Part shown: piece by piece, positions 1-64,000 of the stretch
Numbering within the stretch: the first letter of the stretch is position 1
Layout of the letters: the number at the start of each line of letters is the position of its first letter
NCBI GenBank assembly: GCA_017535325.1
Contig: JAFXUC010000080.1
Location: 1,213-65,212 of the forward strand
Origin: Bacteroidales bacterium
GTDB lineage: Bacteria; Bacteroidota; Bacteroidia; Bacteroidales; UBA3824
Length of the DNA: 64,000 nucleotides
Direction: 5' to 3'
Notes under the pieces: model-generated
The model's database searches: none
What the model was told of the DNA's origin: nothing
Seen by the model: only the letters and a program-made list of their open reading frames with translations
Program-made: the position numbers and the translations under genes

Positions 1-643
1 CCCAAAAACTCATAACATACGCCGCGAACAAAATCACTATTGAAAAGATTTTCAGTGTTTTAACCAGCCAATAAATCAGCGGAGAAAGTACCGTTACGAC
101 AATCAAATCCCTAAGAAACCAAAGAGGTAAATCAATCGGACCTGTTGCATACGTTGTCCAAGATAACCACGGACGGTTGGAATCACCCCAATGATTAATG
201 TCCCAAAGAAAATGCCAATTTTTTTCAGTAATAAAATCAGTTACAAAACTCGAAGATTCGCCTTTATAGAACATTAATGCGATTTTGACGGCAATCAACG
301 CAGCCCAAACCAAGACATTCCATAGTAAATACGGAATAATTAACGTTTTAATACGGCTTTTCATCTTTTTCTTGTAACCGTCCCAAGAAAATTCCCTGAA
401 ATTGTTGAAGAACAAAAAGCCCGAAATCATAAAGAATGTCGGTACGGCTATTCCGGCAAACAGCCTTATAGCATAGCCTAACAAGAAACACGCGCCTTCG
501 CACGACAAAAGGTCAACATCATTTTGCCACTCGGCGTAATAGCCGTCAGTGTGAATTAAAATTACAAGCAATGCCATCGGAAATCTTAACAAACTGATAG
601 TTTCCGATTGAGCCTTCGTTAAAAGGTTTTCGTTAGTTAACAT
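1..643 (-). CDS. acyltransferase family 3 membrane protein, C-terminus cut by the window edge
   Basis: Absent from the ORF track because it runs off the window. Reverse-strand ATG at 643..641. My translation MLTNENLLTKAQSETISLLRFPMALLVILIHTDGYYAEW...GIAVPTFFMISGFLFFNNF...PLWFLRDLIVVTVLSPLIYWLVK stays open to base 1. It is multi-TM with motifs typical of O-acyltransferases. Confidence 0.6.
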   Translation of the reverse strand, partial: MLTNENLLTKAQSETISLLRFPMALLVILIHTDGYYAEWQNDVDLLSCEGACFLLGYAIRLFAGIAVPTFFMISGFLFFNNFREFSWDGYKKKMKSRIKTLIIPYLLWNVLVWAALIAVKIALMFYKGESSSFVTDFITEKNWHFLWDINHWGDSNRPWLSWTTYATGPIDLPLWFLRDLIVVTVLSPLIYWLVKTLKIFSIVILFAAYVMSFW

Positions 644-1018
644 TTTGAATGATAGTATTTTGCGCATTTACTATCACTCACATTCCGGGCACAAAAAAGG
701 CATGAGCCTCTTATGCGTTCTCCAAGGTGCGTAGGAAAAAGAGACCTCGTGCTCCCATAAAGAAATGCCCATGCCGTGTGGCTGGACATCGCTGTTGTTT
801 GGGAGCATAAGTCCTTTTCGTCCGCTATGGAGAAAATGCTATACTTCTGTTTTTGAGTCCGTTATCTCTGATAAAGTTTCCTACGCTTTCAGGAGAACGC
901 AAATAACAGTCAATGCTAATTTTTTTTATATTTTTCGGTTGCAAAAATACAAAAAAATCTGTTTTCTCCATTTTTTCTGCGTAAAAAAATTTTTTTCTTT
1001 CTTTTTTAAAAAAATTTA

Positions 1019-1026
1019 TAATTTTG
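1019..1026 (+). promoter_or_regulatory. -7 promoter box TAatTTTG
   Basis: TAATTTTG begins 32 nt upstream of ATG 1051. It overlaps the track start at 1024, which argues for 1051 as the real start. Confidence 0.45.
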
Positions 1027-1050
1027 CATTTTAAAACTAATTTAAAAAGC

Positions 1051-3276
1051 ATGAAAGGAAAATACGTCCGCGGAATAACACTCGGCAAAAAAGGCAACGC
1101 GAATGAAAATCCTGTCTTCTCCTCCCCTCTTTCGGAGGAAAACAGCGGCTTTCTGAAACGTTATTTGCCTGTTATACTGATAATTATCGTTACGGCTTTC
1201 GTTTACTCCTTCTCTTTGAGCAACGAAGCAACCAACTGGGACGACGATAAATACATCGGAGACAATCCGCTTTTAAAAACTTTTGACAAAGAAACCGTTT
1301 CAAGAATGTTTTTCTCCGACGATCCCGGCGAAAAATATTTTATGGGTAACTATCACCCTCTCACCATGTTGACGCTGAACATGAACTACCAAATCGCGGA
1401 ACTCGGTGCAAACGGCAAGGTTCTCCCCTACACCTTCATTATGATTAACATCTCACTGCATTTGATGAGTGTGTTTTTGGTGTATCTCGTTTTCAGTCAA
1501 CTGTTTACGAAACGCCTCTACCCTGTCGTAATCGCGCTGCTGTTCGGTATTCACACGCTGCATGTCGAAAGCGTTACGTGGATTGCGGAAAGAAAAGACG
1601 TTCTTTATACAATGTTTTACTTTTTGTCGTTATATTGTTATATTCTCTATAAAAAGCGACAAAAAGTAATGTTTTATATATTCTCACTTATAATCTTCAT
1701 TATCAGCGCGTTATCTAAGGGTCAAGCAGTGTCCTTGACCGTAACTCTCTTTCTGATAGATTATTTCTTAACGGAAGAGTATTTAAACTGGAAAACGCAC
1801 CTGAATAAGATTCCGTTTTTGATAATCTCTATGGTTTTCGGTCTTATTTCTGTAAAAGCGCAGGCAGTTTCAACCGCACTCGCCGAAACAGACCAATATG
1901 AAGTGTATCAGAGGATTGCGTTCGGTAGCAATGGCTTTTTACAGTACATTTTGAGGTTTATTCTTCCTGTAAAACTCGCCTGCCTCTACCCCTACCCCGA
2001 CATTCTCAACCGTACAGTTCCTGTTATATATTGGCTTACGGTGCCGGTGTTTATCGCAGTGATTCTCTTGAATTTCTTTACGTACAAAAAAGATAAAATC
2101 TTTACATTCGGATTGCTGTTTTTTATAGCAAATATCGCTCTGTTATTGCAGTTTATTCCGGTAGGTAGCGCAATGTATGCTGATAGGTATTCTTACATTC
2201 CGAGTGTCGGATTGTCAATTTTGTTAGCGTATGTTATTGATTTACTGACAACTAAGTATAAAGACAACAAAGCAATTCTTTATGGAGTTTTTGCAGTTTA
2301 CGCCGTTATTCTCTGCATTATGACCATAAATCGCGAAAAAGTATGGCAAAACAGCCGTACATTATGGTCTGACTGCGTTGAGAAGTACCCAGAAGCGGTT
2401 ATAGGTTGGAATAATCTCGGCAGTTATATCAACATGATGGCAGACTCAACTCTCAAAAAGAAAGACGATAGCGAATATCTTAAAAATAAAAAACTTGCAA
2501 TCGATTGTTTCACGCAAGGAATTAAAAATAAACCCGATTATACGCACGCATTTTACAATAGGGGATTGGCTGAAAACGATGTTTTTGAATTAACGTCAGA
2601 TACGCTTTACGAAAAGTCTGCTTTAAACGACTTTTCTAAGGCTCTGACATACGATTTGAACTTCGCGCCGGCGTTCCAGAGTAGGGCAGCGATTTACGAT
2701 TTGTATTCCGAAAGGTTTACTAACATTAACAAAGATTCATGTACGTATTACTTTGCGTTAGCACTAAGCGACTTCAACCGTGCGTTGGAATTAAATCCGA
2801 ATCTCTATGACGTTTACGTAAATAGGGGAGTGGCTTACGGAAAATACGGAGATTTCAACCGCTCAATTGAAGATTTCAACACGTATTTGGAAAAATTTCC
2901 ACAAAACGCTTCGGCTTATTCAAATAGGGGACTTGCTTATAACGGTCTCAAACAGTATGATTTAGCATTGCAAGATTTCGCTAAATCCGTAGAGTTGGAT
3001 TCTCTTAACGAGGGAGCGTATTTCAACCGCGCAATCACTTACCGCACGTTAGGTGAAAACGACCAAAAGAAGCGCAAAGATTACATAAATTTAGCGAAAA
3101 AAGATATTTCAAAATGCATTCAGATAAACCCGAAAAACGGTTATTACTATTATCTGAGAGGCATTTACGCGATTAACACCGACGATAGGGAAGGAGCCTG
3201 CGAGGATTTTCATACCGCTGTTGAAAATAATTATCAAAACGCGCAAAATTTAGTTAACCAATTTTGCAACAAATAA
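1051..3276 (+). CDS. TMTC-like membrane protein: N-terminal multi-TM glycosyltransferase-like domain plus C-terminal TPR repeats
   Basis: About 10 hydrophobic segments in the first ~430 aa. These are followed by repeated TPR signatures (AFYNRGLA, VYVNRGVAYGKYGDF, AYSNRGLAYNGLKQYDLALQDF, AYFNRAITY). Confidence 0.7.
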   Translation: MKGKYVRGITLGKKGNANENPVFSSPLSEENSGFLKRYLPVILIIIVTAFVYSFSLSNEATNWDDDKYIGDNPLLKTFDKETVSRMFFSDDPGEKYFMGNYHPLTMLTLNMNYQIAELGANGKVLPYTFIMINISLHLMSVFLVYLVFSQLFTKRLYPVVIALLFGIHTLHVESVTWIAERKDVLYTMFYFLSLYCYILYKKRQKVMFYIFSLIIFIISALSKGQAVSLTVTLFLIDYFLTEEYLNWKTHLNKIPFLIISMVFGLISVKAQAVSTALAETDQYEVYQRIAFGSNGFLQYILRFILPVKLACLYPYPDILNRTVPVIYWLTVPVFIAVILLNFFTYKKDKIFTFGLLFFIANIALLLQFIPVGSAMYADRYSYIPSVGLSILLAYVIDLLTTKYKDNKAILYGVFAVYAVILCIMTINREKVWQNSRTLWSDCVEKYPEAVIGWNNLGSYINMMADSTLKKKDDSEYLKNKKLAIDCFTQGIKNKPDYTHAFYNRGLAENDVFELTSDTLYEKSALNDFSKALTYDLNFAPAFQSRAAIYDLYSERFTNINKDSCTYYFALALSDFNRALELNPNLYDVYVNRGVAYGKYGDFNRSIEDFNTYLEKFPQNASAYSNRGLAYNGLKQYDLALQDFAKSVELDSLNEGAYFNRAITYRTLGENDQKKRKDYINLAKKDISKCIQINPKNGYYYYLRGIYAINTDDREGACEDFHTAVENNYQNAQNLVNQFCNK

Positions 3277-3304
3277 CGGTGTTTTTTCGTATAACTTAAA
3301 AGAT

Positions 3305-4243
3305 ATGGAGTTTAGACGCGTTATATTATTGAATATTTTTATCTTTCTGATTGTCAATATTTTAGAGGCACAGGAAGATACGTTTAACCGTGTCAATAAG
3401 GATATGAAGAAAACCGGGCTGTGGATTTATTACTACGATACGCTCCATTTGGTGAAATTTTCGGAAGGCGAATACGTTGACGGTCAAAAGCAGGGCTGCT
3501 GGATAGAATATTACAGAAACGGAAACAAGAAAAGTGAAATCACGTATCTGAATAATGTTCCCTCAGGGCTCGCGAAACTATATTACGAAAACGGAAACCC
3601 TTCTGAACAAGGAACTTGGAATAGTTTCGGTTGGGTAGGGGAGTACAAGATGTTTTACCGCAGCGGAAGAATAGCCCGCGAACTAAACTACGACGAAAAC
3701 ACGCTCCGCTCCGGCATGCAGAAATACTATTCTGAGTCAGGACACGTTACAATGGCAGGTTATTGGGAAAACGGCATGGCGAAGGGACTCGTTACTGAAT
3801 ATTACGACAGCGGAAGACTCAGGGCGGAGAGTCAGTGGATGGGAGGACGTTTAAGCGGAATCACGAAAGAATATTACGAAACGGGAAGCCTTAAAGCCGA
3901 AATCGTTTACAACAACGGGGTCTATGATGTTGCCGCCTCGCGGACTTTCAAAAACCGTCAAGATGGCCACAACATCGCTGCTGTTGACAAACCTGCTGAA
4001 AAACCGTCCGTTACAAAACCAGAACAGCCGAAAGAAGATAAAGAATCTCCCTCGTATGCAGTTTTCCGCGGGACGGGTTACCACAAAATGTATGACCCTG
4101 ACACAAAACGCATAGAAAAGGAAGGCAATTTTATTGACGGCGTTCTTGATGAAGGAAAACGTTATTATTACAACTCGAAAGGCGAACTGATAAAGACCGC
4201 CATTTATGAACACGGAAAAATTGTTAAAATAATAGACAAATGA
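3305..4243 (+). CDS. MORN-repeat-variant (YwqK-like) secreted protein
   Basis: Signal-like N-terminus, then repeated G-x-W-x-x-YY-x-NG units ([54 protein letters not shown]). The stop overlaps the cysS start (ATGA). Confidence 0.65.
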
Positions 4244-5703
4244 GTAACTTGTTAATTTACAACTCGTTAAGCAGGACGACACAGAAGTTTGAACCGATAA
4301 ATCCGCCGTATGTGGGAATGTACGTCTGCGGACCTACGGTTTACGGTCCTGCTCACCTCGGACACGCACGTCCGGCTGTAACTTTTGACTTGATTTTCAG
4401 ATACTTGCGTTATCTTGGATATAAAGTTCGTTATGTGAGAAACATAACCGATGTGGGTCATTTGGAGCATGATGCTGACGAAGGCGACGACAAAATCGCA
4501 AAAAAAGCCAAACTCGAAAATCTCGAACCTATGGAAGTCGTTCAGACTTACACCGAGGATTATCACAAAAACATGAGGCTTCTGAACTGTCTGCCGCCCT
4601 CAATCGAGCCGCACGCATCGGGACATATCATTGAGCAGCAGCAACTTATCGACAAGATTCTCGCCAACGGTTACGCTTACGAGTCCAACGGTTCTGTATA
4701 TTTCGACATAAAGAAATACGCAGAGAAATACCGTTACGGCAAACTTTCAGGCAGAAACGTTGAAGACCTTTTGGAGAAGACGCGCACGCTTGACGGTCAG
4801 GACGAAAAACGCAACCAGTGCGATTTCGCGCTTTGGAAAAAGGCTTCGCCCGCGCATATCATGCACTGGCCGAGCAAATGGAGTGAAGGTTTTCCGGGCT
4901 GGCATCTCGAATGTACTGCCATGAGTACCAAGTATTTAGGCGAGTTTTTCGACATTCACGGCGGCGGCATGGACTTGCAGTTTCCGCATCACGAATGTGA
5001 AATCGCGCAAGCCGTAGGAGCGATGGGACACGACAGCGTAAAATACTGGGTTCACAACAACATGATAACCATCAACGGCAAAAAAATGGGCAAGTCCCTC
5101 GGCAACGCGATGACGTTGGAACAGTTTTTCGCCGGTCAGCACGAACTTCTTGAACAGCCCTACACGCCTATGACGGTGAGATTCTTTATCCTTCAAGCGC
5201 ATTACCGCTCAACATTGGATTTCTCCAACGAGGCTTTGCAGGCGTCGGAAAAAGGTCTTGAAAAACTTCTTTCCGCCGTAAAATCGCTTGATTCTTTATC
5301 AGCAGGCAAGAGTTCGTCATTCTCCGTGTCAGAATTGAAAGAAAAATGTTTTGACGCCCTTAACGACGATTTTAACACTCCTGTAATGATTTCGCACCTT
5401 TTTGAGGGTGTTAAGCATATAAACCTCATAAAAGACGGCAAAGAAAGCCTCACTGAGGCTGACTTAAACGACTTGAAAAAACTTTATCACGATTTGTGCT
5501 TTGAAATTCTCGGTTTGAAGGACGAAACTGCAAAATCCGACAACAGCGAAGTTATCGGCAATCTCGTTGACATGATTCAGCAGTTGAGGAAAACCGCAAA
5601 AGCGGACAAGAATTACGCTTTGTCTGACAAACTGCGCGACGATTTGAACAGGGCAGGGGTGAAGATCAAAGACACGAAAGACGGATACGAGTGGAGTTTG
5701 TAA
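4240..5703 (+). CDS. cysS: cysteine--tRNA ligase
   Basis: Class I signatures [12 protein letters not shown] (HIGH) and KMGKSLGN (KMSKS). [10 protein letters not shown] zinc/cysteine-binding region. Length 487 aa. Confidence 0.95.
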
Positions 5704-5738
5704 AAAAAGAATGTCAAAACTTTAAAAATATAAAAACC

Positions 5739-6032
5739 ATGGAAGTAACAATAGACCACAAATATTCCGAGGCGGAAGCCCTCGCAAAGATGAAGTCTTT
5801 TTTGACCAAACTCAAAGAAGAACATCAGGACAAAGTCGGCGGAATCACGGAAAACTGGAACGGCAACGAAGGCGATTATTCATGCAATTTCAACGGCATG
5901 ACACTTGCAGGCCACATTCAGGTAAAGGACGGCAAAGTCATAGTCAACGGCAAAGTGCCGTTTTTGCTGAAACCTTTTGAGTCCCTGATTGAAAACACTA
6001 TCAGAAACGAGGCAAACAAAGTTCTTAAATAA
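5739..6032 (+). CDS. small hypothetical protein
   Basis: ATG at 5739 (MEVTIDHKYSEAEALAKMKSF...). The track's upstream extension overlaps the cysS end. A strong terminator follows. Confidence 0.5.
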   Translation: MEVTIDHKYSEAEALAKMKSFLTKLKEEHQDKVGGITENWNGNEGDYSCNFNGMTLAGHIQVKDGKVIVNGKVPFLLKPFESLIENTIRNEANKVLK

Positions 6033-6038
6033 AAAAAA

Positions 6039-6060
6039 TCCCCGCCGTTGAAGCGGGGAT
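6039..6060. terminator. bidirectional rho-independent terminator
   Basis: ATCCCCGC-cgttgaa-GCGGGGAT, flanked by an A-tract (6031..6038) and a T-tract (6061..6067). It lies between convergent genes. Confidence 0.85.
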
Positions 6061-6064
6061 TTTT

Positions 6065-7582
6065 TTATTTCTTCGGCATTGCATTTCCGTCAACTTTTGC
6101 GATTTCGCCCTGAGAATATTCTATTTGCGTTTCCAAGAGTCCGTCTTCGTCATAAAAACTCCAAATGCCGTTTTCTTTTCCGGCGACATATTCGCCGTCG
6201 GTTTTTATTCTGCCGTTTTCGTAAAACTCGCGGTATCTGCCGTGAAGGTTTCCTTGCATATACTTGGTTTCGATTTTTAGTTTTTTCGTTGATATAAAGT
6301 AGACTTTGTATTCGCCGTGAAGTTCGCCGTCAGAGTAATTCTCTATAACCAAAGCGTCGCCGACGTCGGTTTTCCAGCGTCCCTCTTTTGAGCCTTCAAC
6401 AAATTCTCCGCTCTGAATCGTGTCGCCAATAGGGGAGAGTTCGTAACAAATACCGTCTTCCCTGCCTTTTACAAAGTTTTCTTCGCGGCGGAGTTTGCCG
6501 TCAGAATAATACCAAAGCCATTTGCCTTCGGGTTTGCCGTCCTTATAAACGCCTTTCTGCTCCGTCTGACCGCCCGGAAAACAAAACAGCCATTCGCCTT
6601 CGCGTTTGCCGTTTTTGTAACTGCCTTTGCCTGAGACGTTTCCTAAGGAATCGTACAAAGTCCATTTGCCTTGTTCCCTGCCTTTGCCGTCAACGATTCC
6701 GTCAGCGATTTTTTTGCCTTCTTCACTGTAAGTTTCGGAAGATTTTATTTTGCCCTGCTCGTTGTAAACGCGGTGAACTCCCACAGGAAGTGAATCCTTA
6801 TAACCGCCTGACTTTTTTAACGTTCCGTCTGAATAAAATTCGTTTTTGACTTTGACGTTTTCTTTGTTTGAAGCAAGCGCGTTTTTGTTTTCCTGCTGAA
6901 TTTCGCCGTTGATGTAACGCACGATTGAGGTTTCCTTGCCTTTCTGGTCAAATTCGCGGTAATAACCGTTAAGTTTGTCATCTTTGTAGTAACATTCGGT
7001 TTTTACCTTTTTATCAGGATAAAAAGTTTTAAAAACGCCCTGTTTCATTCCGCGAGAATCCACGCGGTTTATGTTGTTTTGGTCGATAAGAGAGCCGTTT
7101 TTGAAGGTCATAACTGCGACGATGTCTCCGTTTTTGTTGTAACGGTATCCTTCGCCCTGCTTTTTATTGTCTTTAAAAGGGATTTCATCGCTTAAAACGC
7201 CTTTTTCGTAATAAAACGACATGCCTTCTTTTTTGTCGTCGCGGTACAACTCTTTGGATTTCAAAACGTTATCGGCGTATGTTAACGTGTAGCCGTTTTT
7301 TTTGCCGTAATTATAGTTTATGACGTTTGTAGTGTCGCCTTTTTCGTCAAAAAACAGCCAAAGACTGTCGAGTTGAAAATTTGTGCGCCTTCCCGCCGAC
7401 TTTAAAACGCCGTCAGGATAATACGTTTTCCAAAAGCCGTCGGGCTGACCGTTTTTCAAAGTGCCTTCGCTCGAAATGCTGCCGTCAGGATAATAAAACT
7501 TGTTGTAACCGTTAGGGTTAACTTCCTGAGCCACAGCGTTTCCCGTTATAAAAAGCGATAATATAATAAAGAATTTCTTCAT
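6065..7582 (-). CDS. MORN-repeat-variant (YwqK-like) secreted protein
   Basis: More than 15 repeats of the G-x-W-x-x-YY-x-x-G type (GFWKTYYPDGVLKS, GEWLFCFPGGQTEQ, GKWLWYYSDGKLRR, GIWSFYDEDGLLET). Start moved to MKKFFIILSLF (7582) because a -7 box lies at 7596..7603. Confidence 0.7.
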   Translation of the reverse strand: MKKFFIILSLFITGNAVAQEVNPNGYNKFYYPDGSISSEGTLKNGQPDGFWKTYYPDGVLKSAGRRTNFQLDSLWLFFDEKGDTTNVINYNYGKKNGYTLTYADNVLKSKELYRDDKKEGMSFYYEKGVLSDEIPFKDNKKQGEGYRYNKNGDIVAVMTFKNGSLIDQNNINRVDSRGMKQGVFKTFYPDKKVKTECYYKDDKLNGYYREFDQKGKETSIVRYINGEIQQENKNALASNKENVKVKNEFYSDGTLKKSGGYKDSLPVGVHRVYNEQGKIKSSETYSEEGKKIADGIVDGKGREQGKWTLYDSLGNVSGKGSYKNGKREGEWLFCFPGGQTEQKGVYKDGKPEGKWLWYYSDGKLRREENFVKGREDGICYELSPIGDTIQSGEFVEGSKEGRWKTDVGDALVIENYSDGELHGEYKVYFISTKKLKIETKYMQGNLHGRYREFYENGRIKTDGEYVAGKENGIWSFYDEDGLLETQIEYSQGEIAKVDGNAMPKK

Positions 7583-7595
7583 GGTTATTTTTTTG

Positions 7596-7603
7596 CAAAG
7601 ATA
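7596..7603 (-). promoter_or_regulatory. -7 promoter box TAtcTTTG (reverse strand)
   Basis: Plus-strand CAAAGATA. It lies just upstream of the ATG at 7582. Confidence 0.45.
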
Positions 7604-7633
7604 AACAGATTTTTTCAAAAATTCTACAAAACA

Positions 7634-8893
7634 TTATTCCAACATCCATTTCCAAGCGGGAATTACTTCAATTGTTTTTCCGTTAGAGAGTTGCACGGTT
7701 TCTTCTTCGTCAAAAGTAATTACAACCATACGTTTCATGGGCATAAAACCATCCAATTTTTCCAAAGCGGAAAGTTCGCGGCGGCGTGTCGTATCGTCTG
7801 AAATCGAATATGAAACCTGAATCCCGTAATCTTCATCGGGTATGTAAAAATCAACTTCGATGTTTTTGTTGTAAAAATATAACTTTTCTCCGTATTTTTG
7901 ATAGAGAAATACTGCGCACAAATTCTCCAACAATGCAGTCTGTCCGTCAGAAAGAAATATGCTTAAAAGTCCGTTGTCTGTAAAATAATGCTTTTTGACG
8001 GTTGTTTTTTCTACAAATTTTGACGTAAAATTTTCCAACGCGAACATAAGACAAGCATCTTTCGCAAAACTAATATAATCAATAACCGAAGTAACGGACG
8101 TATTAAACCCAGCAGTTTTCATAAGGTTTGCAAGTCTGTTGTATGAAGTCGGCTGTAAAATATTGTCAGCGAGCCGTTTAATAATCATTCTGAGCGGCAG
8201 TTCGTTTTTGATACGGTTGCGCAGAATTACGTCGCCGAGTATAATTTTTTCGTATAAATCGTTAAGCCAGCGTCTTTTGTTTTGATAATTAAGCAGTTCA
8301 GGAAATCCGCCCCAAAGCATATACGAAATGAATTGTTGCTGAACAATTAATCGTTTTTTACCGTACTGCCATTCTTTTTCGAGCGTAATGTCCTGTGCTT
8401 CAAGATATTCTCTAAACGAGTATGGAAAAATATTTCCGCTTATATAACGGCCGCCGAGAGTCGTCTGTATATCGCGGCTGAGCATTTTAGCGTTGCTGCC
8501 CGTTATAAAAACCTGATATTTTTGGTTTGCCAACCGCCGCGCAAAATGTTCCCAACCATCAACATTCTGAATTTCATCAAAAAACAATACGGGTTTGCAA
8601 TCATAAACCAAACTATGTGTCTGCAAAATCAGGTCAAAATCTTCCGCCTTGAAGCCCAATAAACGCTCGTCGTCGAAATCTATGTAAACGATTTCTTCTT
8701 TTTTTGTACCTTGTTTCAAGCATTGTTTGGCTCTTTTGTAAAGCATGTATGACTTTCCTGCCTGACGTATTCCCACGAGGACATATCTGCCGTTAGGCTC
8801 AAAATCGTATGGACGGTCATAGAGTTCAATGTTTTCTATAAGTTCCTGACCTTCTTTGATTAAAACCCTGATTATGTCTTTTGTAACTGCCAT
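7634..8893 (-). CDS. AAA-family ATPase with DUF4143-like C-terminal domain
   Basis: Walker A GIRQAGKSYM, Walker B LFFDEIQ. The C-terminal half is typical of AAA_14/DUF4143 proteins. Start set at MAVTKDIIRV (ATG 8893), downstream of a -7 box. Confidence 0.7.
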   Translation of the reverse strand: MAVTKDIIRVLIKEGQELIENIELYDRPYDFEPNGRYVLVGIRQAGKSYMLYKRAKQCLKQGTKKEEIVYIDFDDERLLGFKAEDFDLILQTHSLVYDCKPVLFFDEIQNVDGWEHFARRLANQKYQVFITGSNAKMLSRDIQTTLGGRYISGNIFPYSFREYLEAQDITLEKEWQYGKKRLIVQQQFISYMLWGGFPELLNYQNKRRWLNDLYEKIILGDVILRNRIKNELPLRMIIKRLADNILQPTSYNRLANLMKTAGFNTSVTSVIDYISFAKDACLMFALENFTSKFVEKTTVKKHYFTDNGLLSIFLSDGQTALLENLCAVFLYQKYGEKLYFYNKNIEVDFYIPDEDYGIQVSYSISDDTTRRRELSALEKLDGFMPMKRMVVITFDEEETVQLSNGKTIEVIPAWKWMLE

Positions 8894-8911
8894 TTTAGTA
8901 ACATTTTGGCG

Positions 8912-8919
8912 CAAAGATA
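8912..8919 (-). promoter_or_regulatory. -7 promoter box TAtcTTTG (reverse strand)
   Basis: Plus-strand CAAAGATA, upstream of the ATG at 8893. Confidence 0.45.
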
Positions 8920-8921
8920 AC

Positions 8922-8950
8922 AATTTTATCCATTGGCAATGGATAAAATT
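8922..8950. repeat. 29-bp near-perfect palindrome; its right arm recurs as a direct repeat at 8969..8983
   Basis: AATTTTATCCATTG g CAATGGATAAAATT. GCAATGGATAAAATT recurs at 8969..8983 and overlaps the nadA stop codon. Confidence 0.8.
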
Positions 8951-8981
8951 TGTTATTTTTATACATTAGCAATGGATAAAA

Positions 8982-9953
8982 TTAACTCATCGCCATCATT
9001 CTGTTGATACAAACGACCGCTTTTTCTGAAAGTTCTTTCGGAAGGTCTACTTGCGGAAACTCGTATTTAAGCGTTAAGTAAATCTTTTTCAGAGAGTTAC
9101 GTTTCATGTTAACGCACATATTGAGCGGGTGTCCGTCGTTGCTCGGTACGGGAATGAAAGTTTTTCTGGGGTTGCGTTTTTTCATTTCGTAAAAAATTCC
9201 CGGCTCTGTTGCAACGATAAACTCTTTGTCGGGCTGTTCGGTGCTCATTTTCAGAAGGTAAGATGTTGCGCCAACAAAATCCGCAAGTTGCAGAATTTCT
9301 TCTGGACATTCGGGGTGGGCGAGAACCTTCGCCGAAGGATACTTTGACTTTAATTCTTTAAGTGCATTCGCGTCAAAACGGCTGTGAACATGGCAGCCGC
9401 CTTGCCAAATCACCATTTTTTTTCTGCCCGTAACCTTTTGAACGTAATTTCCGAGATTTTTGTCCGGTCCAAAAATTATTTTTTCGTCTTCAGGAAGTTG
9501 CGAAACAATCTTCACGGCATTTGACGATGTTACAACGATGTCAGTAAGGGCTTTTATTTCAGCCGTCGTGTTAACGTAAGAGATAACAGTGTGGTCGGGG
9601 TATTTTGCCTTTAAGTCTTTGAGTTGCTGCTCGTTGATTGAATCCGCCAAAGAGCATGAAGTGGCGAGATCGGGGATTAAAACTTTTTTCTTCGGCGAGA
9701 GAACCTTAGCGGTTTCTGCCATAAAATGCACGCCAGCAAAAACTATGATGTCGGCATCGGTTTTAGCGGCTTGTTGCGAAAGACCGAGACTGTCGCCGGT
9801 GTAGTCCGCGATTTCCTGAACTTCGTCCGTCGTATAATAATGCGCCAAAATAACGGCGTTTTTTTCTTTTTTAAGTTTCTTTATTTCCTCGCGAAAATCA
9901 ATTCCGTCGGGAACAGGCATATCCAAATGCCCGTTTTTCAATGTCAGTTCCAT
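8982..9953 (-). CDS. nadA: quinolinate synthase
   Basis: N-terminus ...EIKKLKKEKNAVILAHYY, and internal GVHFMAETAKVL, CSLADS, AHPECP, which are the characteristic NadA cysteine/histidine motifs. Confidence 0.9.
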   Translation of the reverse strand: MELTLKNGHLDMPVPDGIDFREEIKKLKKEKNAVILAHYYTTDEVQEIADYTGDSLGLSQQAAKTDADIIVFAGVHFMAETAKVLSPKKKVLIPDLATSCSLADSINEQQLKDLKAKYPDHTVISYVNTTAEIKALTDIVVTSSNAVKIVSQLPEDEKIIFGPDKNLGNYVQKVTGRKKMVIWQGGCHVHSRFDANALKELKSKYPSAKVLAHPECPEEILQLADFVGATSYLLKMSTEQPDKEFIVATEPGIFYEMKKRNPRKTFIPVPSNDGHPLNMCVNMKRNSLKKIYLTLKYEFPQVDLPKELSEKAVVCINRMMAMS

Positions 9954-9968
9954 AGTTTTTATAAATTT

Positions 9969-10241
9969 TTATTTATCATCATAATGTCCGTAAGTTGTCA
10001 GCACGAGAACGGTTATTTCGTTGTCGTTAACAGTGTAGACTAATCTGTGCTTGTCTGTTATGCGTCTTGACCATTGTCCTGCGCAGTCGCCAGAAAGTTG
10101 TTTGGGCTTGCCTGTGCCGGTTTTGGGGTGGTCAATGAGTTCTTCAAGTAGTTTTAACGCCTTTTTAAAAGCGGAAGGTTCGCTTTGACGCAATTTTTTT
10201 AAACCGTCTTCCGCCTTTTTTGTGTATTGAATAGCATACAT
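9969..10241 (-). CDS. yoeB: YoeB/Txe-family type II toxin
   Basis: 90 aa. WSRRITDKHRLVY...VLVLTTYGHYDDK is the YoeB C-terminal catalytic signature. Separated from the upstream small ORF by 1 nt. Confidence 0.8.
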   Translation of the reverse strand: MYAIQYTKKAEDGLKKLRQSEPSAFKKALKLLEELIDHPKTGTGKPKQLSGDCAGQWSRRITDKHRLVYTVNDNEITVLVLTTYGHYDDK

Positions 10242-10242
10242 T

Positions 10243-10494
10243 TTACAAGGAATTTAACCAGTTCATCATTTCTTGTTTGTCCGTAAATGTTTTTACCTCA
10301 CCTCTTTCTGCCTGAGCCCTTGCTTCTGCGATTTCCGCCAAAAATTCTTCTTTCGTCATGAGGGTTTCATCGTGTTTTTTAGCAAGAAGTTTCTTTACAA
10401 ACTGTTTTAATTCCGCAAAAAGACTTTTGTCCTGCGCAATATCCAAAATCTGTTGAAGAAAACTTATCTCCAATTTTGCTGCCGCTGCTGCCAT
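10243..10494 (-). CDS. putative antitoxin partner of YoeB
   Basis: 83-aa acidic/helical ORF immediately upstream of and co-directional with the toxin. The call is by position only. Confidence 0.55.
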   Translation of the reverse strand: MAAAAAKLEISFLQQILDIAQDKSLFAELKQFVKKLLAKKHDETLMTKEEFLAEIAEARAQAERGEVKTFTDKQEMMNWLNSL

Positions 10495-10639
10495 ATTTTT
10501 TCAATTTAAAAGTTTTTCCAGCGCAAATGTACAATTTTTAATTTACAATTCAAAAAAATTCAATTTAACGCTGTCAAAATATCTTTTTTGAATTATAATT
10601 TTTTCCAACAAAAAATTTTTGTGCAGACGGTTTTATTGT

Positions 10640-10647
10640 TATTTTTG
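10640..10647 (+). promoter_or_regulatory. -7 promoter box TAttTTTG
   Basis: Begins 33 nt upstream of the dut ATG at 10673. Confidence 0.4.
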
Positions 10648-10672
10648 TCTGCTGAAAAAAAAATTATACAAT

Positions 10673-11104
10673 ATGCAGATAAAATTAATCAACAAGTCAA
10701 AAAATCCGTTACCTGAATACAAAACGAAATATTCGGCAGGAATGGATTTGTGTGCAAATTTAGATAACGATTTGATTTTAAAGCCTTTGCAAAGGGTTTT
10801 AGTGCCGACGGGATTGTTTATGGAACTGCCTGAGGGTTTTGAAGCGCAAATCCGTCCGAGGTCTGGTCTCGCAATAAAAAACGGCATAACCGTCCTCAAC
10901 ACGCCCGGCACAATTGATGCCGATTACAGAGGCGAAATTAAAGTGATTTTAATCAACCTTTCTGACGAAGATTTCGTTATTCACAGCGGCGACAGAATCT
11001 GCCAGATGGTTATCGCGAAATATGAACAGGCTGAAATTCTCCAAGTTGACGTTCTTGCAGAATCGGAGAGGGGAGAAGGCGGTTTCGGACATACAGGAGT
11101 GTAA
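10673..11104 (+). CDS. dut: dUTP diphosphatase
   Basis: MQIKLINKS...[26 protein letters not shown] and [11 protein letters not shown] are the five dUTPase motifs. The track's upstream extension was discarded. Confidence 0.93.
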
Positions 11105-11177
11105 AAAATTACAAAAATTTTTCACAAACAACTTTTTTATGTAAATTTGCGCCAAAAAATTAATTTTAGAAACGATA

Positions 11178-11621
11178 ATGAACATAAAAAAATTATTCAT
11201 GGCATCTGACCATGCCGGTTACGAGTTAAAACTTTACTTAAAAGACTATCTCGTACAAAAAGGTTTTCAGGTTGAAGACCTCGGAACAAATTCAGCAGAG
11301 AGTTGCGACTACGCCGACTACGCTCACCCGCTCGCAGAACAAGTAGAAAAAGATCCAGAATTTTACGGAATCACTATCTGCGGCAGCGGCAACGGTATCT
11401 CCATCACCGCCAACAAACATCAAGGCATCCGCGCTGCATTGTGTTGGAACTCAGAGATTTCAAGACTCGCACGCGCTCACAACAACGCTAACGTTCTCTC
11501 GCTTCCGGCGCGTTTTATCAGCAAAGGCGAAGCAGTTGAAATCCTCGAAGCGTTTTTCAGCACAGAGTTTGAAGGCGGCCGCCATCAGCGCAGAATCGAA
11601 AAAATCCCGGTAAAGAAATAG
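11178..11621 (+). CDS. rpiB: ribose-5-phosphate isomerase B
   Basis: ASDHAGYELK, CGSGNGISITANK, ARAHNNANVLSLPARF, GGRHQRRI. A TAaaTTTG box lies at 11142..11149. Confidence 0.9.
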   Translation: MNIKKLFMASDHAGYELKLYLKDYLVQKGFQVEDLGTNSAESCDYADYAHPLAEQVEKDPEFYGITICGSGNGISITANKHQGIRAALCWNSEISRLARAHNNANVLSLPARFISKGEAVEILEAFFSTEFEGGRHQRRIEKIPVKK

Positions 11622-11661
11622 TTTTTTGTTCCCTTTTAAAAAAGGGAACCGGAAAATTTTT

Positions 11662-11720
11662 AAGAGCACGCTTCGCGCGGAGTTAGTTATGTACGCCACT
11701 ATCGCGCGAAGCGCGTGCTT
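11662..11720. terminator. GC-rich stem-loop between convergent rpiB and the VanZ-like gene
   Basis: AGCACG-CTTCGCGCG ... CGCGCGAAG-cg-CGTGCT, about 15 bp with a 2-nt bulge, followed by T-runs. The right arm encodes the last codons of the VanZ-like ORF. A smaller hairpin GTTCCCTT/AAGGGAAC lies at 11628..11649. Confidence 0.55.
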
Positions 11721-12097
11721 AAAAGTTTTTTGGTTCTTTTTTTCAAAAAAGAACATAACATCGCACCTACGACCGCGCCGCAAAAATCAGCGAGCATGTC
11801 ATAATAATCGAATCCGCGCCACGGGATAAAATATTGGATAATCTCAATCATTATTCCGTATAACGTGCTGATTATTACGATTTTAATTTTATCAGAGAGA
11901 CTGACGAACTTTTTTTCAAGACCGATTAACGAGGCGAGTATGAAAAAAATCCCGAAATGCACGATTTTGTCAGCGTGCGGAATATGAAATTTCATCGGGT
12001 CTTCGTCGTGCGGAAGGTCGACTTTCATTGTGCAACCAATGAGCATTATTACAGCCCAAAGGATACTAAATTTGTAATTTTTAATTTTTTCTTTCAT
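11699..12097 (-). CDS. VanZ-like membrane protein
   Basis: Four hydrophobic helices, KIVHFGIFFILA motif. The ATG at 12097 overlaps the divergent hemW ATG (12096) by 2 nt, so the exact start is uncertain. Confidence 0.55.
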   Translation of the reverse strand: MKEKIKNYKFSILWAVIMLIGCTMKVDLPHDEDPMKFHIPHADKIVHFGIFFILASLIGLEKKFVSLSDKIKIVIISTLYGIMIEIIQYFIPWRGFDYYDMLADFCGAVVGAMLCSFLKKRTKKLLSTRFAR

Positions 12098-13193
12098 GTC
12101 AGGATTATATGTCCACATTCCGTTTTGCGTAAGGAAATGCGGTTATTGTGATTTTTATTCCGTTAAACTCGGCAAAGATACACATTTGCTTTCGCTTTTC
12201 ACAGAAAAAATCATTAATGAAATTTTATTAAAATCTTATCTTTTTGACAAAGAAACAGTTGAAACGGTTTATTTTGGTGGGGGAACACCTTCAATTCTAC
12301 CCGTCAAAACACTTGAAACAATTTTCAGTGCCATTGCAAAAAACTTTTCGCTCGCAAAAACAATAGAATGTACTTTGGAAATCAACCCCGAACACGCAAC
12401 TGACGAATATTTCAAAGCGTTAAAAGCATCGGGGTTTGTCAACAGACTTTCTACGGGCTTTCAGGCTATGGACGATGACGGTTTAAAATATCTCGGCAGA
12501 AACCATTCAATATCAGATAATTACCGTTATTTGGACCTGTGCAGGAAATACGGTTTTGACAATTTTTCCGTCGATTACATTTTCGGTTATGAAACCCTGA
12601 CAGAAAAGGAAGTGGAAAAAAGCATGAAATTTTTTTGTGATGAAAAAATTCCGCACATCTCGGCGTATAGTCTTGGCATTGAGGACAATACACCGTTCGC
12701 ATTAAAACTCAAAAAAGGTCTTATCCACAAGATGGATGACGAGTTTTTTTTGCGACAGTTTTCGTTAATTCATTCTATTTTAGAAAGTTATGGCTATAAC
12801 CATTACGAAATATCCAACTATTCTTTACCGGGAAAACATTCTCGGCACAATTCCAATTACTGGAATTTTGTACCGTATCTCGGCTTTGGACCTTCGGCAC
12901 ACTCGTATTATGACGATTCGCGGTCTTGGAACAGCCGCAGATTGCAAGAATATTTTTCTCAAATAGGAGAGGGGCGACTTTTTGAAGAGCAGGAAATTCT
13001 GACAAAAACCGATATTTATAACGAAAAAATAATGCTCGGTTTGCGGACAAAACGGGGTCTGAAACTCTCTGAATTTCCAAAACTTAATTTGTCTAAGTTC
13101 AAGGATTATTTTGTAGTTGAAGACGGTTATTTAAAGTTAAACTTAAAAGGTTGGTTTGTTTCAGATTATATTATTTCTGAAATGTTTGAATAA
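12096..13193 (+). CDS. hemW: radical SAM heme chaperone / coproporphyrinogen-III oxidase-like protein
   Basis: YVHIPFCVRKCGYCDF (CxxxCxxC radical SAM), GGGTPS, HemN C-terminal-like domain. Confidence 0.85.
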   Translation: MSGLYVHIPFCVRKCGYCDFYSVKLGKDTHLLSLFTEKIINEILLKSYLFDKETVETVYFGGGTPSILPVKTLETIFSAIAKNFSLAKTIECTLEINPEHATDEYFKALKASGFVNRLSTGFQAMDDDGLKYLGRNHSISDNYRYLDLCRKYGFDNFSVDYIFGYETLTEKEVEKSMKFFCDEKIPHISAYSLGIEDNTPFALKLKKGLIHKMDDEFFLRQFSLIHSILESYGYNHYEISNYSLPGKHSRHNSNYWNFVPYLGFGPSAHSYYDDSRSWNSRRLQEYFSQIGEGRLFEEQEILTKTDIYNEKIMLGLRTKRGLKLSEFPKLNLSKFKDYFVVEDGYLKLNLKGWFVSDYIISEMFE

Positions 13194-13226
13194 ACGGTAA
13201 AAAAAGAGTAACTTTGCGGCATAAAA

Positions 13227-13259
13227 AAAGCACTCTGAATGTTGTTTTCAGAGTGCTTT
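13227..13259. terminator. bidirectional terminator
   Basis: AAAGCACTCTGAA-tgttgtt-TTCAGAGTGCTTT with a preceding A-tract. It sits between hemW (+) and the tRNA (-). Confidence 0.8.
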
Positions 13260-13260
13260 G

Positions 13261-13334
13261 TGGACCCACTAGGGCTTGAACCTAGGACCCCCTGATTATG
13301 AGTCAGATGCTCTAACCAACTGAGCTATGGGTCC
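13261..13334 (-). tRNA. tRNA-Met, anticodon CAT (elongator-like; tRNA-Ile2 with a lysidine-modified CAT anticodon not excluded)
   Basis: Reverse complement GGACCCATAGCTCAGTTGGTTAGAGCATCTGACTCATAATCAGGGGGTCCTAGGTTCAAGCCCTAGTGGGTCCA. It has a 7-bp acceptor stem, D-loop AGTTGGTTA, anticodon loop CT-CAT-AA and T-loop GGTTCAAGCC. No encoded CCA. Confidence 0.9.
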
Positions 13335-13397
13335 GATAAATGTTATCTTTTGTGAGTGCAAAATTAGAATAACTTTTTTAAATAAACAAATTTTTTT

Positions 13398-14003
13398 ATG
13401 AAAAATTTTGAAAAAATTAAAAACATTATCTTTGATCTCGGCGGAGTCTTATTTTGCCTTGACGGTGAAGAAACACTAAAAGCATTTGAAAATCACGGTG
13501 TTAAGAATATCCGTGAAAAATTTTCCGAGATAATTCTTTCTAACTGGTTCAGAGATTTTGAAATCGGAAACATCTCACCAAACGAATTTTTAGAACAACT
13601 AAACACACTCTGCGGCTCTAAATTGAGCATGGAAGATTTTGTTTTTTGTTGGAACGCTATGCTGACCGGCTATCCGGAAGAAAACCGCGATTTTTTGGAA
13701 AAACTTTCCCAAAAATACAACCTTTATGTCCTGAGTAACACCAATATAACTCATGTTGAATTTTTTGAACCAATAGCCAAGTGGAGGGACGGACTTTTCA
13801 AAAAAAGATATTATTCCAACGTCATTCATTTACGAAAACCCGATAAAGAGTGTTTTGAATTTGTATTGTCAGATGCAGAAATCAAGCCCGAAGAAACGCT
13901 TTTCATTGACGACAGAGCCGACAATATTGCAGCCGCTAAAACGTTAGGAATCAATACAATACATTTAACTTGCCAAAAAAATCTTTTCGGATATTTCAAA
14001 TGA
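13398..14003 (+). CDS. HAD-superfamily hydrolase (subfamily IA-like)
   Basis: Motif I IIFDLGGVL, motif II LSNTN, and motif IV FIDDRADNIAAA preceded by RKPD. Confidence 0.8.
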   Translation: MKNFEKIKNIIFDLGGVLFCLDGEETLKAFENHGVKNIREKFSEIILSNWFRDFEIGNISPNEFLEQLNTLCGSKLSMEDFVFCWNAMLTGYPEENRDFLEKLSQKYNLYVLSNTNITHVEFFEPIAKWRDGLFKKRYYSNVIHLRKPDKECFEFVLSDAEIKPEETLFIDDRADNIAAAKTLGINTIHLTCQKNLFGYFK

Positions 14004-15004
14004 GAGTTTTATTAATTGCATTGTTTTTAACGCTTACTTTCAGCGGTTTTGCCCAAAGTGATGCCGACAACCTGAAACAGGCTTTGGAACTTTTGGAAAA
14101 GGGCAGTTTCAACGAATCAAATGAATTGTTAATTCCTTTATATTCAAAGAATTACATGAAAGATTTGGTTTGCTATAACATCAGTTTGAATTTTTTCAAC
14201 CTAAACAACTTTACAAAAGCAGAAAAATACGCTAACGAATCGGTTGAAATGAATACGGCATATTCCATGCAAGCCGCTGTCATAAAAGGTAAATGCTTGA
14301 ATATCAAAGGGAAATTTTCAGAAGAAGAAAAATTTTACCGCAAAATGACGGATAAATATCCAAAAGAGTTTCTCTTTCATAACCTTTTAGCAGACAACCT
14401 TTTACGGCAAAAAAAATGCAACGAAGCATCAGAAGAGTTAAAAAAGTCGATTCTTCTTGACAGATTTGGCGCATCTTCGCATTACAAACTCGGCAAAATA
14501 GAAGAAGGCAACGCAAACTTTGCAAAATCTATGCTTTGCTATTATTATTTTTTGATGTGCAGCAAAGATTCAAGTCTACAGAAAGAAACAATATTATCAA
14601 TAGCGAAAATAATGAATTTTAACGAATTTGACAGAGTGATTTCAGAGAAAACTTCAAATGAAAATATTTCATTAGAGGAGATAAATATGAGTTCGTTAAT
14701 GTTTTTTTTAACAGACTTAGAAAAAATTTCTTTAAACGATTCTCTGCCAAACTTACAAAAATTTGTAAAAAATTCGAGACGTTTTTTGGAAGATGTAGCC
14801 GTTATGGGGTTAACTCATAGAAAAACAGGATATTTTTATGAGGATTTTTATGTTGATTTCTTTGCTAAACTTATGGAAAACAATCTGTTAGATACGTTTT
14901 TGTATTATTGTCTGATAAAGATTTATCCGAATGTATCCGAAGAAATTCACGGCGTCACCAAAGAAAAAATGCTGAAATTTGCGGAAATTTTGGAAGAAAA
15001 TTAA
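14000..15004 (+). CDS. secreted TPR-like hypothetical protein
   Basis: ATGA overlap with the HAD stop. Signal peptide MRVLLIALFLTLTFSGFAQS. Helical-repeat character. Confidence 0.55.
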   Translation: MRVLLIALFLTLTFSGFAQSDADNLKQALELLEKGSFNESNELLIPLYSKNYMKDLVCYNISLNFFNLNNFTKAEKYANESVEMNTAYSMQAAVIKGKCLNIKGKFSEEEKFYRKMTDKYPKEFLFHNLLADNLLRQKKCNEASEELKKSILLDRFGASSHYKLGKIEEGNANFAKSMLCYYYFLMCSKDSSLQKETILSIAKIMNFNEFDRVISEKTSNENISLEEINMSSLMFFLTDLEKISLNDSLPNLQKFVKNSRRFLEDVAVMGLTHRKTGYFYEDFYVDFFAKLMENNLLDTFLYYCLIKIYPNVSEEIHGVTKEKMLKFAEILEEN

Positions 15005-15038
15005 AAATGGAGTGCGGGCATCCCTGCCCGCTTTCCAA

Positions 15039-15794
15039 TTAATTCTTGAAATTCAACGGAAATTTTACGTTTTGATATTTCACCAAATCGACCTTTGCGC
15101 TGCCGACCATGAGGGACATTTGAGCGCGGACGGGTATTTTGTTATCGTCGGCGGTTATCCAAATGCTCAAAGCGTCTTCCGCCGTAAAAACTCCCGAAAC
15201 CTCAACCACAGGTATAAACTTATAACACTGAATCTTACCGAGTTTCGGAATCTTAACCGTCTCTGTCTTAACATATTGAAGCACTAACGGCCAGTTTTCT
15301 TCGCCGAAAAACGTGTCAAACTTTATCTGCTGACCTGATTTAAGGTTTTTCATATCCGTCATGCGGATTTTGTAACACGCCGCAACGATGTCATAACACT
15401 CCTGAGGAATCTTGTGAGTGCCTGAGTTTGTGCTTGTTACGGTCTGAGCGTCATGGTCAAAAGTATACGTAATGTAGCGTTTGTATTTTGCACTTTCGCG
15501 GACGTTTTTCAGGGCGCGGACGGGTTTTAAGGTTTCGGGGTCTGTCCAAGCCTCGTAATCCTCCATGATGTTGTAAATCTTGTCAATCAAACCAACCGTA
15601 TTTCCCTTTGCGATAAGGTGATACAAGGTTTTGCCGTTTTCATTAACGGTTTCGGTTTGAAGAGTCATGTGTGCACCCGTAACAAAAGCGTAATAAATCT
15701 CGTAATCAAGTTTCTCATTTGGCGAGATTACGGGGTTTTGACTGTTTGCAACAATGCAAAATACTGAAAATAAAAGCGTTAAAATTTTTTTCAT
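15039..15794 (-). CDS. DUF3108-like secreted protein
   Basis: Signal peptide, then GEKLDYEIYYAFVTGAHMTLQTE-type beta-rich sequence. Overlaps the tsaB stop by 4 nt. Confidence 0.5.
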   Translation of the reverse strand: MKKILTLLFSVFCIVANSQNPVISPNEKLDYEIYYAFVTGAHMTLQTETVNENGKTLYHLIAKGNTVGLIDKIYNIMEDYEAWTDPETLKPVRALKNVRESAKYKRYITYTFDHDAQTVTSTNSGTHKIPQECYDIVAACYKIRMTDMKNLKSGQQIKFDTFFGEENWPLVLQYVKTETVKIPKLGKIQCYKFIPVVEVSGVFTAEDALSIWITADDNKIPVRAQMSLMVGSAKVDLVKYQNVKFPLNFKN

Positions 15795-16486
15795 TGTTTT
15801 AATACGTTTTTCTTGCTGACCGTTGCAATAAAGTCTTTCAAATAAAACGGCTCAAAATACGCAACGTCAGCAAATTGTTTTTCGGTAAATTCTTTAAACG
15901 TGAGCCCCGCCATATAACGCGCCGAGGGCAAAACATCACGCAAGAAAACGGCGTTTTCGTTTTCGATGATTTTGCTGATTTTTTCGGAAGCGTTGCCTGC
16001 GAAAACTACTTTATAATGGTCGTTAAAATACTTCTCAAATGAATTTTTTTCTATTAATTCGGCTTTGCACGGCTCCAAAACGCGGTTTTCAACGTCAAAA
16101 ACCTCGCAGTAAACCTCGTTTCTTCCAGCGTCGATGCAGGAGACGATTACCGCCTTTTCGTTTTTGAAATTTTCGGCTGCTTTCAGTGCCATTGCCTGCA
16201 AAGTGTCAACTGCAATCATTTTAATATCAGCGAAATACGCCATTCCTTTTGCCGTTGACGTTCCGATTCTGAGTCCCGTGTACGAACCCGGACCTTTTGA
16301 AACCGCAACGCCTGACAACTGTTTTACCGTTAAGTTGTTGCGTTTCAAGACTTTCTCTATGAAAACCGTCGTTGTTGAAGCGTGGTTGCGGTCGTTGTTT
16401 TCTTCATAGTCAATTACTTGATTGTCAGCGGATAACGCCACAGAACAAATATCCGTCGAAGTCTCTATGTTAATAAAGTAATCCAT
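15791..16486 (-). CDS. tsaB: tRNA t6A biosynthesis protein TsaB
   Basis: INIETSTDICSVAL, GPGSYTGLRIGTSTAKG. Confidence 0.85.
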   Translation of the reverse strand: MDYFINIETSTDICSVALSADNQVIDYEENNDRNHASTTTVFIEKVLKRNNLTVKQLSGVAVSKGPGSYTGLRIGTSTAKGMAYFADIKMIAVDTLQAMALKAAENFKNEKAVIVSCIDAGRNEVYCEVFDVENRVLEPCKAELIEKNSFEKYFNDHYKVVFAGNASEKISKIIENENAVFLRDVLPSARYMAGLTFKEFTEKQFADVAYFEPFYLKDFIATVSKKNVLKQ

Positions 16487-16488
16487 AA

Positions 16489-17529
16489 TTATTCCTCTTT
16501 GTCGTAATAAAACTGGTAAAATTTCATTCCCGTATCCGGGTCAACGCCTTTTGAGACGCGGGATTCGTCGCCGTGAATGTAAATGTGAAAATTTTTGTCG
16601 AGTTTGAGAACGCTTTTCATTTTTGACTGCTGTTTTTTTGCCGCGTTTTCCGACACGCCGAAATTATCCTCCAACTTGACGTTTTTTTCTTCCTCGTACT
16701 GCTGTTTGTACTCGTTGAAAGCCTCTATGACTTCGGGCTGTTGAAGTACGTTTTCTTCAAAATCCTCTTTTGAAAAATTCTCGTTTTCTTTGAAGTAATT
16801 CTTTGATTTGTTGAGCATTGCGATTTGCTGAGGTTTTTCCACCTCGTGTTCTTCGTTGTAAACCTCCTCAACAAAATCCTTGCAAAGTTCCATGTACTTT
16901 TGCGTCTGGTAAAAATCGTCTTTGCGCTGCTCAATTCCCAAAAAGTCAAGACGCCAGTACTGCGCTTCCTGTTTGTTTGTGGCGTCGATGATGTTGAGTT
17001 TGTAGCCGAACTCCGCCTCGGTGTTATAAATAAGGCACGCCTTGTCTATTTTGTTGAGGTTGATGCCTTCTTCAATAACGATGTCGAGACCCCCAGCGGA
17101 GGCCTTTATCTGCAAAAAGTCCTGCTTGGTCTCTGATTTAAAGATACCTACCGCGTCAACGAGTTCGCCGTCAACCACAAGGTCAGAAAAATAAGCGACG
17201 TACAAATCGCCTTCCTTGATTTTCGGGTGCGTACCGGCGTCGTAAAGTTTTTGCGCGATGTTTACGCTTTCCAGAACAAAATTTCCGGGATTTTGAAAAA
17301 TGTCATTGACATATTGATAGACAGGATTTTCTGCCGGACCGTTTTCCGAAAAGAAATTATAATAATTTTCTTCTGCAAAATGCCCTAAGAAAAACTGCAT
17401 CAGTAATTCTTTTATGGAGTCATTTACAGAAAGTTCCTTGTCGGAGAGTACCATATCCTCTTCCCTTGACTTATTGCCTAACTTGTGTAGAATCACGTTG
17501 TTAAGCCTTACATTCGCAAAATCTAACAT
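16489..17529 (-). CDS. nucleoid-associated protein, NdpA/YejK-like
   Basis: N-terminus LNNVILHKLGNK and a size of 346 aa resemble the 37-kDa nucleoid-associated family. A -7 box TAtcTTTG lies at 17547..17554 (reverse strand). Confidence 0.5.
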   Translation of the reverse strand: MLDFANVRLNNVILHKLGNKSREEDMVLSDKELSVNDSIKELLMQFFLGHFAEENYYNFFSENGPAENPVYQYVNDIFQNPGNFVLESVNIAQKLYDAGTHPKIKEGDLYVAYFSDLVVDGELVDAVGIFKSETKQDFLQIKASAGGLDIVIEEGINLNKIDKACLIYNTEAEFGYKLNIIDATNKQEAQYWRLDFLGIEQRKDDFYQTQKYMELCKDFVEEVYNEEHEVEKPQQIAMLNKSKNYFKENENFSKEDFEENVLQQPEVIEAFNEYKQQYEEEKNVKLEDNFGVSENAAKKQQSKMKSVLKLDKNFHIYIHGDESRVSKGVDPDTGMKFYQFYYDKEE

Positions 17530-17648
17530 TATATTTTTACTTTTCGCAAAGATAGAAAATTTTTGATAAAATAAAAAATCTTAAAAATATTTTTGCGGTT
17601 ACAAAATATTGTATTAATTTTACGCCAAATTATATACGAAAACATAGT

Positions 17649-18041
17649 ATGGAAAAAATACAAATAGAACCGTTGCACAATGCACCGAAAATTGATTTCG
17701 ACCCCGAGGCGGGCGTGTTGAATTTCGAGGGCAAATCCTTGATGGAGGATTCAGAATCCTTTTACCTTCCTTTGGTAAACTGGATTATGGAGTATGCCGC
17801 TAACGAGCCGAAGAAGGGAACGGTTGTTAATTTTAAGTACGAGTATTTTAATACGAGCAGTTCTAAGTGGTTGATTACCATTACAAAACAGTTGAAAGTG
17901 CTTTACGAAAAAGACCCGTCTACGGTTGTAAACTGGTATTGGCCCGACGATGACATTTTGGAGTACGGCGAAGTTATCAGAGACTTGGTTGACATGCCGA
18001 TTAACCTGATTGAAATCGAATCCGAGGACGAAGATATTTAA
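17649..18041 (+). CDS. SiaC-like DUF1987 protein (partner-switch phosphoprotein family)
   Basis: PKIDFDPEAGVLNFEGKS, FYLPLVNW, FKYEYFNTSSSKW, VNWYWPDDDILEYGE. These are the family hallmarks. Confidence 0.8.
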   Translation: MEKIQIEPLHNAPKIDFDPEAGVLNFEGKSLMEDSESFYLPLVNWIMEYAANEPKKGTVVNFKYEYFNTSSSKWLITITKQLKVLYEKDPSTVVNWYWPDDDILEYGEVIRDLVDMPINLIEIESEDEDI

Positions 18042-18146
18042 TAAAACGCATTGAGAAAAAGCGTTGTTATTGATTTGATATATAAATAGGTGTAAAGCAA
18101 ACTTTATTTTAAGGGTTTCTTTACACCTTTTTAATTTGCTTTGTTT

Positions 18147-20015
18147 ATGCACACACTTGAAACCTTTATCGAAATATTAAAATCTCAGGACGATATTCTT
18201 GAAGTTGACGAATTTTTTTCGCCTGACTTGGAGATGACCGAACTCTCGGACAGAATGATGAAACTCTCCGGCGGCGGCAAAGCAATCCTTTTCAAAAACA
18301 CCGGGACGGAATTTCCCGTCGTTATAAATCTTTTCGGCTCTGAAAAAAGAATTTCCGAGGCACTTTACTGTAATGACACAAAGGAAAAATCCGACGAAAT
18401 AAAGTACTTTTTTGAGGCGCTGACTTCAAAAAAAGACACGATAGCGAAAAAGTTGAAGGTCTTGCCGTTATTAAAGGATATTTCGAGTTTTTTTCCTAAA
18501 CATCAAAGTAGGAGGGGAGCGTGTCAAGAAGTAGTGGAAACGGACATAGACATCTTTAAACTCCCGGTCTTAAAATGCTGGCCTTTTGACGGCGGAAAAT
18601 TCATAACGCTGCCCATGGTCAACACTCTTGACCCCGAAACGGGACAGAGAAACCTCGGAATGTACCGCGTCCAACTCTTGGACAAGGCTCTGACCGCGCT
18701 TCACTGGCACAAACACAAAACCGGCGCGATGCATTACAACAAATACAAGGCCTTGGGCAAAAGAATGCCTGTTGCCGTGGTTTTGGGCGGCGACCCGGTT
18801 TATACTTACTGCGCAACCGCGCCTCTGCCCGAAGGCGTTGACGAATATTTGTTGGCAGGATTTTTGAGGAAATCTCCTGTAAAACTTGTTAAGTGTCTGA
18901 CACAGCCCGAAATAGAAGTACCCGCAGATGCGGATTTTGTCATCGAGGGCTACGTTGACACGGCGGAAGATTTGGTTTTGGAAGGGCCTTTCGGCGACCA
19001 TACGGGCTTTTATTCGTTGGCGGATTATTACCCGAAGTTTCACATCACGGCAATCACGCACAAAAAAAACGCAATTTATCCCGCAACAATCGTCGGCATT
19101 CCGCCTATGGAAGACGCTTACATCGGCTTAGCGACTGAAAAAATTTTCACGTTCCCGATAAAAATGGCGTTTGTTCCCGAAATGAAACAACTCCACATGC
19201 CCGCAGCCGGCGTTCAGCACAACATCGTCCTTGTTAAAATACAAAATCTCTACGACGGCGGTGTTTTGAAAGTAAAAAACGCGCTTTGGGGTGCGGGACA
19301 AATGATGTTCAACAAGATTCTCTGCGTTTATGACGGCGATAGAGAATTAACTGATTATCAGGAGTTTTTAAAAGACGGTTTGAAAAATTTTTCTCCGGAA
19401 AGAGATGTTTACATCGAGCGTTCGGGAGTCTCTGACGTGCTTGACCACGCAAGCAAAAAATTTGCCTTGGGAGGCAAGATTTGCTTGGATTTTACCGCCA
19501 AGCCGACGGAAGATTTTGTAATAAAACAGGTTGACACGGAAAAATTATCAAAAAAATATACAACAATAACAAATTTTAACGTTTTATTGTTAGGGAAATC
19601 TGTTCCCGTCGTGTTTATAACGGTGAAAGACAAGACAGTCGCGGTAAAAGACCTTGCGGCGGCACTTTCAAAAGAGATAACGGCTAAAATTATTGTCTTT
19701 GTTGACGTTAATTTGCCTGACGACGGATTTCTTCATCTTGCTTGGTATGCCTCCGGCAACATCGACCCCGGGACGGATTGTTATGTCATTAACAATGTCC
19801 TGTGTGTTGATTCTACCGCCAAAACCCTTGAAAATGACGGTTTTACGCGGCAATGGCCTGAGCCGGTGCTTATGAATGAAGAGACGGTGAAAAAAGTTAA
19901 TGAAAAAAAATGTGTGAAAGAATATAAAAATTTATTAATTTCGCCGTCGGAGAACTTAAAAAATTTGCGCGGGGCAAACGGCGCGGTAAAATTTTTTAAT
20001 TCAGACGGACAATAA
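18147..20015 (+). CDS. UbiD-family (prenyl-FMN dependent) decarboxylase, probably quinone biosynthesis
   Basis: ITLPMVNTLDPETGQRNLGMYRVQ, ALHWHKHKTGA, GPFGDHTGFYS. ATG at 18147 preferred over TTG at 18141. Confidence 0.85.
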   Translation: MHTLETFIEILKSQDDILEVDEFFSPDLEMTELSDRMMKLSGGGKAILFKNTGTEFPVVINLFGSEKRISEALYCNDTKEKSDEIKYFFEALTSKKDTIAKKLKVLPLLKDISSFFPKHQSRRGACQEVVETDIDIFKLPVLKCWPFDGGKFITLPMVNTLDPETGQRNLGMYRVQLLDKALTALHWHKHKTGAMHYNKYKALGKRMPVAVVLGGDPVYTYCATAPLPEGVDEYLLAGFLRKSPVKLVKCLTQPEIEVPADADFVIEGYVDTAEDLVLEGPFGDHTGFYSLADYYPKFHITAITHKKNAIYPATIVGIPPMEDAYIGLATEKIFTFPIKMAFVPEMKQLHMPAAGVQHNIVLVKIQNLYDGGVLKVKNALWGAGQMMFNKILCVYDGDRELTDYQEFLKDGLKNFSPERDVYIERSGVSDVLDHASKKFALGGKICLDFTAKPTEDFVIKQVDTEKLSKKYTTITNFNVLLLGKSVPVVFITVKDKTVAVKDLAAALSKEITAKIIVFVDVNLPDDGFLHLAWYASGNIDPGTDCYVINNVLCVDSTAKTLENDGFTRQWPEPVLMNEETVKKVNEKKCVKEYKNLLISPSENLKNLRGANGAVKFFNSDGQ

Positions 20016-20063
20016 ATTTGCAACTATAAATATAGAGTATAAACCTTAAAAGAGAATATAAAA

Positions 20064-20894
20064 ATGATTAAAAATTTAGTTTTAACCGGCCTTATATCTT
20101 TGGCGGCTTTTCAGGGCTTTGCTCAGCAGGACAAGCCGGAAATGATAACAATAGAAGGCGGCTCATTTTGGATGGGCAACGATTATACGTTTAATACGTT
20201 AGGAACCACGGATGAAGCCCCTGAACATAAAGTAACAATCAGTACCTTCAAACTCAGCAAAACGGAAGTAACTTTCGCACTTTTTGACCGTTTTTGTGAT
20301 GCTACTGGTTATGCAAAACCTACTGACGGCAACAAGGGACGCGCTGAAAATTTTCCTGTATACAATGTCAGTTGGGAAGCGGCTGTGATGTTTTGCAACT
20401 GGCTTTCAGGCACGGAGCATATCGACAAGTATTATACCATTAAGCGCGACAGTGTTAATTTTACCGTAACAGTCAACAAAGGTGCCAAGGGATACCGTCT
20501 GCCTACCGAGGCAGAATGGGAATATGCAGCACGCGGCGGTGCCAAGGGTCAGACATTCTCTTATTCCGGCAGCAACAAGGCTGACGAAGTGGCATGGTAC
20601 AAAGGCAATTCGCAGTTGACTCCCCACGAAGTAGGCTCCAAACAGCCTAACGCTCTCGGACTTTTTGACATGTCCGGCAACGTTTGGGAATGGTGTTACG
20701 ACTATTACGACAAAGATTACTACAAAAAATCTCCGGAAGACAATCCTGACGGACCCAACAAGGGCTCTGACAGAGTTTACAGAGGCGGTTGCTGGACTTC
20801 CGGTTTTGACGATTTGCGTATGACTTCCCGCCACTCTTTCTCTCAAAACAAAGAGTACGGTATGATTGGTATCAGATTGGCGCAGGACAATTAA
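20064..20894 (+). CDS. secreted formylglycine-generating-enzyme (SUMF1/FGE) domain protein
   Basis: Signal peptide; GGSFWMGN, GYRLPTEAEWEYAARGG, GNVWEWCYD, RVYRGGCW. Confidence 0.85.
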   Translation: MIKNLVLTGLISLAAFQGFAQQDKPEMITIEGGSFWMGNDYTFNTLGTTDEAPEHKVTISTFKLSKTEVTFALFDRFCDATGYAKPTDGNKGRAENFPVYNVSWEAAVMFCNWLSGTEHIDKYYTIKRDSVNFTVTVNKGAKGYRLPTEAEWEYAARGGAKGQTFSYSGSNKADEVAWYKGNSQLTPHEVGSKQPNALGLFDMSGNVWEWCYDYYDKDYYKKSPEDNPDGPNKGSDRVYRGGCWTSGFDDLRMTSRHSFSQNKEYGMIGIRLAQDN

Positions 20895-20920
20895 CAGAAC
20901 AATAATTGATTTTTGGTTTG

Positions 20921-20949
20921 GGCTGGGGCAAAAAACCTCAGCCTTTTTT
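20921..20949 (+). terminator. rho-independent terminator
   Basis: GGCTGGGG-caaaaaa-CCTCAGCC followed by TTTTTT. Confidence 0.7.
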
Positions 20950-21202
20950 GTGTAAAATAGGGTAGGAGCGAGAAAAAAATATCATATAATACTTTGTTTT
21001 GTTGACTGTTTGAAAATAATAATATGAAAAAATTAAATAAAAATATACTAAAAATACCGTTTTGAAGTAATTAAAAAATTAAATCATTACTTTAAGTAAA
21101 AAAAAGTTTAAAAAAAATTTGGAAATTATATTTTTGTGTTATAAATTTGCGACATCAACTTTTAAGAGGCAGAGACCTCCGGCAATTTTAAAAATTAAGA
21201 AA

Positions 21203-21913
21203 ATGAGAGTCATTATCAGAAAAAAACTTGCGCATTTGAGCAATGCATCAGTAGTAGAATTCCTACAGCAAGTAATCGGCGAGATGCAAATCCTCGATTC
21301 TGAATCGTTTGTTCAAAATTTAGTGGTTAACTTCAAAAAAGCGGTCAACAATTACCAAACGGCTTTTTGTTTGCAGTCAACGGTCTCTTACACGGCTGAG
21401 GTTCAGAAATGCGCCAACCTTGCGCTCAGAAATTATGTCGTGTTCAGGGATATTGCTTTTGACAGTCTGAAATCCGGCAATCCGGAGCAGGCAGCCGTCG
21501 CAAAAGAACTTACTGACGCTATCGGTAATTATTCGTTTTCTTTGAGGGATTCCTACAAGGTGAAATTTTCAAGACTTCAATCCCTGATTGATTTTATTGA
21601 GGAAATGAATCCTGACAAACTCCTGATTATCAACGCGCAGGCGGAATATCAGTTGATTAAGGAATCCTTGGAGGCTTTTGACGAGGCGATTGTAAGGCGC
21701 AACGCTTACCGCTTGAAACGCAAGGCGAAGATTATTACTTCGCGTATGGCGGTTTTCAAAATCTACAACGCCCTTGTCAATTTTATTGAAGCGCAGTATG
21801 TTGTCGGCAATTTCAGACCTTACCAGCAGTTTGTAATCAGACTCAACGAAATTATATCCGCCTTGCCTATTCAGGCGTATGCAAAAATACAAATTTTGAA
21901 AAAAACCGCCTAA
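21203..21913 (+). CDS. hypothetical protein
   Basis: ATG 21203 (MRVIIRKKLAHL) lies downstream of a TAaaTTTG box at 21142..21149. The stop codon sits in the loop of the terminator ACCGCC-taa-GGCGGT plus T9 (21905..21928). Confidence 0.55.
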   Translation: MRVIIRKKLAHLSNASVVEFLQQVIGEMQILDSESFVQNLVVNFKKAVNNYQTAFCLQSTVSYTAEVQKCANLALRNYVVFRDIAFDSLKSGNPEQAAVAKELTDAIGNYSFSLRDSYKVKFSRLQSLIDFIEEMNPDKLLIINAQAEYQLIKESLEAFDEAIVRRNAYRLKRKAKIITSRMAVFKIYNALVNFIEAQYVVGNFRPYQQFVIRLNEIISALPIQAYAKIQILKKTA

Positions 21914-21989
21914 GGCGGTTTTTTTTTCAAAAAAAAATATTACCTTTGCCCTTTTAATTGAAGTAAAACTACTGCTTGTTTCTGAACAA

Positions 21990-23984
21990 ATGACACGGAT
22001 GACAAAAAAAATATATGTTTTTGTTTGTTTGCTTTTGCTGGCTTCGGTTTCCAAGGCGCAGAATGCCGCTCAAATCGATTCGTTGGTAAAAGTCGCAGAA
22101 ACTCTGCCCGACAGTTTAAAAGCGAGGGCATATTGTGATATATGTTGGAAACTCAGAAATTTTGACCCCGAAAAGGCTCTTGTCTACGGCAAAAAAGGTT
22201 TGGAATATGCCAAAAACATGCCTGATAAAAAAATACACATCCAAGCGTTAAGTTATGTCGGTGTATGTTACAGAAACACAGGAGATTATGATGAGGCATA
22301 TAATGTTTATAATGAGGGTCTCGAACTTGCCTTGAAGTACGGCATCAAAGATCAGGCGGCGTATTCTTACATCAACATCGGTAATCTTTACCTTTATCAC
22401 CACGAATACGCAAAGGCAGACAGCATACTTTTAAATGCCTTGAATATGGCTCATGAGATTAACGACTCGTCAATTTTGGCGTATGCAAACTTGAATTTGG
22501 GACGCATAAGCCTTGATATTGACAGTATTGCGCGTGCAAAAAAATATCTGGCAGCGGCTCTTGAAATCCGCGAAAAGCGTGGTGAGGAGTGGGACAGGGT
22601 TGCAACCGTTAAAAAATATTATGGCGACGCATGGCTTGCCGAAAAAAATTACAAAGAGGCTTTAAGGCTTTATACAGAGGCGATTCCGAGTGACAACCGT
22701 CTGAAAGACAACGACCTTTTGAGCGACCTTTACGGAAAAATTTCAAACGTCTTTCTTATTCAGAAGAGTTATGACAGCGCGCTTTATTACGGGAAAAAAT
22801 GTCTTGAAACCTCCGAATTGCGCGGCATTGACATCCGCATCAAAAACGCCAACAAATATCTCGGCGACGTTTATGCCGAAATGGGCAACTACCGTGCGGC
22901 TATTCAGCAGTACGAGGTTGTCATGGGTTATGCCGACACTTTTTTGAACAGGTCTGTTGAATACGGAATGTCAAATTACGAGTTTAAACTCAATCAGGTA
23001 AAAAAGAATGCCGAAATAGAACTTTTGAAAGAGCAGGAGAGGACCAAAAACTGGATAACATGGAGTTTGAGTGTTTTTCTTCTTATGGTGATCGGCGTAT
23101 TGCTCTGGCTTGCCAAAATCAACCGCGACAAAAAGCGCACAAACGAACTTCTTAAAAGTCAGAACGACGAAATCGAGGCACGCAACTCACAGATTTCCGT
23201 CCAGAGGGACACCCTTGCAAAACAGCAGAAGGAAATTACTTCGTCGATTGTTTACGCTAAGCGCATACAGTTTGCCCTGATGCCCGACAGCAGCATTTTC
23301 AAGGATTATTTTTCTGACGGCTTTGTTTTTCACGTGCCGAAAGACGTTGTCAGCGGTGATTTCTGGTGGACTTTCCACGATGAGGACTACTTTATATTAA
23401 TGTGTGCCGACTGTACGGGACACGGTGTGCCGGGAGCGTTTATGAGTATGCTCGGCGTTTCGCTTTTGAACGAGATTGTCGGCAGGGACAGAAAACGTGG
23501 TGCGGCTGACATTCTGAACTGTCTGCGTGAACTTATAAAAAGAACCGTCAACCAGAATATGAACGACGGCGCAAAACTTCAAGACGGTATGGACGGCGCG
23601 TTGATTGTTGTAAACAAGCATACAAACGTGCTTCAATATTCTGGCGCAAACATTCAGTATGTTTGTTACAGAGGCGGCGAGGAAATCGTTTTCCGTCCCA
23701 CACGCAATCCGATAGGCCTGTATCCGGCGGAAATTCCGTTTCAGCAGCAGGAAATGCTTTTGCAAAAAGGCGACATGATTTATTTGTCTTCCGACGGTTA
23801 CTATTCGCAGTTTGGCGGTCCGCATGACACGCTGATGAAAACCTCCGGTTACAAACGTATTTTAAGAAGTTTTCAGGGTTTTGACATACCGCATCAAAGG
23901 CAAATAATCGAGGAGAATTTTTTTGCGTGGAAAGGCAGCTATATACAAACCGACGATGTTTTGGTTATCGGTTTGCAAGTTTAG
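21990..23984 (+). CDS. TPR sensor - TM - coiled coil - SpoIIE/PP2C phosphatase
   Basis: Signal peptide, about 8 TPR-like repeats, TM WITWSLSVFLLMVIGVLLWLAKI, then SGDFWW...CADCTGHGVPGAFMSMLG...DGMDGAL...SSDGY...DDVLVIG (PP2C metal-binding motifs). Confidence 0.85.
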   Translation: MTRMTKKIYVFVCLLLLASVSKAQNAAQIDSLVKVAETLPDSLKARAYCDICWKLRNFDPEKALVYGKKGLEYAKNMPDKKIHIQALSYVGVCYRNTGDYDEAYNVYNEGLELALKYGIKDQAAYSYINIGNLYLYHHEYAKADSILLNALNMAHEINDSSILAYANLNLGRISLDIDSIARAKKYLAAALEIREKRGEEWDRVATVKKYYGDAWLAEKNYKEALRLYTEAIPSDNRLKDNDLLSDLYGKISNVFLIQKSYDSALYYGKKCLETSELRGIDIRIKNANKYLGDVYAEMGNYRAAIQQYEVVMGYADTFLNRSVEYGMSNYEFKLNQVKKNAEIELLKEQERTKNWITWSLSVFLLMVIGVLLWLAKINRDKKRTNELLKSQNDEIEARNSQISVQRDTLAKQQKEITSSIVYAKRIQFALMPDSSIFKDYFSDGFVFHVPKDVVSGDFWWTFHDEDYFILMCADCTGHGVPGAFMSMLGVSLLNEIVGRDRKRGAADILNCLRELIKRTVNQNMNDGAKLQDGMDGALIVVNKHTNVLQYSGANIQYVCYRGGEEIVFRPTRNPIGLYPAEIPFQQQEMLLQKGDMIYLSSDGYYSQFGGPHDTLMKTSGYKRILRSFQGFDIPHQRQIIEENFFAWKGSYIQTDDVLVIGLQV

Positions 23985-24010
23985 TTTAGGTTAAAGCAGA
24001 TTCTAATTAA

Positions 24011-25381
24011 ATGCAGTCAAATAACACAATATCAGCAATTTGTACGGGACACGGCGGCGCGATAGCCGTTTTGAGGGTTTCGGGCAATGACGCTTTGAAA
24101 ATCGTATCAAAGATTTTTAAACCTTTAAAAAAAGGCTTTTTGTTGGAAAATGCCGGGGCGAACCGCGTTTATAACGGTTTTATCGTTGACGGCGAAAACG
24201 AAGTTGACAGAGTAGTCCTGACAGTTTACCGTGCGCCTCATTCGTATACCGGCGAAGATGTTGTTGAAATTTCCTGTCATGCAAGCGTTTACATTCAAAA
24301 GGAGATTCTTTCGCTTTTGTTGAAAAACGGCTCTTTGTTGGCTCAGCGCGGAGAGTTTACGCGCCGTGCCTTTCAAAACAAAAAAATGGACCTCTCGCAG
24401 GCTGAGGCTGTTGCCGACCTTATTGCCTCAAAATCCAAAGCCGAACATGATATAGCAGTCAATCAAATGCGCGGCGGTATAACCTTAGAAATTAAGCGGT
24501 TAAGGGATTTGCTATTAAAGTTTACATCTTTGATGGAATTGGAACTTGACTTCTCGGAAGAGGACGTTGAGTTTGCCGACAGAAGTCAGTTGAAGGCGAT
24601 TCTGAAAGAGACTGAAAACTATCTTACAAGGCTTGTAAAATCTTTCAAATACGGCAACGCTATAAAAAACGGCATTCCGGTTGCGATTTGCGGCGAGCCT
24701 AACGCGGGAAAGTCAACACTTTTGAACGCGCTTTTGAACGACGAAAGGGCGATTGTCTCTGACATTCCAGGTACTACGAGGGACGTTTTGGAAGACTTTT
24801 TAACCGTTGAAGGTACGCTTTACCGTCTTATTGACACGGCGGGAATACGTCAGACGGATGACAAAATCGAAAAACTCGGCATCGACCGCGCAAAAACTGC
24901 GGTTTCTAAGGCGGAAATAGTTTTAATCGTTTTGAATCCTGCGGGCGACATTTTAAAGCAGTTCTCAGAGATTATACCAGAGGATTTTCCGAGAGAAAAA
25001 ATCATCGCAGTTGTCAATAAATCAGATGTTTATAAAAATGCAGACATTTCTGTCCTGCCGCCTGAGGTAAGCGTCGTAAAAATTTCCGCAAAACACAAAA
25101 CCAACTTGGAAGAACTTTTTTCAAAAATTTCCGCGCTCAGTGTTTCGGATTTTTCTCAGGACGAGGTTATTTTGACGAATGTCCGTCATTTTACGATATT
25201 TACAGAGGCTCTCTTAGCAATAGAGCGTGCAGAAAATGCCTTAAATTCAGGGCTTTCGGGCGAATTTGTCTCGCAGGACATCAGAGAGGCTTTAAGAGCC
25301 TTTGCCGAAATCACCGGCGATGAGATAACAACCGACGAGGTTTTAGGCAACATTTTCAAGAACTTTTGCATTGGAAAATAA
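24011..25381 (+). CDS. mnmE: tRNA modification GTPase MnmE
   Basis: DTISAICT, G1 GEPNAGKST, G3 DTAGIR, G4 NKSD, and the invariant C-terminal FCIGK. Confidence 0.95.
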   Translation: MQSNNTISAICTGHGGAIAVLRVSGNDALKIVSKIFKPLKKGFLLENAGANRVYNGFIVDGENEVDRVVLTVYRAPHSYTGEDVVEISCHASVYIQKEILSLLLKNGSLLAQRGEFTRRAFQNKKMDLSQAEAVADLIASKSKAEHDIAVNQMRGGITLEIKRLRDLLLKFTSLMELELDFSEEDVEFADRSQLKAILKETENYLTRLVKSFKYGNAIKNGIPVAICGEPNAGKSTLLNALLNDERAIVSDIPGTTRDVLEDFLTVEGTLYRLIDTAGIRQTDDKIEKLGIDRAKTAVSKAEIVLIVLNPAGDILKQFSEIIPEDFPREKIIAVVNKSDVYKNADISVLPPEVSVVKISAKHKTNLEELFSKISALSVSDFSQDEVILTNVRHFTIFTEALLAIERAENALNSGLSGEFVSQDIREALRAFAEITGDEITTDEVLGNIFKNFCIGK

Positions 25382-25382
25382 A
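25364..25382 (+). repeat. attL-like copy of the direct repeat (functional mnmE 3' end)
   Basis: TTT TGC ATT GGA AAA TAA A. Confidence 0.75.
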
Positions 25383-25400
25383 TTTACTTTATGACCATAT

Positions 25401-25434
25401 AAACCGACTATATATAAACATCAAACCGACTATA
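25401..25434 (+). repeat. two 12-bp direct repeats AAACCGACTATA (candidate integrase arm-type sites)
   Basis: Copies at 25401..25412 and 25423..25434, 22 bp apart. A second pair, ATCAATTATTTG, lies at 25446..25457 and 25481..25492. All sit between attL and int. Confidence 0.4.
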
Positions 25435-25582
25435 AATATTTAAAAATCAATTATTTGCGTAATTGTTGGGTATTGCATTTATCAATTATTTGTTGTTATT
25501 TTGCGGTGTAAAAATGTTGCTAATTTTACAGAAACAAATTTGCAACAAAATCGAAACGTAAAACAATTTAAAATTTTCAAAA

Positions 25583-26695
25583 ATGAATAATTTAAAAGAA
25601 CCCGTAAAATTACGCAAAAGGGAGCGTACAAAAGGCGGTTATTCGCTTTATCTTGACATCACTGTTGATGGAAAGCGTACATACGAGTATTTGAAACTTT
25701 ATCTTGTACCCGAAGTAAGCCGTGCCGACAAACTTAAAAACCAAGAAACTATGCGCTTTGCAGAGGCAATTAAAGCGCAAAGAGTTGTAGAAATTCAAAA
25801 CGGAAGATTCGGATTTGAAAACCGTAAAACTGCGAAAATCAATCTGTTTAAGTATTGGGACGTTGTTATGGAACGCCGCAAAAAAGAAGATTCTGTTGGT
25901 AATTATGGTAATTGGTATAGTGTAAAGACACATTTACTTAAATACGCTGGAACTGGTAATGTCCGAATGTGTGATGTTGATGAAAAATTTTGTCAAGGAT
26001 TTAAAGATTATTTAGAAAATGCTGTTACAAAATCCAACAAACCGTTAAGTCCAAACTCTAAGAACTCTTATTTCATTAAGTTCCGAGTGTTTATGCAGAC
26101 CGCCTTACAAGAGGGCGTTATTTATAAGAATCCGTGTGCAGGCATAAAGCCAGCCGCACAAAGCGAGGAAAAACGTGAGTATTTGACTATGGACGAACTC
26201 AAAGTGCTTGCACAAACACCTTGTTGTAAAGATGTTTTAAAACGGGCGTTCTTATTCTCTTGTCTTACGGGATTAAGGTGGAGTGATGTAAACAAACTTC
26301 GTTGGTCTGATGTGAGGGAACAAGACGGATTTAAGCGCATTGTTTTCCGTCAGAAGAAAACTAAAAATCTTGAATATCTTGATATAAACGAGCAAGCCTC
26401 AGCACTTATGGGCGACAGAACCGATGATGATAACCGTGTTTTTGTGGGTTTGAAATATTCAGCACAAATGAATCTCGAATTACAGCGTTGGTGTATGATT
26501 GCGGGTATTACAAAGAAAATAACTTTTCATTGTGCCCGGCATACCTTTGCGGTTATGTTGCTGACTTTGGGAACGGAGATTTATACTGTCCAAAAACTTT
26601 TGGGACACAAGGAACTTAAAACTACACAGATTTATGCAGATATTTTGGATAAGAAAAAGCAAGAAGCAGTTACAAAATTACCGCAAATTTTGTAA
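25583..26695 (+). CDS. int: tyrosine site-specific integrase
   Basis: Catalytic-domain motifs LTGLRWSDV (Arg I), HCARHTFAV (H-x-x-R) and LLGHKELKTTQIYAD (His/Tyr nucleophile). N-terminal SAM-like domain typical of Bacteroidota integrases. Confidence 0.9.
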   Translation: MNNLKEPVKLRKRERTKGGYSLYLDITVDGKRTYEYLKLYLVPEVSRADKLKNQETMRFAEAIKAQRVVEIQNGRFGFENRKTAKINLFKYWDVVMERRKKEDSVGNYGNWYSVKTHLLKYAGTGNVRMCDVDEKFCQGFKDYLENAVTKSNKPLSPNSKNSYFIKFRVFMQTALQEGVIYKNPCAGIKPAAQSEEKREYLTMDELKVLAQTPCCKDVLKRAFLFSCLTGLRWSDVNKLRWSDVREQDGFKRIVFRQKKTKNLEYLDINEQASALMGDRTDDDNRVFVGLKYSAQMNLELQRWCMIAGITKKITFHCARHTFAVMLLTLGTEIYTVQKLLGHKELKTTQIYADILDKKKQEAVTKLPQIL

Positions 26696-26882
26696 ATATT
26701 GGGGTTTGAGTAATTATTTTTCTTTGTTACGCGGAATTTTTAAACAGAGTTGATATTTTTTCTTTACTAAACAAGAAAAATAAAACTTTTTACTAAAATA
26801 TTTGGAAAATATAAAATAAACGTTTATATTTGCAGCCAAAACCAAATTTATTTTTTATTAATTAACTTTAAACATTCTAATC

Positions 26883-27482
26883 ATGGTAAAGAAATGTCAA
26901 TACTGAGGACGTACTTATGAAGGACGGAGTGATAGCCGTTTTTGTTCCGCAAAATGTAAAAACACCTATCACAACAAAAAACGTTTGGGCGAAATTCAAG
27001 ACCCCGAAAATGACGAAAACGAGGACGATGATGAACGTTTAACCGATTCAAAGCCGTTTAAACCCGTTGTAACGCTCCCTGATGATGACGATGAAAACGA
27101 GTATGAAGACGATTACGAAGACGAAAACGAGTATGAAGATGAAGACGAAGACGAGGACGAGGAAGACGAAGAAACGGATTCTAATGAAAGCGATTACGAC
27201 CAACTCGTAGACGAGTACAACGCTCTTGTTGACCAATACGAAAGTCTAAGACAACAAAATGCGCGGCTTGTCAAAAATAACTCGGCACTTGCCACAGAAT
27301 TAAACGCCGAAAAACGTAAACGCCAAAAAGCAGAAGAAAGGGCAACTTATTGGCAAGGTCAATACAACGAGTCGGAATCGTTTTTTCAAAAGTACATCAA
27401 AGAGAAAAAATCCGAACCCGAAGAGCCTGAAACGGAAGATAATGAGGGTGAAGATGATTATGGGTTACACCTTTTCGATTAA
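26883..27482 (+). pseudogene. zinc-ribbon plus poly-acidic plus coiled-coil protein, interrupted by an in-frame TGA at codon 8
   Basis: ATG 26883 sits downstream of a TAtaTTTG box (26825..26832). It reads MVKKCQY-TGA(26904..26906)-GRTYEGRSDSRFCSAKCKNTYHNKKR and is in frame with the track ORF 26985..27482 (TTG start). The stop occupies the second Cys position of a CxxC-x12-CxxxC ribbon. Confidence 0.6.
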
Positions 27483-27491
27483 CGTTTTTAG

Positions 27492-27510
27492 GGCGGCTGA
27501 AAATGCCGCC
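27492..27510 (+). terminator. rho-independent terminator
   Basis: GGCGGC-tgaaaat-GCCGCC followed by TTTTTCTTTT. Confidence 0.7.
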
Positions 27511-27577
27511 TTTTTCTTTTTTGTAAAATAGGAAAAAACATTTATATTTGCCGAAAACTTTTTAACACAATATAGTT

Positions 27578-27763
27578 ATGTCAAAGGAAGATAAAAAAGA
27601 GATTATGCGACAGCGTAAAGCGTTGCTTTTGTTGATTTTAGAGCGTACTAAAACACCAAAAAAAGCAATTATCGAGGACGCTTTGGACGAGTTTGTAAAA
27701 TCCAATCTTGACGTGGTTTCCGAAGAAGAAAGAAAGCAATTTGACAAACTTATTTTTGCTTAA
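27578..27763 (+). CDS. VapB-like antitoxin (by position)
   Basis: 61-aa ORF 3 nt upstream of the PIN gene. TAtaTTTG box at 27543..27550. Confidence 0.55.
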   Translation: MSKEDKKEIMRQRKALLLLILERTKTPKKAIIEDALDEFVKSNLDVVSEEERKQFDKLIFA

Positions 27764-27766
27764 AAT

Positions 27767-28228
27767 ATGGAAAGTCAAATTATTTCCGTCTATTTGGACA
27801 CCAATATTTTGGTAAATTATTGTTCGGGACAAGACGAAGATATAAAAATTGTCAAGTACCTTACGGAAGTTAGGTTTGCGCAAAATTTATATGTATCGGC
27901 TTTGTCCGTGGCTCAAACCGTGTCAATTATTCAATCACGGAAAGCCAAAACGAAAGAAACCAAACGTTTGGAAATCAACCGTTTGCAAGAAGTTTTGAAA
28001 AAAATTACGGTTGTCGGTCTGACAGATAAGGAAATTATTAATAGTTTTGAAATGTACAATAAGTTAAATTCTATTGACATTGAAGATACTATACATTATT
28101 TTGTCGCTAAAAAGATAAAGTGTGATGCCATTGTTACTCACAATAAATCTGACTTTTTGGCATTTGTCGGAAACGACATCAAAATTATAGAGGCTTTTAC
28201 ACCATTGATTAGACGGTGGGTAAAGTAA
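27767..28228 (+). CDS. PIN-domain (VapC-like) ribonuclease toxin
   Basis: VYLDTNILVNY (first acidic residue), DIEDTIHYFVA, AIVTHNKSDF. These are typical PIN acidic-residue positions. Confidence 0.75.
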   Translation: MESQIISVYLDTNILVNYCSGQDEDIKIVKYLTEVRFAQNLYVSALSVAQTVSIIQSRKAKTKETKRLEINRLQEVLKKITVVGLTDKEIINSFEMYNKLNSIDIEDTIHYFVAKKIKCDAIVTHNKSDFLAFVGNDIKIIEAFTPLIRRWVK

Positions 28229-28237
28229 GATTTTTTC

Positions 28238-28258
28238 AGGCGGCTATTTTAGCCGCCT
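28238..28258. terminator. bidirectional terminator between the PIN gene (+) and the repressor gene (-)
   Basis: AGGCGGCT-atttt-AGCCGCCT, flanked by T6 and T-runs. Confidence 0.75.
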
Positions 28259-28260
28259 TT

Positions 28261-28836
28261 TTAATTCTCTTTCAGTGATATTGTTTGTAATCTATTTGGC
28301 GATTTATGATACTTAAACCAAAAATCGGCAAAATCTTCTATGCCGCTGCGCTTGTAAACTATTCTGTATAAGGCTAATTTTAAGACCTCTTTATCTTTTT
28401 CTTCGTCAATATATGAAACTAAATCCTGAAATTCTCTTTCCGTATATTTACTCAAAATATCAAAAATCTGATATTTATCTATCTTTTCAAAACGCTTTTT
28501 TATAAGGTTGAAAATTTCGTCTTTGTCGTCAATAGTTATAGAGCCCATCATATTTTCTATAAAACTAAATGCATTTGCCAACACTTCTTTATATTCTACA
28601 TTCAGTAGTATATTTGTATTTTTCTGTAACAATGTTTTAGGCGTGTTTGTGTCATCAAAAAAGACATCAACAGGAACATTAAAAAATTTTGATAATCGTT
28701 CCAAATATTCAGACGATATTTTATTATTATTAATAGCCTTATATAATCCCGCATCAGTTATGCCGATTTCATTACATAAATCTTTGAATTTTATGTTTTT
28801 TCCCTCGCAAAGGGTTTTTATTATGCCTAAATTCAT
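28261..28836 (-). CDS. XRE-family HTH repressor (cI-like) with a C-terminal domain
   Basis: N-terminal KNIKFKDLCNEIGITDAGLYKAINNNKISSEYLERLSKFFNVPVDVFF is an HTH_3/XRE motif. Divergent from a Cro-like gene. Confidence 0.75.
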   Translation of the reverse strand: MNLGIIKTLCEGKNIKFKDLCNEIGITDAGLYKAINNNKISSEYLERLSKFFNVPVDVFFDDTNTPKTLLQKNTNILLNVEYKEVLANAFSFIENMMGSITIDDKDEIFNLIKKRFEKIDKYQIFDILSKYTEREFQDLVSYIDEEKDKEVLKLALYRIVYKRSGIEDFADFWFKYHKSPNRLQTISLKEN

Positions 28837-28918
28837 AATTATAAACTATTGAAAATTAACAACTTATATTTTCCTTTCTGTTCTTTAACGTTTCTTAACT
28901 AATTTTTGTTTGGTTATT

Positions 28919-28960
28919 ATACTAACTTTAGTTAATTTTGCAACTAATTAAAGTTAGTAT
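28919..28960. promoter_or_regulatory. operator-like 12-bp perfect inverted repeat bracketing a -7 box
   Basis: ATACTAACTTTA (28919..28930) and TAAAGTTAGTAT (28949..28960). TAatTTTG at 28933..28940 lies between the arms and begins 40 nt upstream of ATG 28973. Confidence 0.6.
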
Positions 28961-28972
28961 AAATATAAAATT

Positions 28973-29224
28973 ATGGACAAAATTACAAATTTTTCTAAAC
29001 ATTTCAATTCTGTTGTGAATAAAAAAACACGCGCAGAATTAAGAAATAGTATTATCGACATAACGGGTATTAGTTACGCTGGGTTTAGGCGTTGGGTAAA
29101 TAGCATTTGTGAAGTCCCTAAAATTTATCATACCGCTATTGCCGAAATTATGGGAGCGGAAGTTTCGGAACTGTTCCCTAACACAAATAACAATTCCGAA
29201 GTAACAATTAAAAACGCAAAATAA
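28973..29224 (+). CDS. small HTH protein (Cro-like)
   Basis: TRAELRNSIIDITGISYAGFRRWVNS is HTH-like. Divergent from the XRE repressor. Confidence 0.6.
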   Translation: MDKITNFSKHFNSVVNKKTRAELRNSIIDITGISYAGFRRWVNSICEVPKIYHTAIAEIMGAEVSELFPNTNNNSEVTIKNAK

Positions 29225-29225
29225 A

Positions 29226-29501
29226 ATGGCAGTAAAACAAACATTTAAAACTATTGATAAATATTTCAATGTTGAAACAGGCAAAAAGTTTCGTGATGAC
29301 AAATTTCAGTGGCAAGCAGTAGTAACACTTATAGATAGTCAAGGTAATCACGATGTTGATGGCATTGAATTGTCTGATTTGATTGGTCAAGAAGTCAAAA
29401 ATAAAATCTTCATAAACGAGGACGAACTCTCTTATGTCATTGAACTATTACAAGCAGTACAATCGGAGGTTTCCAAATGGGAAAATTCATCGGCGAAATA
29501 A
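29226..29501 (+). CDS. hypothetical protein (element)
   Basis: Starts 1 nt after the previous stop. No recognisable motif. Confidence 0.45.
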   Translation: MAVKQTFKTIDKYFNVETGKKFRDDKFQWQAVVTLIDSQGNHDVDGIELSDLIGQEVKNKIFINEDELSYVIELLQAVQSEVSKWENSSAK

Positions 29502-29579
29502 AAAAAGGTGTTTGCCGCTGCAACGACAAACACCTATAATCAACTTAAATTATAAACTTTTAAATTTGAGTACAAATTT

Positions 29580-29831
29580 ATGGACGCAAAGATAGATAAT
29601 ATTATTGAATATGCACCCATAAAACCCGAAAAAAAATTTTTTCAACGTTTGAGGGATTTTTGCGGCTGGGTGCTGAAAGGCTCTTTGAAACTTTCGGGCG
29701 TTGTATTGCTCGAAATGTTAACTCTTGTAATTGACCCTTTAAAGTCTTTTCTCTGCAAGTTCCTTGCGGTTCTTGGAGGTAGGGACGGCGGGGTTTGTGA
29801 TATGGCTGTTTTTTTACTGCGGATTTTATAA
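29580..29831 (+). CDS. hypothetical protein (element), weak
   Basis: 83-aa ORF. An antisense ORF of similar size exists, so coding status is uncertain. Confidence 0.3.
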   Translation: MDAKIDNIIEYAPIKPEKKFFQRLRDFCGWVLKGSLKLSGVVLLEMLTLVIDPLKSFLCKFLAVLGGRDGGVCDMAVFLLRIL

Positions 29832-29843
29832 GGAGGTGGTAGT

Positions 29844-29993
29844 ATGGGTAAAATCTATAATGCAATAAGAGGTGTTTTTGCTCTTATAGGCTACTTTGTA
29901 GTGTTTTATCATTTGATAATATCCGACTTACCGAGCCTTATAAAGTACCTTACAAATGCGGTAAAGAGTGTAATAATTTTTTTAATCTATTAG
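29844..29993 (+). CDS. 49-aa small membrane protein, below the ORF-track cutoff
   Basis: MGKIYNAIRGVFALIGYFVVFYHLIISDLPSLIKYLTNAVKSVIIFLIY*. Preceded by AAGGAGGTGG (29830..29839), a strong Shine-Dalgarno-like sequence that is rare elsewhere in this window. Confidence 0.45.
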   Translation: MGKIYNAIRGVFALIGYFVVFYHLIISDLPSLIKYLTNAVKSVIIFLIY

Positions 29994-29996
29994 ACT

Positions 29997-30782
29997 ATGG
30001 CAGAAAAAATTATCTCAACCCCTACCCTTGATGATGATTGCGATATGATAACTTTCATTCGGGATAAGGGTGCGACATCGGTGCAACGTGGATTTGACTA
30101 TGATTCTACTACGGCGCGACAAGAGTTTACCGAAAAAAACGGCAAATGCGACAATAATCGGACATCGGTGCAACGGTATAGCGACACATCGGCGGCACGT
30201 AGCAACAAGCCCAAACCGCCTACCGATAGAGAAATACTCTCTCTGAACGCTGATTTGGTTAAGGTCTTAAAAAACGACCGCTTTGTAAGATACAGCACCA
30301 ACGGCGACTACCGTAATTATTTGAATTTCTTTGACAACGTCCCGAAAAACCTTGTTAAAGAGGTCAATAAATTGGGTATAAAACGAGCGGACGGACGGGA
30401 GTATACACGCGAAACCATAAGCCGCGTAGTTACGGCAATGAAGATTGAGCGGCGGTTTAAGCCTTTTACGGTGTGGTTCATCGGGATTGCAGTATGTTTT
30501 TTCTCTGTTTATGCAACCCTGAAAATCTCGCAGTTTGAATTTGATTTTGGCAGCGTAGGCAGCGGAAACGGCGTTTTAACAAGTTCTTTTGGCGGCGGTT
30601 ATACTTTGGAGGACATTGACAAGCATATTAACGATTTGGCAAAAGAAAACAGAGTAACGATTTATCCGTTCAGACGTAACAAAATTAAAAAAGAAATTCA
30701 ATTAAGCGGCGATAACTCGCTGAAAAACATTGAATTAATTATAAATAACAATATTAATGAATTAAAAACCTTAACAAAATGA
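29997..30782 (+). CDS. hypothetical membrane-anchored protein (element)
   Basis: One TM (FTVWFIGIAVCFFSVYATL). Internal repeat ATSVQRG / RTSVQRY. No family recognised. Confidence 0.5.
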   Translation: MAEKIISTPTLDDDCDMITFIRDKGATSVQRGFDYDSTTARQEFTEKNGKCDNNRTSVQRYSDTSAARSNKPKPPTDREILSLNADLVKVLKNDRFVRYSTNGDYRNYLNFFDNVPKNLVKEVNKLGIKRADGREYTRETISRVVTAMKIERRFKPFTVWFIGIAVCFFSVYATLKISQFEFDFGSVGSGNGVLTSSFGGGYTLEDIDKHINDLAKENRVTIYPFRRNKIKKEIQLSGDNSLKNIELIINNNINELKTLTK

Positions 30783-31060
30783 AAGGATTATTCATAGGGT
30801 TGGTACTGTTGGCGGCGGTTTGCATTTTCAACGCCGTACAAAACCATCAGGCGGTAACGAGAGAGGAGTTTACCGAAACCCATAAACGGTTGAAAATGCA
30901 AGTTGACAGTATTTTAAGGAATTGTGATTCGCTCAAAAGTGAACTTCGGGCGGTGCGCTGTAATACTGATACGCTCCGAGCCGGTCAAGAGGTCATTTTT
31001 AAGACTATGAGTGAAAACCGCGAAAAACGGTCATTGTTGGACTTTATAATCGGGAGGTAA
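30779..31060 (+). CDS. hypothetical protein with N-terminal TM and coiled coil (element)
   Basis: ATGA overlap with the previous gene. MKGLFIGLVLLAAVCIF, then a helical region. Confidence 0.5.
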   Translation: MKGLFIGLVLLAAVCIFNAVQNHQAVTREEFTETHKRLKMQVDSILRNCDSLKSELRAVRCNTDTLRAGQEVIFKTMSENREKRSLLDFIIGR

Positions 31061-31062
31061 TT

Positions 31063-31284
31063 ATGGACACAAAGAGTAAAGAATACTTGGAAGAGTTGGA
31101 TACTATTCTCGACATCGGACAACAGCAACGGAAAATTGCGGATATAAATTGCAATAATCCGAGTTACTATGATAAACTCAAATTACAGAGTTTTATACTG
31201 ATACGAAAAATTAATAAATATAATCATAAATATTGTTGTAAAAAATGCAGAAAGAAAGAGAACCAACAAGGCGGCGGGGATTAA
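31063..31284 (+). CDS. hypothetical protein (element)
   Basis: Starts 2 nt after the previous stop. 73 aa. Confidence 0.4.
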   Translation: MDTKSKEYLEELDTILDIGQQQRKIADINCNNPSYYDKLKLQSFILIRKINKYNHKYCCKKCRKKENQQGGGD

Positions 31285-31496
31285 CGCCGAGTCCGTTCCA
31301 ATATGATTATTTTGGACGGCTGCAAAAAATATCCCCAATAACGGCGGCGCAAATCAGCGGATTTTATGAAACGTTGAAATTATGTGCCGACAGAAATAAC
31401 TTAGCGAAACTCTTACAAAACGCGGATTTAATACCGTCAAACGGCGACAAAACGCGGATTTTGGAGTTAGCGGAAATTATAAAAACCGAAAATTAA
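31245..31496 (+). CDS. hypothetical protein (element)
   Basis: 83-aa ORF overlapping the previous one by 40 nt, so the start is uncertain. Confidence 0.35.
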   Translation: MQKEREPTRRRGLTPSPFQYDYFGRLQKISPITAAQISGFYETLKLCADRNNLAKLLQNADLIPSNGDKTRILELAEIIKTEN

Positions 31497-31513
31497 TTAA
31501 TAAAATAAACAAA

Positions 31514-31834
31514 ATGAATACAGATACATTAGAAATACTGTTAAAGCAGTTGATTTCAGAAGTACACGATTCTCGAATGGCGACAATAATATCACAGAAA
31601 GAATGGCTCAATACAGAGGAAGCAGCATTTTTTCTTGGTATAACGCCGCAATCATTAAACCAACGTGCGGTTGATAAGACAATCGTCTATTATAAAGGTA
31701 ATGGTAAATATCGGTCATATAATAAAAAAGAACTTATGGAGAGTTTTTTTGGCAAACAAGACCGTGTTCCGACCAATAGTGAAATAGAAGAACGAGCGGC
31801 GGAGGAACGACGAAAGAGAATGTATGGAAAATAA
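31514..31834 (+). CDS. excisionase-type / MerR-like helix-turn-helix DNA-binding protein
   Basis: EWLNTEEAAFFLGITPQSLNQRAVDKTIVYYKGNGKYRSYNKKEL matches the winged-HTH pattern of excisionase-family proteins. The terminator CTGACGGT...ACCGTCAG at 31840..31865 follows. Confidence 0.6.
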   Translation: MNTDTLEILLKQLISEVHDSRMATIISQKEWLNTEEAAFFLGITPQSLNQRAVDKTIVYYKGNGKYRSYNKKELMESFFGKQDRVPTNSEIEERAAEERRKRMYGK

Positions 31835-31986
31835 AAAAACTGACGGTGCTTGGTTCTACCGTCAGTTTTAAAAATTCTTTATTTGGCTGTAAAACAGCAC
31901 TTGATAGTTGATAGATTTTTCAAGTGCAAAGATAAATATTTTTTCTTGTTTTACAGCCATTTTAACAAATTTTAATAATATAAAAA

Positions 31987-33198
31987 ATGGCAACATCAAA
32001 AAATAAAAAAGACGAAAATTACAACGAACCCACACAAATCAAAGTGGAGCGTTATCTCAACAACAATTACGATTTTCGATGGAACACCGTACTCAAAGAT
32101 TGTTTCTACAAGAAGAAAGGCGAAGACAACAGTTGTTACCAACAAATAAGTGTTCCCAAGTTGTGGCGAGAACTGCAAACGCACGGTTTCAAGTATTCTG
32201 CAACCAATTTGGAATACACGATGGGCAGCGACTTTGTGCCGCAATACGACCCAATCAAAGAGTATTTTGAGGGACTTCCAAAGTGGGACGGCAAAACCGA
32301 CCACATCCGCAAACTATGCAGCCATATTGTATTGGTGGACGAAACAGACGAGGAAATTGAACGCTTAAACACTATGTTCCAAAAATGGTTGGTGCGCTGT
32401 ATCCGTTGTGCATTAGGCGGACGGCTCAACCGTGAAGTGATTATGTTTAAGTCCGACAAGCAAAGACTTGGCAAAACGGAGTTTTTTCGCTATCTGACAC
32501 GTTGCACCAATTTGAGCGACTACTATATGGAAAATCCCGAAATCGGCAACAAGGATGCCCTAATCTCCCTCACCGAAAATATCATCATAAACTTTGATGA
32601 ATACGACAAGTATTTGCGCGAGGGCGACCTACCAAAAATGAAGTCCTACATATCGCAGGACTCGCCAAAGGTGCGCGTACCATACGGACGTAAACAAGAG
32701 AAAATCAAACGTATATGCAGTTTCGTTGCTACAACCAATATTCCCGATTTTTTGAGGGACGAAACGGGCAACACGCGGTTTATCTGTTTCGACATTGACG
32801 GCATTGATTGGCGCGAATATACCAAAATGGATATTAACCTGATTTGGGGTCAAGCATACCACCTCTACCAACTTTCTTTGTCAGGCAAATATAATTGCGA
32901 AATGACCGACAGCGAAGTACAAGCCAACAACCTCAACAACCTCAAATACCTTTATCATTCATCAGAATATGAATTGATACAGAAGATATTTGAGCCAAGC
33001 GACAACCCCGCTGACTTTATGACTACCACCGACATAGCCGACTACCTCCACGACAACACCCGGTACAAGAATATCACCACAAATGCCGTAGGTAGAGCGT
33101 TGACCGCACAAGGCTATAAAAAGGTGCATAATAAGACGGATAATGCAAAACAAGGTTATCAAATTCGAGAAAAAAACCGTACTACTGAACTATTTTAA
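31987..33198 (+). CDS. VirE/VapE-family P-loop protein (replication-associated, helicase-like)
   Basis: PKWDGKTDHIRKL, Walker A-like SDKQRLGKTEFFRYL, Walker B-like IINFDEYDK, TTNIPDFLRDETGNTRF. Confidence 0.65.
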   Translation: MATSKNKKDENYNEPTQIKVERYLNNNYDFRWNTVLKDCFYKKKGEDNSCYQQISVPKLWRELQTHGFKYSATNLEYTMGSDFVPQYDPIKEYFEGLPKWDGKTDHIRKLCSHIVLVDETDEEIERLNTMFQKWLVRCIRCALGGRLNREVIMFKSDKQRLGKTEFFRYLTRCTNLSDYYMENPEIGNKDALISLTENIIINFDEYDKYLREGDLPKMKSYISQDSPKVRVPYGRKQEKIKRICSFVATTNIPDFLRDETGNTRFICFDIDGIDWREYTKMDINLIWGQAYHLYQLSLSGKYNCEMTDSEVQANNLNNLKYLYHSSEYELIQKIFEPSDNPADFMTTTDIADYLHDNTRYKNITTNAVGRALTAQGYKKVHNKTDNAKQGYQIREKNRTTELF

Positions 33199-33240
33199 TT
33201 TTAAATTACTGTAATATAGATAGTTATGGTTAATATATAA

Positions 33241-33280
33241 TCTATACTATTCTATACTATTCTGTACTATTCTATACTAT
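33241..33280 (+). repeat. four tandem 10-bp iterons, candidate replication origin
   Basis: TCTATACTAT TCTATACTAT TCTGTACTAT TCTATACTAT. Inverted copies of the core (ATAGTACGG) lie at 33312..33320 and 33372..33380, and AATAGTGTAG at 33363..33372. Confidence 0.6.
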
Positions 33281-33669
33281 TTTAATGCTTTGCAAAAGAA
33301 AAAAGTATGAAATAGTACGGATTAGAACGGAAATATTTTTTGTAAGTTGCTGAAAATCAACGAATAGTGTAGATAGTACGGATTTTGCCAAATTTCGCAA
33401 AAAAATCTTACAAAACATTTTGCGTAAAAACAAGAGTTAACATATTAAAAAACAGACAATTATGCAACCAAAAATACTTAAAAACATATCATTGTCCGAT
33501 TTTATAAAACTCCGTAAGATAATGGACGAAAAAGCGGAAAAGGGAGAAGAAATACCTTTATTATTTCGCTTAATACCTAAAATCAGACCGTTATTGAATA
33601 ACATAGCAAAGAAAAAAACTCTTTTTCTTTTGCAATGCATTGATAATAAACTTTTAATATCACAAAATT

Positions 33670-34596
33670 ATGAATATAACAGAATTAAAAAAATACGTAA
33701 AAATAAGTGATTTTATGCACATAAATCACTATGAGCCAACAAGTAAGAGTGGCAAATATCTTCATTATAAAAGTCCTTTGAGAGAGGACAAAAAGCCGTC
33801 TTTTTGGGTGGACATCGAAAAGGACATTTGCGGCGACTTTTCAACGGGTAAAATTGGCGATATTGTAAATTTGGCAGCGGCGTTTTGGCGTTTGGATTTA
33901 AAGGCGGCAAAACAAAATTTGGAAGATATGTTCAGGCTTGGTTCTTTTTCTTTTGCAAAGCCGAAATATACTTTTCAAAAGAGCAGCGCACCGACCGCAG
34001 CCACCGAAAGCAAGGTTTATATAAAACACGTTCAAGACATTCAAAACGCGGCGTTATTGCAGTATATTGAGGAGCGCGGTATAAGTTGTGCCGTTGCAAA
34101 AGAGTATGTGAAAGAGGTTTACTATAAAACTGCGGACACCGAAACGGCGCGTCAATATTTTGCGTTGGCGTTCAGGAACGACAAAGGCGGTTATGAATTA
34201 CGAAACAAATACTTCAAAGGCTCAACATCACCCAAAGACGTAACAACCATAAAAAACGGCTCAAAATCCGTACTGATTTTTGAGGGATTTTTTGACTTTT
34301 TGGCGTGTGTGGAATATTGGAATGGTAAAAACAAGATAATCCCCTACGATATAATTGTATTAAATTCGGTCAGCAATGCCAACAAAATCAATCTTGACAA
34401 ATACGATACAATAAAGTTGCTGTTGGACAACGACACCGCCGGACAGAACACCGCCGAACTTTTAACAATACAGTACAGCGGCAAGACAGTTGAAAACGTA
34501 ACAAAAAAACTGTTTGTCGGTGAGTTTAAAGAGTGTAAGGATTTCAACGATTATTGGCGAAAGGTCATAAAAAGCATTAAAAAAAATGTTGTGTAA
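33670..34596 (+). CDS. Toprim-domain DNA primase-like protein
   Basis: N-terminal YKSPLREDKKPSFWVD...CGDFSTGKIGDIVNL (degenerate CHC2 finger region as in Bacteroides mobilizable-element primases). C-terminal VLIFEGFFDFL...LLLDNDTAG is a Toprim E...DxD pattern. Confidence 0.7.
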   Translation: MNITELKKYVKISDFMHINHYEPTSKSGKYLHYKSPLREDKKPSFWVDIEKDICGDFSTGKIGDIVNLAAAFWRLDLKAAKQNLEDMFRLGSFSFAKPKYTFQKSSAPTAATESKVYIKHVQDIQNAALLQYIEERGISCAVAKEYVKEVYYKTADTETARQYFALAFRNDKGGYELRNKYFKGSTSPKDVTTIKNGSKSVLIFEGFFDFLACVEYWNGKNKIIPYDIIVLNSVSNANKINLDKYDTIKLLLDNDTAGQNTAELLTIQYSGKTVENVTKKLFVGEFKECKDFNDYWRKVIKSIKKNVV

Positions 34597-34732
34597 TTAT
34601 GATAAATTACATACTTTTGCACTTTGTATTTACTATGAATAAATAAGTAAAATTGGTGCTAAAATGGTGCAATTTTTTATTAACTATGTATATAACTGTT
34701 TGGTATTCAGTTGTATATGTAATGATAACACT

Positions 34733-34751
34733 TTCTGCATTGGTAAATAAA
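34733..34751 (+). repeat. attR-like copy of the direct repeat (displaced mnmE 3' end remnant)
   Basis: TTC TGC ATT GGT AAA TAA A. Reads FCIGK* but has no ORF upstream. Confidence 0.75.
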
Positions 34752-34774
34752 CAAAACAAAAAGAGCAGCGTACA

Positions 34775-35668
34775 ATGGGAAAAATTCTGATAATATTTCT
34801 TTATTTGACGGTTTTCGGCATCGAACCCGATACTACTTCGCGGGTTTATTTTTCTGCGTCGCCTCAGGAGATGTCCGAAGCGGATTCCGCAAATTTGTAT
34901 ATGCCTTTTTCCTCTGAAAATGAAGGTGTTATCTTCACTGCTTTCGGTATCAAAGCGGAATATGTAAAAGTTAACCCGCCGGTTTATGACAGGTTTCATA
35001 TAGATTTGAACAAAGACAGGTTCAAGGAAGTATATCCGTGGCAGGTGTTTTTGCCGTTGCTTTTTTGCGTTGTGCTGATACTTTTGGCGCGGTTTTACGT
35101 CTCTGACAGCATAAGGCGGGTGTTTTTGGCGGTCTTTTACGACAACGCCTTTCAAAATGCGGTTTCGGAAAAAAACGTCAACGCCGACAAAGCGGGTTAT
35201 ATGCTTTTTATTTGTTACCTTGTTAACGCCGTTCTTGTGATTTGCGTCTGTCTTTTCCGTTACGGAAGTCCTTTCGTGGAAAATTTCGGCAGGGCGTTGA
35301 TGATTTTAACCGCCGCCGTTGCGGGATTTTATGTGATAAAGAGAATGATTTCGGGTGTTTTGTCCGAACTTTTCGGCTGCCGTGATATTTTTTCGCTTTA
35401 TTACAAACGCTCGTCTTTTATTTTTCAGGCGTTGGGAGTGGTGTTAACGGTCGTAAATTTCATAAGTTTTTATGTAGCCTCGGCGTCGGTTCACGATTTT
35501 GCCTTTTATTTTACCGTGATTTTGTGCGTTTTTGCGGAGATTTGGAAAATTTTTAAACTTTTTTCAATTATATTTGAAAAACGGTTTCCGATTTTTTATT
35601 TGTTTTTATACCTTTGCGGCGTGGAATTTTTACCCGCTGTTTATGCCGTCAAAATATTGTCCGATTGA
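34775..35668 (+). CDS. DUF4271-like multi-pass membrane protein
   Basis: Six or more hydrophobic helices. It lies immediately upstream of a hemD-like gene, a recurrent Bacteroidota arrangement. Confidence 0.6.
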   Translation: MGKILIIFLYLTVFGIEPDTTSRVYFSASPQEMSEADSANLYMPFSSENEGVIFTAFGIKAEYVKVNPPVYDRFHIDLNKDRFKEVYPWQVFLPLLFCVVLILLARFYVSDSIRRVFLAVFYDNAFQNAVSEKNVNADKAGYMLFICYLVNAVLVICVCLFRYGSPFVENFGRALMILTAAVAGFYVIKRMISGVLSELFGCRDIFSLYYKRSSFIFQALGVVLTVVNFISFYVASASVHDFAFYFTVILCVFAEIWKIFKLFSIIFEKRFPIFYLFLYLCGVEFLPAVYAVKILSD

Positions 35669-35731
35669 CGGCCGGCACAACAAAAGAGAGAGTTTACGGA
35701 CAGAATATGAATAAATTAAAAGAGAATAATT

Positions 35732-36490
35732 TTGAAAATAAGTAACGTACTGGTTTCGCAGCCCAAACCTGCGGCTGAGAGCAACAATCCTTACCAGCTG
35801 TTGGCTGATAAGTTGAAATTTAACGTTGAATTCAGACAGTTTATCAAAGTGGAGGGGGTAACTTCCAAGGAGTTCCGCGGTCAGCACATAAACCTGCCCG
35901 ATTTTACCGCCGTCGTTTTTACCTCCAAAATCGGGATAGACAATTACTTTAAGTTTGCAAAAGAGATAAAATTCAACGTGCCGGAGGATATGCTTTATTT
36001 TTGCACGACTGAGGCTATCGCGCTTTATCTTCAAAAATATATAATCTTCCGTAAAAGGAAAATTTTTTACGGCACCAAGACAATTTCGGACATAACGGAT
36101 ACCATCAAAAAGCATCTTGATGCAAAGGTTTTGATTGTAAAAGGCGATGTTTCCAACGATGAGATACCGAAGTTTTTCGACAAGATGAAAATGTTTCACA
36201 AGGAAATCACGCTTTACAAAACCGTCAGCGCGGATTTGTCGGATATAGAAAAGGATTTTTCAAAATATCAGGTCTTGGTATTTTTCACGCCTTCGGGTAT
36301 AAAATCTCTGAAAGAGAATTTCCCCGATTGGAAACAGGGCGATGTGAAAATTGCCGCTTTTGGTGCAACAACTCACGAGGAAATCAAAAAACTCGGTTAT
36401 ACGCTTGACATAGCAGCCCCGACGGAGGAAAACCCGTCAATGATTATGGCGTTGGAAAAATTTATTACCGCCGCCAACAAAAAGAAGTAA
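35732..36490 (+). CDS. hemD: uroporphyrinogen-III synthase-like protein
   Basis: (TTG)KISNVLVSQPKP..., two-lobed HEM4-like repeat (VVFTSKIGIDNYF / LVFFTPSGIKSL). Confidence 0.7.
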   Translation: MKISNVLVSQPKPAAESNNPYQLLADKLKFNVEFRQFIKVEGVTSKEFRGQHINLPDFTAVVFTSKIGIDNYFKFAKEIKFNVPEDMLYFCTTEAIALYLQKYIIFRKRKIFYGTKTISDITDTIKKHLDAKVLIVKGDVSNDEIPKFFDKMKMFHKEITLYKTVSADLSDIEKDFSKYQVLVFFTPSGIKSLKENFPDWKQGDVKIAAFGATTHEEIKKLGYTLDIAAPTEENPSMIMALEKFITAANKKK

Positions 36491-36499
36491 ATAATTTTT

Positions 36500-36898
36500 A
36501 TGCCTAAAAAATACGGACTTTCAAGAAGCGAAAAACTGAAAAGCGTTGTCAGGACGGAAAAACTTTTCACGAAGGGAAAATCTTTCAGGGTTTTCCCTTT
36601 CAGTGTATATTTTCATTTAAGTAACGACGGGGAACTTACACAAAATCAGTTTCTTGTATCGGTCGGAAAACATTATTTCAAACATGCCGTCGACAGAAAC
36701 CGTATGAAAAGGCTCGTCAGGGAGGCTTACCGCAAAAACAAACTGCCGCTTTACGCAGTCTCGGAAGAAAAAAAGGTGTTTTTCAATATCGGCTTTGTTT
36801 ACCGTCTCAACGTTTTGAGTGATTATAAGACTGTTGAGACGGCGGTTAAAAACGCCTTGCAGATTTTGTCCGAGAAAATTGAGGCGTTTAATGCTTGA
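36500..36898 (+). CDS. rnpA: ribonuclease P protein component
   Basis: AVDRNRMKRLVREAYR is the RNase P protein signature. 132 aa. Confidence 0.85.
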   Translation: MPKKYGLSRSEKLKSVVRTEKLFTKGKSFRVFPFSVYFHLSNDGELTQNQFLVSVGKHYFKHAVDRNRMKRLVREAYRKNKLPLYAVSEEKKVFFNIGFVYRLNVLSDYKTVETAVKNALQILSEKIEAFNA

Positions 36899-37061
36899 AA
36901 ACAAACTTGAAAGTATAATCTCTGTAACCGCTTGTGGTAAAGTTGTTTAGACAGAGATTGAGTCCGCAGTCCTTGCAAAACGGCTCAAAACCGTAGACAA
37001 ATTCTCCGCAGGCGGGGCAGCAGTGGTAAACTGTTATGTTGAAATATGAAAAAAAATTCAT
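36888..37061 (-). CDS. 57-aa zinc-ribbon-like small ORF, below the ORF-track cutoff
   Basis: MNFFSYFNITVYHCCPACGEFVYGFEPFCKDCGLNLCLNNFTTSGYRDYTFKFVFKH*. CPAC...CKDC pairs. Its 3' end overlaps the rnpA 3' end by 11 nt. Confidence 0.3.
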   Translation of the reverse strand: MNFFSYFNITVYHCCPACGEFVYGFEPFCKDCGLNLCLNNFTTSGYRDYTFKFVFKH

Positions 37062-37124
37062 CTTTTTCTCGTTTTTTACATCACAAATTTATAAATTTGC
37101 TTTTTTATTACAAAAAAAACTTTT

Positions 37125-38102
37125 ATGTCAAAAGTATTAGACAGGATAAAATCACCGATAGAAAACGAGTTGAAAGAGTTCAAACCGTATTTTAAGGAGT
37201 TGATGCACTCCAAAACGCGGCTTTTGAACTTTATTATCAATTACAGCCTCAAAACCAAGGGCAAGCAGATGAGGCCGATGCTCGTGTTTCTTTCCTGCAA
37301 AATGCTCGGAAAAGTCTCCGAGACCACAATGGTTGCCGCCTCGTTGATAGAGTTGCTCCATACGGCTACATTGGTTCATGACGATGTTGTTGACGAAAGT
37401 TTTTACAGGCGCGGTTTTTTCTCTATTTTCGCGCTTTGGAAGGCAAAAATCGCAGTTTTGACCGGCGATTATTTCTTGGCGCAGGGACTTCTTCTCTGCC
37501 TTAAAAAAAATCAGACGGAGGTTTTAAAAATAGTTTCAAACGCTGTAAAAGAAATGTCGGAAGGTGAACTCGAACAGTTGGAAAAAGCCAACCGCTTGAA
37601 TATCACCGAAGAAGATTATTATACTATAATTCGCAAAAAAACCGGTGCACTGATTTCGGCGTGTTGCGAGGCCGGTGCGTTTTCTTCCGGAGCCTCTGAG
37701 GAAGACGTTGCGGTTTTAAGGGAGTTCGGACTTCTAATCGGTACGGCTTTTCAGATAAAGGACGACTTATTTGATTATCAGAAAACGGGACTTATCGGCA
37801 AACCTAAATACAACGACATTCAGGAGAGAAAAATGACTTTGCCGGTGATTTATTCGTTTTCAAAGGCGTCGCTGACGGAGAGAAAAAAGATAACCTCAAT
37901 TTTTAGAAAACGCTCCAAAAGTCACGAAGATATTGAAAAAATCGTGGAGTTCGTAAAAAAATCAGGCGGAATTGATTATGCAAATGACAAGATGTATTCG
38001 TTTCATAATCAGGCTGTTAAACTTTTGGAAAAATTTCCTAATTCAGAGGCTAAAACTTCACTTTTGCTTTTAGCGGATTATATTGTAAAAAGGGATAAAT
38101 AA
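37125..38102 (+). CDS. ispB: polyprenyl diphosphate synthase (octaprenyl-type)
   Basis: First DDxxD LVHDDVVDES and second FQIKDDLFD. TAaaTTTG box at 37092..37099. Confidence 0.85.
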   Translation: MSKVLDRIKSPIENELKEFKPYFKELMHSKTRLLNFIINYSLKTKGKQMRPMLVFLSCKMLGKVSETTMVAASLIELLHTATLVHDDVVDESFYRRGFFSIFALWKAKIAVLTGDYFLAQGLLLCLKKNQTEVLKIVSNAVKEMSEGELEQLEKANRLNITEEDYYTIIRKKTGALISACCEAGAFSSGASEEDVAVLREFGLLIGTAFQIKDDLFDYQKTGLIGKPKYNDIQERKMTLPVIYSFSKASLTERKKITSIFRKRSKSHEDIEKIVEFVKKSGGIDYANDKMYSFHNQAVKLLEKFPNSEAKTSLLLLADYIVKRDK

Positions 38103-38135
38103 TCTGATTGTTAACATAAAAAAATTTTTTTAGAC

Positions 38136-38735
38136 ATGAAAAAAGCATTATCTTTTTGGATTTTTGCGGTTTTAGCGGTTTCGCTTTTGGCAGGCTGTTC
38201 CGTTTTGCAGAGCGCAAACTCGCTTAAAAGTTGCAAATTTGCGATGAAAAACGTTACCGACGTTTCCGTTGCGGGAATTAACCTTTCTAACAAGGCAAGT
38301 TTTAAGGACGTTTCCGCTGCTGACGTTATAAAACTCGGTGCGGCGTATCTTACAAAAAGTTTTCCTTTGACGATGAATGTCAACGTCAACGTTACTAATC
38401 CTAATCCTACGACTGCAAGGCTTGCGGGTTTGGAGTATATTCTTTGGATTGACGACGTAAAAATGACCGCAGGAAGCATGACACAAAGCCTTACGGTGGC
38501 TCAAAACGAAACCGCCGTTATGCCGCTGAGTTTTTCGCTTGACCTTTTGGAAATTCTTAAAGGCGAAAGTAAGGATAAGATTTTGAGTTTCGGCTGCGGT
38601 TTGGCGACAGGAAATCCCGATGTCAGCCGTGTAAAAGTATCTTTTAAACCGTCTTTCAACGTCGGCGGCTCAATAGTGAAATGGCCGACTTACATAACAA
38701 TCGGCGGCAACAAACTGATGCCTTCAACCAATTAA
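38136..38735 (+). CDS. LEA-2/WHy-like lipoprotein
   Basis: Lipobox LLAGC. MNVNVNVTNPNP...LEYILWIDDVKM pattern of LEA14-like domains. Bidirectional terminator CGGTGTA/TACACCG at 38751..38769. Confidence 0.55.
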   Translation: MKKALSFWIFAVLAVSLLAGCSVLQSANSLKSCKFAMKNVTDVSVAGINLSNKASFKDVSAADVIKLGAAYLTKSFPLTMNVNVNVTNPNPTTARLAGLEYILWIDDVKMTAGSMTQSLTVAQNETAVMPLSFSLDLLEILKGESKDKILSFGCGLATGNPDVSRVKVSFKPSFNVGGSIVKWPTYITIGGNKLMPSTN

Positions 38736-38773
38736 AAAAGAAATAAAAAACGGTGTATTTTTTACACCGTTTT

Positions 38774-39031
38774 TTATTTTTTCTTATCCCAATATCCTTC
38801 GTTTACGCGCTTTATGATTTCCTCAACAGAGAGAAATGAGTTCGGCAAAACGTTAACTGGTATCGGTTTTTTACATTCTTTGCTGGCGATAAAGCGTTTA
38901 CATTCTGTGTGTCTTTCGCGTGTACAGTAAAGGTTTTTGTACGAATCGCCTGTGAGTTTGTTAATCAAAATGCCTTCCTGAAAGATGGGACATTTTGCGA
39001 CCTTCGGACATATATTTGTATTTTCTTCCAT
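38774..39031 (-). CDS. small Cys-rich hypothetical protein
   Basis: 85 aa. Cysteines in ICPKVAKCPIF...LYCTRERHTECKRF...KECKK. No family recognised. Confidence 0.45.
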   Translation of the reverse strand: MEENTNICPKVAKCPIFQEGILINKLTGDSYKNLYCTRERHTECKRFIASKECKKPIPVNVLPNSFLSVEEIIKRVNEGYWDKKK

Positions 39032-39108
39032 CGTATTTTAATTTTATATTAACGGTGCTAATATAAAACAAAATATTTTCTTAACAAAAGAAAATTCCTA
39101 AAAAAACA

Positions 39109-39768
39109 TTAATTTGTTTCGTTTTTGTCTTTTGCCAACTCTTTTATTTCAAATCTTTTTTGGAAAATCAGCATAAGAGCCACGCCGACGGTTACGGCAG
39201 AGTCTGCAATGTTGAAAACAGGGGAGAAGAAGACGAAGTTTTTTCCGCCCCAAAACGGTACCCAGTCAGGCAAAACGGTGTCAATCATCGGAAAATACAG
39301 CATGTCAACTACTTTTCCCTGTAAAAAGGGAGCATAACCGCCGCCTGCGGGCATAAATTCAGCCACGGTGTTAGCGGCGTAACCTGTGGAAGAGAAAATC
39401 ACGCCGTAAAACATACAGTCAATCATGTTTCCGATTGCGCCCGCCAAAATCAGTGAGCCGCAGACTATTAATCCCGTTTTCGGCTGTTTGTATTTTATTA
39501 GCCAGCGGATTAGATAAATCATGCCGCCGATAGCGAGGATTCTGAAAACCGAAAGGAAAATTTTTCCCCATGCGCCGGGCAGTCCCCAACCGAAAGCCAT
39601 TCCGGGATTTTCCGTAAACGCCAACTGAAACCACTGCATCGGCCAGCCCCAGTGTTGATAACTGCTTTCGCCTATAAACATGTGGGTTTTTACCCAGATT
39701 TTTACGATTTGGTCAACAATGACAACCGCAAGTATGATAAAAACAGATTTTTTTGCTAATGAATTCAT
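39109..39768 (-). CDS. lspA: lipoprotein signal peptidase II
   Basis: VIVDQIVK, ENPGMAFGW, VFNIADSAVTVG. Start moved to MNSLAKK (39768), so it does not overlap the phosphatase gene. Confidence 0.85.
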   Translation of the reverse strand: MNSLAKKSVFIILAVVIVDQIVKIWVKTHMFIGESSYQHWGWPMQWFQLAFTENPGMAFGWGLPGAWGKIFLSVFRILAIGGMIYLIRWLIKYKQPKTGLIVCGSLILAGAIGNMIDCMFYGVIFSSTGYAANTVAEFMPAGGGYAPFLQGKVVDMLYFPMIDTVLPDWVPFWGGKNFVFFSPVFNIADSAVTVGVALMLIFQKRFEIKELAKDKNETN

Positions 39769-39803
39769 TTTTTCTAAATTTTGGGCAAAGTTAAAAAAAA
39801 ATT

Positions 39804-40946
39804 CTAAATTCTGTACCCTCCGATTAAAATATCGTCCATTTGCGCAAAACTTCCGCGCCACGAGGTTATAAATTCAAGCAGTTTTTCCTGTTGTTTTTCT
39901 GGCTCCTGCGTTTCGTTGTTGATTTCTATTAAAAGGTTTTTGAAACGGCCGTAACTTACTTTTTTGCCCGTCTCGCCGTTAAACTGGTCGGCAAAACCGT
40001 CAGAAAACATATAAATAAAGTCCCCGTCTTCCGCTTGAAATTCCTGAGTTTCAAACGGTTTCATTCTCGGATACAGTCCTATCGGATTTTTTACCGCCTT
40101 GTATTCCGTAAGTTCGCCTTTTCTGACAAGGTACATGGGATTGTTTGCGCCTGAAAATTTCAAGTGCTTGGTTTTTAAGTTCAAAATGCAAAACGACATA
40201 TCCATTCCGTCTTTGGGTTCAAGAGGGGAGGAGTTGTCCTGTTTTAGGGTCGTGATGATAAGTTCGCGCATGGTTTCGAGAATTTCCGACGGCATGGTCT
40301 CTTCGTTCAAATCCGTGCAGACCTCGTTTAAGAAAGTTACGCCGAGCATGCTCATAAACGCGCCCGGAACGCCGTGTCCCGTGCAGTCGGCAACCGTAAA
40401 GGCAAGCAGGTCGCCTTGACGCTTCATCCAGTAAAAGTCGCCCGAAACCGTCTCTTTCGGCAGCCAGAACAGAAAATAACCGCTCAGACCTTTTAAAACG
40501 TCTGTCTGAGGCAAAACAGCGTCCTGAATCCTTTTGGCATACGTTATTGAGTCGGTGATGTTGCGGTGCTTGTTTTCGATGTCGTTTTTTAGAAGTTGAA
40601 TGTGGTTTTTCTCCTTCTGAATCAAAAGCGACATTTCCCACAACTTTTTGTTTTTCAAGACGATTTCTTCTTTGTCCTGTTCAAGTTTTTTTTGCTCCAA
40701 AATAAAATTATCGGGCAATTTTTTTATGTCTCTCTGACTTTGTGCTGTCGGAGTTTGCGTTTCTTTTTTTTCTTGTAAAAGATAATTCAAACGGTCTATA
40801 TCTGATTCAAAATTTTTTATCTCGCTTTTGTATCTGTCTTTTATTTTTTCACTTGCGCGCGCAATTCTGCGGCTCATGGTAACTTGCATAATTACAACGA
40901 GTATGGCTAAAACTGCTGTCAAACATATAAATACAATTGTTAACAT
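39804..40946 (-). CDS. membrane-anchored coiled-coil SpoIIE/PP2C phosphatase
   Basis: N-terminal TM LTIVFICLTAVLAILVVIMQV, a coiled coil, then SGDFYWM...VADCTGHGVPGAFMSMLG...DGMDMSF...FSDGF...DDILIGG. Paralogous to the C-terminal half of 21990..23984. Start is ATG 40946 or TTG 40967. Confidence 0.85.
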   Translation of the reverse strand: MLTIVFICLTAVLAILVVIMQVTMSRRIARASEKIKDRYKSEIKNFESDIDRLNYLLQEKKETQTPTAQSQRDIKKLPDNFILEQKKLEQDKEEIVLKNKKLWEMSLLIQKEKNHIQLLKNDIENKHRNITDSITYAKRIQDAVLPQTDVLKGLSGYFLFWLPKETVSGDFYWMKRQGDLLAFTVADCTGHGVPGAFMSMLGVTFLNEVCTDLNEETMPSEILETMRELIITTLKQDNSSPLEPKDGMDMSFCILNLKTKHLKFSGANNPMYLVRKGELTEYKAVKNPIGLYPRMKPFETQEFQAEDGDFIYMFSDGFADQFNGETGKKVSYGRFKNLLIEINNETQEPEKQQEKLLEFITSWRGSFAQMDDILIGGYRI

Positions 40947-40979
40947 AATGATTATTTTTGTAAACAATAATTTTCTTCG

Positions 40980-43900
40980 TTAAAACTCCTCTCCTAAGAA
41001 TACTTTTAGTTTTTGATCGTTCAAAAACATGATACCGTCAGCACTTTTTACTTTCTGCATATATTTTTGAATGTCCATATAAAAATATCTCAGGGCATTG
41101 TCTGCGGTCAAAACATACAGAATATCATCTGAGGCATATCCCATGCAAACTACCGGTTGACGGTTCAATGAATGTTGCTCTATTACAAGACGTTTTGCGG
41201 CATCGTCTCTGGTGTTGATGATTGTTATACGGTTGTCAACTCCCGAAACTGCTAACAATCCGGAATGTATATTATAAACAACATTTTGTAAACCTGAATA
41301 ACTGCCTGCTATTTTTTCTGCTTGTGTATCGCTCTTAGTATCAACTACTTGGATTTCTCCGTTATCAAAACATATCGCAAGTTGACGTTTGTTCGGAATT
41401 GTAACCATATTGGTAGCCTTACTGCCTGATTGTGAGAACACTGTCTTCTGTGTGCCGTTTTTGATATTCCATTTTATTAAAGAACCTTTGTCAGTAAGTA
41501 TATACACTTCGGAATTATTCAATGCACAATTTACATCTGACAACTTTGTCTTTAAATTTATGCTCTTAATTACGTGAGAATCAGGGTCAGTATAGTTTAA
41601 GACTACAACTTTTCCCATTTCGTAGGCCAACACCAAAAGTTTTTTATCAGTTGAAACTGATGCTGCTTTTATGTAGTCGCCTTGTGAAGCCAACTTTACT
41701 TTTTCGCCGGTTTTGGTGTTAACGTAATACGTGTTTTTGTCGGAAGTGGAATAGACGAGATTTTCCGCGTCTGCAAAGCAAGCCTTTCTGACAGAAAATC
41801 TGCTGTCTTCGCCTTTGCTGATTTTTGTTTCTTTTGTTTTTTCTTTATCTAATTTGTAACCAATGATTTGTCCCTTCTCAGTTAAACAAATGATTTGATT
41901 GTCTTCATCGATGGCAAAACCCATTATTTTCTGAGAAGTGGTTTTCATTGGTTGCAAGAGATTGTTCTCTTCGAGGGCAAAAAGCACCGCATCGTAAAAT
42001 TCCGGCGTGTTTTCTGACTGATCGTTGAGGTTGTAGTAACTGTCAGCGGTCAAAATCAGGTTAAGGTTCATTTTTTTGTCCTTGTACTGGTTTTTGGCTT
42101 TCATGGCGAGCATGTTTGCCTTAGCCAAATTGTTGATTTCGTCCTTTTCGCGCTGAACTCGGTCGTTTTCTTCGATTTTGCCTTTCAACGAATCGCCCAA
42201 AGCATCGGAAATAAGTTTTTGTTCCAGCATTTTTTGATAGTTGGAATCCGCCCTGAGACGCTCCTCAACGGCAGTGCGGCGGTTTTTTTCTGCGATATAA
42301 CTTGCGTATTCGGCTTTTTTCTGCGCTTCAAGTGCTTGTAATGCCCTTAATTCAGCCGTGTCGCGTTGTTGAGAGGCAATTTCGTTGGCTCTTTCGGCGG
42401 CTTTTTGCTGTTCAACGGCGATTGCTTGCTGGTCTTGTGCGTATTTCTTTTGCTTTTCGGCTTCTACTTTTTGCTCCTCGGCGTTGTTTTTTTCCTGCAA
42501 CGCCCAATACGTAAAGCCTGACAAACTTGCGATAAAAATCAGCAAACCGTAAATTAGAAAATGTATTCTGCGTTTTGTTGCCTTTGCCTTTGTCTGAATA
42601 GCCACAAACGAGGATTCAAGAAAGTCAACGTAGTTTTCATAACGGAACTGCGCATTTTTTAACTTTTGTCTTGCAGGCAGTTTTGAACTGTCGTATTTAA
42701 CAAACAGATAAGGGTTTGGGTTACTTCTATTAAACCATTGGTTGAAGTAAGTGTAGTTTCCCGTATTTAACAGATACGACGGATTTTTCTCGCTTTTTAT
42801 CCAGAGTTGCATTTGAGAATTAAAGTCTTGATAATCCTTCATGTCTGCTGCTTCTTGTGTGTCCCATTCCGAAAGCATTTTCCAGTTTCTTATTAACGCT
42901 TCGTGCGTAACGTCCAAAACTGTATCGCCCGAAAGATATTGAGTTTCGGTTTTTTCGGGGTCAAGAAACGGCTTTATAAGCGAGTTGTCCGGAGTACGGA
43001 AAATGTTGATTACACCGCATACAGTGGCGTTTGTAACGTTTTCACGGTTGATAATTCCAGTGATTTCGCTCAACGTGCAACGGTTTCTTACCGGGCGGTT
43101 GTTGTCAACTTTTGTCAAAGATTTAAAAACGATTTCGATAATTTCTTTTGACTCGCCAACCGAAATGTTTTTTTCTGCCCAATCAGAATTTTCGATGAAA
43201 TAATCGTAAGCCGATTCGTACAAAATGCCCGCGTGAGCGTTCAAAACGTTGTTCAAATCGGTTTTTTCGTAGTATTTTTTCTGATATTCGGGCAGATTGT
43301 TGAACCAACGGTCAAATTCGCCTTTGTCGTCAGGACTTAAAACTTCACTTGAAATACCCGCTATTTTTGCTAAGTGAATCAAGTCCATAACATCTTCACC
43401 ATTGTTGGCAATCCTCCACAAAAGATTGAGTGCGTGCTGCAAAACAGGCAACTGGTCAAAACCCGAATTAAGGTTGTTGATGATAACCTCTGTTAAGCGT
43501 GAAGACACTTTTCCGCCCGCTAAAATAGCCGGCTCTTCTATAACTTGACGAATTTCGGTGCGTTTTAACTGCGGGACAAAAAACTGCGAATAAGCGATAT
43601 ATTCGGGCAGGTTTTTAAAGACTGTGCATTGCGAGATAAAGTCGCTTCGCATCGTAAAAATCACGTAAACAGGCAGTTTCTCCGTTATGGAAATTCTAAT
43701 TGTTTCCAAAAGTAAATTTATTGCTGTATACGATTCGTCAGAGGGACGGCCCTGATTGAAGTTTTCGATGTTTGTGAAAACTTCCTCAAATTGGTCAGCA
43801 ATGATTAAAAGGTTTTTGCCTGAATTAGAATCTTTTGTGTAGCATTTTGATGATTTATAGAGGTCTGTCAGTGCTGAAAAACCTTCTTTCAGTTGGTTCA

Positions 43901-44219
43901 TGCAGACGCTTTCATCGCAGTCTATTTGTTCAGCGAAAGCATTGGAAAGGCTTTCTAACGGATTTTTTTGCGGTTTGAAATCAGCGATTATCCAATTGTT
44001 GAATTGCGCTTTGAAAAAACCCACACGGATATAAGGAACGACACCGGCGTAAACCATACTTGATTTGCCGTCGCCGGAAGCACCGGTGATAAACGCCATT
44101 TTGTTTTCTTCTAACAGTTTGACGATTTGCCGTATGTGCAAATCTCGCCCTTTGAAGAAAATACTTTCCTCTTCTGTAAACGGTCTTAACCCCGGATATG
44201 GACAAACCCGCGCTGTCAT
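40980..44219 (-). CDS. STAND-type P-loop NTPase - TM helix - coiled coil - beta-propeller-like repeat protein
   Basis: CPYPGLRPFTEEESIFFKGRD, Walker A GASGDGKSS, Walker B LLIIADQFEEVF. Single TM FLIYGLLIFIASLSGFTYWAL (encoded around 42500..42565). Q/A/E/K-rich coiled coil. C-terminal ~350 aa made of ~40-aa beta-strand repeats. Confidence 0.8.
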   Translation of the reverse strand: MTARVCPYPGLRPFTEEESIFFKGRDLHIRQIVKLLEENKMAFITGASGDGKSSMVYAGVVPYIRVGFFKAQFNNWIIADFKPQKNPLESLSNAFAEQIDCDESVCMNQLKEGFSALTDLYKSSKCYTKDSNSGKNLLIIADQFEEVFTNIENFNQGRPSDESYTAINLLLETIRISITEKLPVYVIFTMRSDFISQCTVFKNLPEYIAYSQFFVPQLKRTEIRQVIEEPAILAGGKVSSRLTEVIINNLNSGFDQLPVLQHALNLLWRIANNGEDVMDLIHLAKIAGISSEVLSPDDKGEFDRWFNNLPEYQKKYYEKTDLNNVLNAHAGILYESAYDYFIENSDWAEKNISVGESKEIIEIVFKSLTKVDNNRPVRNRCTLSEITGIINRENVTNATVCGVINIFRTPDNSLIKPFLDPEKTETQYLSGDTVLDVTHEALIRNWKMLSEWDTQEAADMKDYQDFNSQMQLWIKSEKNPSYLLNTGNYTYFNQWFNRSNPNPYLFVKYDSSKLPARQKLKNAQFRYENYVDFLESSFVAIQTKAKATKRRIHFLIYGLLIFIASLSGFTYWALQEKNNAEEQKVEAEKQKKYAQDQQAIAVEQQKAAERANEIASQQRDTAELRALQALEAQKKAEYASYIAEKNRRTAVEERLRADSNYQKMLEQKLISDALGDSLKGKIEENDRVQREKDEINNLAKANMLAMKAKNQYKDKKMNLNLILTADSYYNLNDQSENTPEFYDAVLFALEENNLLQPMKTTSQKIMGFAIDEDNQIICLTEKGQIIGYKLDKEKTKETKISKGEDSRFSVRKACFADAENLVYSTSDKNTYYVNTKTGEKVKLASQGDYIKAASVSTDKKLLVLAYEMGKVVVLNYTDPDSHVIKSINLKTKLSDVNCALNNSEVYILTDKGSLIKWNIKNGTQKTVFSQSGSKATNMVTIPNKRQLAICFDNGEIQVVDTKSDTQAEKIAGSYSGLQNVVYNIHSGLLAVSGVDNRITIINTRDDAAKRLVIEQHSLNRQPVVCMGYASDDILYVLTADNALRYFYMDIQKYMQKVKSADGIMFLNDQKLKVFLGEEF

Positions 44220-44367
44220 AATTTAATTTTTTTTGATTTTCCTTTGAATTTTGTAGTTTTAAGTTGACATTATCAAAAAAAATGCCAAAAAATTTCCGAT
44301 TAATATAATCCCCGTTTGCAAACACGATGTAAAATTTGTAAATTTGCGACAGAAAATAATAAAAATT

Positions 44368-45039
44368 ATGCAAAACAAGATAATAAAAACCGCCGTATTG
44401 CTTCTTGTTGCAATAGCGTGCATTGCGGGCTGCCGGAAATGCTCCGAAATAGAAGACCGTCCGCTGACATATTTGGACTCTCTGCCCGTCTTGACAGAAA
44501 CGGCGCAGATTTTGGACGCGGTAAGCAGCCGTCATGAAAAAATCTATCTTATTGAAAACTACCGTTTTGAAAAGGCGAAAACTTTCAAAAACCCGTCAAC
44601 GCTCAGTCTTGTGGAAGGCGAGTTTGTCTATTACGGCATCACTGAGCAAATCAACGACGATATGCACCATACTTTCACAAAGTACGGTCGGCTGTTTTTT
44701 AGCGAAAATATTGAACTTCTCGGCTTTTACAACTCCCGCGTGCGGGGCTGTCCGAGCAAAAAAGACATGCGCGCTGTTTCTACCCGTACTCACAAAAAAG
44801 ATGAGGTAGACTGGTTTGTAAGTCCGGACGCCAAATTTACTTTTGTGGCAAAACTCGGCGCAAACAAAGCCGAACTCACCGGTTATGACGGCGAAAGGGT
44901 GATTGTTTCAGGCGGCGACAGAGAAACTCTTGCCGAGGCCTCGATGGCTCATCTCTGGTGGTTTAATATGAAGTACGTCCTCATATTAATAGTCGTTGTG
45001 ATTGTTTGCATAATCGGAGTTATCTGGACAAGCGATTAA
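44368..45039 (+). CDS. hypothetical lipoprotein with a C-terminal TM helix
   Basis: ATG 44368 is preceded by a TAaaTTTG box (44339..44346). Lipobox IAGC. C-terminal YVLILIVVVIVCIIGVIW. Confidence 0.55.
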   Translation: MQNKIIKTAVLLLVAIACIAGCRKCSEIEDRPLTYLDSLPVLTETAQILDAVSSRHEKIYLIENYRFEKAKTFKNPSTLSLVEGEFVYYGITEQINDDMHHTFTKYGRLFFSENIELLGFYNSRVRGCPSKKDMRAVSTRTHKKDEVDWFVSPDAKFTFVAKLGANKAELTGYDGERVIVSGGDRETLAEASMAHLWWFNMKYVLILIVVVIVCIIGVIWTSD

Positions 45040-45064
45040 TAATCTTAAAAAAACTATAAGAACC

Positions 45065-45910
45065 ATGAAAAAACTGTTATTGATTTCAGCGTTTTCGGCG
45101 GCGGTTTTCAGCGGCGTTGACGCGCAGACTCTCGACGGACAATGGACTGACGGTATCGTTACTTATTACGCCAAAAAAACCGGCAGCGATTATCTTTTTG
45201 ACGGCTTTTTGGGTGAAGACCGCAGTTTTACAATTTCAAAAACCGCTCAAAACAAGTTCGTCATAAAAAAAGAAAGCGAAGAGGAATACTATTCTCTCGG
45301 CAAAAACGGCAGCACAGTCAAGTACCTGACTATTACCGAAAGTTCTGGCAGAAAAGCCGAAATTTTGGCAAGTTACGGCACCGGCAACCAACTTTTTTAT
45401 GCGATTGAGAAGGATTTGACACAGAATGACAATTTTTACGAGTCGGGCATTGAGTATATGTTTGAAAACGTAATCGGCGGCGGTTTTGAAGTCCTTTATG
45501 ACGAGTACGGCTCAAATCATCACGCAGTGTTGAGAATTTCTGACAAAATTTACATCTTGAAGACAACTTCCGACGGCGTAACACTTTACAACACCAAAAA
45601 AGAAAACATTATGTACGAGCCGACCACTGTTTTCAAAACTATAAAATATACCGATTCAGGACAGGGCTGGTGGCCTAAGACCTCGAAAATTGTTCTCTCT
45701 GTCAGCATTTTGAGCCTTTTTGACAAGTCTCAGTTGCGGCTTATGCGCAATGAGATTTATGCGCGGCACGGCTGGCAGTTTTCGTCAGAAGACTTGAAAA
45801 GCCATTTTTCCAAGTTTTCGTGGTACAAACCTTCGGGAAACAATTCAACAATAAAACTTTCTGATTTGGAACAGTTTAACGTCGATTTGATTAAAGCAAT
45901 GGAAAAATAA
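45065..45910 (+). CDS. secreted YARHG-domain protein
   Basis: C-terminal LRLMRNEIYARHGWQF. Signal peptide. Terminator ACGCTCCG/CGGGGCGT plus T-run at 45935..45966. Confidence 0.75.
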   Translation: MKKLLLISAFSAAVFSGVDAQTLDGQWTDGIVTYYAKKTGSDYLFDGFLGEDRSFTISKTAQNKFVIKKESEEEYYSLGKNGSTVKYLTITESSGRKAEILASYGTGNQLFYAIEKDLTQNDNFYESGIEYMFENVIGGGFEVLYDEYGSNHHAVLRISDKIYILKTTSDGVTLYNTKKENIMYEPTTVFKTIKYTDSGQGWWPKTSKIVLSVSILSLFDKSQLRLMRNEIYARHGWQFSSEDLKSHFSKFSWYKPSGNNSTIKLSDLEQFNVDLIKAMEK

Positions 45911-46049
45911 TCCAGTCAAAATTAAAATCTAAAAACGCTCCGATTTGTTTCGGGGCGTTTTTTTTATGCAATAGTGCAATTTTTTACCTGCTGATTATGT
46001 CAAATATATGTATTATTTTTGCGCTGCAAAACAAGACTGACAATAAAAA

Positions 46050-47393
46050 ATGAGAACACTGATTATCACATCGTTAATAATTTTTTCAGCATTTTCGGTT
46101 AAGGCGCAGAGCCATGTAAAAACCGGTTGGACGTTTGGCGTATTGCCGTCGGTGGCATACGATGCCGATTTGGGTTTTCAATACGGCGCACTCACCAACA
46201 TTTACTATCACGGCGACGGCTCGCATTATCCTGAATATCTTCATTCTATCTATACCGAAGCCTCTTACACCACAAAACACAACGGGTTAATCAGACTGAA
46301 TTTTGACAGCCGTGCCGTTTTGCCTGGTTATCGTCTCAGCCTTGATATATCGTATATTCCCGACGAAATGAGCGATTTTGCAGGTTTTAACGGTTATCAG
46401 GCGGTATACAACGACGATTGGCGCAACGACGAATCCTCTGATTATCTGTCCCGCGCATTTTACAAATACCGCCGAAATATGTTTCGCGCCGCTGCTGACA
46501 TTCAAGGCTCTGTAACAGAGAAACTTAAATGGAACGCAGGGTTAGGCGTTCTAAGTTTTAATGTCGGCAGCGTTGACATCAACAAACTTAATAGGGGAGA
46601 GGACGAGAACAACAAACTGCCTGATATTGAATGTCTTTACGACAAATACTTTAAATGGGGATTAATTTCTGACAAGGAAATTAGCGGCGGAAGTTTTCCT
46701 TTTATCCACGCCGGAGCAACATTTGACACGCGCAATATGTCGGCAGCACCGTCAAAAGGCATTTGGGCAGACGCATTTTTAACTTATTCAGCGGCATTTG
46801 GCGACAAATCGGAGTTCAACAGTTTGAAATTAAACGCTAATTTCCGTCAGTACATTTCGCTCGGTACACCAAAAGCCGTTTTAGCCTATCGCATTGGAAC
46901 ACAGTTGACTTTGGCAGGTTCAACGCCGTTTTATATGCTCTGTTACCACAACAATTTGGTTTTGAAACGCGCAGTGTACGAAAGTTTGGGCGGGTCAAGT
47001 TCTTTGCGCGGCATAATGCGCAGCAGGATTTTGTCAAACGGTTTTTTGCTTGCAAATGTTGAAATGCGCCTTCGCATTGTTAGTTTTGACATCGGAACGC
47101 AGCATTTTTACATAGCGTCCAATCCGTTTGTAGATGCCGGAATAGTGGTTCAACCCGCTGACATAGACGAAGATAATTTAGCACTTGCGACTGTCCTCAC
47201 CGGCGACAATGCTGCCAATTATTTCGACTTTGGCAAATCAAACATTTACCGTCCGCATGTTTCAGGCGGCGTGGGATTAAAAATTGCCATGAACGAAAAC
47301 TTTATTTTGTCAATCGACTGGGCAACCCCGTTCAACACTCAGGATTCAGGCAAAAAGTCAAATCTTTATATCAAAATGGGGTATTTGTTTTGA
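46050..47393 (+). CDS. Omp85/surface-antigen-family outer-membrane beta-barrel
   Basis: Signal peptide, alternating beta-strand pattern, GGSSSLRG motif, terminal aromatic ...MGYLF. TAttTTTG box at 46014..46021. Confidence 0.65.
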   Translation: MRTLIITSLIIFSAFSVKAQSHVKTGWTFGVLPSVAYDADLGFQYGALTNIYYHGDGSHYPEYLHSIYTEASYTTKHNGLIRLNFDSRAVLPGYRLSLDISYIPDEMSDFAGFNGYQAVYNDDWRNDESSDYLSRAFYKYRRNMFRAAADIQGSVTEKLKWNAGLGVLSFNVGSVDINKLNRGEDENNKLPDIECLYDKYFKWGLISDKEISGGSFPFIHAGATFDTRNMSAAPSKGIWADAFLTYSAAFGDKSEFNSLKLNANFRQYISLGTPKAVLAYRIGTQLTLAGSTPFYMLCYHNNLVLKRAVYESLGGSSSLRGIMRSRILSNGFLLANVEMRLRIVSFDIGTQHFYIASNPFVDAGIVVQPADIDEDNLALATVLTGDNAANYFDFGKSNIYRPHVSGGVGLKIAMNENFILSIDWATPFNTQDSGKKSNLYIKMGYLF

Positions 47394-47428
47394 AAATTTT
47401 TACATACAGAACAATGGAATAAAGAAAA

Positions 47429-47719
47429 TTATAAAATTTCATAAATTTTAAATATTTTCTCCTTTAATTCATTGTCGTTGATTTTAGTAAAATAGTATTT
47501 TATTGTTTCTCTAAAACCGTACGGATCCCACTTGCCTATATAGGCTGCTATATAAGATGCTATATCAAACGCCGCATTGTTTTTTATAACATTTGGTTCT
47601 TTTTCGCAGATCCATTGTTCTGCATACCATAACTGACATTCTAAATCGTTAAATTTTTTCGGGCATTCTTTTTCTCCGTGATAGAATTTGCAGTACTTTA
47701 ATATATCTGTCTTTTCCAT
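47429..47719 (-). CDS. hypothetical protein
   Basis: 96-aa ORF. No motif recognised. Confidence 0.4.
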   Translation of the reverse strand: MEKTDILKYCKFYHGEKECPKKFNDLECQLWYAEQWICEKEPNVIKNNAAFDIASYIAAYIGKWDPYGFRETIKYYFTKINDNELKEKIFKIYEIL

Positions 47720-47822
47720 AGTCTATTTTTCCTAAACGGTAAAATTTTATTTCACTCTTTGTTGTAAATTTTTAGGACTTTGACGTAAATTCCAAAAATC
47801 AATTACCGTAACATTGTTATTG

Positions 47823-48095
47823 TCAATACGATATATGATTTTGTTCAATCTCTTTGTCAAACTCCAATTCTTCCGCTATCTGTCTGAATGTCTCTTCTGA
47901 CGTAGTATATTCTCCGTTTGCGATTTCTTTTTCGATTTCGTCAAATCTTTTGTCAAGTTCCTCTTTGGTGTACGGACACTCTGAAACTTCCTCTTTTTCA
48001 GATGTTTCCAGTTCACTGACAAGCCACATTCTGTCCTCGAAAGAAAGAGTTTCCAAAAGATATTCGCGTAAGTTTATCAATGCTTCTCTGCTCAT
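47823..48095 (-). CDS. hypothetical acidic protein
   Basis: 90-aa, E-rich ORF. No motif recognised. Confidence 0.4.
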   Translation of the reverse strand: MSREALINLREYLLETLSFEDRMWLVSELETSEKEEVSECPYTKEELDKRFDEIEKEIANGEYTTSEETFRQIAEELEFDKEIEQNHISY

Positions 48096-48203
48096 AATCT
48101 TATTAGTTTTTAATTCGTTGTAAAAATACTGTTTTTTTTAGAAAACGGCAAATAAATCCAAAATTTTTTCCTATCTTTCGCCCGAAATTTAACACAAAAA
48201 AAT

Positions 48204-49109
48204 ATGAAAAAACAATTAACAATTCTTTCCCTTTCAGCATTGACATTGTTTTCGTGCGGGGGAAACCAAACTCAAAATCAGAGCGGTGCACAGAGTGCAG
48301 ACACCACTTCAAAAAATGTTGAGACGGCTCAGAAAACCGAACAGCAGGAAACTCCCAAACCGGAAGAAAAGCCCGAAATTCCGCCTTACGAGGTTGATAA
48401 TTTCAGCGGCAAAAATGTTGATTTTTCAAAGCCGGTTTTGATAACTACAAATACGCTTTGGAAAGATGAGGACGGCAGTTTAAAAGAAGACGGCACACCT
48501 TCCGTTGCGGAATATTGCCGTTATGATTCCAAAGGCAGAATCCTTGAATACGGCTGTTTTACGGGTCAGTTTGACTACGAAGGCTATATCAGAATGTTCA
48601 AAATCTGTTACAGCGGCGAAAAAATAGACTCTGTTCAGTGGAAAGAGGTTTACAGCGGAAAACTCGAAGAAAAGAAAGGCGAAATTTTCAAAAAAGATGT
48701 CAGCATTTTTGACATCGTAACCGGCGAAAACATAGGTTTTATTCATGAGGCAGACAAGGAAGTCAAAGACCTTGACCCGTATTCAATAGCCTCAATGCGG
48801 CATTACGCCGACACCAAGACCGATATTTTGGAGCGTCAGTTCGGAATTATGTACGATTTCAGCGTCGTTGAAAAATGGAACAAGCAGGAGCGCGACAACA
48901 GCGGAAGGGTTACTTATGCCGAATATAAAAACGCGTTCGGCGAAGGCGAGTACGAACTTTATAAGATAAAATACACTTACGGCGAAGATTTCGTCAAGAG
49001 AACTTTCAACAAAAAACAGCGCGTGGAGTTTGAAGGCGATTTTGACGAGAATGAATATGATTATGTTCAGGTAGAAAAATATCTTCATACGGACAGTGAA
49101 GTAAAATAA
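48204..49109 (+). CDS. lipoprotein, family member 1 (conserved signal peptide)
   Basis: MKKQLTILSLSALTLFSCGGNQ. Shared upstream TATCTTTCGCC at 48172..48182. Confidence 0.75.
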   Translation: MKKQLTILSLSALTLFSCGGNQTQNQSGAQSADTTSKNVETAQKTEQQETPKPEEKPEIPPYEVDNFSGKNVDFSKPVLITTNTLWKDEDGSLKEDGTPSVAEYCRYDSKGRILEYGCFTGQFDYEGYIRMFKICYSGEKIDSVQWKEVYSGKLEEKKGEIFKKDVSIFDIVTGENIGFIHEADKEVKDLDPYSIASMRHYADTKTDILERQFGIMYDFSVVEKWNKQERDNSGRVTYAEYKNAFGEGEYELYKIKYTYGEDFVKRTFNKKQRVEFEGDFDENEYDYVQVEKYLHTDSEVK

Positions 49110-49116
49110 TTGAATT

Positions 49117-50319
49117 ATGAAAAAACAATTAACCATTCTTTCCCTTTCCGCACTGACGTTGTTTTCGTGCGGGGGAAACAAGTCGCAAAATCAGAGTGTT
49201 GCAGAAAAAACCGATTCTGCTAAAACCGTAATGACAGAGCCGTCAAATAATACAGTGGAGGCTGCGGAAAAAACAGCGGAAGTCAGCGAAAACTTGGATT
49301 CTGTTCTTCAAAAAATTAATCCTTGGCTGAAAAAACTTCCTGAAAATCCCGACAGACAGTTCTATTTCTTTGAACATGAAGTCGATACCATTAAAGGACT
49401 TGCTTATTTCAAAGACTTTTTGTACGCCTACCCGTTTAAAACCGGCGGTTATCTGACTGTATCAGAACACAGCGAAATGTCAGAGGAAAATTATATTCCG
49501 ATGACACAGCGCGAAACTTATATTTACAAAGACGGAAAACTATCTTCTGCAAAAAACGTTTTGCCCGTACCTGACCCCGTCATGTTTACCAACGCAGAAA
49601 AAAGAACGGCACATAAAGCCGATTTCGATGCTATGTCCGCGCTTTACAAAAGACGTTCCAGCGATTATGTAAATTATATATTTTACAACGACAAACCTGA
49701 AATCCGTACTGTTCTCCGTCTTATCAACTACGATGATTCCGACTGGAAAAAAGAATATTCTGACCTGCTTGAAGGTAATGACAAGCCAAGTTACAGATGG
49801 GACGGCGAAAAGTTCGTGTTTTTTGACCCCTTTGAGGAATTTATGAAAAGCCTGCCTGAATCACCCGACAAAGCCGTTTATCAAAACAACAAAGTCGAAT
49901 ATATTATGGACGAGTTTTGCTCTGTCAGTGAGGACTGTTATGCCTTTCCGATAACCGGCGGCGGATACCTTGGCGTATTTAGTTACAACTGTCAGTGCGA
50001 GGCTTCAATGTCTTGGTATGACAGCACTTACGTTTACAAAGACGGTAAAATAAAGAGTGTTTCAAACGTTTTGCCCGTCCCTGAAATCTCAGCGTTGCTT
50101 GATGAAGAAAAGTGCAAGGGCAACGACGGTTTGGTCAGGGAAATTGTTGAACAATACAACAAATACCCGAAGGATTATCTTCTTTACTACATTTCTGACG
50201 ACGGCACACTGAGCGTCAGCGCGGAAGGCAACGGCTGCGAGCAGTGGGGCGAAAACCAGTTGGAATTAATGAAAAATGCCGTTTACAAATGGGACGGCGA
50301 AAAATTTATAAAACAATAA
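49117..50319 (+). CDS. lipoprotein, family member 2
   Basis: MKKQLTILSLSALTLFSCGGNK. Two internal domain copies, each with ...GGYL...Y(I/V)YKDGK(L/I)...NVLPVP... and ending in (Y/K)WDGEKF. Confidence 0.75.
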   Translation: MKKQLTILSLSALTLFSCGGNKSQNQSVAEKTDSAKTVMTEPSNNTVEAAEKTAEVSENLDSVLQKINPWLKKLPENPDRQFYFFEHEVDTIKGLAYFKDFLYAYPFKTGGYLTVSEHSEMSEENYIPMTQRETYIYKDGKLSSAKNVLPVPDPVMFTNAEKRTAHKADFDAMSALYKRRSSDYVNYIFYNDKPEIRTVLRLINYDDSDWKKEYSDLLEGNDKPSYRWDGEKFVFFDPFEEFMKSLPESPDKAVYQNNKVEYIMDEFCSVSEDCYAFPITGGGYLGVFSYNCQCEASMSWYDSTYVYKDGKIKSVSNVLPVPEISALLDEEKCKGNDGLVREIVEQYNKYPKDYLLYYISDDGTLSVSAEGNGCEQWGENQLELMKNAVYKWDGEKFIKQ

Positions 50320-50329
50320 CAATCACAAT

Positions 50330-51904
50330 ATGAAAAGAACAATTATACTTTCCCTTTCTGCATTGACGTTGTTTTCGTGCGGGGGAAATCAGCCGCAGCA
50401 AACGCAGTCTCAGCCGCAAAACACTGCTGAAACTGCCGCAGAAACTACCGGCGAAAAAACTTTCAAATACGTTGAGCCTCAGGATTCTGTTGTAAAAACA
50501 ATCTGGGAAAAACTCAAAAAAGAGGACAAACATATTTCAAACGTCATAACAGACGCTGTGAATTTTGACTATATTCCTCAGAGCGAGGCGGAAATTTTCA
50601 AGTCGAAAACCGCCATGGAATACGATTACCTTGTTCCGATGGGCAGCGAAGAGCCGGATAATTGCATTGCGGCAAACTACCGTATACAATGTTACCAAAC
50701 GCTTGACAATGCGTGGATTGCAATTATTGACGCTGTGGTTCACGGTTACGATTTGGATTCCGTCGACCATGCAGATAAGGTTTTTACGGTCAAGTTTAAG
50801 GACGGCAAAATTTCTTATCCCGACAACAAAGATTTTTTTCCCGAAAATTTTAAAACAGTAGAGGCTCATCACCGTGGCTTTTACAATCCGAGCATTATTT
50901 TCAGCAATACCGGTTTGAATTTCGTTCATTCGGAATACTGGCCGCTGAAATATCACTGGAACGGCAACAAGTTTGAGTCAGACTCAAAATTTATATGCAG
51001 TTCTGTTGACATGTACCGTGGAAATTTCTGCATGGAAGGCAAATGTGCAAACATAGGCGCTGAATGGACGGGAAGTCCTGACGGCGTTTTCAAGTCCGAT
51101 GACGGAAAACCTCTTGCAAAACTTGAATTAAAAGACGGAATCATAGAAGGTTATACGATTTTGGATTCGTCATGCGGTGTGGTTCAGGCTACCAATACCG
51201 ACAGTATTACTCACAATCCTGTTGCGCTTGGTTATCCTATAAAAAACGTTCTTGACTTTAAACGTGCTACTGCGTGGATGAAGGATACTGTCATAACCAA
51301 AGGTATGAAAGACGGCAAATACGTTATTACACAGCAACTTTGCCATGACACTCAGGACAAACGCCGCGATGTTTTTATAGAATTTGCCGCAAAGGACGAA
51401 AATTCCGAAATCGAAAGCATCAGGGTTTATTCAACGCCTTTGACGGTAACTCTTATGAGCGAGTTTGAGGCTGCAAAGTCTCTGTCAGATGAGGCGAGAA
51501 TGATTTTCAAAGCCTTGAATTTCAATGAGAAAGAATACGGAGTGTTTAAGCGTGCCAGTATTTATAACAAAAACGGTTTTAATATTGAGTTTGACAACGA
51601 TTTAGAAGTCCGTTTTCAGATTTATAAGGCTGACGGCGGCAGATTTTTGGTTGTTCTTTCAAAGAAAGAGGGGTATTTTAAAAGTCTTGGCGAAAAGTTC
51701 TGGTATTACGAGAACGGACAGTTTACTCCGGCAAAGATTGACATTCCCGCGCCGCATTATTACAAATCGGAAGACGAGTGTATGTATTATTTCACAGACG
51801 AGGGGCTTGAATGGGACAACGACGATGCCGACATGGAAAACCATTTTCATGAGGATTTTCCTTGGAACGGAAAAGAGTTTGAGTCTCAGGTAGGAGAAGG
51901 ATAA
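50330..51904 (+). CDS. lipoprotein, family member 3
   Basis: MKRTIILSLSALTLFSCGGNQ. HWNGNKFESD mid-protein and PWNGKEFESQ at the C-terminus. Confidence 0.75.
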   Translation: MKRTIILSLSALTLFSCGGNQPQQTQSQPQNTAETAAETTGEKTFKYVEPQDSVVKTIWEKLKKEDKHISNVITDAVNFDYIPQSEAEIFKSKTAMEYDYLVPMGSEEPDNCIAANYRIQCYQTLDNAWIAIIDAVVHGYDLDSVDHADKVFTVKFKDGKISYPDNKDFFPENFKTVEAHHRGFYNPSIIFSNTGLNFVHSEYWPLKYHWNGNKFESDSKFICSSVDMYRGNFCMEGKCANIGAEWTGSPDGVFKSDDGKPLAKLELKDGIIEGYTILDSSCGVVQATNTDSITHNPVALGYPIKNVLDFKRATAWMKDTVITKGMKDGKYVITQQLCHDTQDKRRDVFIEFAAKDENSEIESIRVYSTPLTVTLMSEFEAAKSLSDEARMIFKALNFNEKEYGVFKRASIYNKNGFNIEFDNDLEVRFQIYKADGGRFLVVLSKKEGYFKSLGEKFWYYENGQFTPAKIDIPAPHYYKSEDECMYYFTDEGLEWDNDDADMENHFHEDFPWNGKEFESQVGEG

Positions 51905-51926
51905 GAAGAACTGAACTAATCGAAAT

Positions 51927-52415
51927 ATGAAAAAGATAGCCATTTTTTCCCTTTTCGCATTGACGTTGTTTTCGTGCGGGGGAAACAGGACACAGGCACA
52001 AAGCGTTGAGGAAATCAACCAGACAATCAGCGGTCTTATAAAATACATTCCTGACCACAGAATTGACGAAAGCATAAAACCGCATTACACGGAAGAGTTT
52101 TTTACGCTTTTGCAAAAGGCTTGGAACGTGCCTTCGCCGGAGGACGGCATCGGCGATGAGGAGTTTTTGTATTATTTCATTGAAGGCAACGGCGACTGTT
52201 ATGCTTCAATCAACGGCACTGAGCACGAATGTAAGAATTTTAAAACGAAAATCGACGGCAATACGGCGGTTTCTACGTTTGACTACGTTCATGGTCCCGA
52301 AGAAACTGACAGTCATACCATAACACTCAAAAAAGTCGGAAACTCTTGGCTTATAGACGACTGGGACGACAACAAAAAAGCCGTTGCCGAATTTTTAAAG
52401 AGCAACGGCTTCTGA
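51927..52415 (+). CDS. lipoprotein, family member 4 (short)
   Basis: MKKIAIFSLFALTLFSCGGNR. Same 26-nt signal-peptide DNA core at 51960..51985. Confidence 0.7.
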   Translation: MKKIAIFSLFALTLFSCGGNRTQAQSVEEINQTISGLIKYIPDHRIDESIKPHYTEEFFTLLQKAWNVPSPEDGIGDEEFLYYFIEGNGDCYASINGTEHECKNFKTKIDGNTAVSTFDYVHGPEETDSHTITLKKVGNSWLIDDWDDNKKAVAEFLKSNGF

Positions 52416-52418
52416 TGC

Positions 52419-53330
52419 TTATTTTATTTTTGCAGAGGCTGCGCGTTCACCGATTTCAATCATGTCTTCGCAGTTTCCTTTGCCGAAACTCAGAGCGTCA
52501 TACTGTGTTAATACCGGGTGAATATAAATATCTGATTTCTGGACGTTTGAATCGTATTTTTCAGCATCGGGACGGGATTTGTAATATTCCGTTACAAGGT
52601 CGGTTGCTTCTCCGAAATATTGTTTGGCGAGGTCGGGCGTAACGGTAAGAGCCTCGATTAAGAACGAATATTTTTTCGGGAAAAACGATTCGCCTTCCTG
52701 ACGGAGGTCTACCACGACAGTAAATTCAGCACCCATGTCAAGAGCCACGTCAACGGGCAGATTGTTGTAGAAACCGCCGTCAACATAACGGTTGCCGTCT
52801 ATGATAACATTGTCGTATACGTAAGGAATTGCAGATGAGGCCATGATTGCGTCAAGCACGTCGCCTTCTGAAAGAACTACTTCTTTCAATTCTTTTGTGT
52901 CGGCGACAACGCATCTGAAAGGAATTTTTAAATCTTCAAAAGTTGTTACGCCTTTGTCCTGCAAAAGTTTGGAGAGAATTTCCCTGATTTTTGAACTGTT
53001 CTTTGCGTCGTTTTCATCGAGATTTACGAAAAATTCTTCCAACTCGTCGGCTTTGTAACCAGCCGCATACAACGCACCGAGCATAGAGCCGATACTTGTG
53101 CCTGAAATGTAATCGATTTTTATTCCGTGTTGTTCGATGATTTTCAGTGCGCCGATTTGAGCCGCGCCTTTTGCACCGCCGCCGCTGAGTACAAGTCCTA
53201 TTTTTTTGCCTGAAAAATCGGGCATTACATAATCGGGATCTTCATAATCGTGATCCATGTCATCTTCTTTGTCGCACGCCGCGGTCATAAGAATAAGCGG
53301 CAACAATAATAAGTAAAACAGTTTTTTCAT
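52419..53330 (-). CDS. patatin-like phospholipase lipoprotein
   Basis: Lipobox MTAAC. GLVLSGGGAKGAAQIG (oxyanion hole), GTSIGS (GxSxG), DGGFYNN (catalytic Asp). TAtaTTTG box on the reverse strand at 53364..53371. Confidence 0.85.
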   Translation of the reverse strand: MKKLFYLLLLPLILMTAACDKEDDMDHDYEDPDYVMPDFSGKKIGLVLSGGGAKGAAQIGALKIIEQHGIKIDYISGTSIGSMLGALYAAGYKADELEEFFVNLDENDAKNSSKIREILSKLLQDKGVTTFEDLKIPFRCVVADTKELKEVVLSEGDVLDAIMASSAIPYVYDNVIIDGNRYVDGGFYNNLPVDVALDMGAEFTVVVDLRQEGESFFPKKYSFLIEALTVTPDLAKQYFGEATDLVTEYYKSRPDAEKYDSNVQKSDIYIHPVLTQYDALSFGKGNCEDMIEIGERAASAKIK

Positions 53331-53461
53331 GTCAGTGAAGTTTTTTTATTATATTTTTTGGTGCAAATATAGTTGTTTTTTTTCACTTTTCAGATGATTG
53401 TAAAATTTTGTTTTTTTGTAGGTTTTGTTTATTTTTGTGGCAAATCAAAATTTATGTGAGT

Positions 53462-53614
53462 ATGACTACAACGATGAAATTGAGAGCGGAATTTACTGAC
53501 GAAAAAATAGAGAAAAATCTCCGTCAGGCGTTCGGAGAATTGAAAGATTACAAAGATGGAAAAATCGATTTTCAATCAGCGGAAGATTTTTTGAAGGAGT
53601 GGGAGGATAAATAA
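53462..53614 (+). CDS. 50-aa hypothetical protein
   Basis: MTTTMKLRAEFTDEKIEKNL...FQSAEDFLKEWEDK. The TAttTTTG box at 53430..53437 begins 32 nt upstream of the ATG. Confidence 0.4.
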   Translation: MTTTMKLRAEFTDEKIEKNLRQAFGELKDYKDGKIDFQSAEDFLKEWEDK

Positions 53615-53625
53615 TAGAAAAAAAC

Positions 53626-54318
53626 TTATAATTTCGTCAGCCTTTCTCTGTTGCTTATATTATCCAAAATGCAGTCTAATAATGCTTTAACATTGTATTC
53701 TTGCGAAGCGGAATAACATATTGGGCGGTGGATTTTTCTGTTGATGCTTATTTCAATTTGTTTTTGGAAAGAGTCAATTTGTCTGTTTAGAAAGTCATAT
53801 AAAACATTGTCAGGTTTGCCGTTAGTCCAATGTCGTCCGCTCATTGCAACATCTGCTTGGTTGATTGCAAAAATGATTCGGTTGTTATTAATATTGCTAA
53901 GGAGTGTTTGATTAAGCAACTTATATATACCCCCCAAGTCTCTGCGTGAGCCATCGATTACAACGAGCACCATATCAATTAGATAACAAGTGTTACATAC
54001 AGCATCATCTTTGTATACATCAACAATTTCATTTAAATAAGTTGCTAGTTTTTGTAAATGTTCTTTGTCTTTTTGCGGAGAATCGCCTATACCGGGCGTA
54101 TCCCACAAGCGGACATAATCATTTAGAAAATAAGAATTAAAGTCCTGAGTTTCTGGATTTACGCCGTGTCCTATTTTTGCGGTTTCGCTGCCGATAAGCG
54201 CGTCTATTGTTGACGATTTTCCTGCGCCTGTTACACCGACAAGCATAATATCAAGCGGGCGAACAGGTACTTTTGCCATAAATTCGTCCAACCGATAATT
54301 TGACAATTCATTACTCAT
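53626..54318 (-). CDS. IIGP/YfjP-like small GTPase, paralog B (soluble)
   Basis: G1 GVTGAGKSSTIDAL, G3 WDTPGIGDS, G4 NQAD. Start is ATG 54318 (MSNELSNY) or TTG 54345. Confidence 0.8.
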   Translation of the reverse strand: MSNELSNYRLDEFMAKVPVRPLDIMLVGVTGAGKSSTIDALIGSETAKIGHGVNPETQDFNSYFLNDYVRLWDTPGIGDSPQKDKEHLQKLATYLNEIVDVYKDDAVCNTCYLIDMVLVVIDGSRRDLGGIYKLLNQTLLSNINNNRIIFAINQADVAMSGRHWTNGKPDNVLYDFLNRQIDSFQKQIEISINRKIHRPICYSASQEYNVKALLDCILDNISNRERLTKL

Positions 54319-54345
54319 ATCTGTTCGTCCGCTTAATACGTTCAA

Positions 54346-55338
54346 TTACCAAAAAATGGATTTTAGCAATCCACAGACACCTCCAATTGCGCCACCCACA
54401 GCAGTACCAACACCCGGAATCACACTGCCTAATGCAGCACCAATAGCAGCACCAGTTGTTATATCTTCGATATAATCAGGAACCATTTTATTGTTGATTT
54501 CGATGTCGTAGTCCTTCTTACCGTCATCATACGTGTACCTGTCTTTTTTGTTCTTGTTTTTCTGCGATACAACCGCAAGTCGCTTGTTGTTCGGTATCAA
54601 ATCAACGATATAGTACAACAACTTGGAAATGTTGTACGATGGTTCTTGTGGCTTTCCTTCTTCCTTATATCCCGCTGCATACGAAAGCGTTTCAATAGAA
54701 AGTCCACAGCCCTCTTTGATTCGTTGCCTTACCGACCTTTCTTTTTCTGCGAGGAAAACTCCGAGTTCTGCATCTGGCTTGTGATTCACATCGTCCCAGT
54801 GCTTGCCTTTCATTGCCATATCCGCCTGATTGATGCCAACGAGAAGCCTTTTCTCCGGATTTTTGCCAAGATGAGGAACTATCACATCTGTTATCAGACC
54901 GTATGAAGTTCCCATATCGCGGCTTGAACCATCAAGAATTACAAGCACGACATCAATTAGCAAGTTGCCTTGTGCATCTTTTTCTTCTAACGTCTGAATG
55001 ATTCCTTTTTTATGTAGTTCATCCTTTTCAGGGCTGTCGCCAAGTCCCGGACTGTCCCAAATGACAAGGTTGCCCAAGTCATACTTGTCAATGTCCATAG
55101 TCATAGGGTCTGCCCCCGTACCAACAACAGCCTTTTCCATACCGAAAAGTGCGTTGATAGTTGAACTTTTGCCGCAACCGGTAGCACCCGTAACGAGAAT
55201 GTTCGCCTTTGCGTTTTTGCTTTCTTCAAGCCATTTAAGAATCTTCTCTTTTTGGCTCTCTGTCAAGCCTCGGAGATAATCCTTATCTCGCTGACTCAAT
55301 GATTTGTTCAGCGTTTCTAAGATACTTGTTACATCCAT
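54346..55338 (-). CDS. IIGP/YfjP-like small GTPase, paralog A, with a C-terminal glycine-zipper membrane helix
   Basis: G1 GATGCGKSSTINAL, G3 WDSPGLGDS, G4 NQAD. C-terminus ITTGAAIGAALGSVIPGVGTAVGGAIGGVCGLLKSIFW. Confidence 0.8.
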   Translation of the reverse strand: MDVTSILETLNKSLSQRDKDYLRGLTESQKEKILKWLEESKNAKANILVTGATGCGKSSTINALFGMEKAVVGTGADPMTMDIDKYDLGNLVIWDSPGLGDSPEKDELHKKGIIQTLEEKDAQGNLLIDVVLVILDGSSRDMGTSYGLITDVIVPHLGKNPEKRLLVGINQADMAMKGKHWDDVNHKPDAELGVFLAEKERSVRQRIKEGCGLSIETLSYAAGYKEEGKPQEPSYNISKLLYYIVDLIPNNKRLAVVSQKNKNKKDRYTYDDGKKDYDIEINNKMVPDYIEDITTGAAIGAALGSVIPGVGTAVGGAIGGVCGLLKSIFW

Positions 55339-55726
55339 ATTGTTGATGGATTTGATGGTGAAACAATGCAGAAAGAAAATTGTACGGACACAAAAAAAGC
55401 GTAGCCTTTTTTAAATGTGTCATACTATTAATGAGGTCGTGGAAAGTACCTTGGAATCAATATAACACAACAGACCACGCCCATATACGTAAGGCGCGGC
55501 AGTTGTGCGTAACCGATTCCTTTGAAATTTTCCACGTTTCATTAATGGTTACAGCACAATGCCTTTCAATATTACCTATGATGGATTGCAATCCGTTGCA
55601 AATATGTGAAGATTTTTTTATAAAAACAAATAGAAATTGAAGTTTTTTTAGAAAATATATCAATATATTTCTAAAATTCATATTACTTTATGCAATAAAC
55701 AATTAAGTTGTTATTCGTTAAAAAGT

Positions 55727-55777
55727 GTTATAATCTGCGGAATCTTGTTTTTTTTTGCAGATTCCGCAGATTATAAC
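55727..55777. repeat. perfect 19-bp inverted repeat (stem-loop), function unknown
   Basis: GTTATAATCTGCGGAATCT - 13-nt T-rich loop - AGATTCCGCAGATTATAAC. Confidence 0.9.
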
Positions 55778-55780
55778 AAC

Positions 55781-55818
55781 AAAAAAACCTTTCAGGTTCC
55801 GAACTGAAAGGTTTTTTT
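55781..55818. terminator. bidirectional terminator-like hairpin in a divergent intergenic region
   Basis: AAAAAAACCTTTCAG-gttccgaa-CTGAAAGGTTTTTTT. Confidence 0.6.
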
Positions 55819-56166
55819 TATTGAACTATCATTTTTTATCATTTAAACTTTTTCTTTTCTTATAAGCAATCCTCCTTTTTCTTTTTTAAAGGGTTAAACA
55901 ATCGGGTTAACTACTCTCTAAAACAAATATTTGTTTGTTATCGATAACGTTACAAAATTATAAAAAAATATTTAAACCACCAAATTATTTTGCACTTTTT
56001 TTCTACTTTTTTTGAAAAAAAATACCGTCAAATTTTATTGTTGCTTAATAATAGAAAAATGTAAAATATAAATAACTAAAAATTTTCTAAAAAATCAGAT
56101 TTGTTGATTTTTTTACATTTTTTCAAAAAAAATCCTTATCTTTCGCCAAAAATATTTTTTTTAATC

Positions 56167-57270
56167 ATGAAAAAGCAATTAACAATTCTTTCCCTTTCTG
56201 CATTGACGTTGTTTTCGTGCGGGGGAAATCAATCTCAGACACAGAATGTTGCGGTTAAAACCGCTGACACTACGGCAAAAGTTTCAACTCCTGAACCTGA
56301 AACTCAAACGCCCAAAAAAATCGAACTTTCAGAGTCCGTTATGAAAGAAATCTGGAAACAGTGGGATTTGGAATACAAAGACAACGCCGAACCCGAATTT
56401 TCTTTCAGTAGCGTAAAATTCAAGGATTGGAGCGTTGTTTGCGAGGGCGAACTCAGGGCTTATCCGCTTGACGAAACCTCTTTGAAAGTCTATTCCGTTT
56501 ACAATCAATATTCTTCTGATCCTAAGGACGATTCTGACGGTTTTTACAAAATCGATATTTACGTATTCAAAGAAGGCAAACTAACTGAGACGGATTATCA
56601 GCCTGATTTGACTGTTGAAAACGGCGTGCGTGCCGATTTTTCCGTAACCGGCGACACGCTTACGATTTTGAAAAACGACGACTCGAAACTCCAATTTGCA
56701 AGAGACGGTGAAAAATTCGTCAAGATTGAAATAAAACCCGGCATTGCCGAGGAGATTTTCAAAAAAGAGTTTCCGAAAATCAAGGAGATTTACAGCCGCA
56801 ATCCGCTTTTGGCATCGGGCAGCGAACCTGAGGAGAGTGAAGGCTGCGATTCCGGCGAAGAGTTGGCTTGTTATCCGCTCAAAAACGGCGGATACCTTGT
56901 GGTTTTTAAACACGATTTCAGCGGACCGGGCTGCGCTTCTGAATATTCTTTCTGGGCAAAGAAGTATAATGACGGCAAACTTTCAGCGGTAAAAGACGTT
57001 TTGCCGGTTCCCGCTTTGGAGGATTTGCTCGATCCCGGCAAGGCTGCCGATTATAAAAAAGACGTGGACGAGTTCAGAAAAATGTTTCAAGAGGCTCCTG
57101 AAAATTATTTGTGTTACGAGTTTCAGCCGCCTGAGAGCCTTACAGTAAGGCTTCACCCTTGGGAATGTGAGGAGGCGTATTTCAACATGGACAAAGTAAT
57201 GAAAGACCCTTACAACGGAGACAAAGTTCCCGAATACAAATGGGACTGCGAGAAATTCGTAAAAAAATAA
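56167..57270 (+). CDS. lipoprotein, family member 5
   Basis: MKKQLTILSLSALTLFSCGGNQ. Upstream TATCTTTCGCC at 56137..56147. ...GGYLVVF...YNDGKLSAVKDVLPVP... and C-terminal YKWDCEKFVKK. Confidence 0.75.
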   Translation: MKKQLTILSLSALTLFSCGGNQSQTQNVAVKTADTTAKVSTPEPETQTPKKIELSESVMKEIWKQWDLEYKDNAEPEFSFSSVKFKDWSVVCEGELRAYPLDETSLKVYSVYNQYSSDPKDDSDGFYKIDIYVFKEGKLTETDYQPDLTVENGVRADFSVTGDTLTILKNDDSKLQFARDGEKFVKIEIKPGIAEEIFKKEFPKIKEIYSRNPLLASGSEPEESEGCDSGEELACYPLKNGGYLVVFKHDFSGPGCASEYSFWAKKYNDGKLSAVKDVLPVPALEDLLDPGKAADYKKDVDEFRKMFQEAPENYLCYEFQPPESLTVRLHPWECEEAYFNMDKVMKDPYNGDKVPEYKWDCEKFVKK

Positions 57271-57389
57271 AAAATTTTGTAAATTTTAAAAAAGTCAGTA
57301 TCTTGCGGCGTTTTTTCCGCGGCGTTTTCGCGGAGAAAGAAGACAAGTAATTTTTTTATTAAACAACTATTTTTAACAAATAAATTTAA

Positions 57390-57953
57390 ATGAAAAGAAC
57401 ACTTATGACTATCGCTGCGGCAGCATCGCTTTTGCTTGCTTCATGCGGCGGTAACGGCGGCAACAATGCCAACGGCGGCAACAACGGTGCGGCAACTGAA
57501 ACAAAGGCAGCGGCAGAAGAATTTGTTTTGCCCGTTGATCCTTCCGCAAAACTTGACAAGACTTTTGACCACGAGAAATTTACAGTTCAGTATCCCTCAA
57601 CGCTTGAACCCCAGACTACGTTAGGCTCTGATTTGTCTTTTGCAACCCCCGACGGCTCTGTAAAAATCACCGGCACATACAACACTGAGGGTGTAGCGGT
57701 TGCTGATTTGGCATCTATGGCTGAAAACATGAAAGCGGCTGCCGGCGCAATGGGCGAGACTGCTGAAAATCCCATTGTTAAAGGCAAGGCTTACGTCATC
57801 AAAAGCAAAACCGAAGACAAAGTGATTTATCATTACTGCGTTATGAAAGAAGACAAAGTCGGCATCATGGGCGATTTTGAAATGGAAAACGAGGCTGTTG
57901 CTGAATACGAAAAATACGTCGGCGCAGTGCTCAGTTCAATTAAGTTCAAATAA
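57390..57953 (+). CDS. lipoprotein (divergent signal peptide, G/N-rich linker)
   Basis: MKRTLMTIAAAASLLLASCGGNGGNNANGGNNG. The mature part is unrelated to the family. Confidence 0.65.
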   Translation: MKRTLMTIAAAASLLLASCGGNGGNNANGGNNGAATETKAAAEEFVLPVDPSAKLDKTFDHEKFTVQYPSTLEPQTTLGSDLSFATPDGSVKITGTYNTEGVAVADLASMAENMKAAAGAMGETAENPIVKGKAYVIKSKTEDKVIYHYCVMKEDKVGIMGDFEMENEAVAEYEKYVGAVLSSIKFK

Positions 57954-58114
57954 CAGAAAACTGAACTTTTTTTTGAAAAAAGTTTTTTATAGCACGGAAT
58001 CTTTTAGGTTCCGTGTTTTTTTGTTTAAATTAAAGGGGCGGGAGAGGAGTTTTCTTTTGGCACTTTTTTTGAATTTTCTTTGGAAAACGAAAATACGAAA
58101 AACTTCATAATAAA

Positions 58115-58972
58115 ATGTTTTTAACCTTTTTCAGTCAGGATATAAAAGTTTTTTTGGCAGAATGTACCTCTGATGTTACCGAATCAAGGCAAGAATTAAA
58201 AAGCGTTTTGCTTAGGGCGGGAATTGAAGTCGTTGAACCTCTTGATGGTAATATTGAAGAGGCTTTATCTTCTTGTGATTGTGCGGTTTATGTTTTGGGA
58301 ACTCTTAATTTTTACAGTCCTGACGGCGCGGGTTACGATACGCCGGCGGGTGTTCAGTACCGTCAGGGCAGACAGGTAAAAAAAGACGGCTTTAAAATAT
58401 TTCTATGGAATCCTACGGGGCTTATCAACACGCGGAATTTTTACATCAACAGCATACGCAGAGACATCGTTGAAAACACGATTTATTCTTCAACCACCTC
58501 GCCGATAGTTTTTACCGAGGATTTGAGAACGATAATGAACGTCAGGACGGCAGCCGTCAGCGATTTGTCAAGTGCGGACGTTTATTTTATTTACAACGAT
58601 TTGGACACTGAGAGCGCGAAAGAAATTCTCTCGATGCTTTCGGATATTGTCTCTGTTAAACCTCTGTGTATCAATATGAACTCTGATATTGAATACAACG
58701 AAAAAATCTCGTCGGAACTGCCGGTTTGCAAAATAGGCGTTGTTTATTACGATTATGCTTCTGACTGGGCTTTGAGTTTTTCGCGTCAGGTTTGGAAAGA
58801 TAACGGCGGACAGGGCGGAAAAACTCCGCTCCTTGTTGCCGCAAATCAGAGTCATGCCGACGCGGAGGCTTTGAAAAAGGTTTTGAAAGGCATTATGGAA
58901 TTTTCTGTCAACGACAAAACGCTGATTCCCCTCGATATTAAGATTTTTTTCGACAAAGCGGCGGAAAAATAA
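58115..58972 (+). CDS. hypothetical protein with an N-terminal DUF4062-like (TIR/deoxyribosyltransferase-like) module
   Basis: IKVFLAECTSDVTESRQELKSVLLRAGIEVVEP...CDCAVYVLG fits the DUF4062 pattern (VFxSS..D..eeR......G..v). A second similar module may begin at ADVYFIYNDLDTESAKEILSML. Confidence 0.4.
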   Translation: MFLTFFSQDIKVFLAECTSDVTESRQELKSVLLRAGIEVVEPLDGNIEEALSSCDCAVYVLGTLNFYSPDGAGYDTPAGVQYRQGRQVKKDGFKIFLWNPTGLINTRNFYINSIRRDIVENTIYSSTTSPIVFTEDLRTIMNVRTAAVSDLSSADVYFIYNDLDTESAKEILSMLSDIVSVKPLCINMNSDIEYNEKISSELPVCKIGVVYYDYASDWALSFSRQVWKDNGGQGGKTPLLVAANQSHADAEALKKVLKGIMEFSVNDKTLIPLDIKIFFDKAAEK

Positions 58973-59035
58973 ATTTTTTTTCAGGAAAAAAGTTACTACT
59001 TTTGCGCGGTAAAAAGTTTTTTTTGGGAAAAATGA

Positions 59036-59926
59036 ATGAGAAATATTTTTAAACTGCTGTTGGTAATCTTTCTTTTTTCTTCGTGTTTGGGACAGAGAAA
59101 AATCGCTTCGATTTTGCAGACCGCCAATCAGTTGTATTATGAAAAAAAATACGGTGAAGCATTTGAAAATTATTCACAAGTGCTTGATTATTACAATATC
59201 AAAGGTTTGACTCCGGGGGGTGAGGTTTTGGTCTCCGCCGGAAAGTGTCTTTTTTACACCGGTTCCCAGCGCAGGGCTGTGGAGTATTTTGACGATGCAA
59301 AAAAACATAATTACGAAGACGAGCAGTCCGCCTTTATGACAATTATGTATTACGAGACAGGACAGGATATTGACAAACAAATCGAAAGCCTTGAACATTA
59401 CGCCGAATTTTTTTCTTCCGGCGACGAAATAGAATACGTAAGGGAAAAACTTTTTGACAAATATTACGAAAAAGAAGATTACAGAAAAGTTTTCTACGCT
59501 TTCAACAATTTGCCGTTGGAAAAAACTGACAACATCGCCGTTTTGGAAAAATATTTCGTTGCGGCTCAACAAATCGGCAGTCAGAAAAAAACCGAAGAAA
59601 CCGCTCAAAAACTTTACAATCTCGACCCCAATAATTTTACGGGGCTGAGTTTTGTGGCAAAAAAAACTTTTAACGAGGCGGAAGAAGAGTTTTTGGAGGC
59701 GCAAAAAATCTACAACGCCAAGAAAACCAACGCCAATTTGAAAATTTTTAAAAAGAAACAGGAAGAGTTGAAACCGCGCTATACATTGGCAAAGGCTTAT
59801 TATACAAGACTTTACAAACTTTACAAACGTCCCTCTGACGCGGCGGATTTGGCTGTAATCTGTCAGAGACTGGGCGACAAAACAAACGCGGAATATTATA
59901 CCAAATTGTCAAAAAAGAAAAATTAA
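59036..59926 (+). CDS. TPR-like lipoprotein
   Basis: Lipobox FSSC. Helical-repeat sequence. Confidence 0.55.
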   Translation: MRNIFKLLLVIFLFSSCLGQRKIASILQTANQLYYEKKYGEAFENYSQVLDYYNIKGLTPGGEVLVSAGKCLFYTGSQRRAVEYFDDAKKHNYEDEQSAFMTIMYYETGQDIDKQIESLEHYAEFFSSGDEIEYVREKLFDKYYEKEDYRKVFYAFNNLPLEKTDNIAVLEKYFVAAQQIGSQKKTEETAQKLYNLDPNNFTGLSFVAKKTFNEAEEEFLEAQKIYNAKKTNANLKIFKKKQEELKPRYTLAKAYYTRLYKLYKRPSDAADLAVICQRLGDKTNAEYYTKLSKKKN

Positions 59927-59946
59927 AAAATAAAAATTTAAAGAAA

Positions 59947-60393
59947 ATGACGATAGAACAACAGATTCAGGAAGACATGAAGTCTGCCATGAAAGAAAAA
60001 AATCAACTTCGTTTGGCAGCAATCAGAGCAATCAAAGCCGAAATCCTTTTGGCTAAAACCTCAGGCAAGACCCCGGAACTTGCAGATTCCGACGTTTTGA
60101 AAATCATTCAGAAAATGGTAAAACAGCGTCAGGACTCCATCGCTATTTACAAGGAGCAGTCGCGCGAAGACTTGGTTGAGGAAGAAAGCAAACAGTTGGA
60201 ATTTATAAAATGTTATCTTCCAAAACAGATGAGTGCAGAGGAAGTGGAAGCCGCTGTAAAAGAGATTGTTGCAAAAACCGGCGCAACCTCAATCAAAGAA
60301 ATGGGCAAGGTTATGAAAGAGGCAAATTCTGCTTTGGCGGGAAAGGCTGAGTCAAAAGTTATTGCTGACTGTGTAAAAAAACTGTTGTCATAA
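59947..60393 (+). CDS. GatB/YqeY-domain protein
   Basis: IQEDMKSAMKEKNQLRLAAIRAIKAEI and EEESKQLEFIKCYLPKQMS are typical of YqeY. Confidence 0.85.
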   Translation: MTIEQQIQEDMKSAMKEKNQLRLAAIRAIKAEILLAKTSGKTPELADSDVLKIIQKMVKQRQDSIAIYKEQSREDLVEEESKQLEFIKCYLPKQMSAEEVEAAVKEIVAKTGATSIKEMGKVMKEANSALAGKAESKVIADCVKKLLS

Positions 60394-60927
60394 ATGCAGA
60401 AACTTTCAATGGAGCAACTCGGCAGGCTGTCGGTGGAGGAATACAAAAAAACTTCCAAAACGCCTGTCGTTGTTGTTTTGGACAATGTAAGAAGCGCACT
60501 GAACGTCGGAAGCGTTTTTAGAACCTCTGATGCTTTTAAACTGGAAAAAATTATGCTTTGCGGCATAACGGCAACTCCGCCTAATCCTGAAATCAGAAAA
60601 ACCGCCATCGGCGCGGAACAATCTGTTGATTTTGAGTATTTTAAAACCACCGTTGAGGCTGTTGAAACCTTAAAAAACGCGGGTTATAAAATTTTTGCCG
60701 TGGAGCAGGCAAAAGAGAGCATTCCGCTTAACGCCCTTGATTTGAGCGGCGTGGAAAAACTCGCCTTGGTTTTCGGCAACGAGGTAAAAGGCGTTGACGA
60801 TGCTGTAATGGAACTGTGTGAAAAATGTATAGAGATTCCGCAGTTCGGCACAAAACACTCTCTTAACGTGTCGGTGAGCGCGGGAATAGTAATTTGGGAA
60901 GTTTTTAACAGGTTAAAGAAAAGTTGA
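60394..60927 (+). CDS. SpoU/TrmH-family RNA 2'-O-methyltransferase
   Basis: LDNVRSALNVGSVFRTSDAF, LVFGNEVKGV, IPQFGTKHSLNVSVSAGIVIWE (SPOUT knot motifs). Confidence 0.85.
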   Translation: MQKLSMEQLGRLSVEEYKKTSKTPVVVVLDNVRSALNVGSVFRTSDAFKLEKIMLCGITATPPNPEIRKTAIGAEQSVDFEYFKTTVEAVETLKNAGYKIFAVEQAKESIPLNALDLSGVEKLALVFGNEVKGVDDAVMELCEKCIEIPQFGTKHSLNVSVSAGIVIWEVFNRLKKS

Positions 60928-60931
60928 CCGA

Positions 60932-62725
60932 ATGAAACGTATTTTTTTGTTAATAGTTTTGGCGTTGGTGCTGAAAATTTCTTGGGCGCAGTCTCAGGAC
61001 GACCTTCAATTGGCGTATTCTTATTACAGTGCGCAGGAATATGAAAAAGCATCGTATCTGTTTGAAAATATGTTTAATAAGACAAAATCCAAAACATATT
61101 TCATCTATTTTGTAAATTGTCTTTTGAACTCCGACAATTTTGACAAGGCTGAAAAAGCGGTCAAAAAACAGATTTCTTCATCAAAAAACGATTTAACATA
61201 TAAAATACTTCTCGGCTTTGTTTATCGCCGTCAGAATTTTATTGACAAAGCCGCGGCACAATACGAAGAGGCTCTTTCGCAAATCACCGCCGACAAAAAC
61301 CAGATTATCCAGTGCGCAAATATGTTTTCGTCGCTCAGCGAGCCTGACTGGGCCGAAAAAACTTATCTTAAAGGCAGAGACCTGACCGGAGAAAAATTTA
61401 CTTCGGAATTGTTTTCTGTTTATGCCTCGTCAAGAAATCAAAAAAAGATGGTTGAAACGGGGCTTGACCTCTTGGACGAAAATCCGCAGAATGTCTCAAC
61501 CGTTCAGGGAATGTTTCAGTATTACGTCAACAACGATATTAACAACGAATTTTATGACCTTTTGCGTTTGGGTATTTTGCAGAGGATTCAGAAAAGCCCT
61601 TCAACTGAGAAATCGGAACTTTTGATTTGGTTGTTTTTGCAGAAGAAAAATTTTAAGAGTGCGTTTATTCAGGCTAAGGCTTTGGACAAGAGGCTCAACG
61701 AGGAGGGTCAGCGTATGATTATTTTGGGCGATGAGGCTCTTAACGCGAAGGATTTTGAAACGGCTTCCGACTGTTATTCCTACGTCATGGAAGAAAAAGG
61801 CATTGAAAACCGTTATTACAAACGCGCGGTTTACGGGGTGCTGACTTCTATGTACGAGAGAATTGCGGGCGGTATGATAACGGATTCGTCAGAGATTTAC
61901 GCTTTGGAAAAACGTTACATAAAAACTTTTGAAGAGTTCGGTCTCAACAATCAGAGTGTCAACGATATAAAAAACTTTTCCATACTCGAAACCTATTATC
62001 TTAATTCTCCTGACAAGGCTAAAACGTGGGTTGAAAAAACTCTTAATGTCCCGTCTCTGAATTATTCTCAAAGAGCACAGTTGAATCTTACTTTGGGTAA
62101 TATAGAACTTTTTTCGGGCGACATTTGGGGTGCGGTTATGACTTTTGCAAAAGTTGAAAACGACAACAAGCAAAACGAATACGGCGACGAGGCTAAATTT
62201 AATAAAGCGCGGATTGCGTATTATACGGGCAATTTCAAATGGGCAGCCTCTCAGTTGGACGTTTTGAAAGCGGCTACTTCAAAACTTGTCGCAAACGACG
62301 CAATGGAACTTTCGCTTCTTATCACCGACAATCAGGACGCGGATTCGGTTTTGGAAATTTATGCACGCGGAGATATGTATTTTTCTCAAAATCAATTTGG
62401 AAAATCAGAAGCCTCGCTTGATTCCATTATTGAAAAATATTCAACTTCGCCCCTTGTGGACGAATGTTATTTCTTGAAAGCAAAGATTTATGAGCGCAAA
62501 CTTAATTGGCAAAAGGCGGCTGACTATTATAAAAAAGTTGCCGATGACTATTCTTATGATGTTTTGGCTGACAAGGCTGCGTATAATTTTGCGGAAATTT
62601 CTGCTTTCAGACTTTCAGACAAGGAAAAAGCGAAGGAATATTATATGAAAATTCTGACGGATTATCCGGGCAGTGTTTTTGCGACCTCGTCAAGAGAAAA
62701 ATACAGGGAATTGGAAAAGAAGTAA
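60932..62725 (+). CDS. TPR-repeat protein with signal peptide
   Basis: Signal peptide, multiple TPR-like helices, C-terminal YNFAEI...KAKEYYMKILTDYPGS. Confidence 0.6.
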   Translation: MKRIFLLIVLALVLKISWAQSQDDLQLAYSYYSAQEYEKASYLFENMFNKTKSKTYFIYFVNCLLNSDNFDKAEKAVKKQISSSKNDLTYKILLGFVYRRQNFIDKAAAQYEEALSQITADKNQIIQCANMFSSLSEPDWAEKTYLKGRDLTGEKFTSELFSVYASSRNQKKMVETGLDLLDENPQNVSTVQGMFQYYVNNDINNEFYDLLRLGILQRIQKSPSTEKSELLIWLFLQKKNFKSAFIQAKALDKRLNEEGQRMIILGDEALNAKDFETASDCYSYVMEEKGIENRYYKRAVYGVLTSMYERIAGGMITDSSEIYALEKRYIKTFEEFGLNNQSVNDIKNFSILETYYLNSPDKAKTWVEKTLNVPSLNYSQRAQLNLTLGNIELFSGDIWGAVMTFAKVENDNKQNEYGDEAKFNKARIAYYTGNFKWAASQLDVLKAATSKLVANDAMELSLLITDNQDADSVLEIYARGDMYFSQNQFGKSEASLDSIIEKYSTSPLVDECYFLKAKIYERKLNWQKAADYYKKVADDYSYDVLADKAAYNFAEISAFRLSDKEKAKEYYMKILTDYPGSVFATSSREKYRELEKK

Positions 62726-62857
62726 AATTATCGCCCTAAAAAAAGTTTACAATAACTTAATCTTGAAAATTTGTTAAATTTATAAAAAATAAAGAAATTT
62801 GGGCATAAAATAACAGCAGAATTAATATGAAAATCAACAACTTGGCACAAATATTGC

Positions 62858-62881
62858 GCATCGCATCGCATCGCATCGCAT
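62858..62881 (+). repeat. pentanucleotide microsatellite (GCATC) x 4.8
   Basis: GCATCGCATCGCATCGCATCGCAT, inside an 18-codon mini-ORF (62827..62883). Confidence 0.9.
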
Positions 62882-62939
62882 AAAAAATTTGCCCTTAAAC
62901 GTCTTGAAAAACCGGCGTTTGAGCCGTTGAATAATATAC

Positions 62940-62983
62940 ATCCCCTTGCGGACAAAAGTGAAGACTTCTGTCCGCAAGGGGAT
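62940..62983 (+). terminator. strong rho-independent terminator
   Basis: ATCCCCTTGCGGACA - 14 nt - TGTCCGCAAGGGGAT followed by TTTTGTTTTG. Confidence 0.75.
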
Positions 62984-63026
62984 TTTGTTTTGTAAGAATG
63001 TTTAATGTTTTAATCTATATAATAAT

Positions 63027-63206
63027 ATGAAAGATTTGAAAAATGCCGCCGAAGTAAAGGCAGCGGCAAACAAAAAGCCTTACGTTAAGCCCGATTTTGA
63101 GGTAATCGACCTCGAAGAGACGCCGAAACTTTTGGCGGCAAGCGGAGAATCAAAACCGACAGATGGCGGTGTTGGAACAAACGGTTTGAACATTTTTAAT
63201 TTGTAG
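63027..63206 (+). CDS. 59-aa small ORF, below the ORF-track cutoff
   Basis: MKDLKNAAEVKAAANKKPYVKPDFEVIDLEETPKLLAASGESKPTDGGVGTNGLNIFNL*. Confidence 0.35.
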   Translation: MKDLKNAAEVKAAANKKPYVKPDFEVIDLEETPKLLAASGESKPTDGGVGTNGLNIFNL

Positions 63207-63237
63207 TAATTAACCTTTTAAAAAAAATTGATTTAAA

Positions 63238-64000
63238 ATGAAAAGAAGATTTCTTTTAATTTCGATGTGTGCTGCGGTTATGTTTTTTTCATCTTGCAGC
63301 AAAGAAGACAACACTGTTGATACAAAAGAAGTTAACAATCAGACAGAGGTTAACGCTACAAAGGCTATAACTGTATCAGCAAAGCAAAAATCGTCAGTTT
63401 CAAAAGTTGCTTTGGGCAGCGAAAACCAAGGCAAATACGAAGAAGTATTTTCAGAAGGCGAAGTTTTGAAGTTGTATTTAAATGGCGAAGAAATAACAAC
63501 GCTTACACTTACAGACGGTGCAGGTAAAACAACGGCAACATTTAGCGGTGAAATTCCCCTTTCGGCAGACGGCAAGACTATTTCTGCAAAAATTCTTCCG
63601 AAAGAAACACCTTCGGGACTTACAGAGTGTGCTGATTTTGCGACTGCTGTAAGTAATTATGCTTCTTTATCAGGAACTTTTACATATAATGCCACTGCTG
63701 AAAATTTTGCTGTAACTCTTTATGATGAAGTTTCGTATTTTGTTGTAGAAACAAATAAGTTTTCAGAAGTTGACATTAATGACAATCCTTACAGCAGTTC
63801 TGTTGTTTTTGCTTTCAAAGAGAATCAAACTGTATTGAGTACAGCACTTGAACTTAACAGTGTTGAACTGTCAGCCGGCGGCAATGTTTATTTCAAGACG
63901 TTGAATGTGGTAACGGGTATCTCCCTCAACAAGACCTCAACAGAAATCACCGTAGGCGATAAAGAAACCTTGACGGCAACAATATCACCCGCCAATGCTA
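63238..64000 (+). CDS. lipoprotein with a Big_2 (bacterial Ig-like) domain, truncated by the window end
   Basis: Absent from the ORF track because it runs off the end. MKRRFLLISMCAAVMFFSSCSKED (lipobox). The last residues VTGISLNKTSTEITVGDKETLTATISPANA are a Big_2 signature. Confidence 0.7.
   Translation, partial: MKRRFLLISMCAAVMFFSSCSKEDNTVDTKEVNNQTEVNATKAITVSAKQKSSVSKVALGSENQGKYEEVFSEGEVLKLYLNGEEITTLTLTDGAGKTTATFSGEIPLSADGKTISAKILPKETPSGLTECADFATAVSNYASLSGTFTYNATAENFAVTLYDEVSYFVVETNKFSEVDINDNPYSSSVVFAFKENQTVLSTALELNSVELSAGGNVYFKTLNVVTGISLNKTSTEITVGDKETLTATISPANA

What the first reader, a model, noticed from the sequence alone, without database searches (positions are those of the whole stretch)
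25364..34751. Integrative element inserted in the mnmE 3' end; FCIGK-stop is encoded twice, 9.4 kb apart
Seen in sequence: mnmE ends TTT TGC ATT GGA AAA TAA A (25364..25382). The string TTC TGC ATT GGT AAA TAA A (34733..34751) is identical at 17 of 19 positions and also reads FCIGK-stop in frame, but it has no ORF upstream. A tyrosine integrase abuts the left copy. The conserved DUF4271-hemD-rnpA block resumes 24 nt after the right copy. Established knowledge: islands that target the 3' end of a gene supply a surrogate 3' end and leave a displaced duplicate at the far junction. Both differences between the copies are synonymous third-position changes, as expected if one copy came with the element. 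Inference: mnmE is the att site, and this is not a tRNA-targeting island.
Basis: partly seen in the sequence, partly recalled or inferred. Interest (0 to 1): 0.6.

Follow-up and report, generated by a model that had tools for sequence, protein, structure and literature searches.

The report
Mobile element inserted in mnmE's last codons
A 9.4-kb phage-related mobile element sits in the last codons of the housekeeping gene mnmE of a rumen/gut Bacteroidales bacterium. Other public metagenomes hold both the empty site and the excised circular form, so it is a live element, and it uses the same site that the Salmonella island SGI1 uses in another phylum.

Summary
The two 19-mers (25364-25382 and 34733-34751, 17/19 identical, both reading FCIGK-stop) are the only copies in the window and in the 3.7-Mb genome.

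Contigs from five public runs join 25366 directly to 34736, which is the empty attB (TTT-TGCATTGG-T). Contigs from three other runs join 34735/34741 back to 25367/25373, which is attP (TTC-TGCATTGG-A). In those three runs the host flanks are nearly absent while the element is at 5-59x. The two differing bases therefore flank an 8-bp crossover, TGCATTGG. Each integrated copy is a hybrid, and the element supplies only the last 8 nt of mnmE (synonymous).

The 9,369-bp element carries:
- a tyrosine integrase with an arm-binding domain;
- a repressor/Cro-like switch;
- a candidate excisionase;
- a VapE-like helicase, iterons and a primase;
- a variable PIN module.

No relaxase or virion genes were found.

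About 50%-identical integrases sit next to the same mnmE core across Bacteroidota, including complete 55-kb phages whose attP mimics it. I found no paper describing this site in Bacteroidota. SGI1 and MGIVchHai6 use it in Gammaproteobacteria. Whether the element is a phage satellite remains open.

The parts
24011..25381 (+). mnmE (tRNA modification GTPase), 456 aa, intact, ends FCIGK-stop. Its last 8 nt (A AAA TAA, from 25375) are element-derived.
   Evidence: Pfam TrmE_N, MnmE_helical and MMR_HSR1. FCIGK-stop is invariant in 28 relatives.
25364..25382 (+). attL 19-mer TTTTGCATTGGAAAATAAA. The crossover (overlap) region TGCATTGG is 25367-25374.
   Evidence: Joint positions with 8 shared letters. 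attB and attP letters.
25401..25492 (+). Candidate arm-type integrase binding repeats: AAACCGACTATA(T/A)ATA twice (25401, 25423) and ATCAATTATTTG twice (25446, 25481).
   Evidence: the repeat finder. ACCGACTATATATAAAC and ATCAATTATTTGTTGTTATTTTG recur at the left end of the G023 element. Their function is inferred.
25583..26695 (+). Tyrosine integrase, 370 aa, with Arm-DNA-bind_5, Phage_int_SAM_5 and Phage_integrase domains.
   Evidence: Pfam E = 4e-12, 3.5e-21 and 1.5e-22. phrog_1 integrase 1.8e-53. Single copy in the genome.
26883..27482 (+). Hyper-acidic coiled-coil protein (ORF 26985-27482, 165 aa), preceded in frame by a zinc-ribbon-like stretch that is cut by a TGA.
   Evidence: Function unknown.
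27578..28228 (+). A 61-aa ORF plus a PIN-domain protein (153 aa), a likely VapBC-type toxin-antitoxin module. It is variable cargo: 27505-28251 is missing in element variants.
   Evidence: PIN Pfam 2.3e-13. Joint 27504->28252 in X15 and X13, and a depth drop in X25.
28261..28836 (-). HTH (Cro/C1-type) repressor-like protein, 191 aa, divergent from the rest of the element.
   Evidence: Pfam HTH_26 and HTH_3. phrog_8 transcriptional regulator 9e-13.
28917..28962 (.). 21-nt inverted repeat (90% complementary) between the repressor gene and the rightward operon. Candidate operator.
   Evidence: the repeat finder.
28973..31496 (+). Rightward operon of small ORFs (83, 91, 83, 49, 261, 93, 73 and 83 aa) with no family assignment.
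   Evidence: orf83a is shared with the G023 element.
31514..31834 (+). 106-aa HTH_17-like protein, a candidate excisionase/AlpA-type regulator.
   Evidence: Pfam HTH_17 E = 0.005 (weak). phrog_25262 3e-11. Homologues lie 1.5-3 kb downstream of related integrases in viral contigs. The role is inferred.
31987..33198 (+). VapE-like (D5/P4-alpha-type) helicase with a DUF3874 tail, 403 aa.
   Evidence: Pfam VapE-like_dom 8.9e-31. phrog_1313 DNA helicase 4e-52.
33238..33287 (.). Four to five tandem 10-bp iterons (TATTCTRTAC) plus ATAGTACGGATT twice. Candidate replication origin.
   Evidence: the repeat finder.
33670..34596 (+). DnaG-type primase (CHC2 zinc finger plus Toprim), 308 aa.
   Evidence: Pfam Toprim_2 2e-8 and Zn_ribbon_DnaG 4e-5. 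TIGR01391 8e-16.
34733..34751 (+). attR 19-mer TTCTGCATTGGTAAATAAA. The crossover region is 34736-34743.
34775..35668 (+). DUF4271 gene, the first host gene after the element. It is followed by hemD (35732-36490) and rnpA (36500-36898).
   Evidence: Pfam. It is adjacent to mnmE in G012 and in the empty-site contigs.

Best explanation
The interval 25364/25367 to 34732/34743 is a 9,369-bp site-specific integrative element that can excise and probably replicate on its own. Its heterobivalent tyrosine integrase recombines an element attP (TTC-TGCATTGG-AAAATAAA) with the chromosomal attB formed by the last codons of mnmE (TTT-TGCATTGG-TAAATAAA). Strand exchange occurs inside the 8-bp TGCATTGG, which covers the Cys-Ile-Gly codons. 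The element brings its own 'A AAA TAA', so MnmE keeps an unchanged FCIGK C-terminus. Integration leaves the hybrid sites attL (T...A) and attR (C...T).

The element carries a repressor/Cro-like switch, a candidate excisionase, a helicase-iteron-primase replication module and a facultative PIN toxin module. It has no virion genes and no relaxase. It belongs to a Bacteroidota-wide integrase family whose other members include complete temperate phages with the same mnmE-mimicking attP.

Shown here: the ends, attB, attP, the crossover window and the family-wide target. Inferred: which protein is the excisionase, which repeats are arm sites, autonomous replication, and the transfer route. The most likely route is hijacking a helper phage, that is, a phage satellite.
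For: Repeat uniqueness.

Empty site in a relative: G012.

Empty site in the same species: contigs skip 9,369 bp with 8 shared letters in X17, X19, X30 and X13, and at 25363->34733 in X20. The X17 letters read ...AAAAACTTT|TGCATTGG|TAAATAAACAAAAC.

attP: 'goes back 9369' contigs occur in X15 (311 nt), X16 (1,638 nt) and X25 (2,008 nt, depth 44.8). The X15 and X16 letters read ...AACACTTTC|TGCATTGG|AAAATAAATTTACTTT.

Depth in those runs: host flanks are about 0x in X15 and X16 and 0.5-6x in X25, against 5-8x and 45-59x for the element.

A related 6.75-kb element lies between 18-bp repeats at mnmE in G023, with a different downstream gene.

Gene content.

Family: 24 of 40 integrase copies in Bacteroidota genome loci have the FCIGK-stop core 158-298 nt upstream. 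Of 44 IMG/VR contigs, 29 show the shorter CIGK-stop core upstream of the integrase, 13 of them next to mnmE and 16 in non-mnmE context that reads as attP. G044, 55.7 kb and 100% complete by CheckV, carries portal and head-morphogenesis genes.
Against: The junction evidence comes from Logan contigs, not raw reads. The only raw-read runs offered did not contain the organism, so excision frequency in an integrated population is unmeasured.

An attP-type junction would also arise from tandem arrays.

The sample type of X15, X16 and X25 (virus-particle preparation or total DNA) is unknown.

No packaging or capsid-redirecting gene and no helper phage was identified, so the satellite part is unproven.

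No enzyme activity was tested.
Confidence: 0.9

Rival explanations
1. The element is specifically a phage satellite. It excises and replicates when a helper phage infects or is induced, and it is packaged in the helper's capsids. This is a sub-hypothesis of the main explanation about the transfer route.
For: The gene set matches the operational definition of a satellite. It has an integrase, a regulatory switch and a primase/helicase replication module, no structural genes, and is 9.4 kb, roughly one sixth of the 55-kb phages that share its integrase family. In three runs the circular or concatemer junction is the dominant form and the element outnumbers the host flanks by at least 8-fold.
Against: No small terminase, capsid-size or scaffold gene, cos/pac site or helper was identified. 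No virome provenance could be shown. A VapE search of IMG/VR found nothing. One GenBank 'Bacteriophage sp.' scaffold with a related integrase carries mnmE itself, so it is host DNA and not proof of packaging.
Confidence: 0.35
2. The element is an integrative plasmid-like episome, or an integrative mobilizable element moved by conjugation. It would use a helper conjugative transposon and an unrecognised oriT or relaxase.
For: Its own primase, helicase and iterons could maintain a circle. Bacteroides NBU-type elements are also about 10 kb with an integrase and a primase-like gene (my own knowledge, plus PMC5704250). Seven small ORFs and a 261-aa protein remain unassigned.
Against: No relaxase or mobilisation family hit appears in Pfam, NCBIfam or PHROGs. 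All Bacteroidetes IMEs described in the review encode a relaxase (PMC5704250). The integrase relatives sit in phages.
Confidence: 0.2
3. The element is a decayed, immobile prophage remnant, and the repeats are only an old scar.
For: There are no virion genes. One gene upstream of the acidic ORF is cut by an in-frame TGA.
Against: Precise empty sites and attP junctions occur in eight runs from seven studies. The reciprocal pattern of the two diagnostic bases is intact, and so are the integrase and replication genes.
Confidence: 0.04
4. The 19-mer duplication is chance or a local duplication unrelated to recombination.
For: None beyond the shortness of the repeat.
Against: 0.03 copies are expected by chance and two are observed, and only two in the genome. 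The joints fall exactly in the repeat. The G023 element has the same architecture.
Confidence: 0.01

Closest known systems
[quoted passage not shown]
   Same: They integrate by a tyrosine integrase into the last 18 bp of trmE/thdF (= mnmE). They leave 18-bp direct repeats that differ at two positions between attP and attB, form a circular attP intermediate, and use secondary sites or tandem arrays (PMC2297512; table in PMC5704250). Here the site is the homologous FCIGK-stop codons, there are two diagnostic differences, and secondary sites occur in relatives.
   Different: The phylum differs (Bacteroidota). The element is 9.4 kb against about 42 kb. It carries no resistance integron, no relaxase or mobilisation genes and no T4SS-remodelling genes, and its relatives are phages, not plasmid-mobilised islands. 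Homology of the integrases beyond the tyrosine-recombinase fold was not tested.
Phage satellites (PICI, P4-like, PICMI, marine VEIMEs)
   Same: They are small integrative elements with an integrase, a regulatory switch, a primase/helicase replication module and no structural genes (PMC9618062, PMC10085698, PMC10803314).
   Different: No helper, packaging signal or capsid-redirecting gene is identified here. The host group (rumen/gut Bacteroidales) and the target site are not among the described families. Packaging is not demonstrated.
Bacteroides NBU1/NBU2 mobilizable elements
   Same: They are about 10-kb Bacteroidales elements with a tyrosine integrase, accessory excision genes and a primase-like gene, with site-selective integration at the 3' end of a conserved gene. 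The primase-like gene and the tRNA target are from my own knowledge; the rest is in PMC5704250.
   Different: NBU elements target tRNA genes and encode a MobP relaxase with an oriT. No relaxase was found here.
dusA-specific integrase family (Farrugia et al. 2015, PMC4482086)
   Same: An integrase clade dedicated to one tRNA-modification gene, shared by prophages and genomic islands across many genera.
   Different: That family targets the 5' end of dusA in Proteobacteria. This one targets the extreme 3' end of mnmE in Bacteroidota.

Membership tests
Site-specific integrative element (tyrosine-recombinase type) | Encodes a tyrosine integrase next to one end | tested here: met
   The ORF 25583-26695 has Phage_integrase, SAM_5 and Arm-DNA-bind_5 domains.
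Site-specific integrative element (tyrosine-recombinase type) | Flanked by direct repeats (attL and attR) derived from the target | tested here: met
   The 19-mers are 17/19 identical and unique in the genome.
Site-specific integrative element (tyrosine-recombinase type) | Precise empty site (attB) in strains that lack it | tested here: met
   Found in G012 and in same-species contigs of X17, X19, X20, X30 and X13.
Site-specific integrative element (tyrosine-recombinase type) | Excised circular form with a reconstituted attP | tested here: met
   attP junction contigs occur in X15, X16 and X25. A tandem array is not formally excluded.
SGI1-family integrative mobilizable elements | Integration into the last 18 bp of trmE/mnmE | tested here: met
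   The crossover lies in the Cys-Ile-Gly codons of the FCIGK-stop. Comparison is with PMC2297512.
SGI1-family integrative mobilizable elements | SGI1 backbone: mobilisation/oriT genes, T4SS-subunit homologues, helper IncA/C-plasmid dependence | tested here: not met
   No relaxase or transfer family hit for any ORF. Helper dependence is not testable here.
SGI1-family integrative mobilizable elements | Integrase orthologous to the SGI1 integrase | not tested
   No SGI1 sequence was fetched. The relatives found are all from Bacteroidota elements and phages.
Phage satellites | Integrase, regulatory and replication modules in a small element with no virion structural genes | tested here: met
   Absence rests on failure to hit Pfam, PHROGs or NCBIfam.
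Phage satellites | Helper-phage-dependent induction and packaging into helper-derived particles | not testable with these tools
   The only indirect evidence is that the attP form dominates and the element exceeds its host flanks in X15, X16 and X25. The sample type is unknown.
Phage satellites | Genes or sites that redirect packaging (terS, capsid-size or scaffold genes, cos/pac) | tested here: inconclusive
   No hit, but eight ORFs have no assignment.
NBU-type Bacteroides mobilizable elements | Relaxase (Mob) gene with an oriT | tested here: not met
   No relaxase family hit. The largest unassigned ORF is 261 aa.
Temperate phage (complete prophage) | Terminase, portal, capsid and tail genes | tested here: not met
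   None in the 9.4 kb. In contrast, G044, which has a related integrase, has portal and head genes.

The most novel reading that the evidence does not exclude
This is a member of the first phage-satellite family of rumen/gut Bacteroidales. It is a virion-gene-less replicon that shares its integrase family and mnmE attachment site with 40-90-kb temperate phages. It is caught in three public metagenomes as a high-copy circle or concatemer without its host chromosome, possibly because it is packaged in helper capsids.
Probability: 0.35. Interest if true: 0.65.

Novelty: new member of a known kind. Interest (0 to 1): 0.45.

Why it matters
First, it gives an experimentally tractable recombination system for Bacteroidales. 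The integrase, attP, attB and an 8-bp crossover window are all defined, and such tools are few in this group. The target is a site present in every genome checked, because the FCIGK-stop motif was invariant in all 28 relatives examined.

Second, the extreme 3' end of mnmE has been adopted independently as a landing site in two phyla: by SGI1 and MGIVchHai6 in Gammaproteobacteria, and by a phage/island integrase family in Bacteroidota. This illustrates how an invariant C-terminal motif plus a stop codon makes a safe, conserved target.

Third, if the element is a satellite, it opens helper-satellite biology in a dominant gut phylum where none has been characterised.

Tried and rejected
- Raw-read runs X21-X23 were laid to measure rare excision. 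The organism is not in them; 0-5 reads were laid.
- A library-word search for 'VIR' among runs holding the element returned nothing, so the nature of X15, X16 and X25 stays unknown.
- An IMG/VR scan with the VapE-like protein found no relative.
- Pfam terminase families (PF03237, PF03354) hit only 1 of 10 and 0 of 10 of the large viral records. I replaced that test with PHROG scans of G044, which found portal and head genes.
- GenBank 'Bacteriophage sp.' virome scaffolds with a 48%-identical integrase were examined. MT837961 contains mnmE itself, so it is host DNA. MT836017 is uninformative. Neither was used as evidence for packaging.
- An integrase tree was built to ask whether mnmE targeting is one clade. 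It is not cleanly so (8 label changes), because near-identical integrases also sit at look-alike secondary sites or in tandem or attP contexts. No tRNA lies beside the non-mnmE copies; the only two tRNA calls in those loci are 3.4-4.4 kb away.
- PADLOC found no defence system in the element.
- Literature searches for mnmE or trmE as an attachment site in Bacteroides or Bacteroidetes found nothing. The Riemerella 10K island uses tRNA-Arg.
- The X20 empty-site contig may read TTC at position 3, unlike X17, X19, X30 and X13 (TTT). This could not be resolved from the tables. Position 12 is T in the empty-site contigs whose joint places it, and this was read letter by letter only in X17.

Full report
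**1. Observation**

- mnmE (24011-25381) ends TTT TGC ATT GGA AAA TAA A at 25364-25382.
- TTC TGC ATT GGT AAA TAA A lies at 34733-34751. This is 17 of 19 identical, and both differences are synonymous third positions.
- An in-frame TAA lies four codons upstream of the right copy, so it closes no ORF.
- The pattern, with up to 2 mismatches, occurs twice in the window against 0.03 expected. With up to 1 mismatch it occurs twice in the whole 3.72-Mb, 140-contig assembly.
- The interval is somewhat AT-richer than its flanks (0.25-0.45 GC against about 0.44 in mnmE).

**2. What lies between the copies**

ORF and family scans give the following gene set:
- a tyrosine integrase with an arm-binding N-domain (25583-26695);
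- a hyper-acidic coiled-coil protein;
- a 61-aa ORF plus a PIN protein, a likely toxin-antitoxin pair;
- a leftward HTH repressor-like gene, separated from a rightward operon by a 21-nt inverted repeat (28917-28962);
- eight small or unassigned ORFs;
- a 106-aa HTH_17-like protein (phrog_25262), whose homologues lie just downstream of related integrases in viral contigs. It is a candidate excisionase;
- a VapE-like helicase (31987-33198);
- four to five 10-bp iterons (33238-33287);
- a CHC2/Toprim primase (33670-34596).

No relaxase, transfer, virion, lysis or PADLOC defence family was hit. The integrase is single-copy in the genome. The identical integrase occurs on 22 public contigs. All ten places shown have the same mnmE-integrase context.

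**3. Empty sites**

Among 40 relatives, the closest (G012, MnmE 90% identical) has mnmE, 13 nt, then DUF4271-hemD, with nothing in between.

More directly, contigs of the same species in public metagenome runs skip exactly 9,369 bp.
- X17, X19, X30 and X13 join 25366 to 34736 with 8 letters shared.
- X20 joins 25363 to 34733.
- These five runs come from five different studies.
- X13 holds both the occupied form (a contig running from mnmE into the integrase, 7.7x) and the empty form (13.5x).
- The X17 contig reads ...AAAAAC TTT TGCATTGG T AAATAAA CAAAACAAAAAGAGC.

**4. Circular form**

In X15 and X16 (one study) and X25 (another study), contigs 'go back' 9,369 bp, joining the right end to the left end.
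- The X15 and X16 contigs read ...ATGATAACAC TTC TGCATTGG A AAATAAA TTTACTTTATGACC.
- The contigs are 311, 1,638 and 2,008 nt long.
- The longest exact run shared by the two ends is 8 nt, far below the assembler's word length. False joining is therefore unlikely.
- In these runs the host flanks are essentially absent: about 0x in X15 and X16, and 0.5-6x in X25. The element lies at 5-8x and 45-59x respectively.
- The dominant form there is therefore a circle or concatemer, not an integrated copy. A long tandem array in another host is the only other reading.

**5. Mechanism**

The four junctions form the reciprocal pattern expected of a tyrosine recombinase.

| Site | Position 3 | Position 12 |
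|---|---|---|
| attB | T | T |
| attP | C | A |
| attL | T | A |
| attR | C | T |

- Strand exchange therefore lies between positions 3 and 12, in the 8-bp TGCATTGG (25367-25374 and 34736-34743).
- Everything to the right of that in attL is element DNA. This includes the last base of the Gly codon, the Lys codon, the stop codon and the 3' untranslated region.
- MnmE is unchanged (GGT becomes GGA).
- Repeats near the left end (AAACCGACTATA.ATA twice, ATCAATTATTTG twice) are partly conserved in the G023 element. They are candidate arm sites for the integrase's arm-binding domain. This is inference.

**6. Family**

G023, a goat-abomasum MAG of the same genus, carries a 6.75-kb relative.
- Its integrase is 87% identical, its helicase 72% and its primase 55%.
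- It lies between TTCTGTATCGGAAAGTAA repeats at its own mnmE.
- The downstream gene there is different, so the target is the mnmE end itself.

A scan of one genome per species found 42 loci with integrases 35-87% identical.
- They come from Bacteroidales, Dyadobacter and Flavobacteriales.
- 24 of the 40 integrase copies scored have the FCIGK-stop core 158-298 nt upstream on the same strand.
- Several of the rest sit at look-alike sites, for example ...CAATTGGAAAGTGA, or the 'RGK-stop' end of another gene. Others sit in tandem or attP-like contexts.
- This explains why the tree does not separate 'mnmE' from 'other' cleanly.

IMG/VR holds 44 viral contigs with integrases about 50% identical, many of them 33-92 kb.
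- 29 of the 44 show the shorter CIGK-stop core upstream of the integrase.
- In 13 of those the core adjoins a host mnmE, as in a provirus. In 16 it lies in non-mnmE sequence, at least nine of them in mid-contig, which reads as attP.
- One of them, G044 (55.7 kb, 100% complete by CheckV), carries portal and head-morphogenesis genes.
- Others carry RecE-like, helicase, O-like replication and reverse-transcriptase genes.

The window's element is thus a small member, without virion genes, of a phage-type integrase family dedicated to mnmE. FCIGK-stop is invariant in all 28 relatives aligned. That the C-terminal CxGK motif of MnmE is functionally important is from my own knowledge and was not tested here.

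**7. Comparison with what is known**

- SGI1 integrates into the last 18 bp of thdF/trmE (= mnmE). Its attP and attB differ at two positions. It has a circular intermediate, secondary sites and tandem arrays (PMC2297512).
- MGIVchHai6 uses the same gene (PMC5704250).
- These are gammaproteobacterial, plasmid-mobilised islands. The present element shares the site logic but not the backbone.
- All Bacteroidetes IMEs reviewed encode relaxases (PMC5704250), and this element does not.
- Its gene set fits the operational description of phage satellites (PMC9618062, PMC10085698). Packaging and a helper are not shown.
- My literature searches found no description of mnmE as an attachment site in Bacteroidota.
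- Notes from other agents of this scan report decayed islands and cassette stacks at the same site in other Bacteroidota genomes. They agree with this reading but are not independent evidence.

**8. Verdict**

- The element is live, meaning capable of integration and excision, with about 0.9 confidence.
- Its transfer route is open: satellite about 0.35, conjugative or episomal about 0.2.
- Novelty: a new member of a known kind, namely site-specific integrative elements at the 3' end of a conserved gene. It reuses, in another phylum, the site made famous by SGI1.
- Interest: moderate.

Noticed in passing
window 26883-27482: From ATG 26883 the frame reads MVKKCQY-TGA-GRTYEGRSDSRFCSAKCKNTYHNKKR and runs on, without a frame change, into the hyper-acidic 165-aa ORF. 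A zinc-ribbon-like N-terminus is cut by one in-frame TGA. The G023 element has an intact 165-aa Cys-rich protein at the same position. The X25 variant has several 1-3-nt deletions in 26850-26882.
   Followed up: partly
window 27505-28251: The PIN module with its 61-aa partner is missing or replaced in the element variants seen in X15, X13 and X25. These include the variants found in the circular form. The toxin module is therefore facultative cargo.
   Followed up: partly
L019 (G003:C55), just after mnmE: Two back-to-back copies of the att core, TTCTGTATCGGAAAGTAGA followed at once by TTCTGCGTGGGAAAGTGA. This looks like a scar left by an element lost from the mnmE site.
   Followed up: no
L032 (G029:C10) 2883-4214: In a different family of the order, an integrase only 31% identical lies about 620 nt downstream of mnmE. 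It may be a second, distant integrase lineage using the same site.
   Followed up: no
L036 and L050: Two integrases of different sub-lineages (52% and 39%; 51% and 38% identity to the window's) lie in series behind one mnmE. This suggests tandem accretion of elements at the site.
   Followed up: no
L103 1583-5897 (IMG/VR 43.7-kb phage contig): A phage carrying the related integrase also carries a reverse transcriptase (phrog_1423, 1e-130) next to an 872-aa protein. This is probably a diversity-generating retroelement.
   Followed up: no
window 30071-30487 and 31496-31830: Element variants in X15, X29, X30 and X27 replace these stretches with unrelated sequence of similar length (397 and 396 letters). 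The element appears to be modular and mosaic within the unassigned operon.
   Followed up: no

Follow-up and report, generated by a model that had tools for sequence, protein, structure and literature searches.

A phage-like integrative element at the 3' end of mnmE in a rumen Bacteroidales bacterium as a candidate phage satellite

Gene content and boundaries of the element

A mobile island of about 9.4 kb is located at the 3' end of mnmE in a rumen Bacteroidales bacterium, within the 64,000 nucleotides of contig JAFXUC010000080.1 that were analyzed here and are called the window (Table 1). It is bounded by an imperfect direct repeat built from the last mnmE codons, which reads ACTTT-TGCATTGGAAAATAAA at the left and ACTTTCTGCATTGGTAAATAAA at the right boundary, so that the attL and attR cores differ at two positions; the expected attP junction contains …CTGCATTGGWAAATAAATTTACTTTATG…. 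The relative L090 possesses a perfect repeat (18 of 18 positions) at the identical mnmE position. A discrete element of this size with a gene order from int to the primase had been proposed in the first-pass annotation. The flanking repeats together with the integration, immunity-switch, and replication modules bore out the former, and Pfam, the open reading frames, and a repeat search the latter, including the VapBC pair, the VirE-like protein, the iterons, the Toprim primase, and the divergent orientation of the cI-like gene and its neighbor.

Table 1. Features of the element and its flanks in the window
Feature	Position	Strand	Evidence or remark
mnmE	24011-25381		Host gene carrying attL
attL core	25362-25382	+	Overlaps last mnmE codons and stop codon; repeated at 34730-34751
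Tyrosine integrase	25583-26695	+	Pfam Phage_integrase 1.5e-22, SAM_5, Arm-DNA-bind_5
Zinc-ribbon/acidic/coiled-coil gene	26883-27482	+	In-frame TGA at 26904-26906
VapBC-type pair	27578-28228	+	61-aa antitoxin candidate 27578-27763; PIN toxin 27767-28228 (Pfam PIN 2.3e-13)
cI-like repressor candidate	28261-28836	-	Pfam HTH_26/HTH_3; phrog_8 at 9.4e-13
Palindromic operator candidate	28917-28962		In cI-cro spacer
Cro-like gene	28973-29224	+	83 aa; first of rightward operon, divergent from cI-like gene
o91	29226-29501	+	
o83a	29580-29831	+	One predicted TM
o49	29844-29993	+	One predicted TM
o261 (fam5)	29997-30782	+	Bitopic membrane protein, one central TM (residues 156-178); largest unassigned ORF
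o93 (fam8)	30779-31060	+	N-terminal TM helix, then one long helix
o73	31063-31284	+	Conserved in L117, L118, L134
o83b	31245-31496	+	Conserved in L117, L118, L134
HTH protein, excisionase/AlpA-like candidate	31514-31834	+	Pfam HTH_17, E 0.0054, weak, under cut-off
VapE-like P-loop helicase/initiator with DUF3874 tail	31987-33198	+	Pfam 8.9e-31
AT-rich origin region	33199-33669		26% GC; four 10-bp iterons and an inverted repeat
DnaG-like Toprim primase	33670-34596	+	Pfam Toprim_2 2.1e-8; TIGR01391 8.4e-16
attR core	34730-34751	+	Direct repeat partner of attL
DUF4271 gene, right flank	34775-35668		Same gene adjoins the near-identical copy L117

The integrase is 87% identical to that of L090, 80% identical to those of L115, L124, and L131, and adjoins mnmE in L090 and L124 as well. 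For the proposed excisionase-like HTH gene, the HTH protein is present but its match to HTH_17 did not reach the Pfam cut-off; in L115 and L131, which possess the integrase of 80% identity, a homolog of this protein with 67% identity is found as well. Downstream of the integrase, the gene described as encoding an acidic protein exists but is not an uninterrupted reading frame, since its translation crossed a TGA codon. This codon takes the place of a conserved cysteine of the zinc ribbon (CQY*G in the window versus CEYCG in the homologs), and hhalign connected the gene to fam17 with 99.5% and to fam11 with 80.7% probability. Due to the nonsense codon in a conserved gene and the two differences between the att cores, the copy in the window may no longer be active. 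The adjacent VapBC pair occupies a variable cargo slot, which holds a different VapC in L090 and L088 (NF047863, 4.4e-25).

The cI-like protein is composed of an N-terminal HTH and an unassigned C-terminal domain and contains no S24 peptidase domain according to Pfam; in this regard, we liken it to Stl of the SaPIs. Its gene was kept in all nine family loci compared, and homologs of the divergent gene with 36 to 80% identity were present in eight of these nine. Assignment of the latter as Cro-like agrees with its position and with weak HTH_3 matches of homologs, such as that in L001, but the window protein itself gave no Pfam match. The operator candidate corresponds to an inverted repeat (I15) with 21-nt arms, 90% complementary, and flanks a TAATTTTG motif, which is presumably a Bacteroidetes -7 element. 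This spacer is conserved in L004, L002, and L088.

In the replication module, residues G162 and K163 of the VapE Walker motif were invariant in alignment A1. The best annotated relatives of VapE are VirE proteins of Flavobacterium phages with 36% identity; matches in IMG/VR were all distant (27% or less), and homologs on plasmids, at 35% identity or less, do not discriminate. The following AT-rich spacer contains four iterons of 10 bp (TAtTCTaTAC, 33238-33277) and an inverted repeat (33284-33303/33622-33641), and iterons of the same type were found in the same spacer in every family member examined. When the window was compared with L117, VapE and the iterons had been replaced together while the flanking genes were 96 to 99% identical. 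The two are swapped jointly between copies that are otherwise nearly identical, and this co-replacement points to a pairing in specificity of VapE and iterons. The N-terminal zinc finger of the primase is degenerate (Zn_ribbon_DnaG 4.3e-5, under the cut-off).

Small genes related to a lysis-cassette neighborhood

As predicted, tightly packed small ORFs fill the region between the Cro-like gene and the HTH gene (29226-31496); there are seven of them, with an ATGA overlap at 30779-30782. The first three, o91, o83a, and o49, are 89 to 100% conserved in L118 and present in L134, and gave no matches in Pfam or PHROGs. Between o83b and its counterpart in L117, 13 synonymous and 5 non-synonymous codon changes were counted. 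Comparison by hhalign indicated no relationship of the window-unique ORFs o83a, o49, o73, o83b, xis106, and o91 to fam6, fam7, fam9, or fam10.

Two of the small ORFs could be traced. Homologs of o261 are rare, with only 39 clusters among 1.84 billion representatives, whereas those of o93 comprise 73 clusters. A structure check of the small ORFs for phage functions had been suggested, but the AF2 models of these two returned no fold match in Foldseek: that of o261 (pLDDT 61) had no match with E < 0.1 in PDB or BFVD, and that of o93 (pLDDT 84, helices 2-23 and 28-91) no meaningful match in BFVD. The modeled architecture of o93 resembles that of an Rz-type i-spanin. Its homolog in L113, aligned to fam8 by hhalign with 92.5%, yielded a weak match to phrog_739 (Rz-like spanin) at 7e-4, which was the sole spanin match.

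Homologs of o261 adjoin an Amidase_2 endolysin gene in nine loci. One of them is L113, a tailed prophage with TerS, TerL, major head, and portal proteins on a contig of at least 39.6 kb, in which the fam5/fam8 arrangement lies beside the endolysin; this arrangement recurs in the eight further loci L004, L114, L115/L116, L124, L125, L130, L131, and L133. The family member L004 carries its own amidase, and the related small elements L124 and L125 keep an endolysin too; partial scans detected no virion genes in these three. In the window, neither an endolysin nor an amidase remnant was found, and most family members, including that of the window, have lost the amidase. The statement that the element has no lysis genes thus stands with respect to the endolysin, but not for o261 and o93, the homologs of which flank Amidase_2 in relatives and in a tailed prophage. 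It is solely from this neighborhood that we infer a lysis function for fam5, fam7, and fam8. Helper-sensing or capsid-redirecting functions, which had been expected to lie among the small ORFs, were not recovered: both traceable ORFs encode membrane proteins of a lysis-cassette neighborhood. Described satellites are said to lack a lysis module and any means of lysing the cell (PMC11389934).

A family of related elements and its missing genes

Elements of 7.7 to 9.4 kb with a common gene order, differing integrases, and insertion at mnmE or tRNA-Pro were found so far only in rumen Bacteroidales metagenome-assembled genomes and metagenomes. In L090, deletion has left a variant of 6.75 kb in which VapE is truncated. 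Three metagenomic contigs are of the attP type and run from the primase via attP to the integrase. One of these, L004, possesses a 30-nt terminal overlap by which the contig closes on itself, and another, L001, wraps round, its first 77 nt being identical to its positions 8800-8876. In L001, the spacer from primase to int matches both junctions of the integrated relative L110 (right, 79%; left, 89%), joined at the att core. The self-closing of L004 and the wrap-round of L001 indicate that members of the family occur in excised circular form or as tandem copies. Modules are common to the family and to prophages of the same ecosystem, and phage ancestry is supported by the phage VirE homologs and by fam5 and fam8 beside the endolysin of L113. 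The best explanation of these comparisons is that the window contains one copy of a family of small elements of rumen Bacteroidales that integrate, replicate themselves, and probably derive from phages.

Virion and transfer genes had been reported as missing, and at the sensitivity of Pfam and PHROGs this was the case: no relaxase, MobC, T4SS, capsid, portal, terminase, or tail gene or remnant was detected in the window, and more than 15 relatives, with precomputed Pfam assignments included, likewise yielded no relaxase, capsid, portal, or terminase. A relaxase or a remote capsid or terminase homolog, named in the first-pass annotation as evidence against a satellite, was hence found in neither. 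The same searches of window and relatives gave no homologs of the hijacking and packaging proteins TerS, Ppi, Cpm, Sid, Psu, and Rpp and, in the window, no matches to Delta, Epsilon, or the alpha primase-helicase of P4; marginal small-terminase matches concerned the cI-like HTH (phrog_2538, 5.7e-4) and fam10 (phrog_3218, 0.021). A search for cos- or pac-like sites shared with phages had been suggested, but no non-coding block in common with phages was found; within the family, conservation of non-coding DNA was confined to the operator, a terminator, the iterons, and Int-proximal sequence. When the whole element was searched with Megablast and blastn, the 50,697 phage records examined yielded nothing but low-complexity matches to acidic repeats and one mislabeled bacterial scaffold. 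IMG/VR contained no relatives of fam5, fam8, the xis-like protein, P0047, or P0050, and PADLOC reported zero defense-system matches.

These data can be compared with known mobile elements. As in PICIs of the SaPI type, an integrase and divergent repressor and Cro-like regulators are located at one end, the repressor is free of an S24 cleavage domain, an own primase and helicase are combined with an iteron origin matched in specificity to the initiator, and a variable cargo slot is present while virion genes are absent. The element differs from PICIs by the missing packaging and capsid-redirection module (no terS, ppi, cpmAB, or cos with rpp in Pfam and PHROG searches), its membrane module derived from a lysis cassette, its smaller size, and its host phylum Bacteroidota. 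With P4-like satellites it shares the integrative character, a size of about 10 kb, a primase/helicase replicon, and a possible circular form, but Sid, Psu, Delta, Epsilon, the alpha primase-helicase, and cos are missing, helicase and primase are separate genes, and regulation is of the cI/Cro type. PICMIs and VEIMEs are likewise small, with an integrase, an AlpA/excisionase-like HTH, primase/helicase, and few or no recognizable structural genes, and VEIMEs are integrated in Flavobacteria among other hosts (PMC9618062). They were recovered from virus particles, whereas the family in the window has been seen only as assembled DNA and has no IMG/VR relatives. NBU-type units of Bacteroides occupy the same host order, with a tyrosine integrase at a gene 3' end and a primase-like gene; the element deviates by the missing Mob relaxase, none of which occurs in the window ORFs or relatives according to Pfam, by no identified oriT, and by its phage-type switch, iteron replicon, and lysis-neighborhood genes. 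The tailed temperate phage L113 resembles it in fam5 and fam8 homologs beside the endolysin, the integrase class, and the repressor/Cro layout but encodes TerS, TerL, major head and portal proteins, and an S24-containing repressor, none of which occurs in the element.

Helper dependence and competing explanations

The best reading of the element is a helper-dependent phage satellite, with a probability of roughly 0.45. In the resting state, the rightward operon would be kept silent by the cI-like protein acting at the palindrome between cI and cro. Upon derepression, the integrase would recombine the two att cores and so excise the element; the HTH protein, and perhaps the zinc-ribbon protein too, would serve as directionality factors. 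VapE may then bind the iterons and replicate the circle together with the DnaG-like primase. The proteins o83a, o49, o261, and o93 would derive from a holin/endolysin/spanin-like cassette devoid of its endolysin and, as the cycle ends, most likely affect the cell envelope. Because neither virion genes nor a relaxase are present, packaging into capsids of a co-resident helper phage would be the likeliest route of transfer. We infer dependence on a helper and packaging, and likewise the role in lysis. The discrete element, the switch, the replicon, and the missing virion and conjugation genes agree with the satellite proposed initially, but no helper phage, hijacking gene, or shared cos or pac site was found, and lysis-neighborhood ORFs occupy the place of redirecting genes; for these reasons the element is a credible but unproven candidate. 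An endolysin of their own is present in L004 and in several related small elements, which counts against a satellite.

A defective prophage remnant or domesticated island, immobile in this genome and kept by the toxin-antitoxin pair, is an unlikely alternative. It would explain the in-frame TGA in the zinc-ribbon gene, the two differing att positions, the VapBC addiction module, and deleted variants such as L090, but the same compact architecture recurs with different integrases, at different insertion sites, and as circles, which argues against random decay. Moreover, no truncation affects the ORFs of integrase, VapE, and primase, and small ORFs are 89 to 100% conserved in other samples.

The conservation of the lysis-cassette module, which outside the replication genes is the best-conserved part of the family, could alternatively mean that the element needs no helper and no capsid: it would excise, replicate, and lyse the cell or cause it to bleb by holin- and spanin-like proteins with its own or a host amidase, and the DNA would leave in vesicles or free. 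This agrees with the endolysins in L004, L124, and L125, in which the partial scans revealed no virion genes, with circles that assemble from bulk metagenomes, and with the lack of a detected packaging gene or site. On the other hand, most members have neither endolysin nor amidase remnant, the lysis role is deduced from neighborhood, and the vesicle route would be pure conjecture; we know of no precedent for such a design, and consider it improbable. It is a doubtful extension that the element and the amidase-keeping L004, L124, and L125 constitute a new class of capsid-less temperate replicons, defined by switch, replicon, integrase, and lysis cassette, which would spread as amplified circular DNA set free by host lysis or vesiculation, with neither an own nor a helper virion.

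Little credence is given to an integrative element with an oriT only, for which a Bacteroidales conjugative transposon would supply relaxase and mating pore. NBU1 also includes a primase gene, and the fam8-bearing element L132 adjoins conjugative-element-like genes, LPD1, and an SNF2 helicase. ICEs and mobilizable units, NBU1 among them, abound in Bacteroidales (PMC11389934), and islands carrying only oriT were proposed (bioRxiv 10.64898/2026.01.13.699239). Nevertheless, no relaxase or MobC occurred in any of more than 15 members, and every traceable module is of the phage type, from the cI/Cro switch via phage VirE to the endolysin neighborhood. A member of the Microviridae, an inovirus, or a pleomorphic virus was rejected because there is no ORF of capsid size, no Zot-like ATPase, and a middle module of only about 2.3 kb.

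Bacteroidales dominate gut and rumen communities. In the literature searched, no phage satellite was described for Bacteroidota beyond marine elements integrated in Flavobacteria, and none is established in this phylum. As a conserved and modular group that excises, carries a replicon, and is free of virion genes, the family offers a concrete and testable satellite candidate. A membrane module linked to an endolysin is not usual in satellites, and here it also points to uncharacterized lysis proteins (fam5, fam8) of Bacteroidales phages. Should dependence on a helper prove true, a major gut phylum would be added to the range of satellite biology; should the family spread free of a helper, it would represent a new kind of mobile element.

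Boundaries and gene content of the integrated element

The island is integrated between mnmE and a DUF4271 gene as a discrete element whose two ends are defined, with a unit length of about 9.37 kb. Its GC content was mostly 28 to 38%, and about 42% in two 1-kb bins, while that of the flanks was about 40 to 45%. Both ends carry an imperfect direct repeat, ACTTT-TGCATTGGAAAATAAA on the left, where it overlaps the mnmE stop codon, and ACTTTCTGCATTGGTAAATAAA on the right. The related locus L090, with an integrase 87% identical to that of the window, is likewise inserted at the final 18 nt of mnmE, with a perfect repeat (18/18). tRNA-Pro 3'-end repeats flanked three other loci (L089, L110, L111), and a tRNA-Pro gene was located just upstream of the integrase in L088. 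A 5.9-kb scaffold from human feces, deposited as "Bacteriophage sp." (L112, GenBank MT837961.1), contains between 2892 and 5665 an mnmE gene with 52% identity and, behind it, an integrase that shares 48% identity with the window integrase; nothing phage-like was seen in this record. The mnmE 3' end therefore looks like a recurrent target of integrases from this clade, and the human gut is no exception. A low-GC stretch of the window (13000-15000, 32 to 34%), directly beside the tRNA-Met gene, could be another insertion.

Most of the genes listed by the first-pass annotation were recovered in Pfam searches, as compiled in the table, and its description of the gene content was largely right. The acidic gene following the integrase had been misread, being interrupted by an in-frame TGA where its homologs have the codon for the second zinc-ribbon Cys (MVKKCQY*GRTYEGRSDSRFCSAKCK in the window versus MIKQCEYCGAQYKGRADSRFCSTKCK in the homologs). 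Either a nonsense mutation or a sequencing error may account for this TGA. The cI-like protein would repress at a palindrome flanking a TAATTTTG motif. In the primase, the "CHC2" zinc finger at the N terminus (...LHYKSPLREDKKPSFWVDIEKDICGDFSTGK...) retained only one of four expected Cys/His ligands and looks degenerate; the Pfam Zn_ribbon_DnaG score was just under the cutoff. The seven small ORFs had no Pfam or PHROG match, and no PADLOC defense model was matched.

Features of the element and its surroundings in the window
Feature	Position	Strand	Remarks
tRNA-Met	13260-13334	minus	only tRNA gene in window
mnmE	24011-25381
Left end repeat	25362-25382
Tyrosine integrase			Pfam
Zinc-ribbon/acidic coiled-coil gene	26883-27482
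In-frame TGA	26904-26906
TTG restart of this gene	26985		set by ORF lister
Hairpin terminator	27490-27512		AGGGCGGCTGAAAATGCCGCC
PIN toxin			Pfam; 61-aa ORF ahead
Hairpin terminator	28238-28258		AGGCGGCTATTTTAGCCGCC
HTH_3/HTH_26 protein, cI-like		minus	Pfam; faces 83-aa gene
Palindrome	28917-28962
Seven small ORFs	29226-31496
o83a	29580-29831		small ORF
o49	29844-29993		small ORF
o261	29997-30782		small ORF, fam5
o93	30779-31060		small ORF, fam8
HTH_17 protein	31514-31834		weak Pfam match
VapE-like P-loop protein	31987-33198		Pfam; DUF3874 tail
Iterons			four copies, 10 bp
DnaG-like Toprim primase			Pfam
CHC2 zinc finger of primase	33670-33870
Right end repeat	34730-34751
DUF4271 gene	34775-35668

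A modular family with an iteron replicon and excised forms

Sixteen related loci were read, and the element belongs to a conserved modular family. VapE homologs of 55 to 89% identity were found only in rumen Bacteroidales MAGs and metagenomes. The family gene order is integrase, zinc-ribbon/coiled-coil gene, an optional toxin-antitoxin pair, cI-like (minus strand), Cro-like, a small-gene block, VapE, an AT-rich iteron spacer, and primase; the block comprises fam10, fam7 (multi-TM), fam5 (central TM), fam8 (N-terminal TM plus long helix), fam9, and fam6. Unit lengths were 7.7 to 9.4 kb, with the exception of L090 as a deleted variant of 6.75 kb. Integrases were swapped between members, and different VapBC pairs occupied the slot between the zinc-ribbon and cI-like genes. 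The two GC-rich hairpin terminators bracketing the toxin-antitoxin slot of the window are near-identical. Despite different cargo, the upstream one recurred with 92% conservation in L088 and L090, and in part (24 nt) in L087; such paired terminators could mark cassette boundaries.

The element carries an iteron replicon. In all 10 members examined, the VapE-primase spacer (19 to 30% GC) contained 10-bp repeats of the ACTATTCTrwA type, some of them direct and others inverted. The locus L117 shares the DUF4271 flank and is near-identical to the right half of the window element (o261, 97%; o93, 99%; the xis-like HTH_17 protein, 96%; primase, 97%); its VapE (2102-3292) was only 44% identical, and its iterons (region 3293-3614) differed (CTGTTCTATT). 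In L134, which like L117 is 96 to 99% identical to the window element elsewhere, the small-ORF block and primase were kept and VapE was replaced by a 607-aa protein without a Pfam match (2917-4740). It appears that initiator and origin can be swapped as one cassette next to a constant primase, and the joint replacement of VapE and iterons supports VapE in the role of origin-specific initiator.

The contig of the family member L004 (9427 bp) begins and ends with the same 30 nt. L001, from a JGI metagenome, contains element genes only, in the order primase, spacer, integrase, and its first 77 nt are repeated at 8800-8876; L006 has the same primase-to-integrase order. Compared with the integrated L110, the L001 spacer matched the right junction up to the att core (79%) and the left junction from the core on (89%), as would be expected for attP. 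It follows that relatives of the window copy occur in circular form or, with lower likelihood, as tandem copies.

Integrases 80% identical to that of the window were found in L115, L124, where the gene adjoins mnmE, and L131. Since L115 and L131 also encode a 67% identical homolog of the HTH_17 protein, this co-occurrence supports a candidate integrase/directionality-factor pair, and the integrase would excise the element together with this HTH protein. Both loci contain an amidase cassette, and the comparison shows that modules have often been exchanged with elements that carry an amidase. In L124 (1-14875), apparently two tandem elements adjoin mnmE. The 80% identical integrase and a Bro-N protein make up one short unit; the other is a small element that has an integrase of its own and encodes an amidase-fam5-fam8 cassette, a Zn_ribbon_16/DUF6371 protein, and a 608-aa P-loop protein. 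This second element is built like the family members, around another replicon. A stretch of about 6.5 kb in L125 (~1400-7700; HTH_3 protein, amidase, fam5, fam8, integrase) had no recognizable replication or virion gene and may be a still more minimal relative; the contig continues into other genes. In L132 (3594-10913), a fam8-bearing element with a 370-aa integrase abuts PIN toxin-antitoxin, CHAP, LPD1, and SNF2-helicase genes, which resemble conjugative-element cargo.

The small-gene block and its lysis neighborhood

The o261 family is tiny, 39 clusters among 1.84 billion representatives, and o261 had no structural match. A homolog (P0047, 37% identity, E 4e-25) is encoded by the tailed prophage L113, a 39.6-kb contig with integrase, S24 repressor, TerS, TerL, major head protein (2e-60), and portal (1e-114). 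There, a 149-aa multi-TM protein is followed by an Amidase_2 endolysin with an N-terminal TM, the fam5 homolog, and a fam8-like protein (hhalign to fam8, 92.5%; weak Rz-like spanin match, 7e-4). Amidase_2 was also directly upstream of, or one gene from, fam5 in L004, which belongs to the family of the window element, and in L114, L115/L116, L124, L125, L130, L131, and L133. The predicted model of o93 (pLDDT 84) shows a TM helix followed by a single long helix, and o83a and o49 have one predicted TM each.

Because fam5 and fam8 homologs adjoin Amidase_2 and because of the TM architecture of o93, o83a, and o49, the block is best read as a putative holin/endolysin/spanin-like cassette from which the endolysin has probably disappeared in most members; the window block had no detectable endolysin remnant. 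A lysis-related role of these membrane proteins would follow from gene neighborhood, with control of lysis timing or superinfection exclusion as alternatives. The earlier statement that the element has no lysis genes does not hold in this form.

Satellite or another lifestyle

Several modules are of phage ancestry; the closest annotated VapE relatives were VirE proteins of Flavobacterium and Cellulophaga phages (31 to 36% identity) and Cardinium plasmid proteins (31 to 35%). The first-pass annotation had proposed a satellite and named a relaxase/oriT or remote capsid or terminase homologs as evidence against it. Pfam and PHROG searches of the window element gave no signal for a relaxase, MobC, a T4SS, a capsid, a portal, or a terminase, and no relaxase or virion genes were detectable in its relatives. 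The logic of integrase, switch, and replicon without virion genes agrees with the proposal, but every specific hallmark is lacking: no packaging or capsid-redirection gene, no cos/pac site shared with phages, no helper, and no particle evidence was found, and IMG/VR contained no relatives of the element-specific proteins. A satellite that would be transferred in helper phage capsids is a plausible hypothesis. Helper-free release following lysis or vesiculation stays in contention, as does conjugative mobilization via an oriT alone. The copy in this particular genome may instead be an inactive remnant, a reading that its nonsense codon and imperfectly matching att cores would fit.

According to a review, satellites lack any way to lyse the cell (PMC11389934). 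The conserved lysis-neighborhood module of this family is therefore either a new satellite feature or a hint at a different lifestyle. If the satellite reading holds, the family would represent a further variety of satellite or hitcher element, here from Bacteroidota.

Follow-up and report, generated by a model that had tools for sequence, protein, structure and literature searches.

The 64,000-nucleotide stretch of DNA analysed here (the window) encodes what we lean towards reading as an outside-in, trans-envelope receptor with a STAND (NLR-like) NTPase as its switch and a phosphatase as its output. The envelope-sensing system to which it would belong, combining a STAND NTPase with a periplasmic propeller, appears to be widespread and is so far uncharacterised. 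A putative functional link between the STAND gene, a PP2C phosphatase gene and a third gene, designated 'up', is supported by gene organization. The neighbourhood of STAND and PP2C proved to be conserved, the two genes being co-located on the same strand in 33 of the 36 complete Bacteroidales-type loci. Likewise, 35 of 46 loci have 'up' next to the STAND gene, and 42 protein clusters have it fused N-terminally to STAND. The two-gene pair proposed in the preliminary description of this DNA is thus not the whole system, which comprises three or more components, 'up' being the third.

Architecture and topology of the STAND protein

An open reading frame of 1079 aa, claimed previously to encode a STAND-type P-loop NTPase, was found exactly as given, with all the motifs that had been quoted from it (CPYPGLRPFTEEESIFFKGRD, GASGDGKSS, LLIIADQFEE and FLIYGLLIFIASLSGFTYWAL). 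Its features are as follows.

40980..44219, minus strand: STAND receptor gene, 1079 aa, with nSTAND1 NTPase, helical/winged-helix modules, TM helix, coiled-coil stalk and 7-bladed WD40 propeller (ORF, Pfam, AF2)
43320..44219, minus strand: predicted cytoplasmic P-loop NTPase core, aa 1-300 (Pfam match at aa 7-291)
44058..44084, minus strand: Walker A, GASGDGKSS, aa 46-54 (sequence motif)
42675..43319, minus strand: helical and winged-helix modules, aa 301-515, with THEALIRNW (H439) (AF2 secondary structure, invariant columns)
42498..42560, minus strand: single TM helix, aa 554-574, predicted N-in/C-out, with KATKRR towards the cytoplasm and W572-A573 where the helix meets the periplasm (hydropathy, charge)
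42075..42497, minus strand: predicted stalk in the periplasm, aa 575-715: a ~20-nm coiled coil forming a heptad-exact 'ruler' (AF2 helix, heptad analysis)
41079..42074, minus strand: predicted periplasmic head, with helical neck (aa 716-764) and 7-bladed WD40 beta-propeller (aa 765-1047) (profile, AF2, Foldseek)

The N-terminal Pfam match was nSTAND1 (E=1e-65; score 223 bits, cut-off 27). The STAND assignment was further borne out by Walker B (LLIIADQFEE, with D142) and by the sensor T-x-R (T189-M-R191), as K52 of Walker A, D142, E145, E146, R191 and the winged-helix H439 were invariant across 48 homologs. The 1807 homologs of the protein could be aligned over their full length down to 40% identity, and the family mean identity to the window protein reached 74% in the NTPase core. 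Using Foldseek, full-length Apaf-1 was collinear with the STAND protein over about 1140 columns. Comparison with locus L007, whose DNA is 88% identical, gave dN/dS values of 0.02-0.19 across every STAND domain; purifying selection on this protein is strong throughout.

The sole hydrophobic helix (aa 551-574, Kyte-Doolittle 1.88) is preceded over 15 residues by five K/R and no D/E, and is followed by a net charge of -2, in agreement with the single membrane-spanning helix proposed earlier. One TM helix with the same charge asymmetry was found in nearly all of about 85 relatives, including variants of 1350 and 1580 aa, and its Kyte-Doolittle values in relatives reached 2.1-3.2. The NTPase side is placed in the cytoplasm because the NTPase needs cytoplasmic ATP. 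Additionally, 38 of 42 'up'-STAND fused homologs carry a LysM peptidoglycan-binding domain at the C-terminus, beyond the TM helix and the propeller, which represents independent evidence for a periplasmic C-terminus. Both this domain and the conserved positive-inside pattern favour the previous suggestion that the repeats face the periplasm. The evidence is strong, at the level of sequence, for a protein anchored to the inner membrane through one helix, with the NTPase predicted inside and the propeller outside.

The Q/A/E/K segment, formerly described as a coiled coil, behaved as a true heptad coiled coil: Fourier peaks were observed at 3.5 and 7 residues, and alanine or a small residue occupied each 7th position over almost all of aa 573..678. 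In the AF2 model the stalk belongs to one continuous helix (516-708), the pLDDT of the stalk being low in the monomer model. In 76 of 87 homologs, 133 aa separate the TM helix from AMKAK; the distance is 140 aa in ten others and 126 in one. All deviations were exactly ±7 aa, indicating that indels correspond to whole heptads. With a predicted length of ~20 nm, the stalk brings the propeller near enough to approach peptidoglycan and the outer membrane. Concerning the repeats of ~40 aa, regarded initially as a degenerate WD40/propeller, the propeller assignment stood, and a 7-bladed WD40 propeller was supported by the family profile (PDB 2ymu, WD40, E=1.3e-35), by AF2 (27 strands, pLDDT ~90) and by Foldseek (TM-scores of 0.7-0.82, with 0.82 to PkwA and 0.78 to RACK1, G-beta being also matched). 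The dN/dS of the propeller was 0.07 versus L007; across the family, the ectodomain has a divergence rate roughly double that of the NTPase.

The PP2C phosphatase and 'up'

The other features of the unit and its surroundings are listed below.

39804..40967, minus strand: membrane-anchored PP2C phosphatase, 387 aa (ORF, Pfam SpoIIE)
40878..40958, minus strand: PP2C TM helix, aa 4-30, predicted N-out/C-in, followed by SRRIAR
within 39804..40967, minus strand: predicted cytoplasmic coiled coil of PP2C, aa 33-150
39807..40517, minus strand: SpoIIE-type catalytic domain, aa 151-387 (Pfam SpoIIE, E=4.5e-22)
38741..38779, minus strand: terminator-like hairpin, 17-bp stem and T-run
58115..58972, plus strand: 'up', predicted cytoplasmic tandem TIR/DUF4062-like protein, 285 aa (identity to L004 gene, AF2, Foldseek)

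The phosphatase gene, with its TM helix, coiled coil and SpoIIE/PP2C domain, lies downstream of the STAND gene as previously reported, either 12 nt past the STAND stop (TTG start) or 33 nt (internal ATG). The closest solved structure to its PP2C domain was PDB 6k4e (E=2.6e-29), presumably that of SiaA, and NCBIfam SiaA was matched with E=4.6e-47, at 161 bits, well short of the equivalog cut-off of 700. Residues D177, D194-xx-GHG, D253/D256, D323-G and D378-D379 were at least 95% conserved in 45 orthologs, and the protein is, judging from these residues, an active-type phosphatase with a catalytic domain predicted to be cytoplasmic. It shares with SiaA and the RsbU/SpoIIE PP2C proteins the conserved DxxGHG and Asp metal ligands, the membrane anchor and the coiled-coil linker, but lacks a HAMP domain and any periplasmic sensor domain. 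Since a PP2C paralog in the same window (21990..23984) has its own periplasmic TPR sensor, the STAND-linked PP2C looks like an output subunit without a sensor. Neither SiaB/SiaC nor STAS/RsbW genes were found beside it.

The hairpin was the sole strong terminator-like site on the minus strand of 38500..45200, none being detected in the minus-strand scan between the STAND, PP2C and lspA genes. A transcription unit composed of STAND, PP2C, lspA and an 85-aa ORF probably ends at this hairpin. The position of lspA next downstream was confirmed in the window but is not a conserved trait, as ~1 kb is inserted beside lspA in L007; lspA is an incidental neighbour of the STAND-PP2C unit.

The third core component alongside STAND and PP2C is 'up'. 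Its window copy is displaced by 14 kb from the STAND gene and inverted, and is 62% identical to the L004 gene, which abuts the STAND gene. The AF2 model (pLDDT 90) comprised two flavodoxin-like domains, Foldseek retrieved bacterial TIR domains at TMt 0.55-0.60, and DUF4062 was matched by 14 of 43 family members. In 148 of 164 sequences, Gln takes the place of the catalytic Glu of the DUF4062-like module; long-type relatives have an additional canonical TIR with the catalytic Glu intact. The earlier statement that no TIR effector is fused is thus true for the window STAND protein but not for relatives, in which a TIR-like module is fused.

Relatives and known systems

Most loci are found among housekeeping genes (ileS, lspA, efp, mraZ/fts, polA) and look vertically inherited within Bacteroidales. 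The window comes from a gut/rumen Bacteroidales bacterium, and its locus borders a variable island with Leo-like GTPases and a patatin phospholipase; HEPN/NTase pairs flank L006. Genomes contain 2-4 paralogs, and tandem cassette duplication was observed. Paralogous cassettes also encode an outer-membrane barrel, m1 (signal peptide), and lipoproteins m2/m3 (lipoboxes), the lipoproteins of many cassettes displaying acidic, surface-export-like signals. These genes are absent from the window version of the cassette, to which any role of m1/m2/m3 is consequently inapplicable. In L057, a TM-coiled-coil-Guanylate_cyc protein (E=3.5e-59) replaces PP2C, and in L082 a cyclase is fused to 'up'. The output module is apparently exchangeable between lineages, consisting of PP2C, a class III nucleotide cyclase or an intact TIR, and the swap of PP2C for cyclase is typical of signalling modules.

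The window protein shares with the nSTAND1 conflict STANDs (Kaur, Burroughs, Iyer and Aravind 2020/2021; PF20703) its NTPase family, C-terminal superstructure-forming repeats and an accessory module in N-terminal position. However, described members are soluble, with EADs, caspase, trypsin, TIR or FGS domains, whereas the window protein is PP2C-linked and its NTPase is separated from its predicted periplasmic repeats by a TM helix and a coiled coil of 20 nm. Such a layout was described in none of the papers searched. Apaf-1 and NWD1/NWD2/TEP1 display the same succession of a TIR-like/DUF4062 module or CARD, a STAND NTPase and a WD40 propeller, and in NWD1/TEP1 the DUF4062-like module is fused as in the 42 bacterial clusters. 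The window NTPase differs in belonging to the nSTAND1 clade rather than NB-ARC/NACHT, the unit is split in two genes, the propeller is predicted across the membrane and the catalytic Glu is Gln. Avs, bNACHT and PsAvs2 (DUF4062/NIR NADase effector) similarly associate a STAND having a repeat sensor with a TIR-like partner. These proteins, however, sense phage proteins in the cytosol and carry lethal effectors at the N-terminus, in contrast to the window system, with its degenerate NADase site, housekeeping-like context, and neither PADLOC match nor lethal effector.

Proposed mechanism and alternatives

As a receptor, the STAND protein would bind an envelope ligand or partner through its propeller, altering stalk packing. 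The partner in paralogous cassettes would probably be the co-encoded barrel m1 with lipoproteins m2/m3, and the ligand in LysM-bearing relatives may be peptidoglycan. The packing change would travel along the continuous helix 516-708 across the membrane and free the STAND module, which would then exchange nucleotide and oligomerise in the manner of Apaf-1 and MalT. The catalytically degenerate 'up' could be an adaptor or ligand-binding subunit of the assembled cytoplasmic platform. Platform and 'up' would engage the membrane-tethered phosphatase, perhaps through TM or coiled-coil regions, and dephosphorylation of a Ser/Thr phosphoprotein would change physiology, by analogy with the RsbU, SpoIIE and SiaA partner switches. 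Gene linkage and architecture are the sole basis for the proposed signalling direction and for a STAND-PP2C contact. Toll-like receptors offer an analogous layout (extracytoplasmic repeat sensor, one TM, cytoplasmic TIR-type module).

Low dN/dS in all STAND domains, housekeeping flanks and zero PADLOC matches for STAND, PP2C or 'up' denote a housekeeping-like behavior. Nevertheless, STAND and TIR-like modules are a hallmark of immune/conflict systems, which speaks against signalling, and an immune role is possible, although we hold it to be rather unlikely. An NLR-like sentinel would survey periplasm, peptidoglycan or outer membrane for signs of phage adsorption/injection, lytic enzymes or contact-dependent attack, and trigger a protective or abortive response via 'up' and PP2C (cyclase or TIR in other lineages). 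Class III cyclases are also used in Pycsar-type defence, which would suit such a role, as would the intact TIR of long-type 'up', the variable island and the HEPN/NTase pairs. The multiplicity of paralogs per genome and the faster divergence of the ectodomain would be compatible with a recognition arms race as well, and tandem cassette duplication would likewise suit an immune role. Furthermore, conflict systems are the setting in which nSTAND1 was defined (PMC8195603, PMC7159879), and DUF4062 is a TIR-like NADase effector in several new anti-phage systems and PsAvs2 (bioRxiv 2026.05.01.722283, 2026.09.04.749371, 2026.06.25.731849). This role is weakened by the absence of PADLOC matches, by the Glu-to-Gln change, which is used experimentally to kill NADase activity, by the lack of a lethal effector in the Bacteroidales type, by strong purifying selection even in the propeller and by the housekeeping surroundings and apparently vertical inheritance of most loci.

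An inside-out, TolA-like mechanical coupling, in which nucleotide-driven conformational changes of the NTPase move or hold the propeller against outer-membrane partners via the rigid stalk, appears improbable. It could serve e.g. outer-membrane tethering, lipoprotein/surface-protein handling or envelope spacing, PP2C regulating the machine instead of being its output. The stalk, which is A/K/E/Q-rich, length-quantised and ~20 nm long, is similar to domain II of TolA in both composition and role. By layout, an inner-membrane anchor, a long A/K/E-rich periplasm-spanning helix and an outer-membrane-proximal head are analogous to TolA, TolB being a periplasmic propeller. However, STAND NTPases are reportedly slow switches and not motors (Leipe 2004; Danot 2009), and the partner modules (PP2C, cyclase, TIR) are of a kind typical for signalling output. 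The barrel, the surface-export-like lipoproteins and the LysM of some relatives agree with a mechanical role, as do the periplasmic beta-propellers TolB and PorE, which act at the outer membrane (PorE: PMC12773672), but the outer-membrane partners are missing from the window copy. Profile searches detected no homology to TolA, TonB or their motor proteins; nor was sequence homology found to TolB or Toll-like receptors, from which the window protein differs by drawing energy and signal logic from its fused STAND NTPase. Finally, very little credence can be given to a soluble Apaf-1-like STAND, with the hydrophobic segment buried in a cytoplasmic coiled coil and a meaningless PP2C adjacency. The moderate hydrophobicity of the window helix would suit it, but the helix is more hydrophobic in relatives with the K/R cluster always kept on its N-side, LysM follows it in most fused homologs, partner proteins of STAND cassettes are envelope proteins, and the linked PP2C is itself membrane-anchored.

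Architecture and membrane topology of the STAND protein

The core of the locus consists of two tandem genes on the minus strand, and a third gene, encoding the partner 'up', lies at a distance:

40980..44219, minus strand, STAND protein (1079 aa)
39804..40967, minus strand, PP2C phosphatase (387 aa)
58115..58972, plus strand, 'up' (285 aa), putative TIR/DUF4062-like partner protein

The ORF listing agreed with the preliminary description as to the two tandem genes and as to the alternative gaps of 12 or 33 nt between them, which correspond to a TTG start 12 nt past the STAND stop codon and to an internal ATG at 33 nt. It also placed lspA on the 3' side of the PP2C gene, as claimed, and a small 85-aa ORF after lspA. 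Taken individually, the domains belong to known families and it is their undescribed arrangement that is new. This uncharacterised family of STAND receptors, spread across the phylum, is predicted to span the membrane and has a periplasmic stalk whose length is quantised. In bacteria, plants and animals alike, STAND/NLR-type switches are regarded as soluble sensors located in the cytoplasm. Here, a rigid stalk of constant length would carry the sensor repeats beyond the cytoplasmic membrane, the NTPase, the TIR-like module and the enzymatic output remaining inside. No such layout was described in the nSTAND1 and STAND papers searched, and literature searches for this architecture gave just passing mentions of TM-bearing bacterial NACHTs.

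Assignment of the N-terminal module to the STAND NTPases, previously proposed from its motifs, was borne out by Pfam: residues 7-291 scored 223.3 bits with nSTAND1 (PF20703; cut-off 27.1, E=1e-65), and the same model reached E=4e-70 in distant relatives of 1350 aa. Across 48 aligned full-length homologs, down to 40% identity, invariant residues included K52 of the Walker A motif GASGDGKSS, D142, E145 and E146 of the Walker B motif LLIIADQFEE, the T-x-R sensor motif T189-M-R191-S-D and the winged-helix histidine H439 in THEALIRNW; these motif assignments are putative and represent our own reading of the alignment. In the AF2 model (mean pLDDT 78.6), residues 300-510 formed helices and small sheets, and a Foldseek search with this model retrieved full-length Apaf-1, collinear over ~1140 columns (E=5.6e-15). 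When the NTPase module was compared with the PDB by sequence profile, no solved STAND protein was reached, but just the Walker-A (P-loop) region of UvrA and ABC ATPases. Membership of the ABC ATPases was rejected since this match covers residues 20-122 only and since Pfam, motifs and Foldseek all pointed to STAND. By analogy with the family, nucleotide-dependent switching and oligomerisation are predicted.

A single segment of the protein exceeds 1.6 on the Kyte-Doolittle scale. This hydrophobic helix (aa 551-574) is preceded by KATKRR and followed by an acidic stretch; five K/R residues lie before it, and the net charge after it is -2. The positive-inside pattern already pointed out for the window protein recurred in nearly all of ~85 relatives: a K/R cluster on the N-terminal side of a single TM, located at an equivalent position ~510 residues past the P-loop, was seen in nearly every relative inspected, including the 1350-aa forms of Cytophagales and Balneolales and fused forms of 1500-1620 aa. 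Because the NTPase requires cytoplasmic nucleotide, the C-terminal half should lie outside. Independent support for a periplasmic C-terminus came from homologs, LysM being absent from the window protein itself: in a fused homolog of 1580 aa (locus L065), the TM and seven canonical WD40 repeats are succeeded by a C-terminal, peptidoglycan-binding LysM domain (PF01476, E=6e-15), and 38 of the 42 fused homolog clusters have a C-terminus of LysM type, in agreement with their NCBI names. Further support was provided by the accessory genes m1, m2 and m3 co-encoded in paralogous cassettes, as their products are envelope proteins. The m1 protein combines a signal peptide, a TPR-like region and an outer-membrane beta-barrel (PF13568, E=1.8e-6); m2 and m3 carry lipoboxes, frequently followed in m3 by an acidic stretch after the Cys, which we take to be the Bacteroidota surface-export signal. 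The STAND protein is thus predicted to be bitopic in the inner membrane (N-in/C-out), its C-terminal domain being periplasmic, and it would be very surprising if it did not span the membrane at all.

The C-terminal repeats, for which a degenerate WD40 propeller had been suggested, form a seven-bladed WD40 propeller according to the structural models. AF2 yielded a helical neck and then 27 strands between residues 765 and 1047 (pLDDT ~90), and these strands, together with the Foldseek matches (TMt 0.82 with PkwA, 5yzv; 0.80 with 7bie, a designed seven-bladed propeller; 0.78 with RACK1), supported seven four-stranded blades closing as a ring. The family profile matched WD40 proteins of the PDB at E=1.3e-35. 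The word 'degenerate' was fair, since, taken by itself, the window protein stayed below the gathering scores of all propeller Pfam models (best 45.6 bits, E=7.8e-12); PF00400 gave no match to it in the Pfam scan.

Between TM and propeller, stalk length was measured in 87 full-length homologs as the distance separating the W-A that ends the TM from a conserved A-M-K-A-K motif. It amounted to 133 residues in 76 homologs, 140 in ten and 126 in one, every change thus being exactly one heptad. Likewise, a near-invariant Ala or small hydrophobic residue occupies each seventh position almost throughout 573 to 678, and Fourier power peaked at 3.5 and 7 residues. A single unbroken AF2 helix (516-708) spans the TM and the entire Q/A/E/K region, the stalk being poorly modelled as a monomer. 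At ~0.148 nm per residue its length is roughly 20 nm, and the width of the Gram-negative periplasm is of the order of ~20 nm. The heptad-quantised length and the heptad periodicity are strong evidence for a ruler, that is, a constrained coiled coil that sets a constant distance between propeller and inner membrane.

Partner proteins and gene neighbourhood

In the PP2C phosphatase, an N-terminal signal-anchor with SRRIAR behind it (N-out, C-in) precedes ~120 aa of coiled coil, and the catalytic part is a SpoIIE-type domain (PF07228; 79.4 bits against a cut-off of 25, E=4.5e-22). The metal-binding motifs D177, D194-xx-G197-H198-G199, D253/D256, D323 and D378-D379 were conserved at 95% or more among 45 STAND-linked orthologs. 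Its closest solved structure was 6k4e (2.6e-29), listed as 'Putative serine phosphatase', which we take to be the PP2C domain of SiaA, in agreement with an NCBIfam SiaA match. That match, to the equivalog NF038263, a full-length model comprising HAMP and sensor regions, scored 160.9 bits against a cut-off of 700 and was confined to the C-terminal PP2C part (profile 392-656), a score far too low for a SiaA ortholog, and this identity was ruled out. No STAS/RsbW- or SiaB/SiaC-like substrate genes were found beside the locus. The window also encodes a 664-aa paralog (21990..23984, plus strand) with signal peptide, TPR repeats, TM, coiled coil and SpoIIE domain, a self-contained periplasmic-sensor phosphatase whose catalytic part is 37-40% identical to the STAND-linked PP2C. 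As this paralog has a periplasmic TPR sensor of its own, the STAND-linked PP2C looks like a sensor-less output subunit.

The AF2 model of 'up' comprises two flavodoxin-like domains (pLDDT 90). Its best single-domain Foldseek matches were bacterial TIR domains (4c7m, 3h16 and 8g83; TMt 0.54-0.60, E 4.5e-4 to 1e-2), receiver and small-GTPase folds scoring as well. The window copy had no Pfam match at E<0.1 and a profile search with 'up' retrieved noise only from PDB sequences. However, DUF4062 (PF13271) was matched by 14 of 43 family members (best 6.3e-7), and long-type homologs exceeded the gathering scores of both DUF4062 (28.0 vs 24.7) and TIR_2 (28.5 vs 28). On the basis of fold, family-level Pfam matches and long-type homologs, 'up' is probably TIR/DUF4062-like. 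DUF4062 (NIR) has been described as a TIR-like NADase effector of anti-phage systems and of human TEP1, with a catalytic Glu in a 'SYT...E-Y' motif (E97 in KpSwz, E108 in PsAvs2, E87 in Eva01), and Glu-to-Gln is the change used experimentally to inactivate the enzyme (bioRxiv 2026.05.01.722283, 2026.09.04.749371, 2026.06.25.731849). In 'up', Gln occupies this position in 92 of the 105 short-type sequences, in all 17 long-type ones and in 39 of the 42 fused ones, and Glu in only two, the register being that of our motif alignment and not of a structural superposition. An active NADase label is therefore not warranted. Since the Gln is itself conserved, 'up' may have a non-hydrolytic role, e.g. 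as an adaptor or in ligand binding. The substitution also bears on the NIR/DUF4062 NADase family as a whole, as it suggests a putative non-catalytic DUF4062-like branch serving ligand binding or as a scaffold.

In 42 protein clusters, 'up' is fused N-terminally to STAND. This Rosetta-stone link puts it in the classical N-terminal 'effector/adaptor' position, and the fusions reproduce the DUF4062-NTPase-WD40 order of NWD1 and TEP1. The fused class (L065, 6978..11720, and clusters P0235-P0277; 42 clusters down to 40% identity) consists of single chains of 1450-1620 aa containing 'up', nSTAND1, TM, coiled coil, seven WD40 repeats and LysM, annotated at source merely as 'LysM peptidoglycan-binding domain-containing protein' or 'WD40 repeat protein'.

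Six-frame ORF calls and HMM matches were used to analyse the gene neighbourhoods of 82 related loci; all of these loci were from MAGs, so that some gene orders may reflect assembly. The pairing of STAND and PP2C genes was found well beyond the window: with an HMM built from the catalytic domain only, PP2C was detected on the same strand and at most 6 kb downstream in 33 of the 36 Bacteroidales-type loci with sufficient flank. Three gene orders were observed, namely up-STAND-PP2C (the window type), up-STAND-PP2C-m1-(m2)-m3 and up-STAND-m1-m2-PP2C, and in 35 of 46 loci an 'up'-type gene of ~285 aa abuts or overlaps the STAND start. The window 'up' is 62% identical to the copy of locus L004. Comparison with the closest relative, L007 (88% DNA identity across the STAND-PP2C pair), showed that, in the window lineage, 'up' together with its flank has undergone inversion with respect to the STAND gene. 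As tblastn found none of m1, m2 and m3 in the window, its system is a minimal three-gene form with the third gene displaced.

No terminator-like hairpin comparable to the only strong one on the minus strand (38741..38779, past the 85-aa ORF) separates the STAND, PP2C and lspA genes, so their co-transcription is plausible. As a functional partner, lspA was rejected: its adjacency is lost in L007, and in L004 and L005 the gene occupies the opposite side and strand.

Partners varied in other lineages. In Flavobacteriales loci (L057, 12945..13949), PP2C is replaced by a class III nucleotide cyclase (Guanylate_cyc, aa 144-327, E=3.5e-59) whose preceding ~140 residues matched the HMM of the PP2C TM/coiled-coil region. 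A PP2C identity of the partners in L057-L059 was rejected, Pfam giving TM-coiled-coil-Guanylate_cyc. In L082 (1643..3754), the 'up' module carries a fused cyclase domain. Cytophagales and Balneolales loci (e.g. L067, 2281..3876) have a canonical TIR fused N-terminally to 'up', with the Glu of 'SFAW..EF' intact, and two STAND paralogs in tandem; PP2C was not found nearby. These variations point to a constant core, made of the TIR-like module and of nSTAND1, TM, stalk and periplasmic repeats, and to an exchangeable enzymatic output.

Possible roles: envelope signalling or immunity

The family is not rare: a minimum of 528 loci were confirmed among species-representative genomes, and 1807 homologs were detectable. 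Many rumen and gut Bacteroidales have 2-4 paralogs per genome, and distinct forms occur in Cytophagales, Balneolales, Chitinophagales and Flavobacteriales. We lean, by a modest degree, towards outside-in envelope signalling. A dedicated immune role seems rather unlikely, and a TolA-like mechanical role, working inside-out, quite improbable. Identity with a known defence system was dropped, as PADLOC-DB v2.0.0 gave no match at E<0.1 for the STAND protein, PP2C, 'up', m1, m2 or m3 and noise-level matches only for the long variants; this result also speaks for signalling. So do the degenerate NADase site, PP2C and cyclase outputs typical of sensory pathways, and locus flanks that are usually housekeeping genes. 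Purifying selection was strong in every domain (dN/dS 0.02-0.19 at dS ~0.5), and diversifying selection, sought on the propeller, was not found (dN/dS 0.07 at dS ~0.5), more distant pairs being saturated in this comparison.

The case for immunity draws on the immune pedigree of the nSTAND1 and DUF4062 families, the intact TIR kept by distant relatives and the multiplicity of paralogs within genomes. Additionally, the ectodomain diverges faster than the NTPase (32-35% vs 74% mean identity), and the window locus adjoins a variable island with Leo-like GTPases and a patatin phospholipase. In the favoured reading, that of envelope signalling, a ligand and a PP2C substrate are inferred, as are the oligomeric state and the signalling direction.

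A more novel and tentative proposal we consider possible but doubtful. The family would be a receptor class joining the topology of Toll-like receptors (extracytoplasmic repeat sensor, one TM, cytoplasmic TIR-type module) to the STAND NTPase engine of NLRs. Positioned across the periplasm at a constant distance quantised in heptads, it would survey peptidoglycan or outer membrane. It would have originated as an immune sentinel, of which the TIR-bearing Cytophagales/Balneolales and LysM forms would be representatives, and would have been re-wired to a phosphatase in Bacteroidales. If true, the system would be the first of NLR-like type to cross a membrane, and would provide a direct example from bacteria of a STAND that senses danger signals of the envelope or of peptidoglycan. 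The family offers a tractable model for a conformational signal crossing a membrane into a STAND oligomerisation switch, and is a candidate pathway for envelope surveillance in a phylum about whose envelope signalling little is known. Its exchangeable PP2C, cyclase and TIR outputs represent a natural experiment on the signalling re-use of immune-type modules.

Variable segment and other observations

The STAND gene and 'up' are separated by a non-homologous segment, of 13.8 kb in the window (44295..58056, without counterpart in L007) vs ~4.9 kb in L007, which looks like a variable island. It contains the following features:

within 44295..58056, YARHG protein
46050..47393, Omp85-family barrel
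48204, 49117 and within 56101..57270, lipoprotein paralogs (at least three) whose signal peptides (MKKQLTILSLSALTLFSCGGN) are almost identical
52419..53330, minus strand, patatin-like phospholipase (Pfam 2.8e-37; PADLOC phospholipase effector models 1.6e-11)
53626..54345 and 54346..55338, minus strand, dynamin/IIGP-like GTPases (PADLOC LeoBC/LeoA models, E=2.7e-13)

The GTPase at 54346..55338 has a glycine-zipper at its C-terminus. Judged from these profile matches, the three-gene minus-strand cluster at 52419..55338 is a candidate Leo/dynamin-type defence module.

Directly after lspA, an 85-aa Cys-rich ORF (38774..39031, minus strand) gave no Pfam, NCBIfam or PADLOC match. Its stop codon is overlapped by the terminator-like hairpin, which has a 17-bp stem, and the STAND-PP2C-lspA transcription unit may end with this ORF.

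Two complete four-gene cassettes (STAND, m1 outer-membrane barrel, m2 lipoprotein, PP2C) stand in direct tandem in L001 (1020..14807; contig shared with L034, MAG RGIG1614). Their STAND paralogs are ~50% identical to the window protein and their m1/m2 pairs just 21-29% identical mutually; this tandem is an old duplication with strongly diverged envelope partners.

Elsewhere in the window, a 370-aa ORF (25583..26695, plus strand) resembles tyrosine recombinases/integrases by a C-terminal HxxRHTFA...LGH...Y pattern, as read from its sequence. The next ORF (26985..27482, plus strand; 165 aa) is extremely acidic, and the two may mark the edge of a mobile element.
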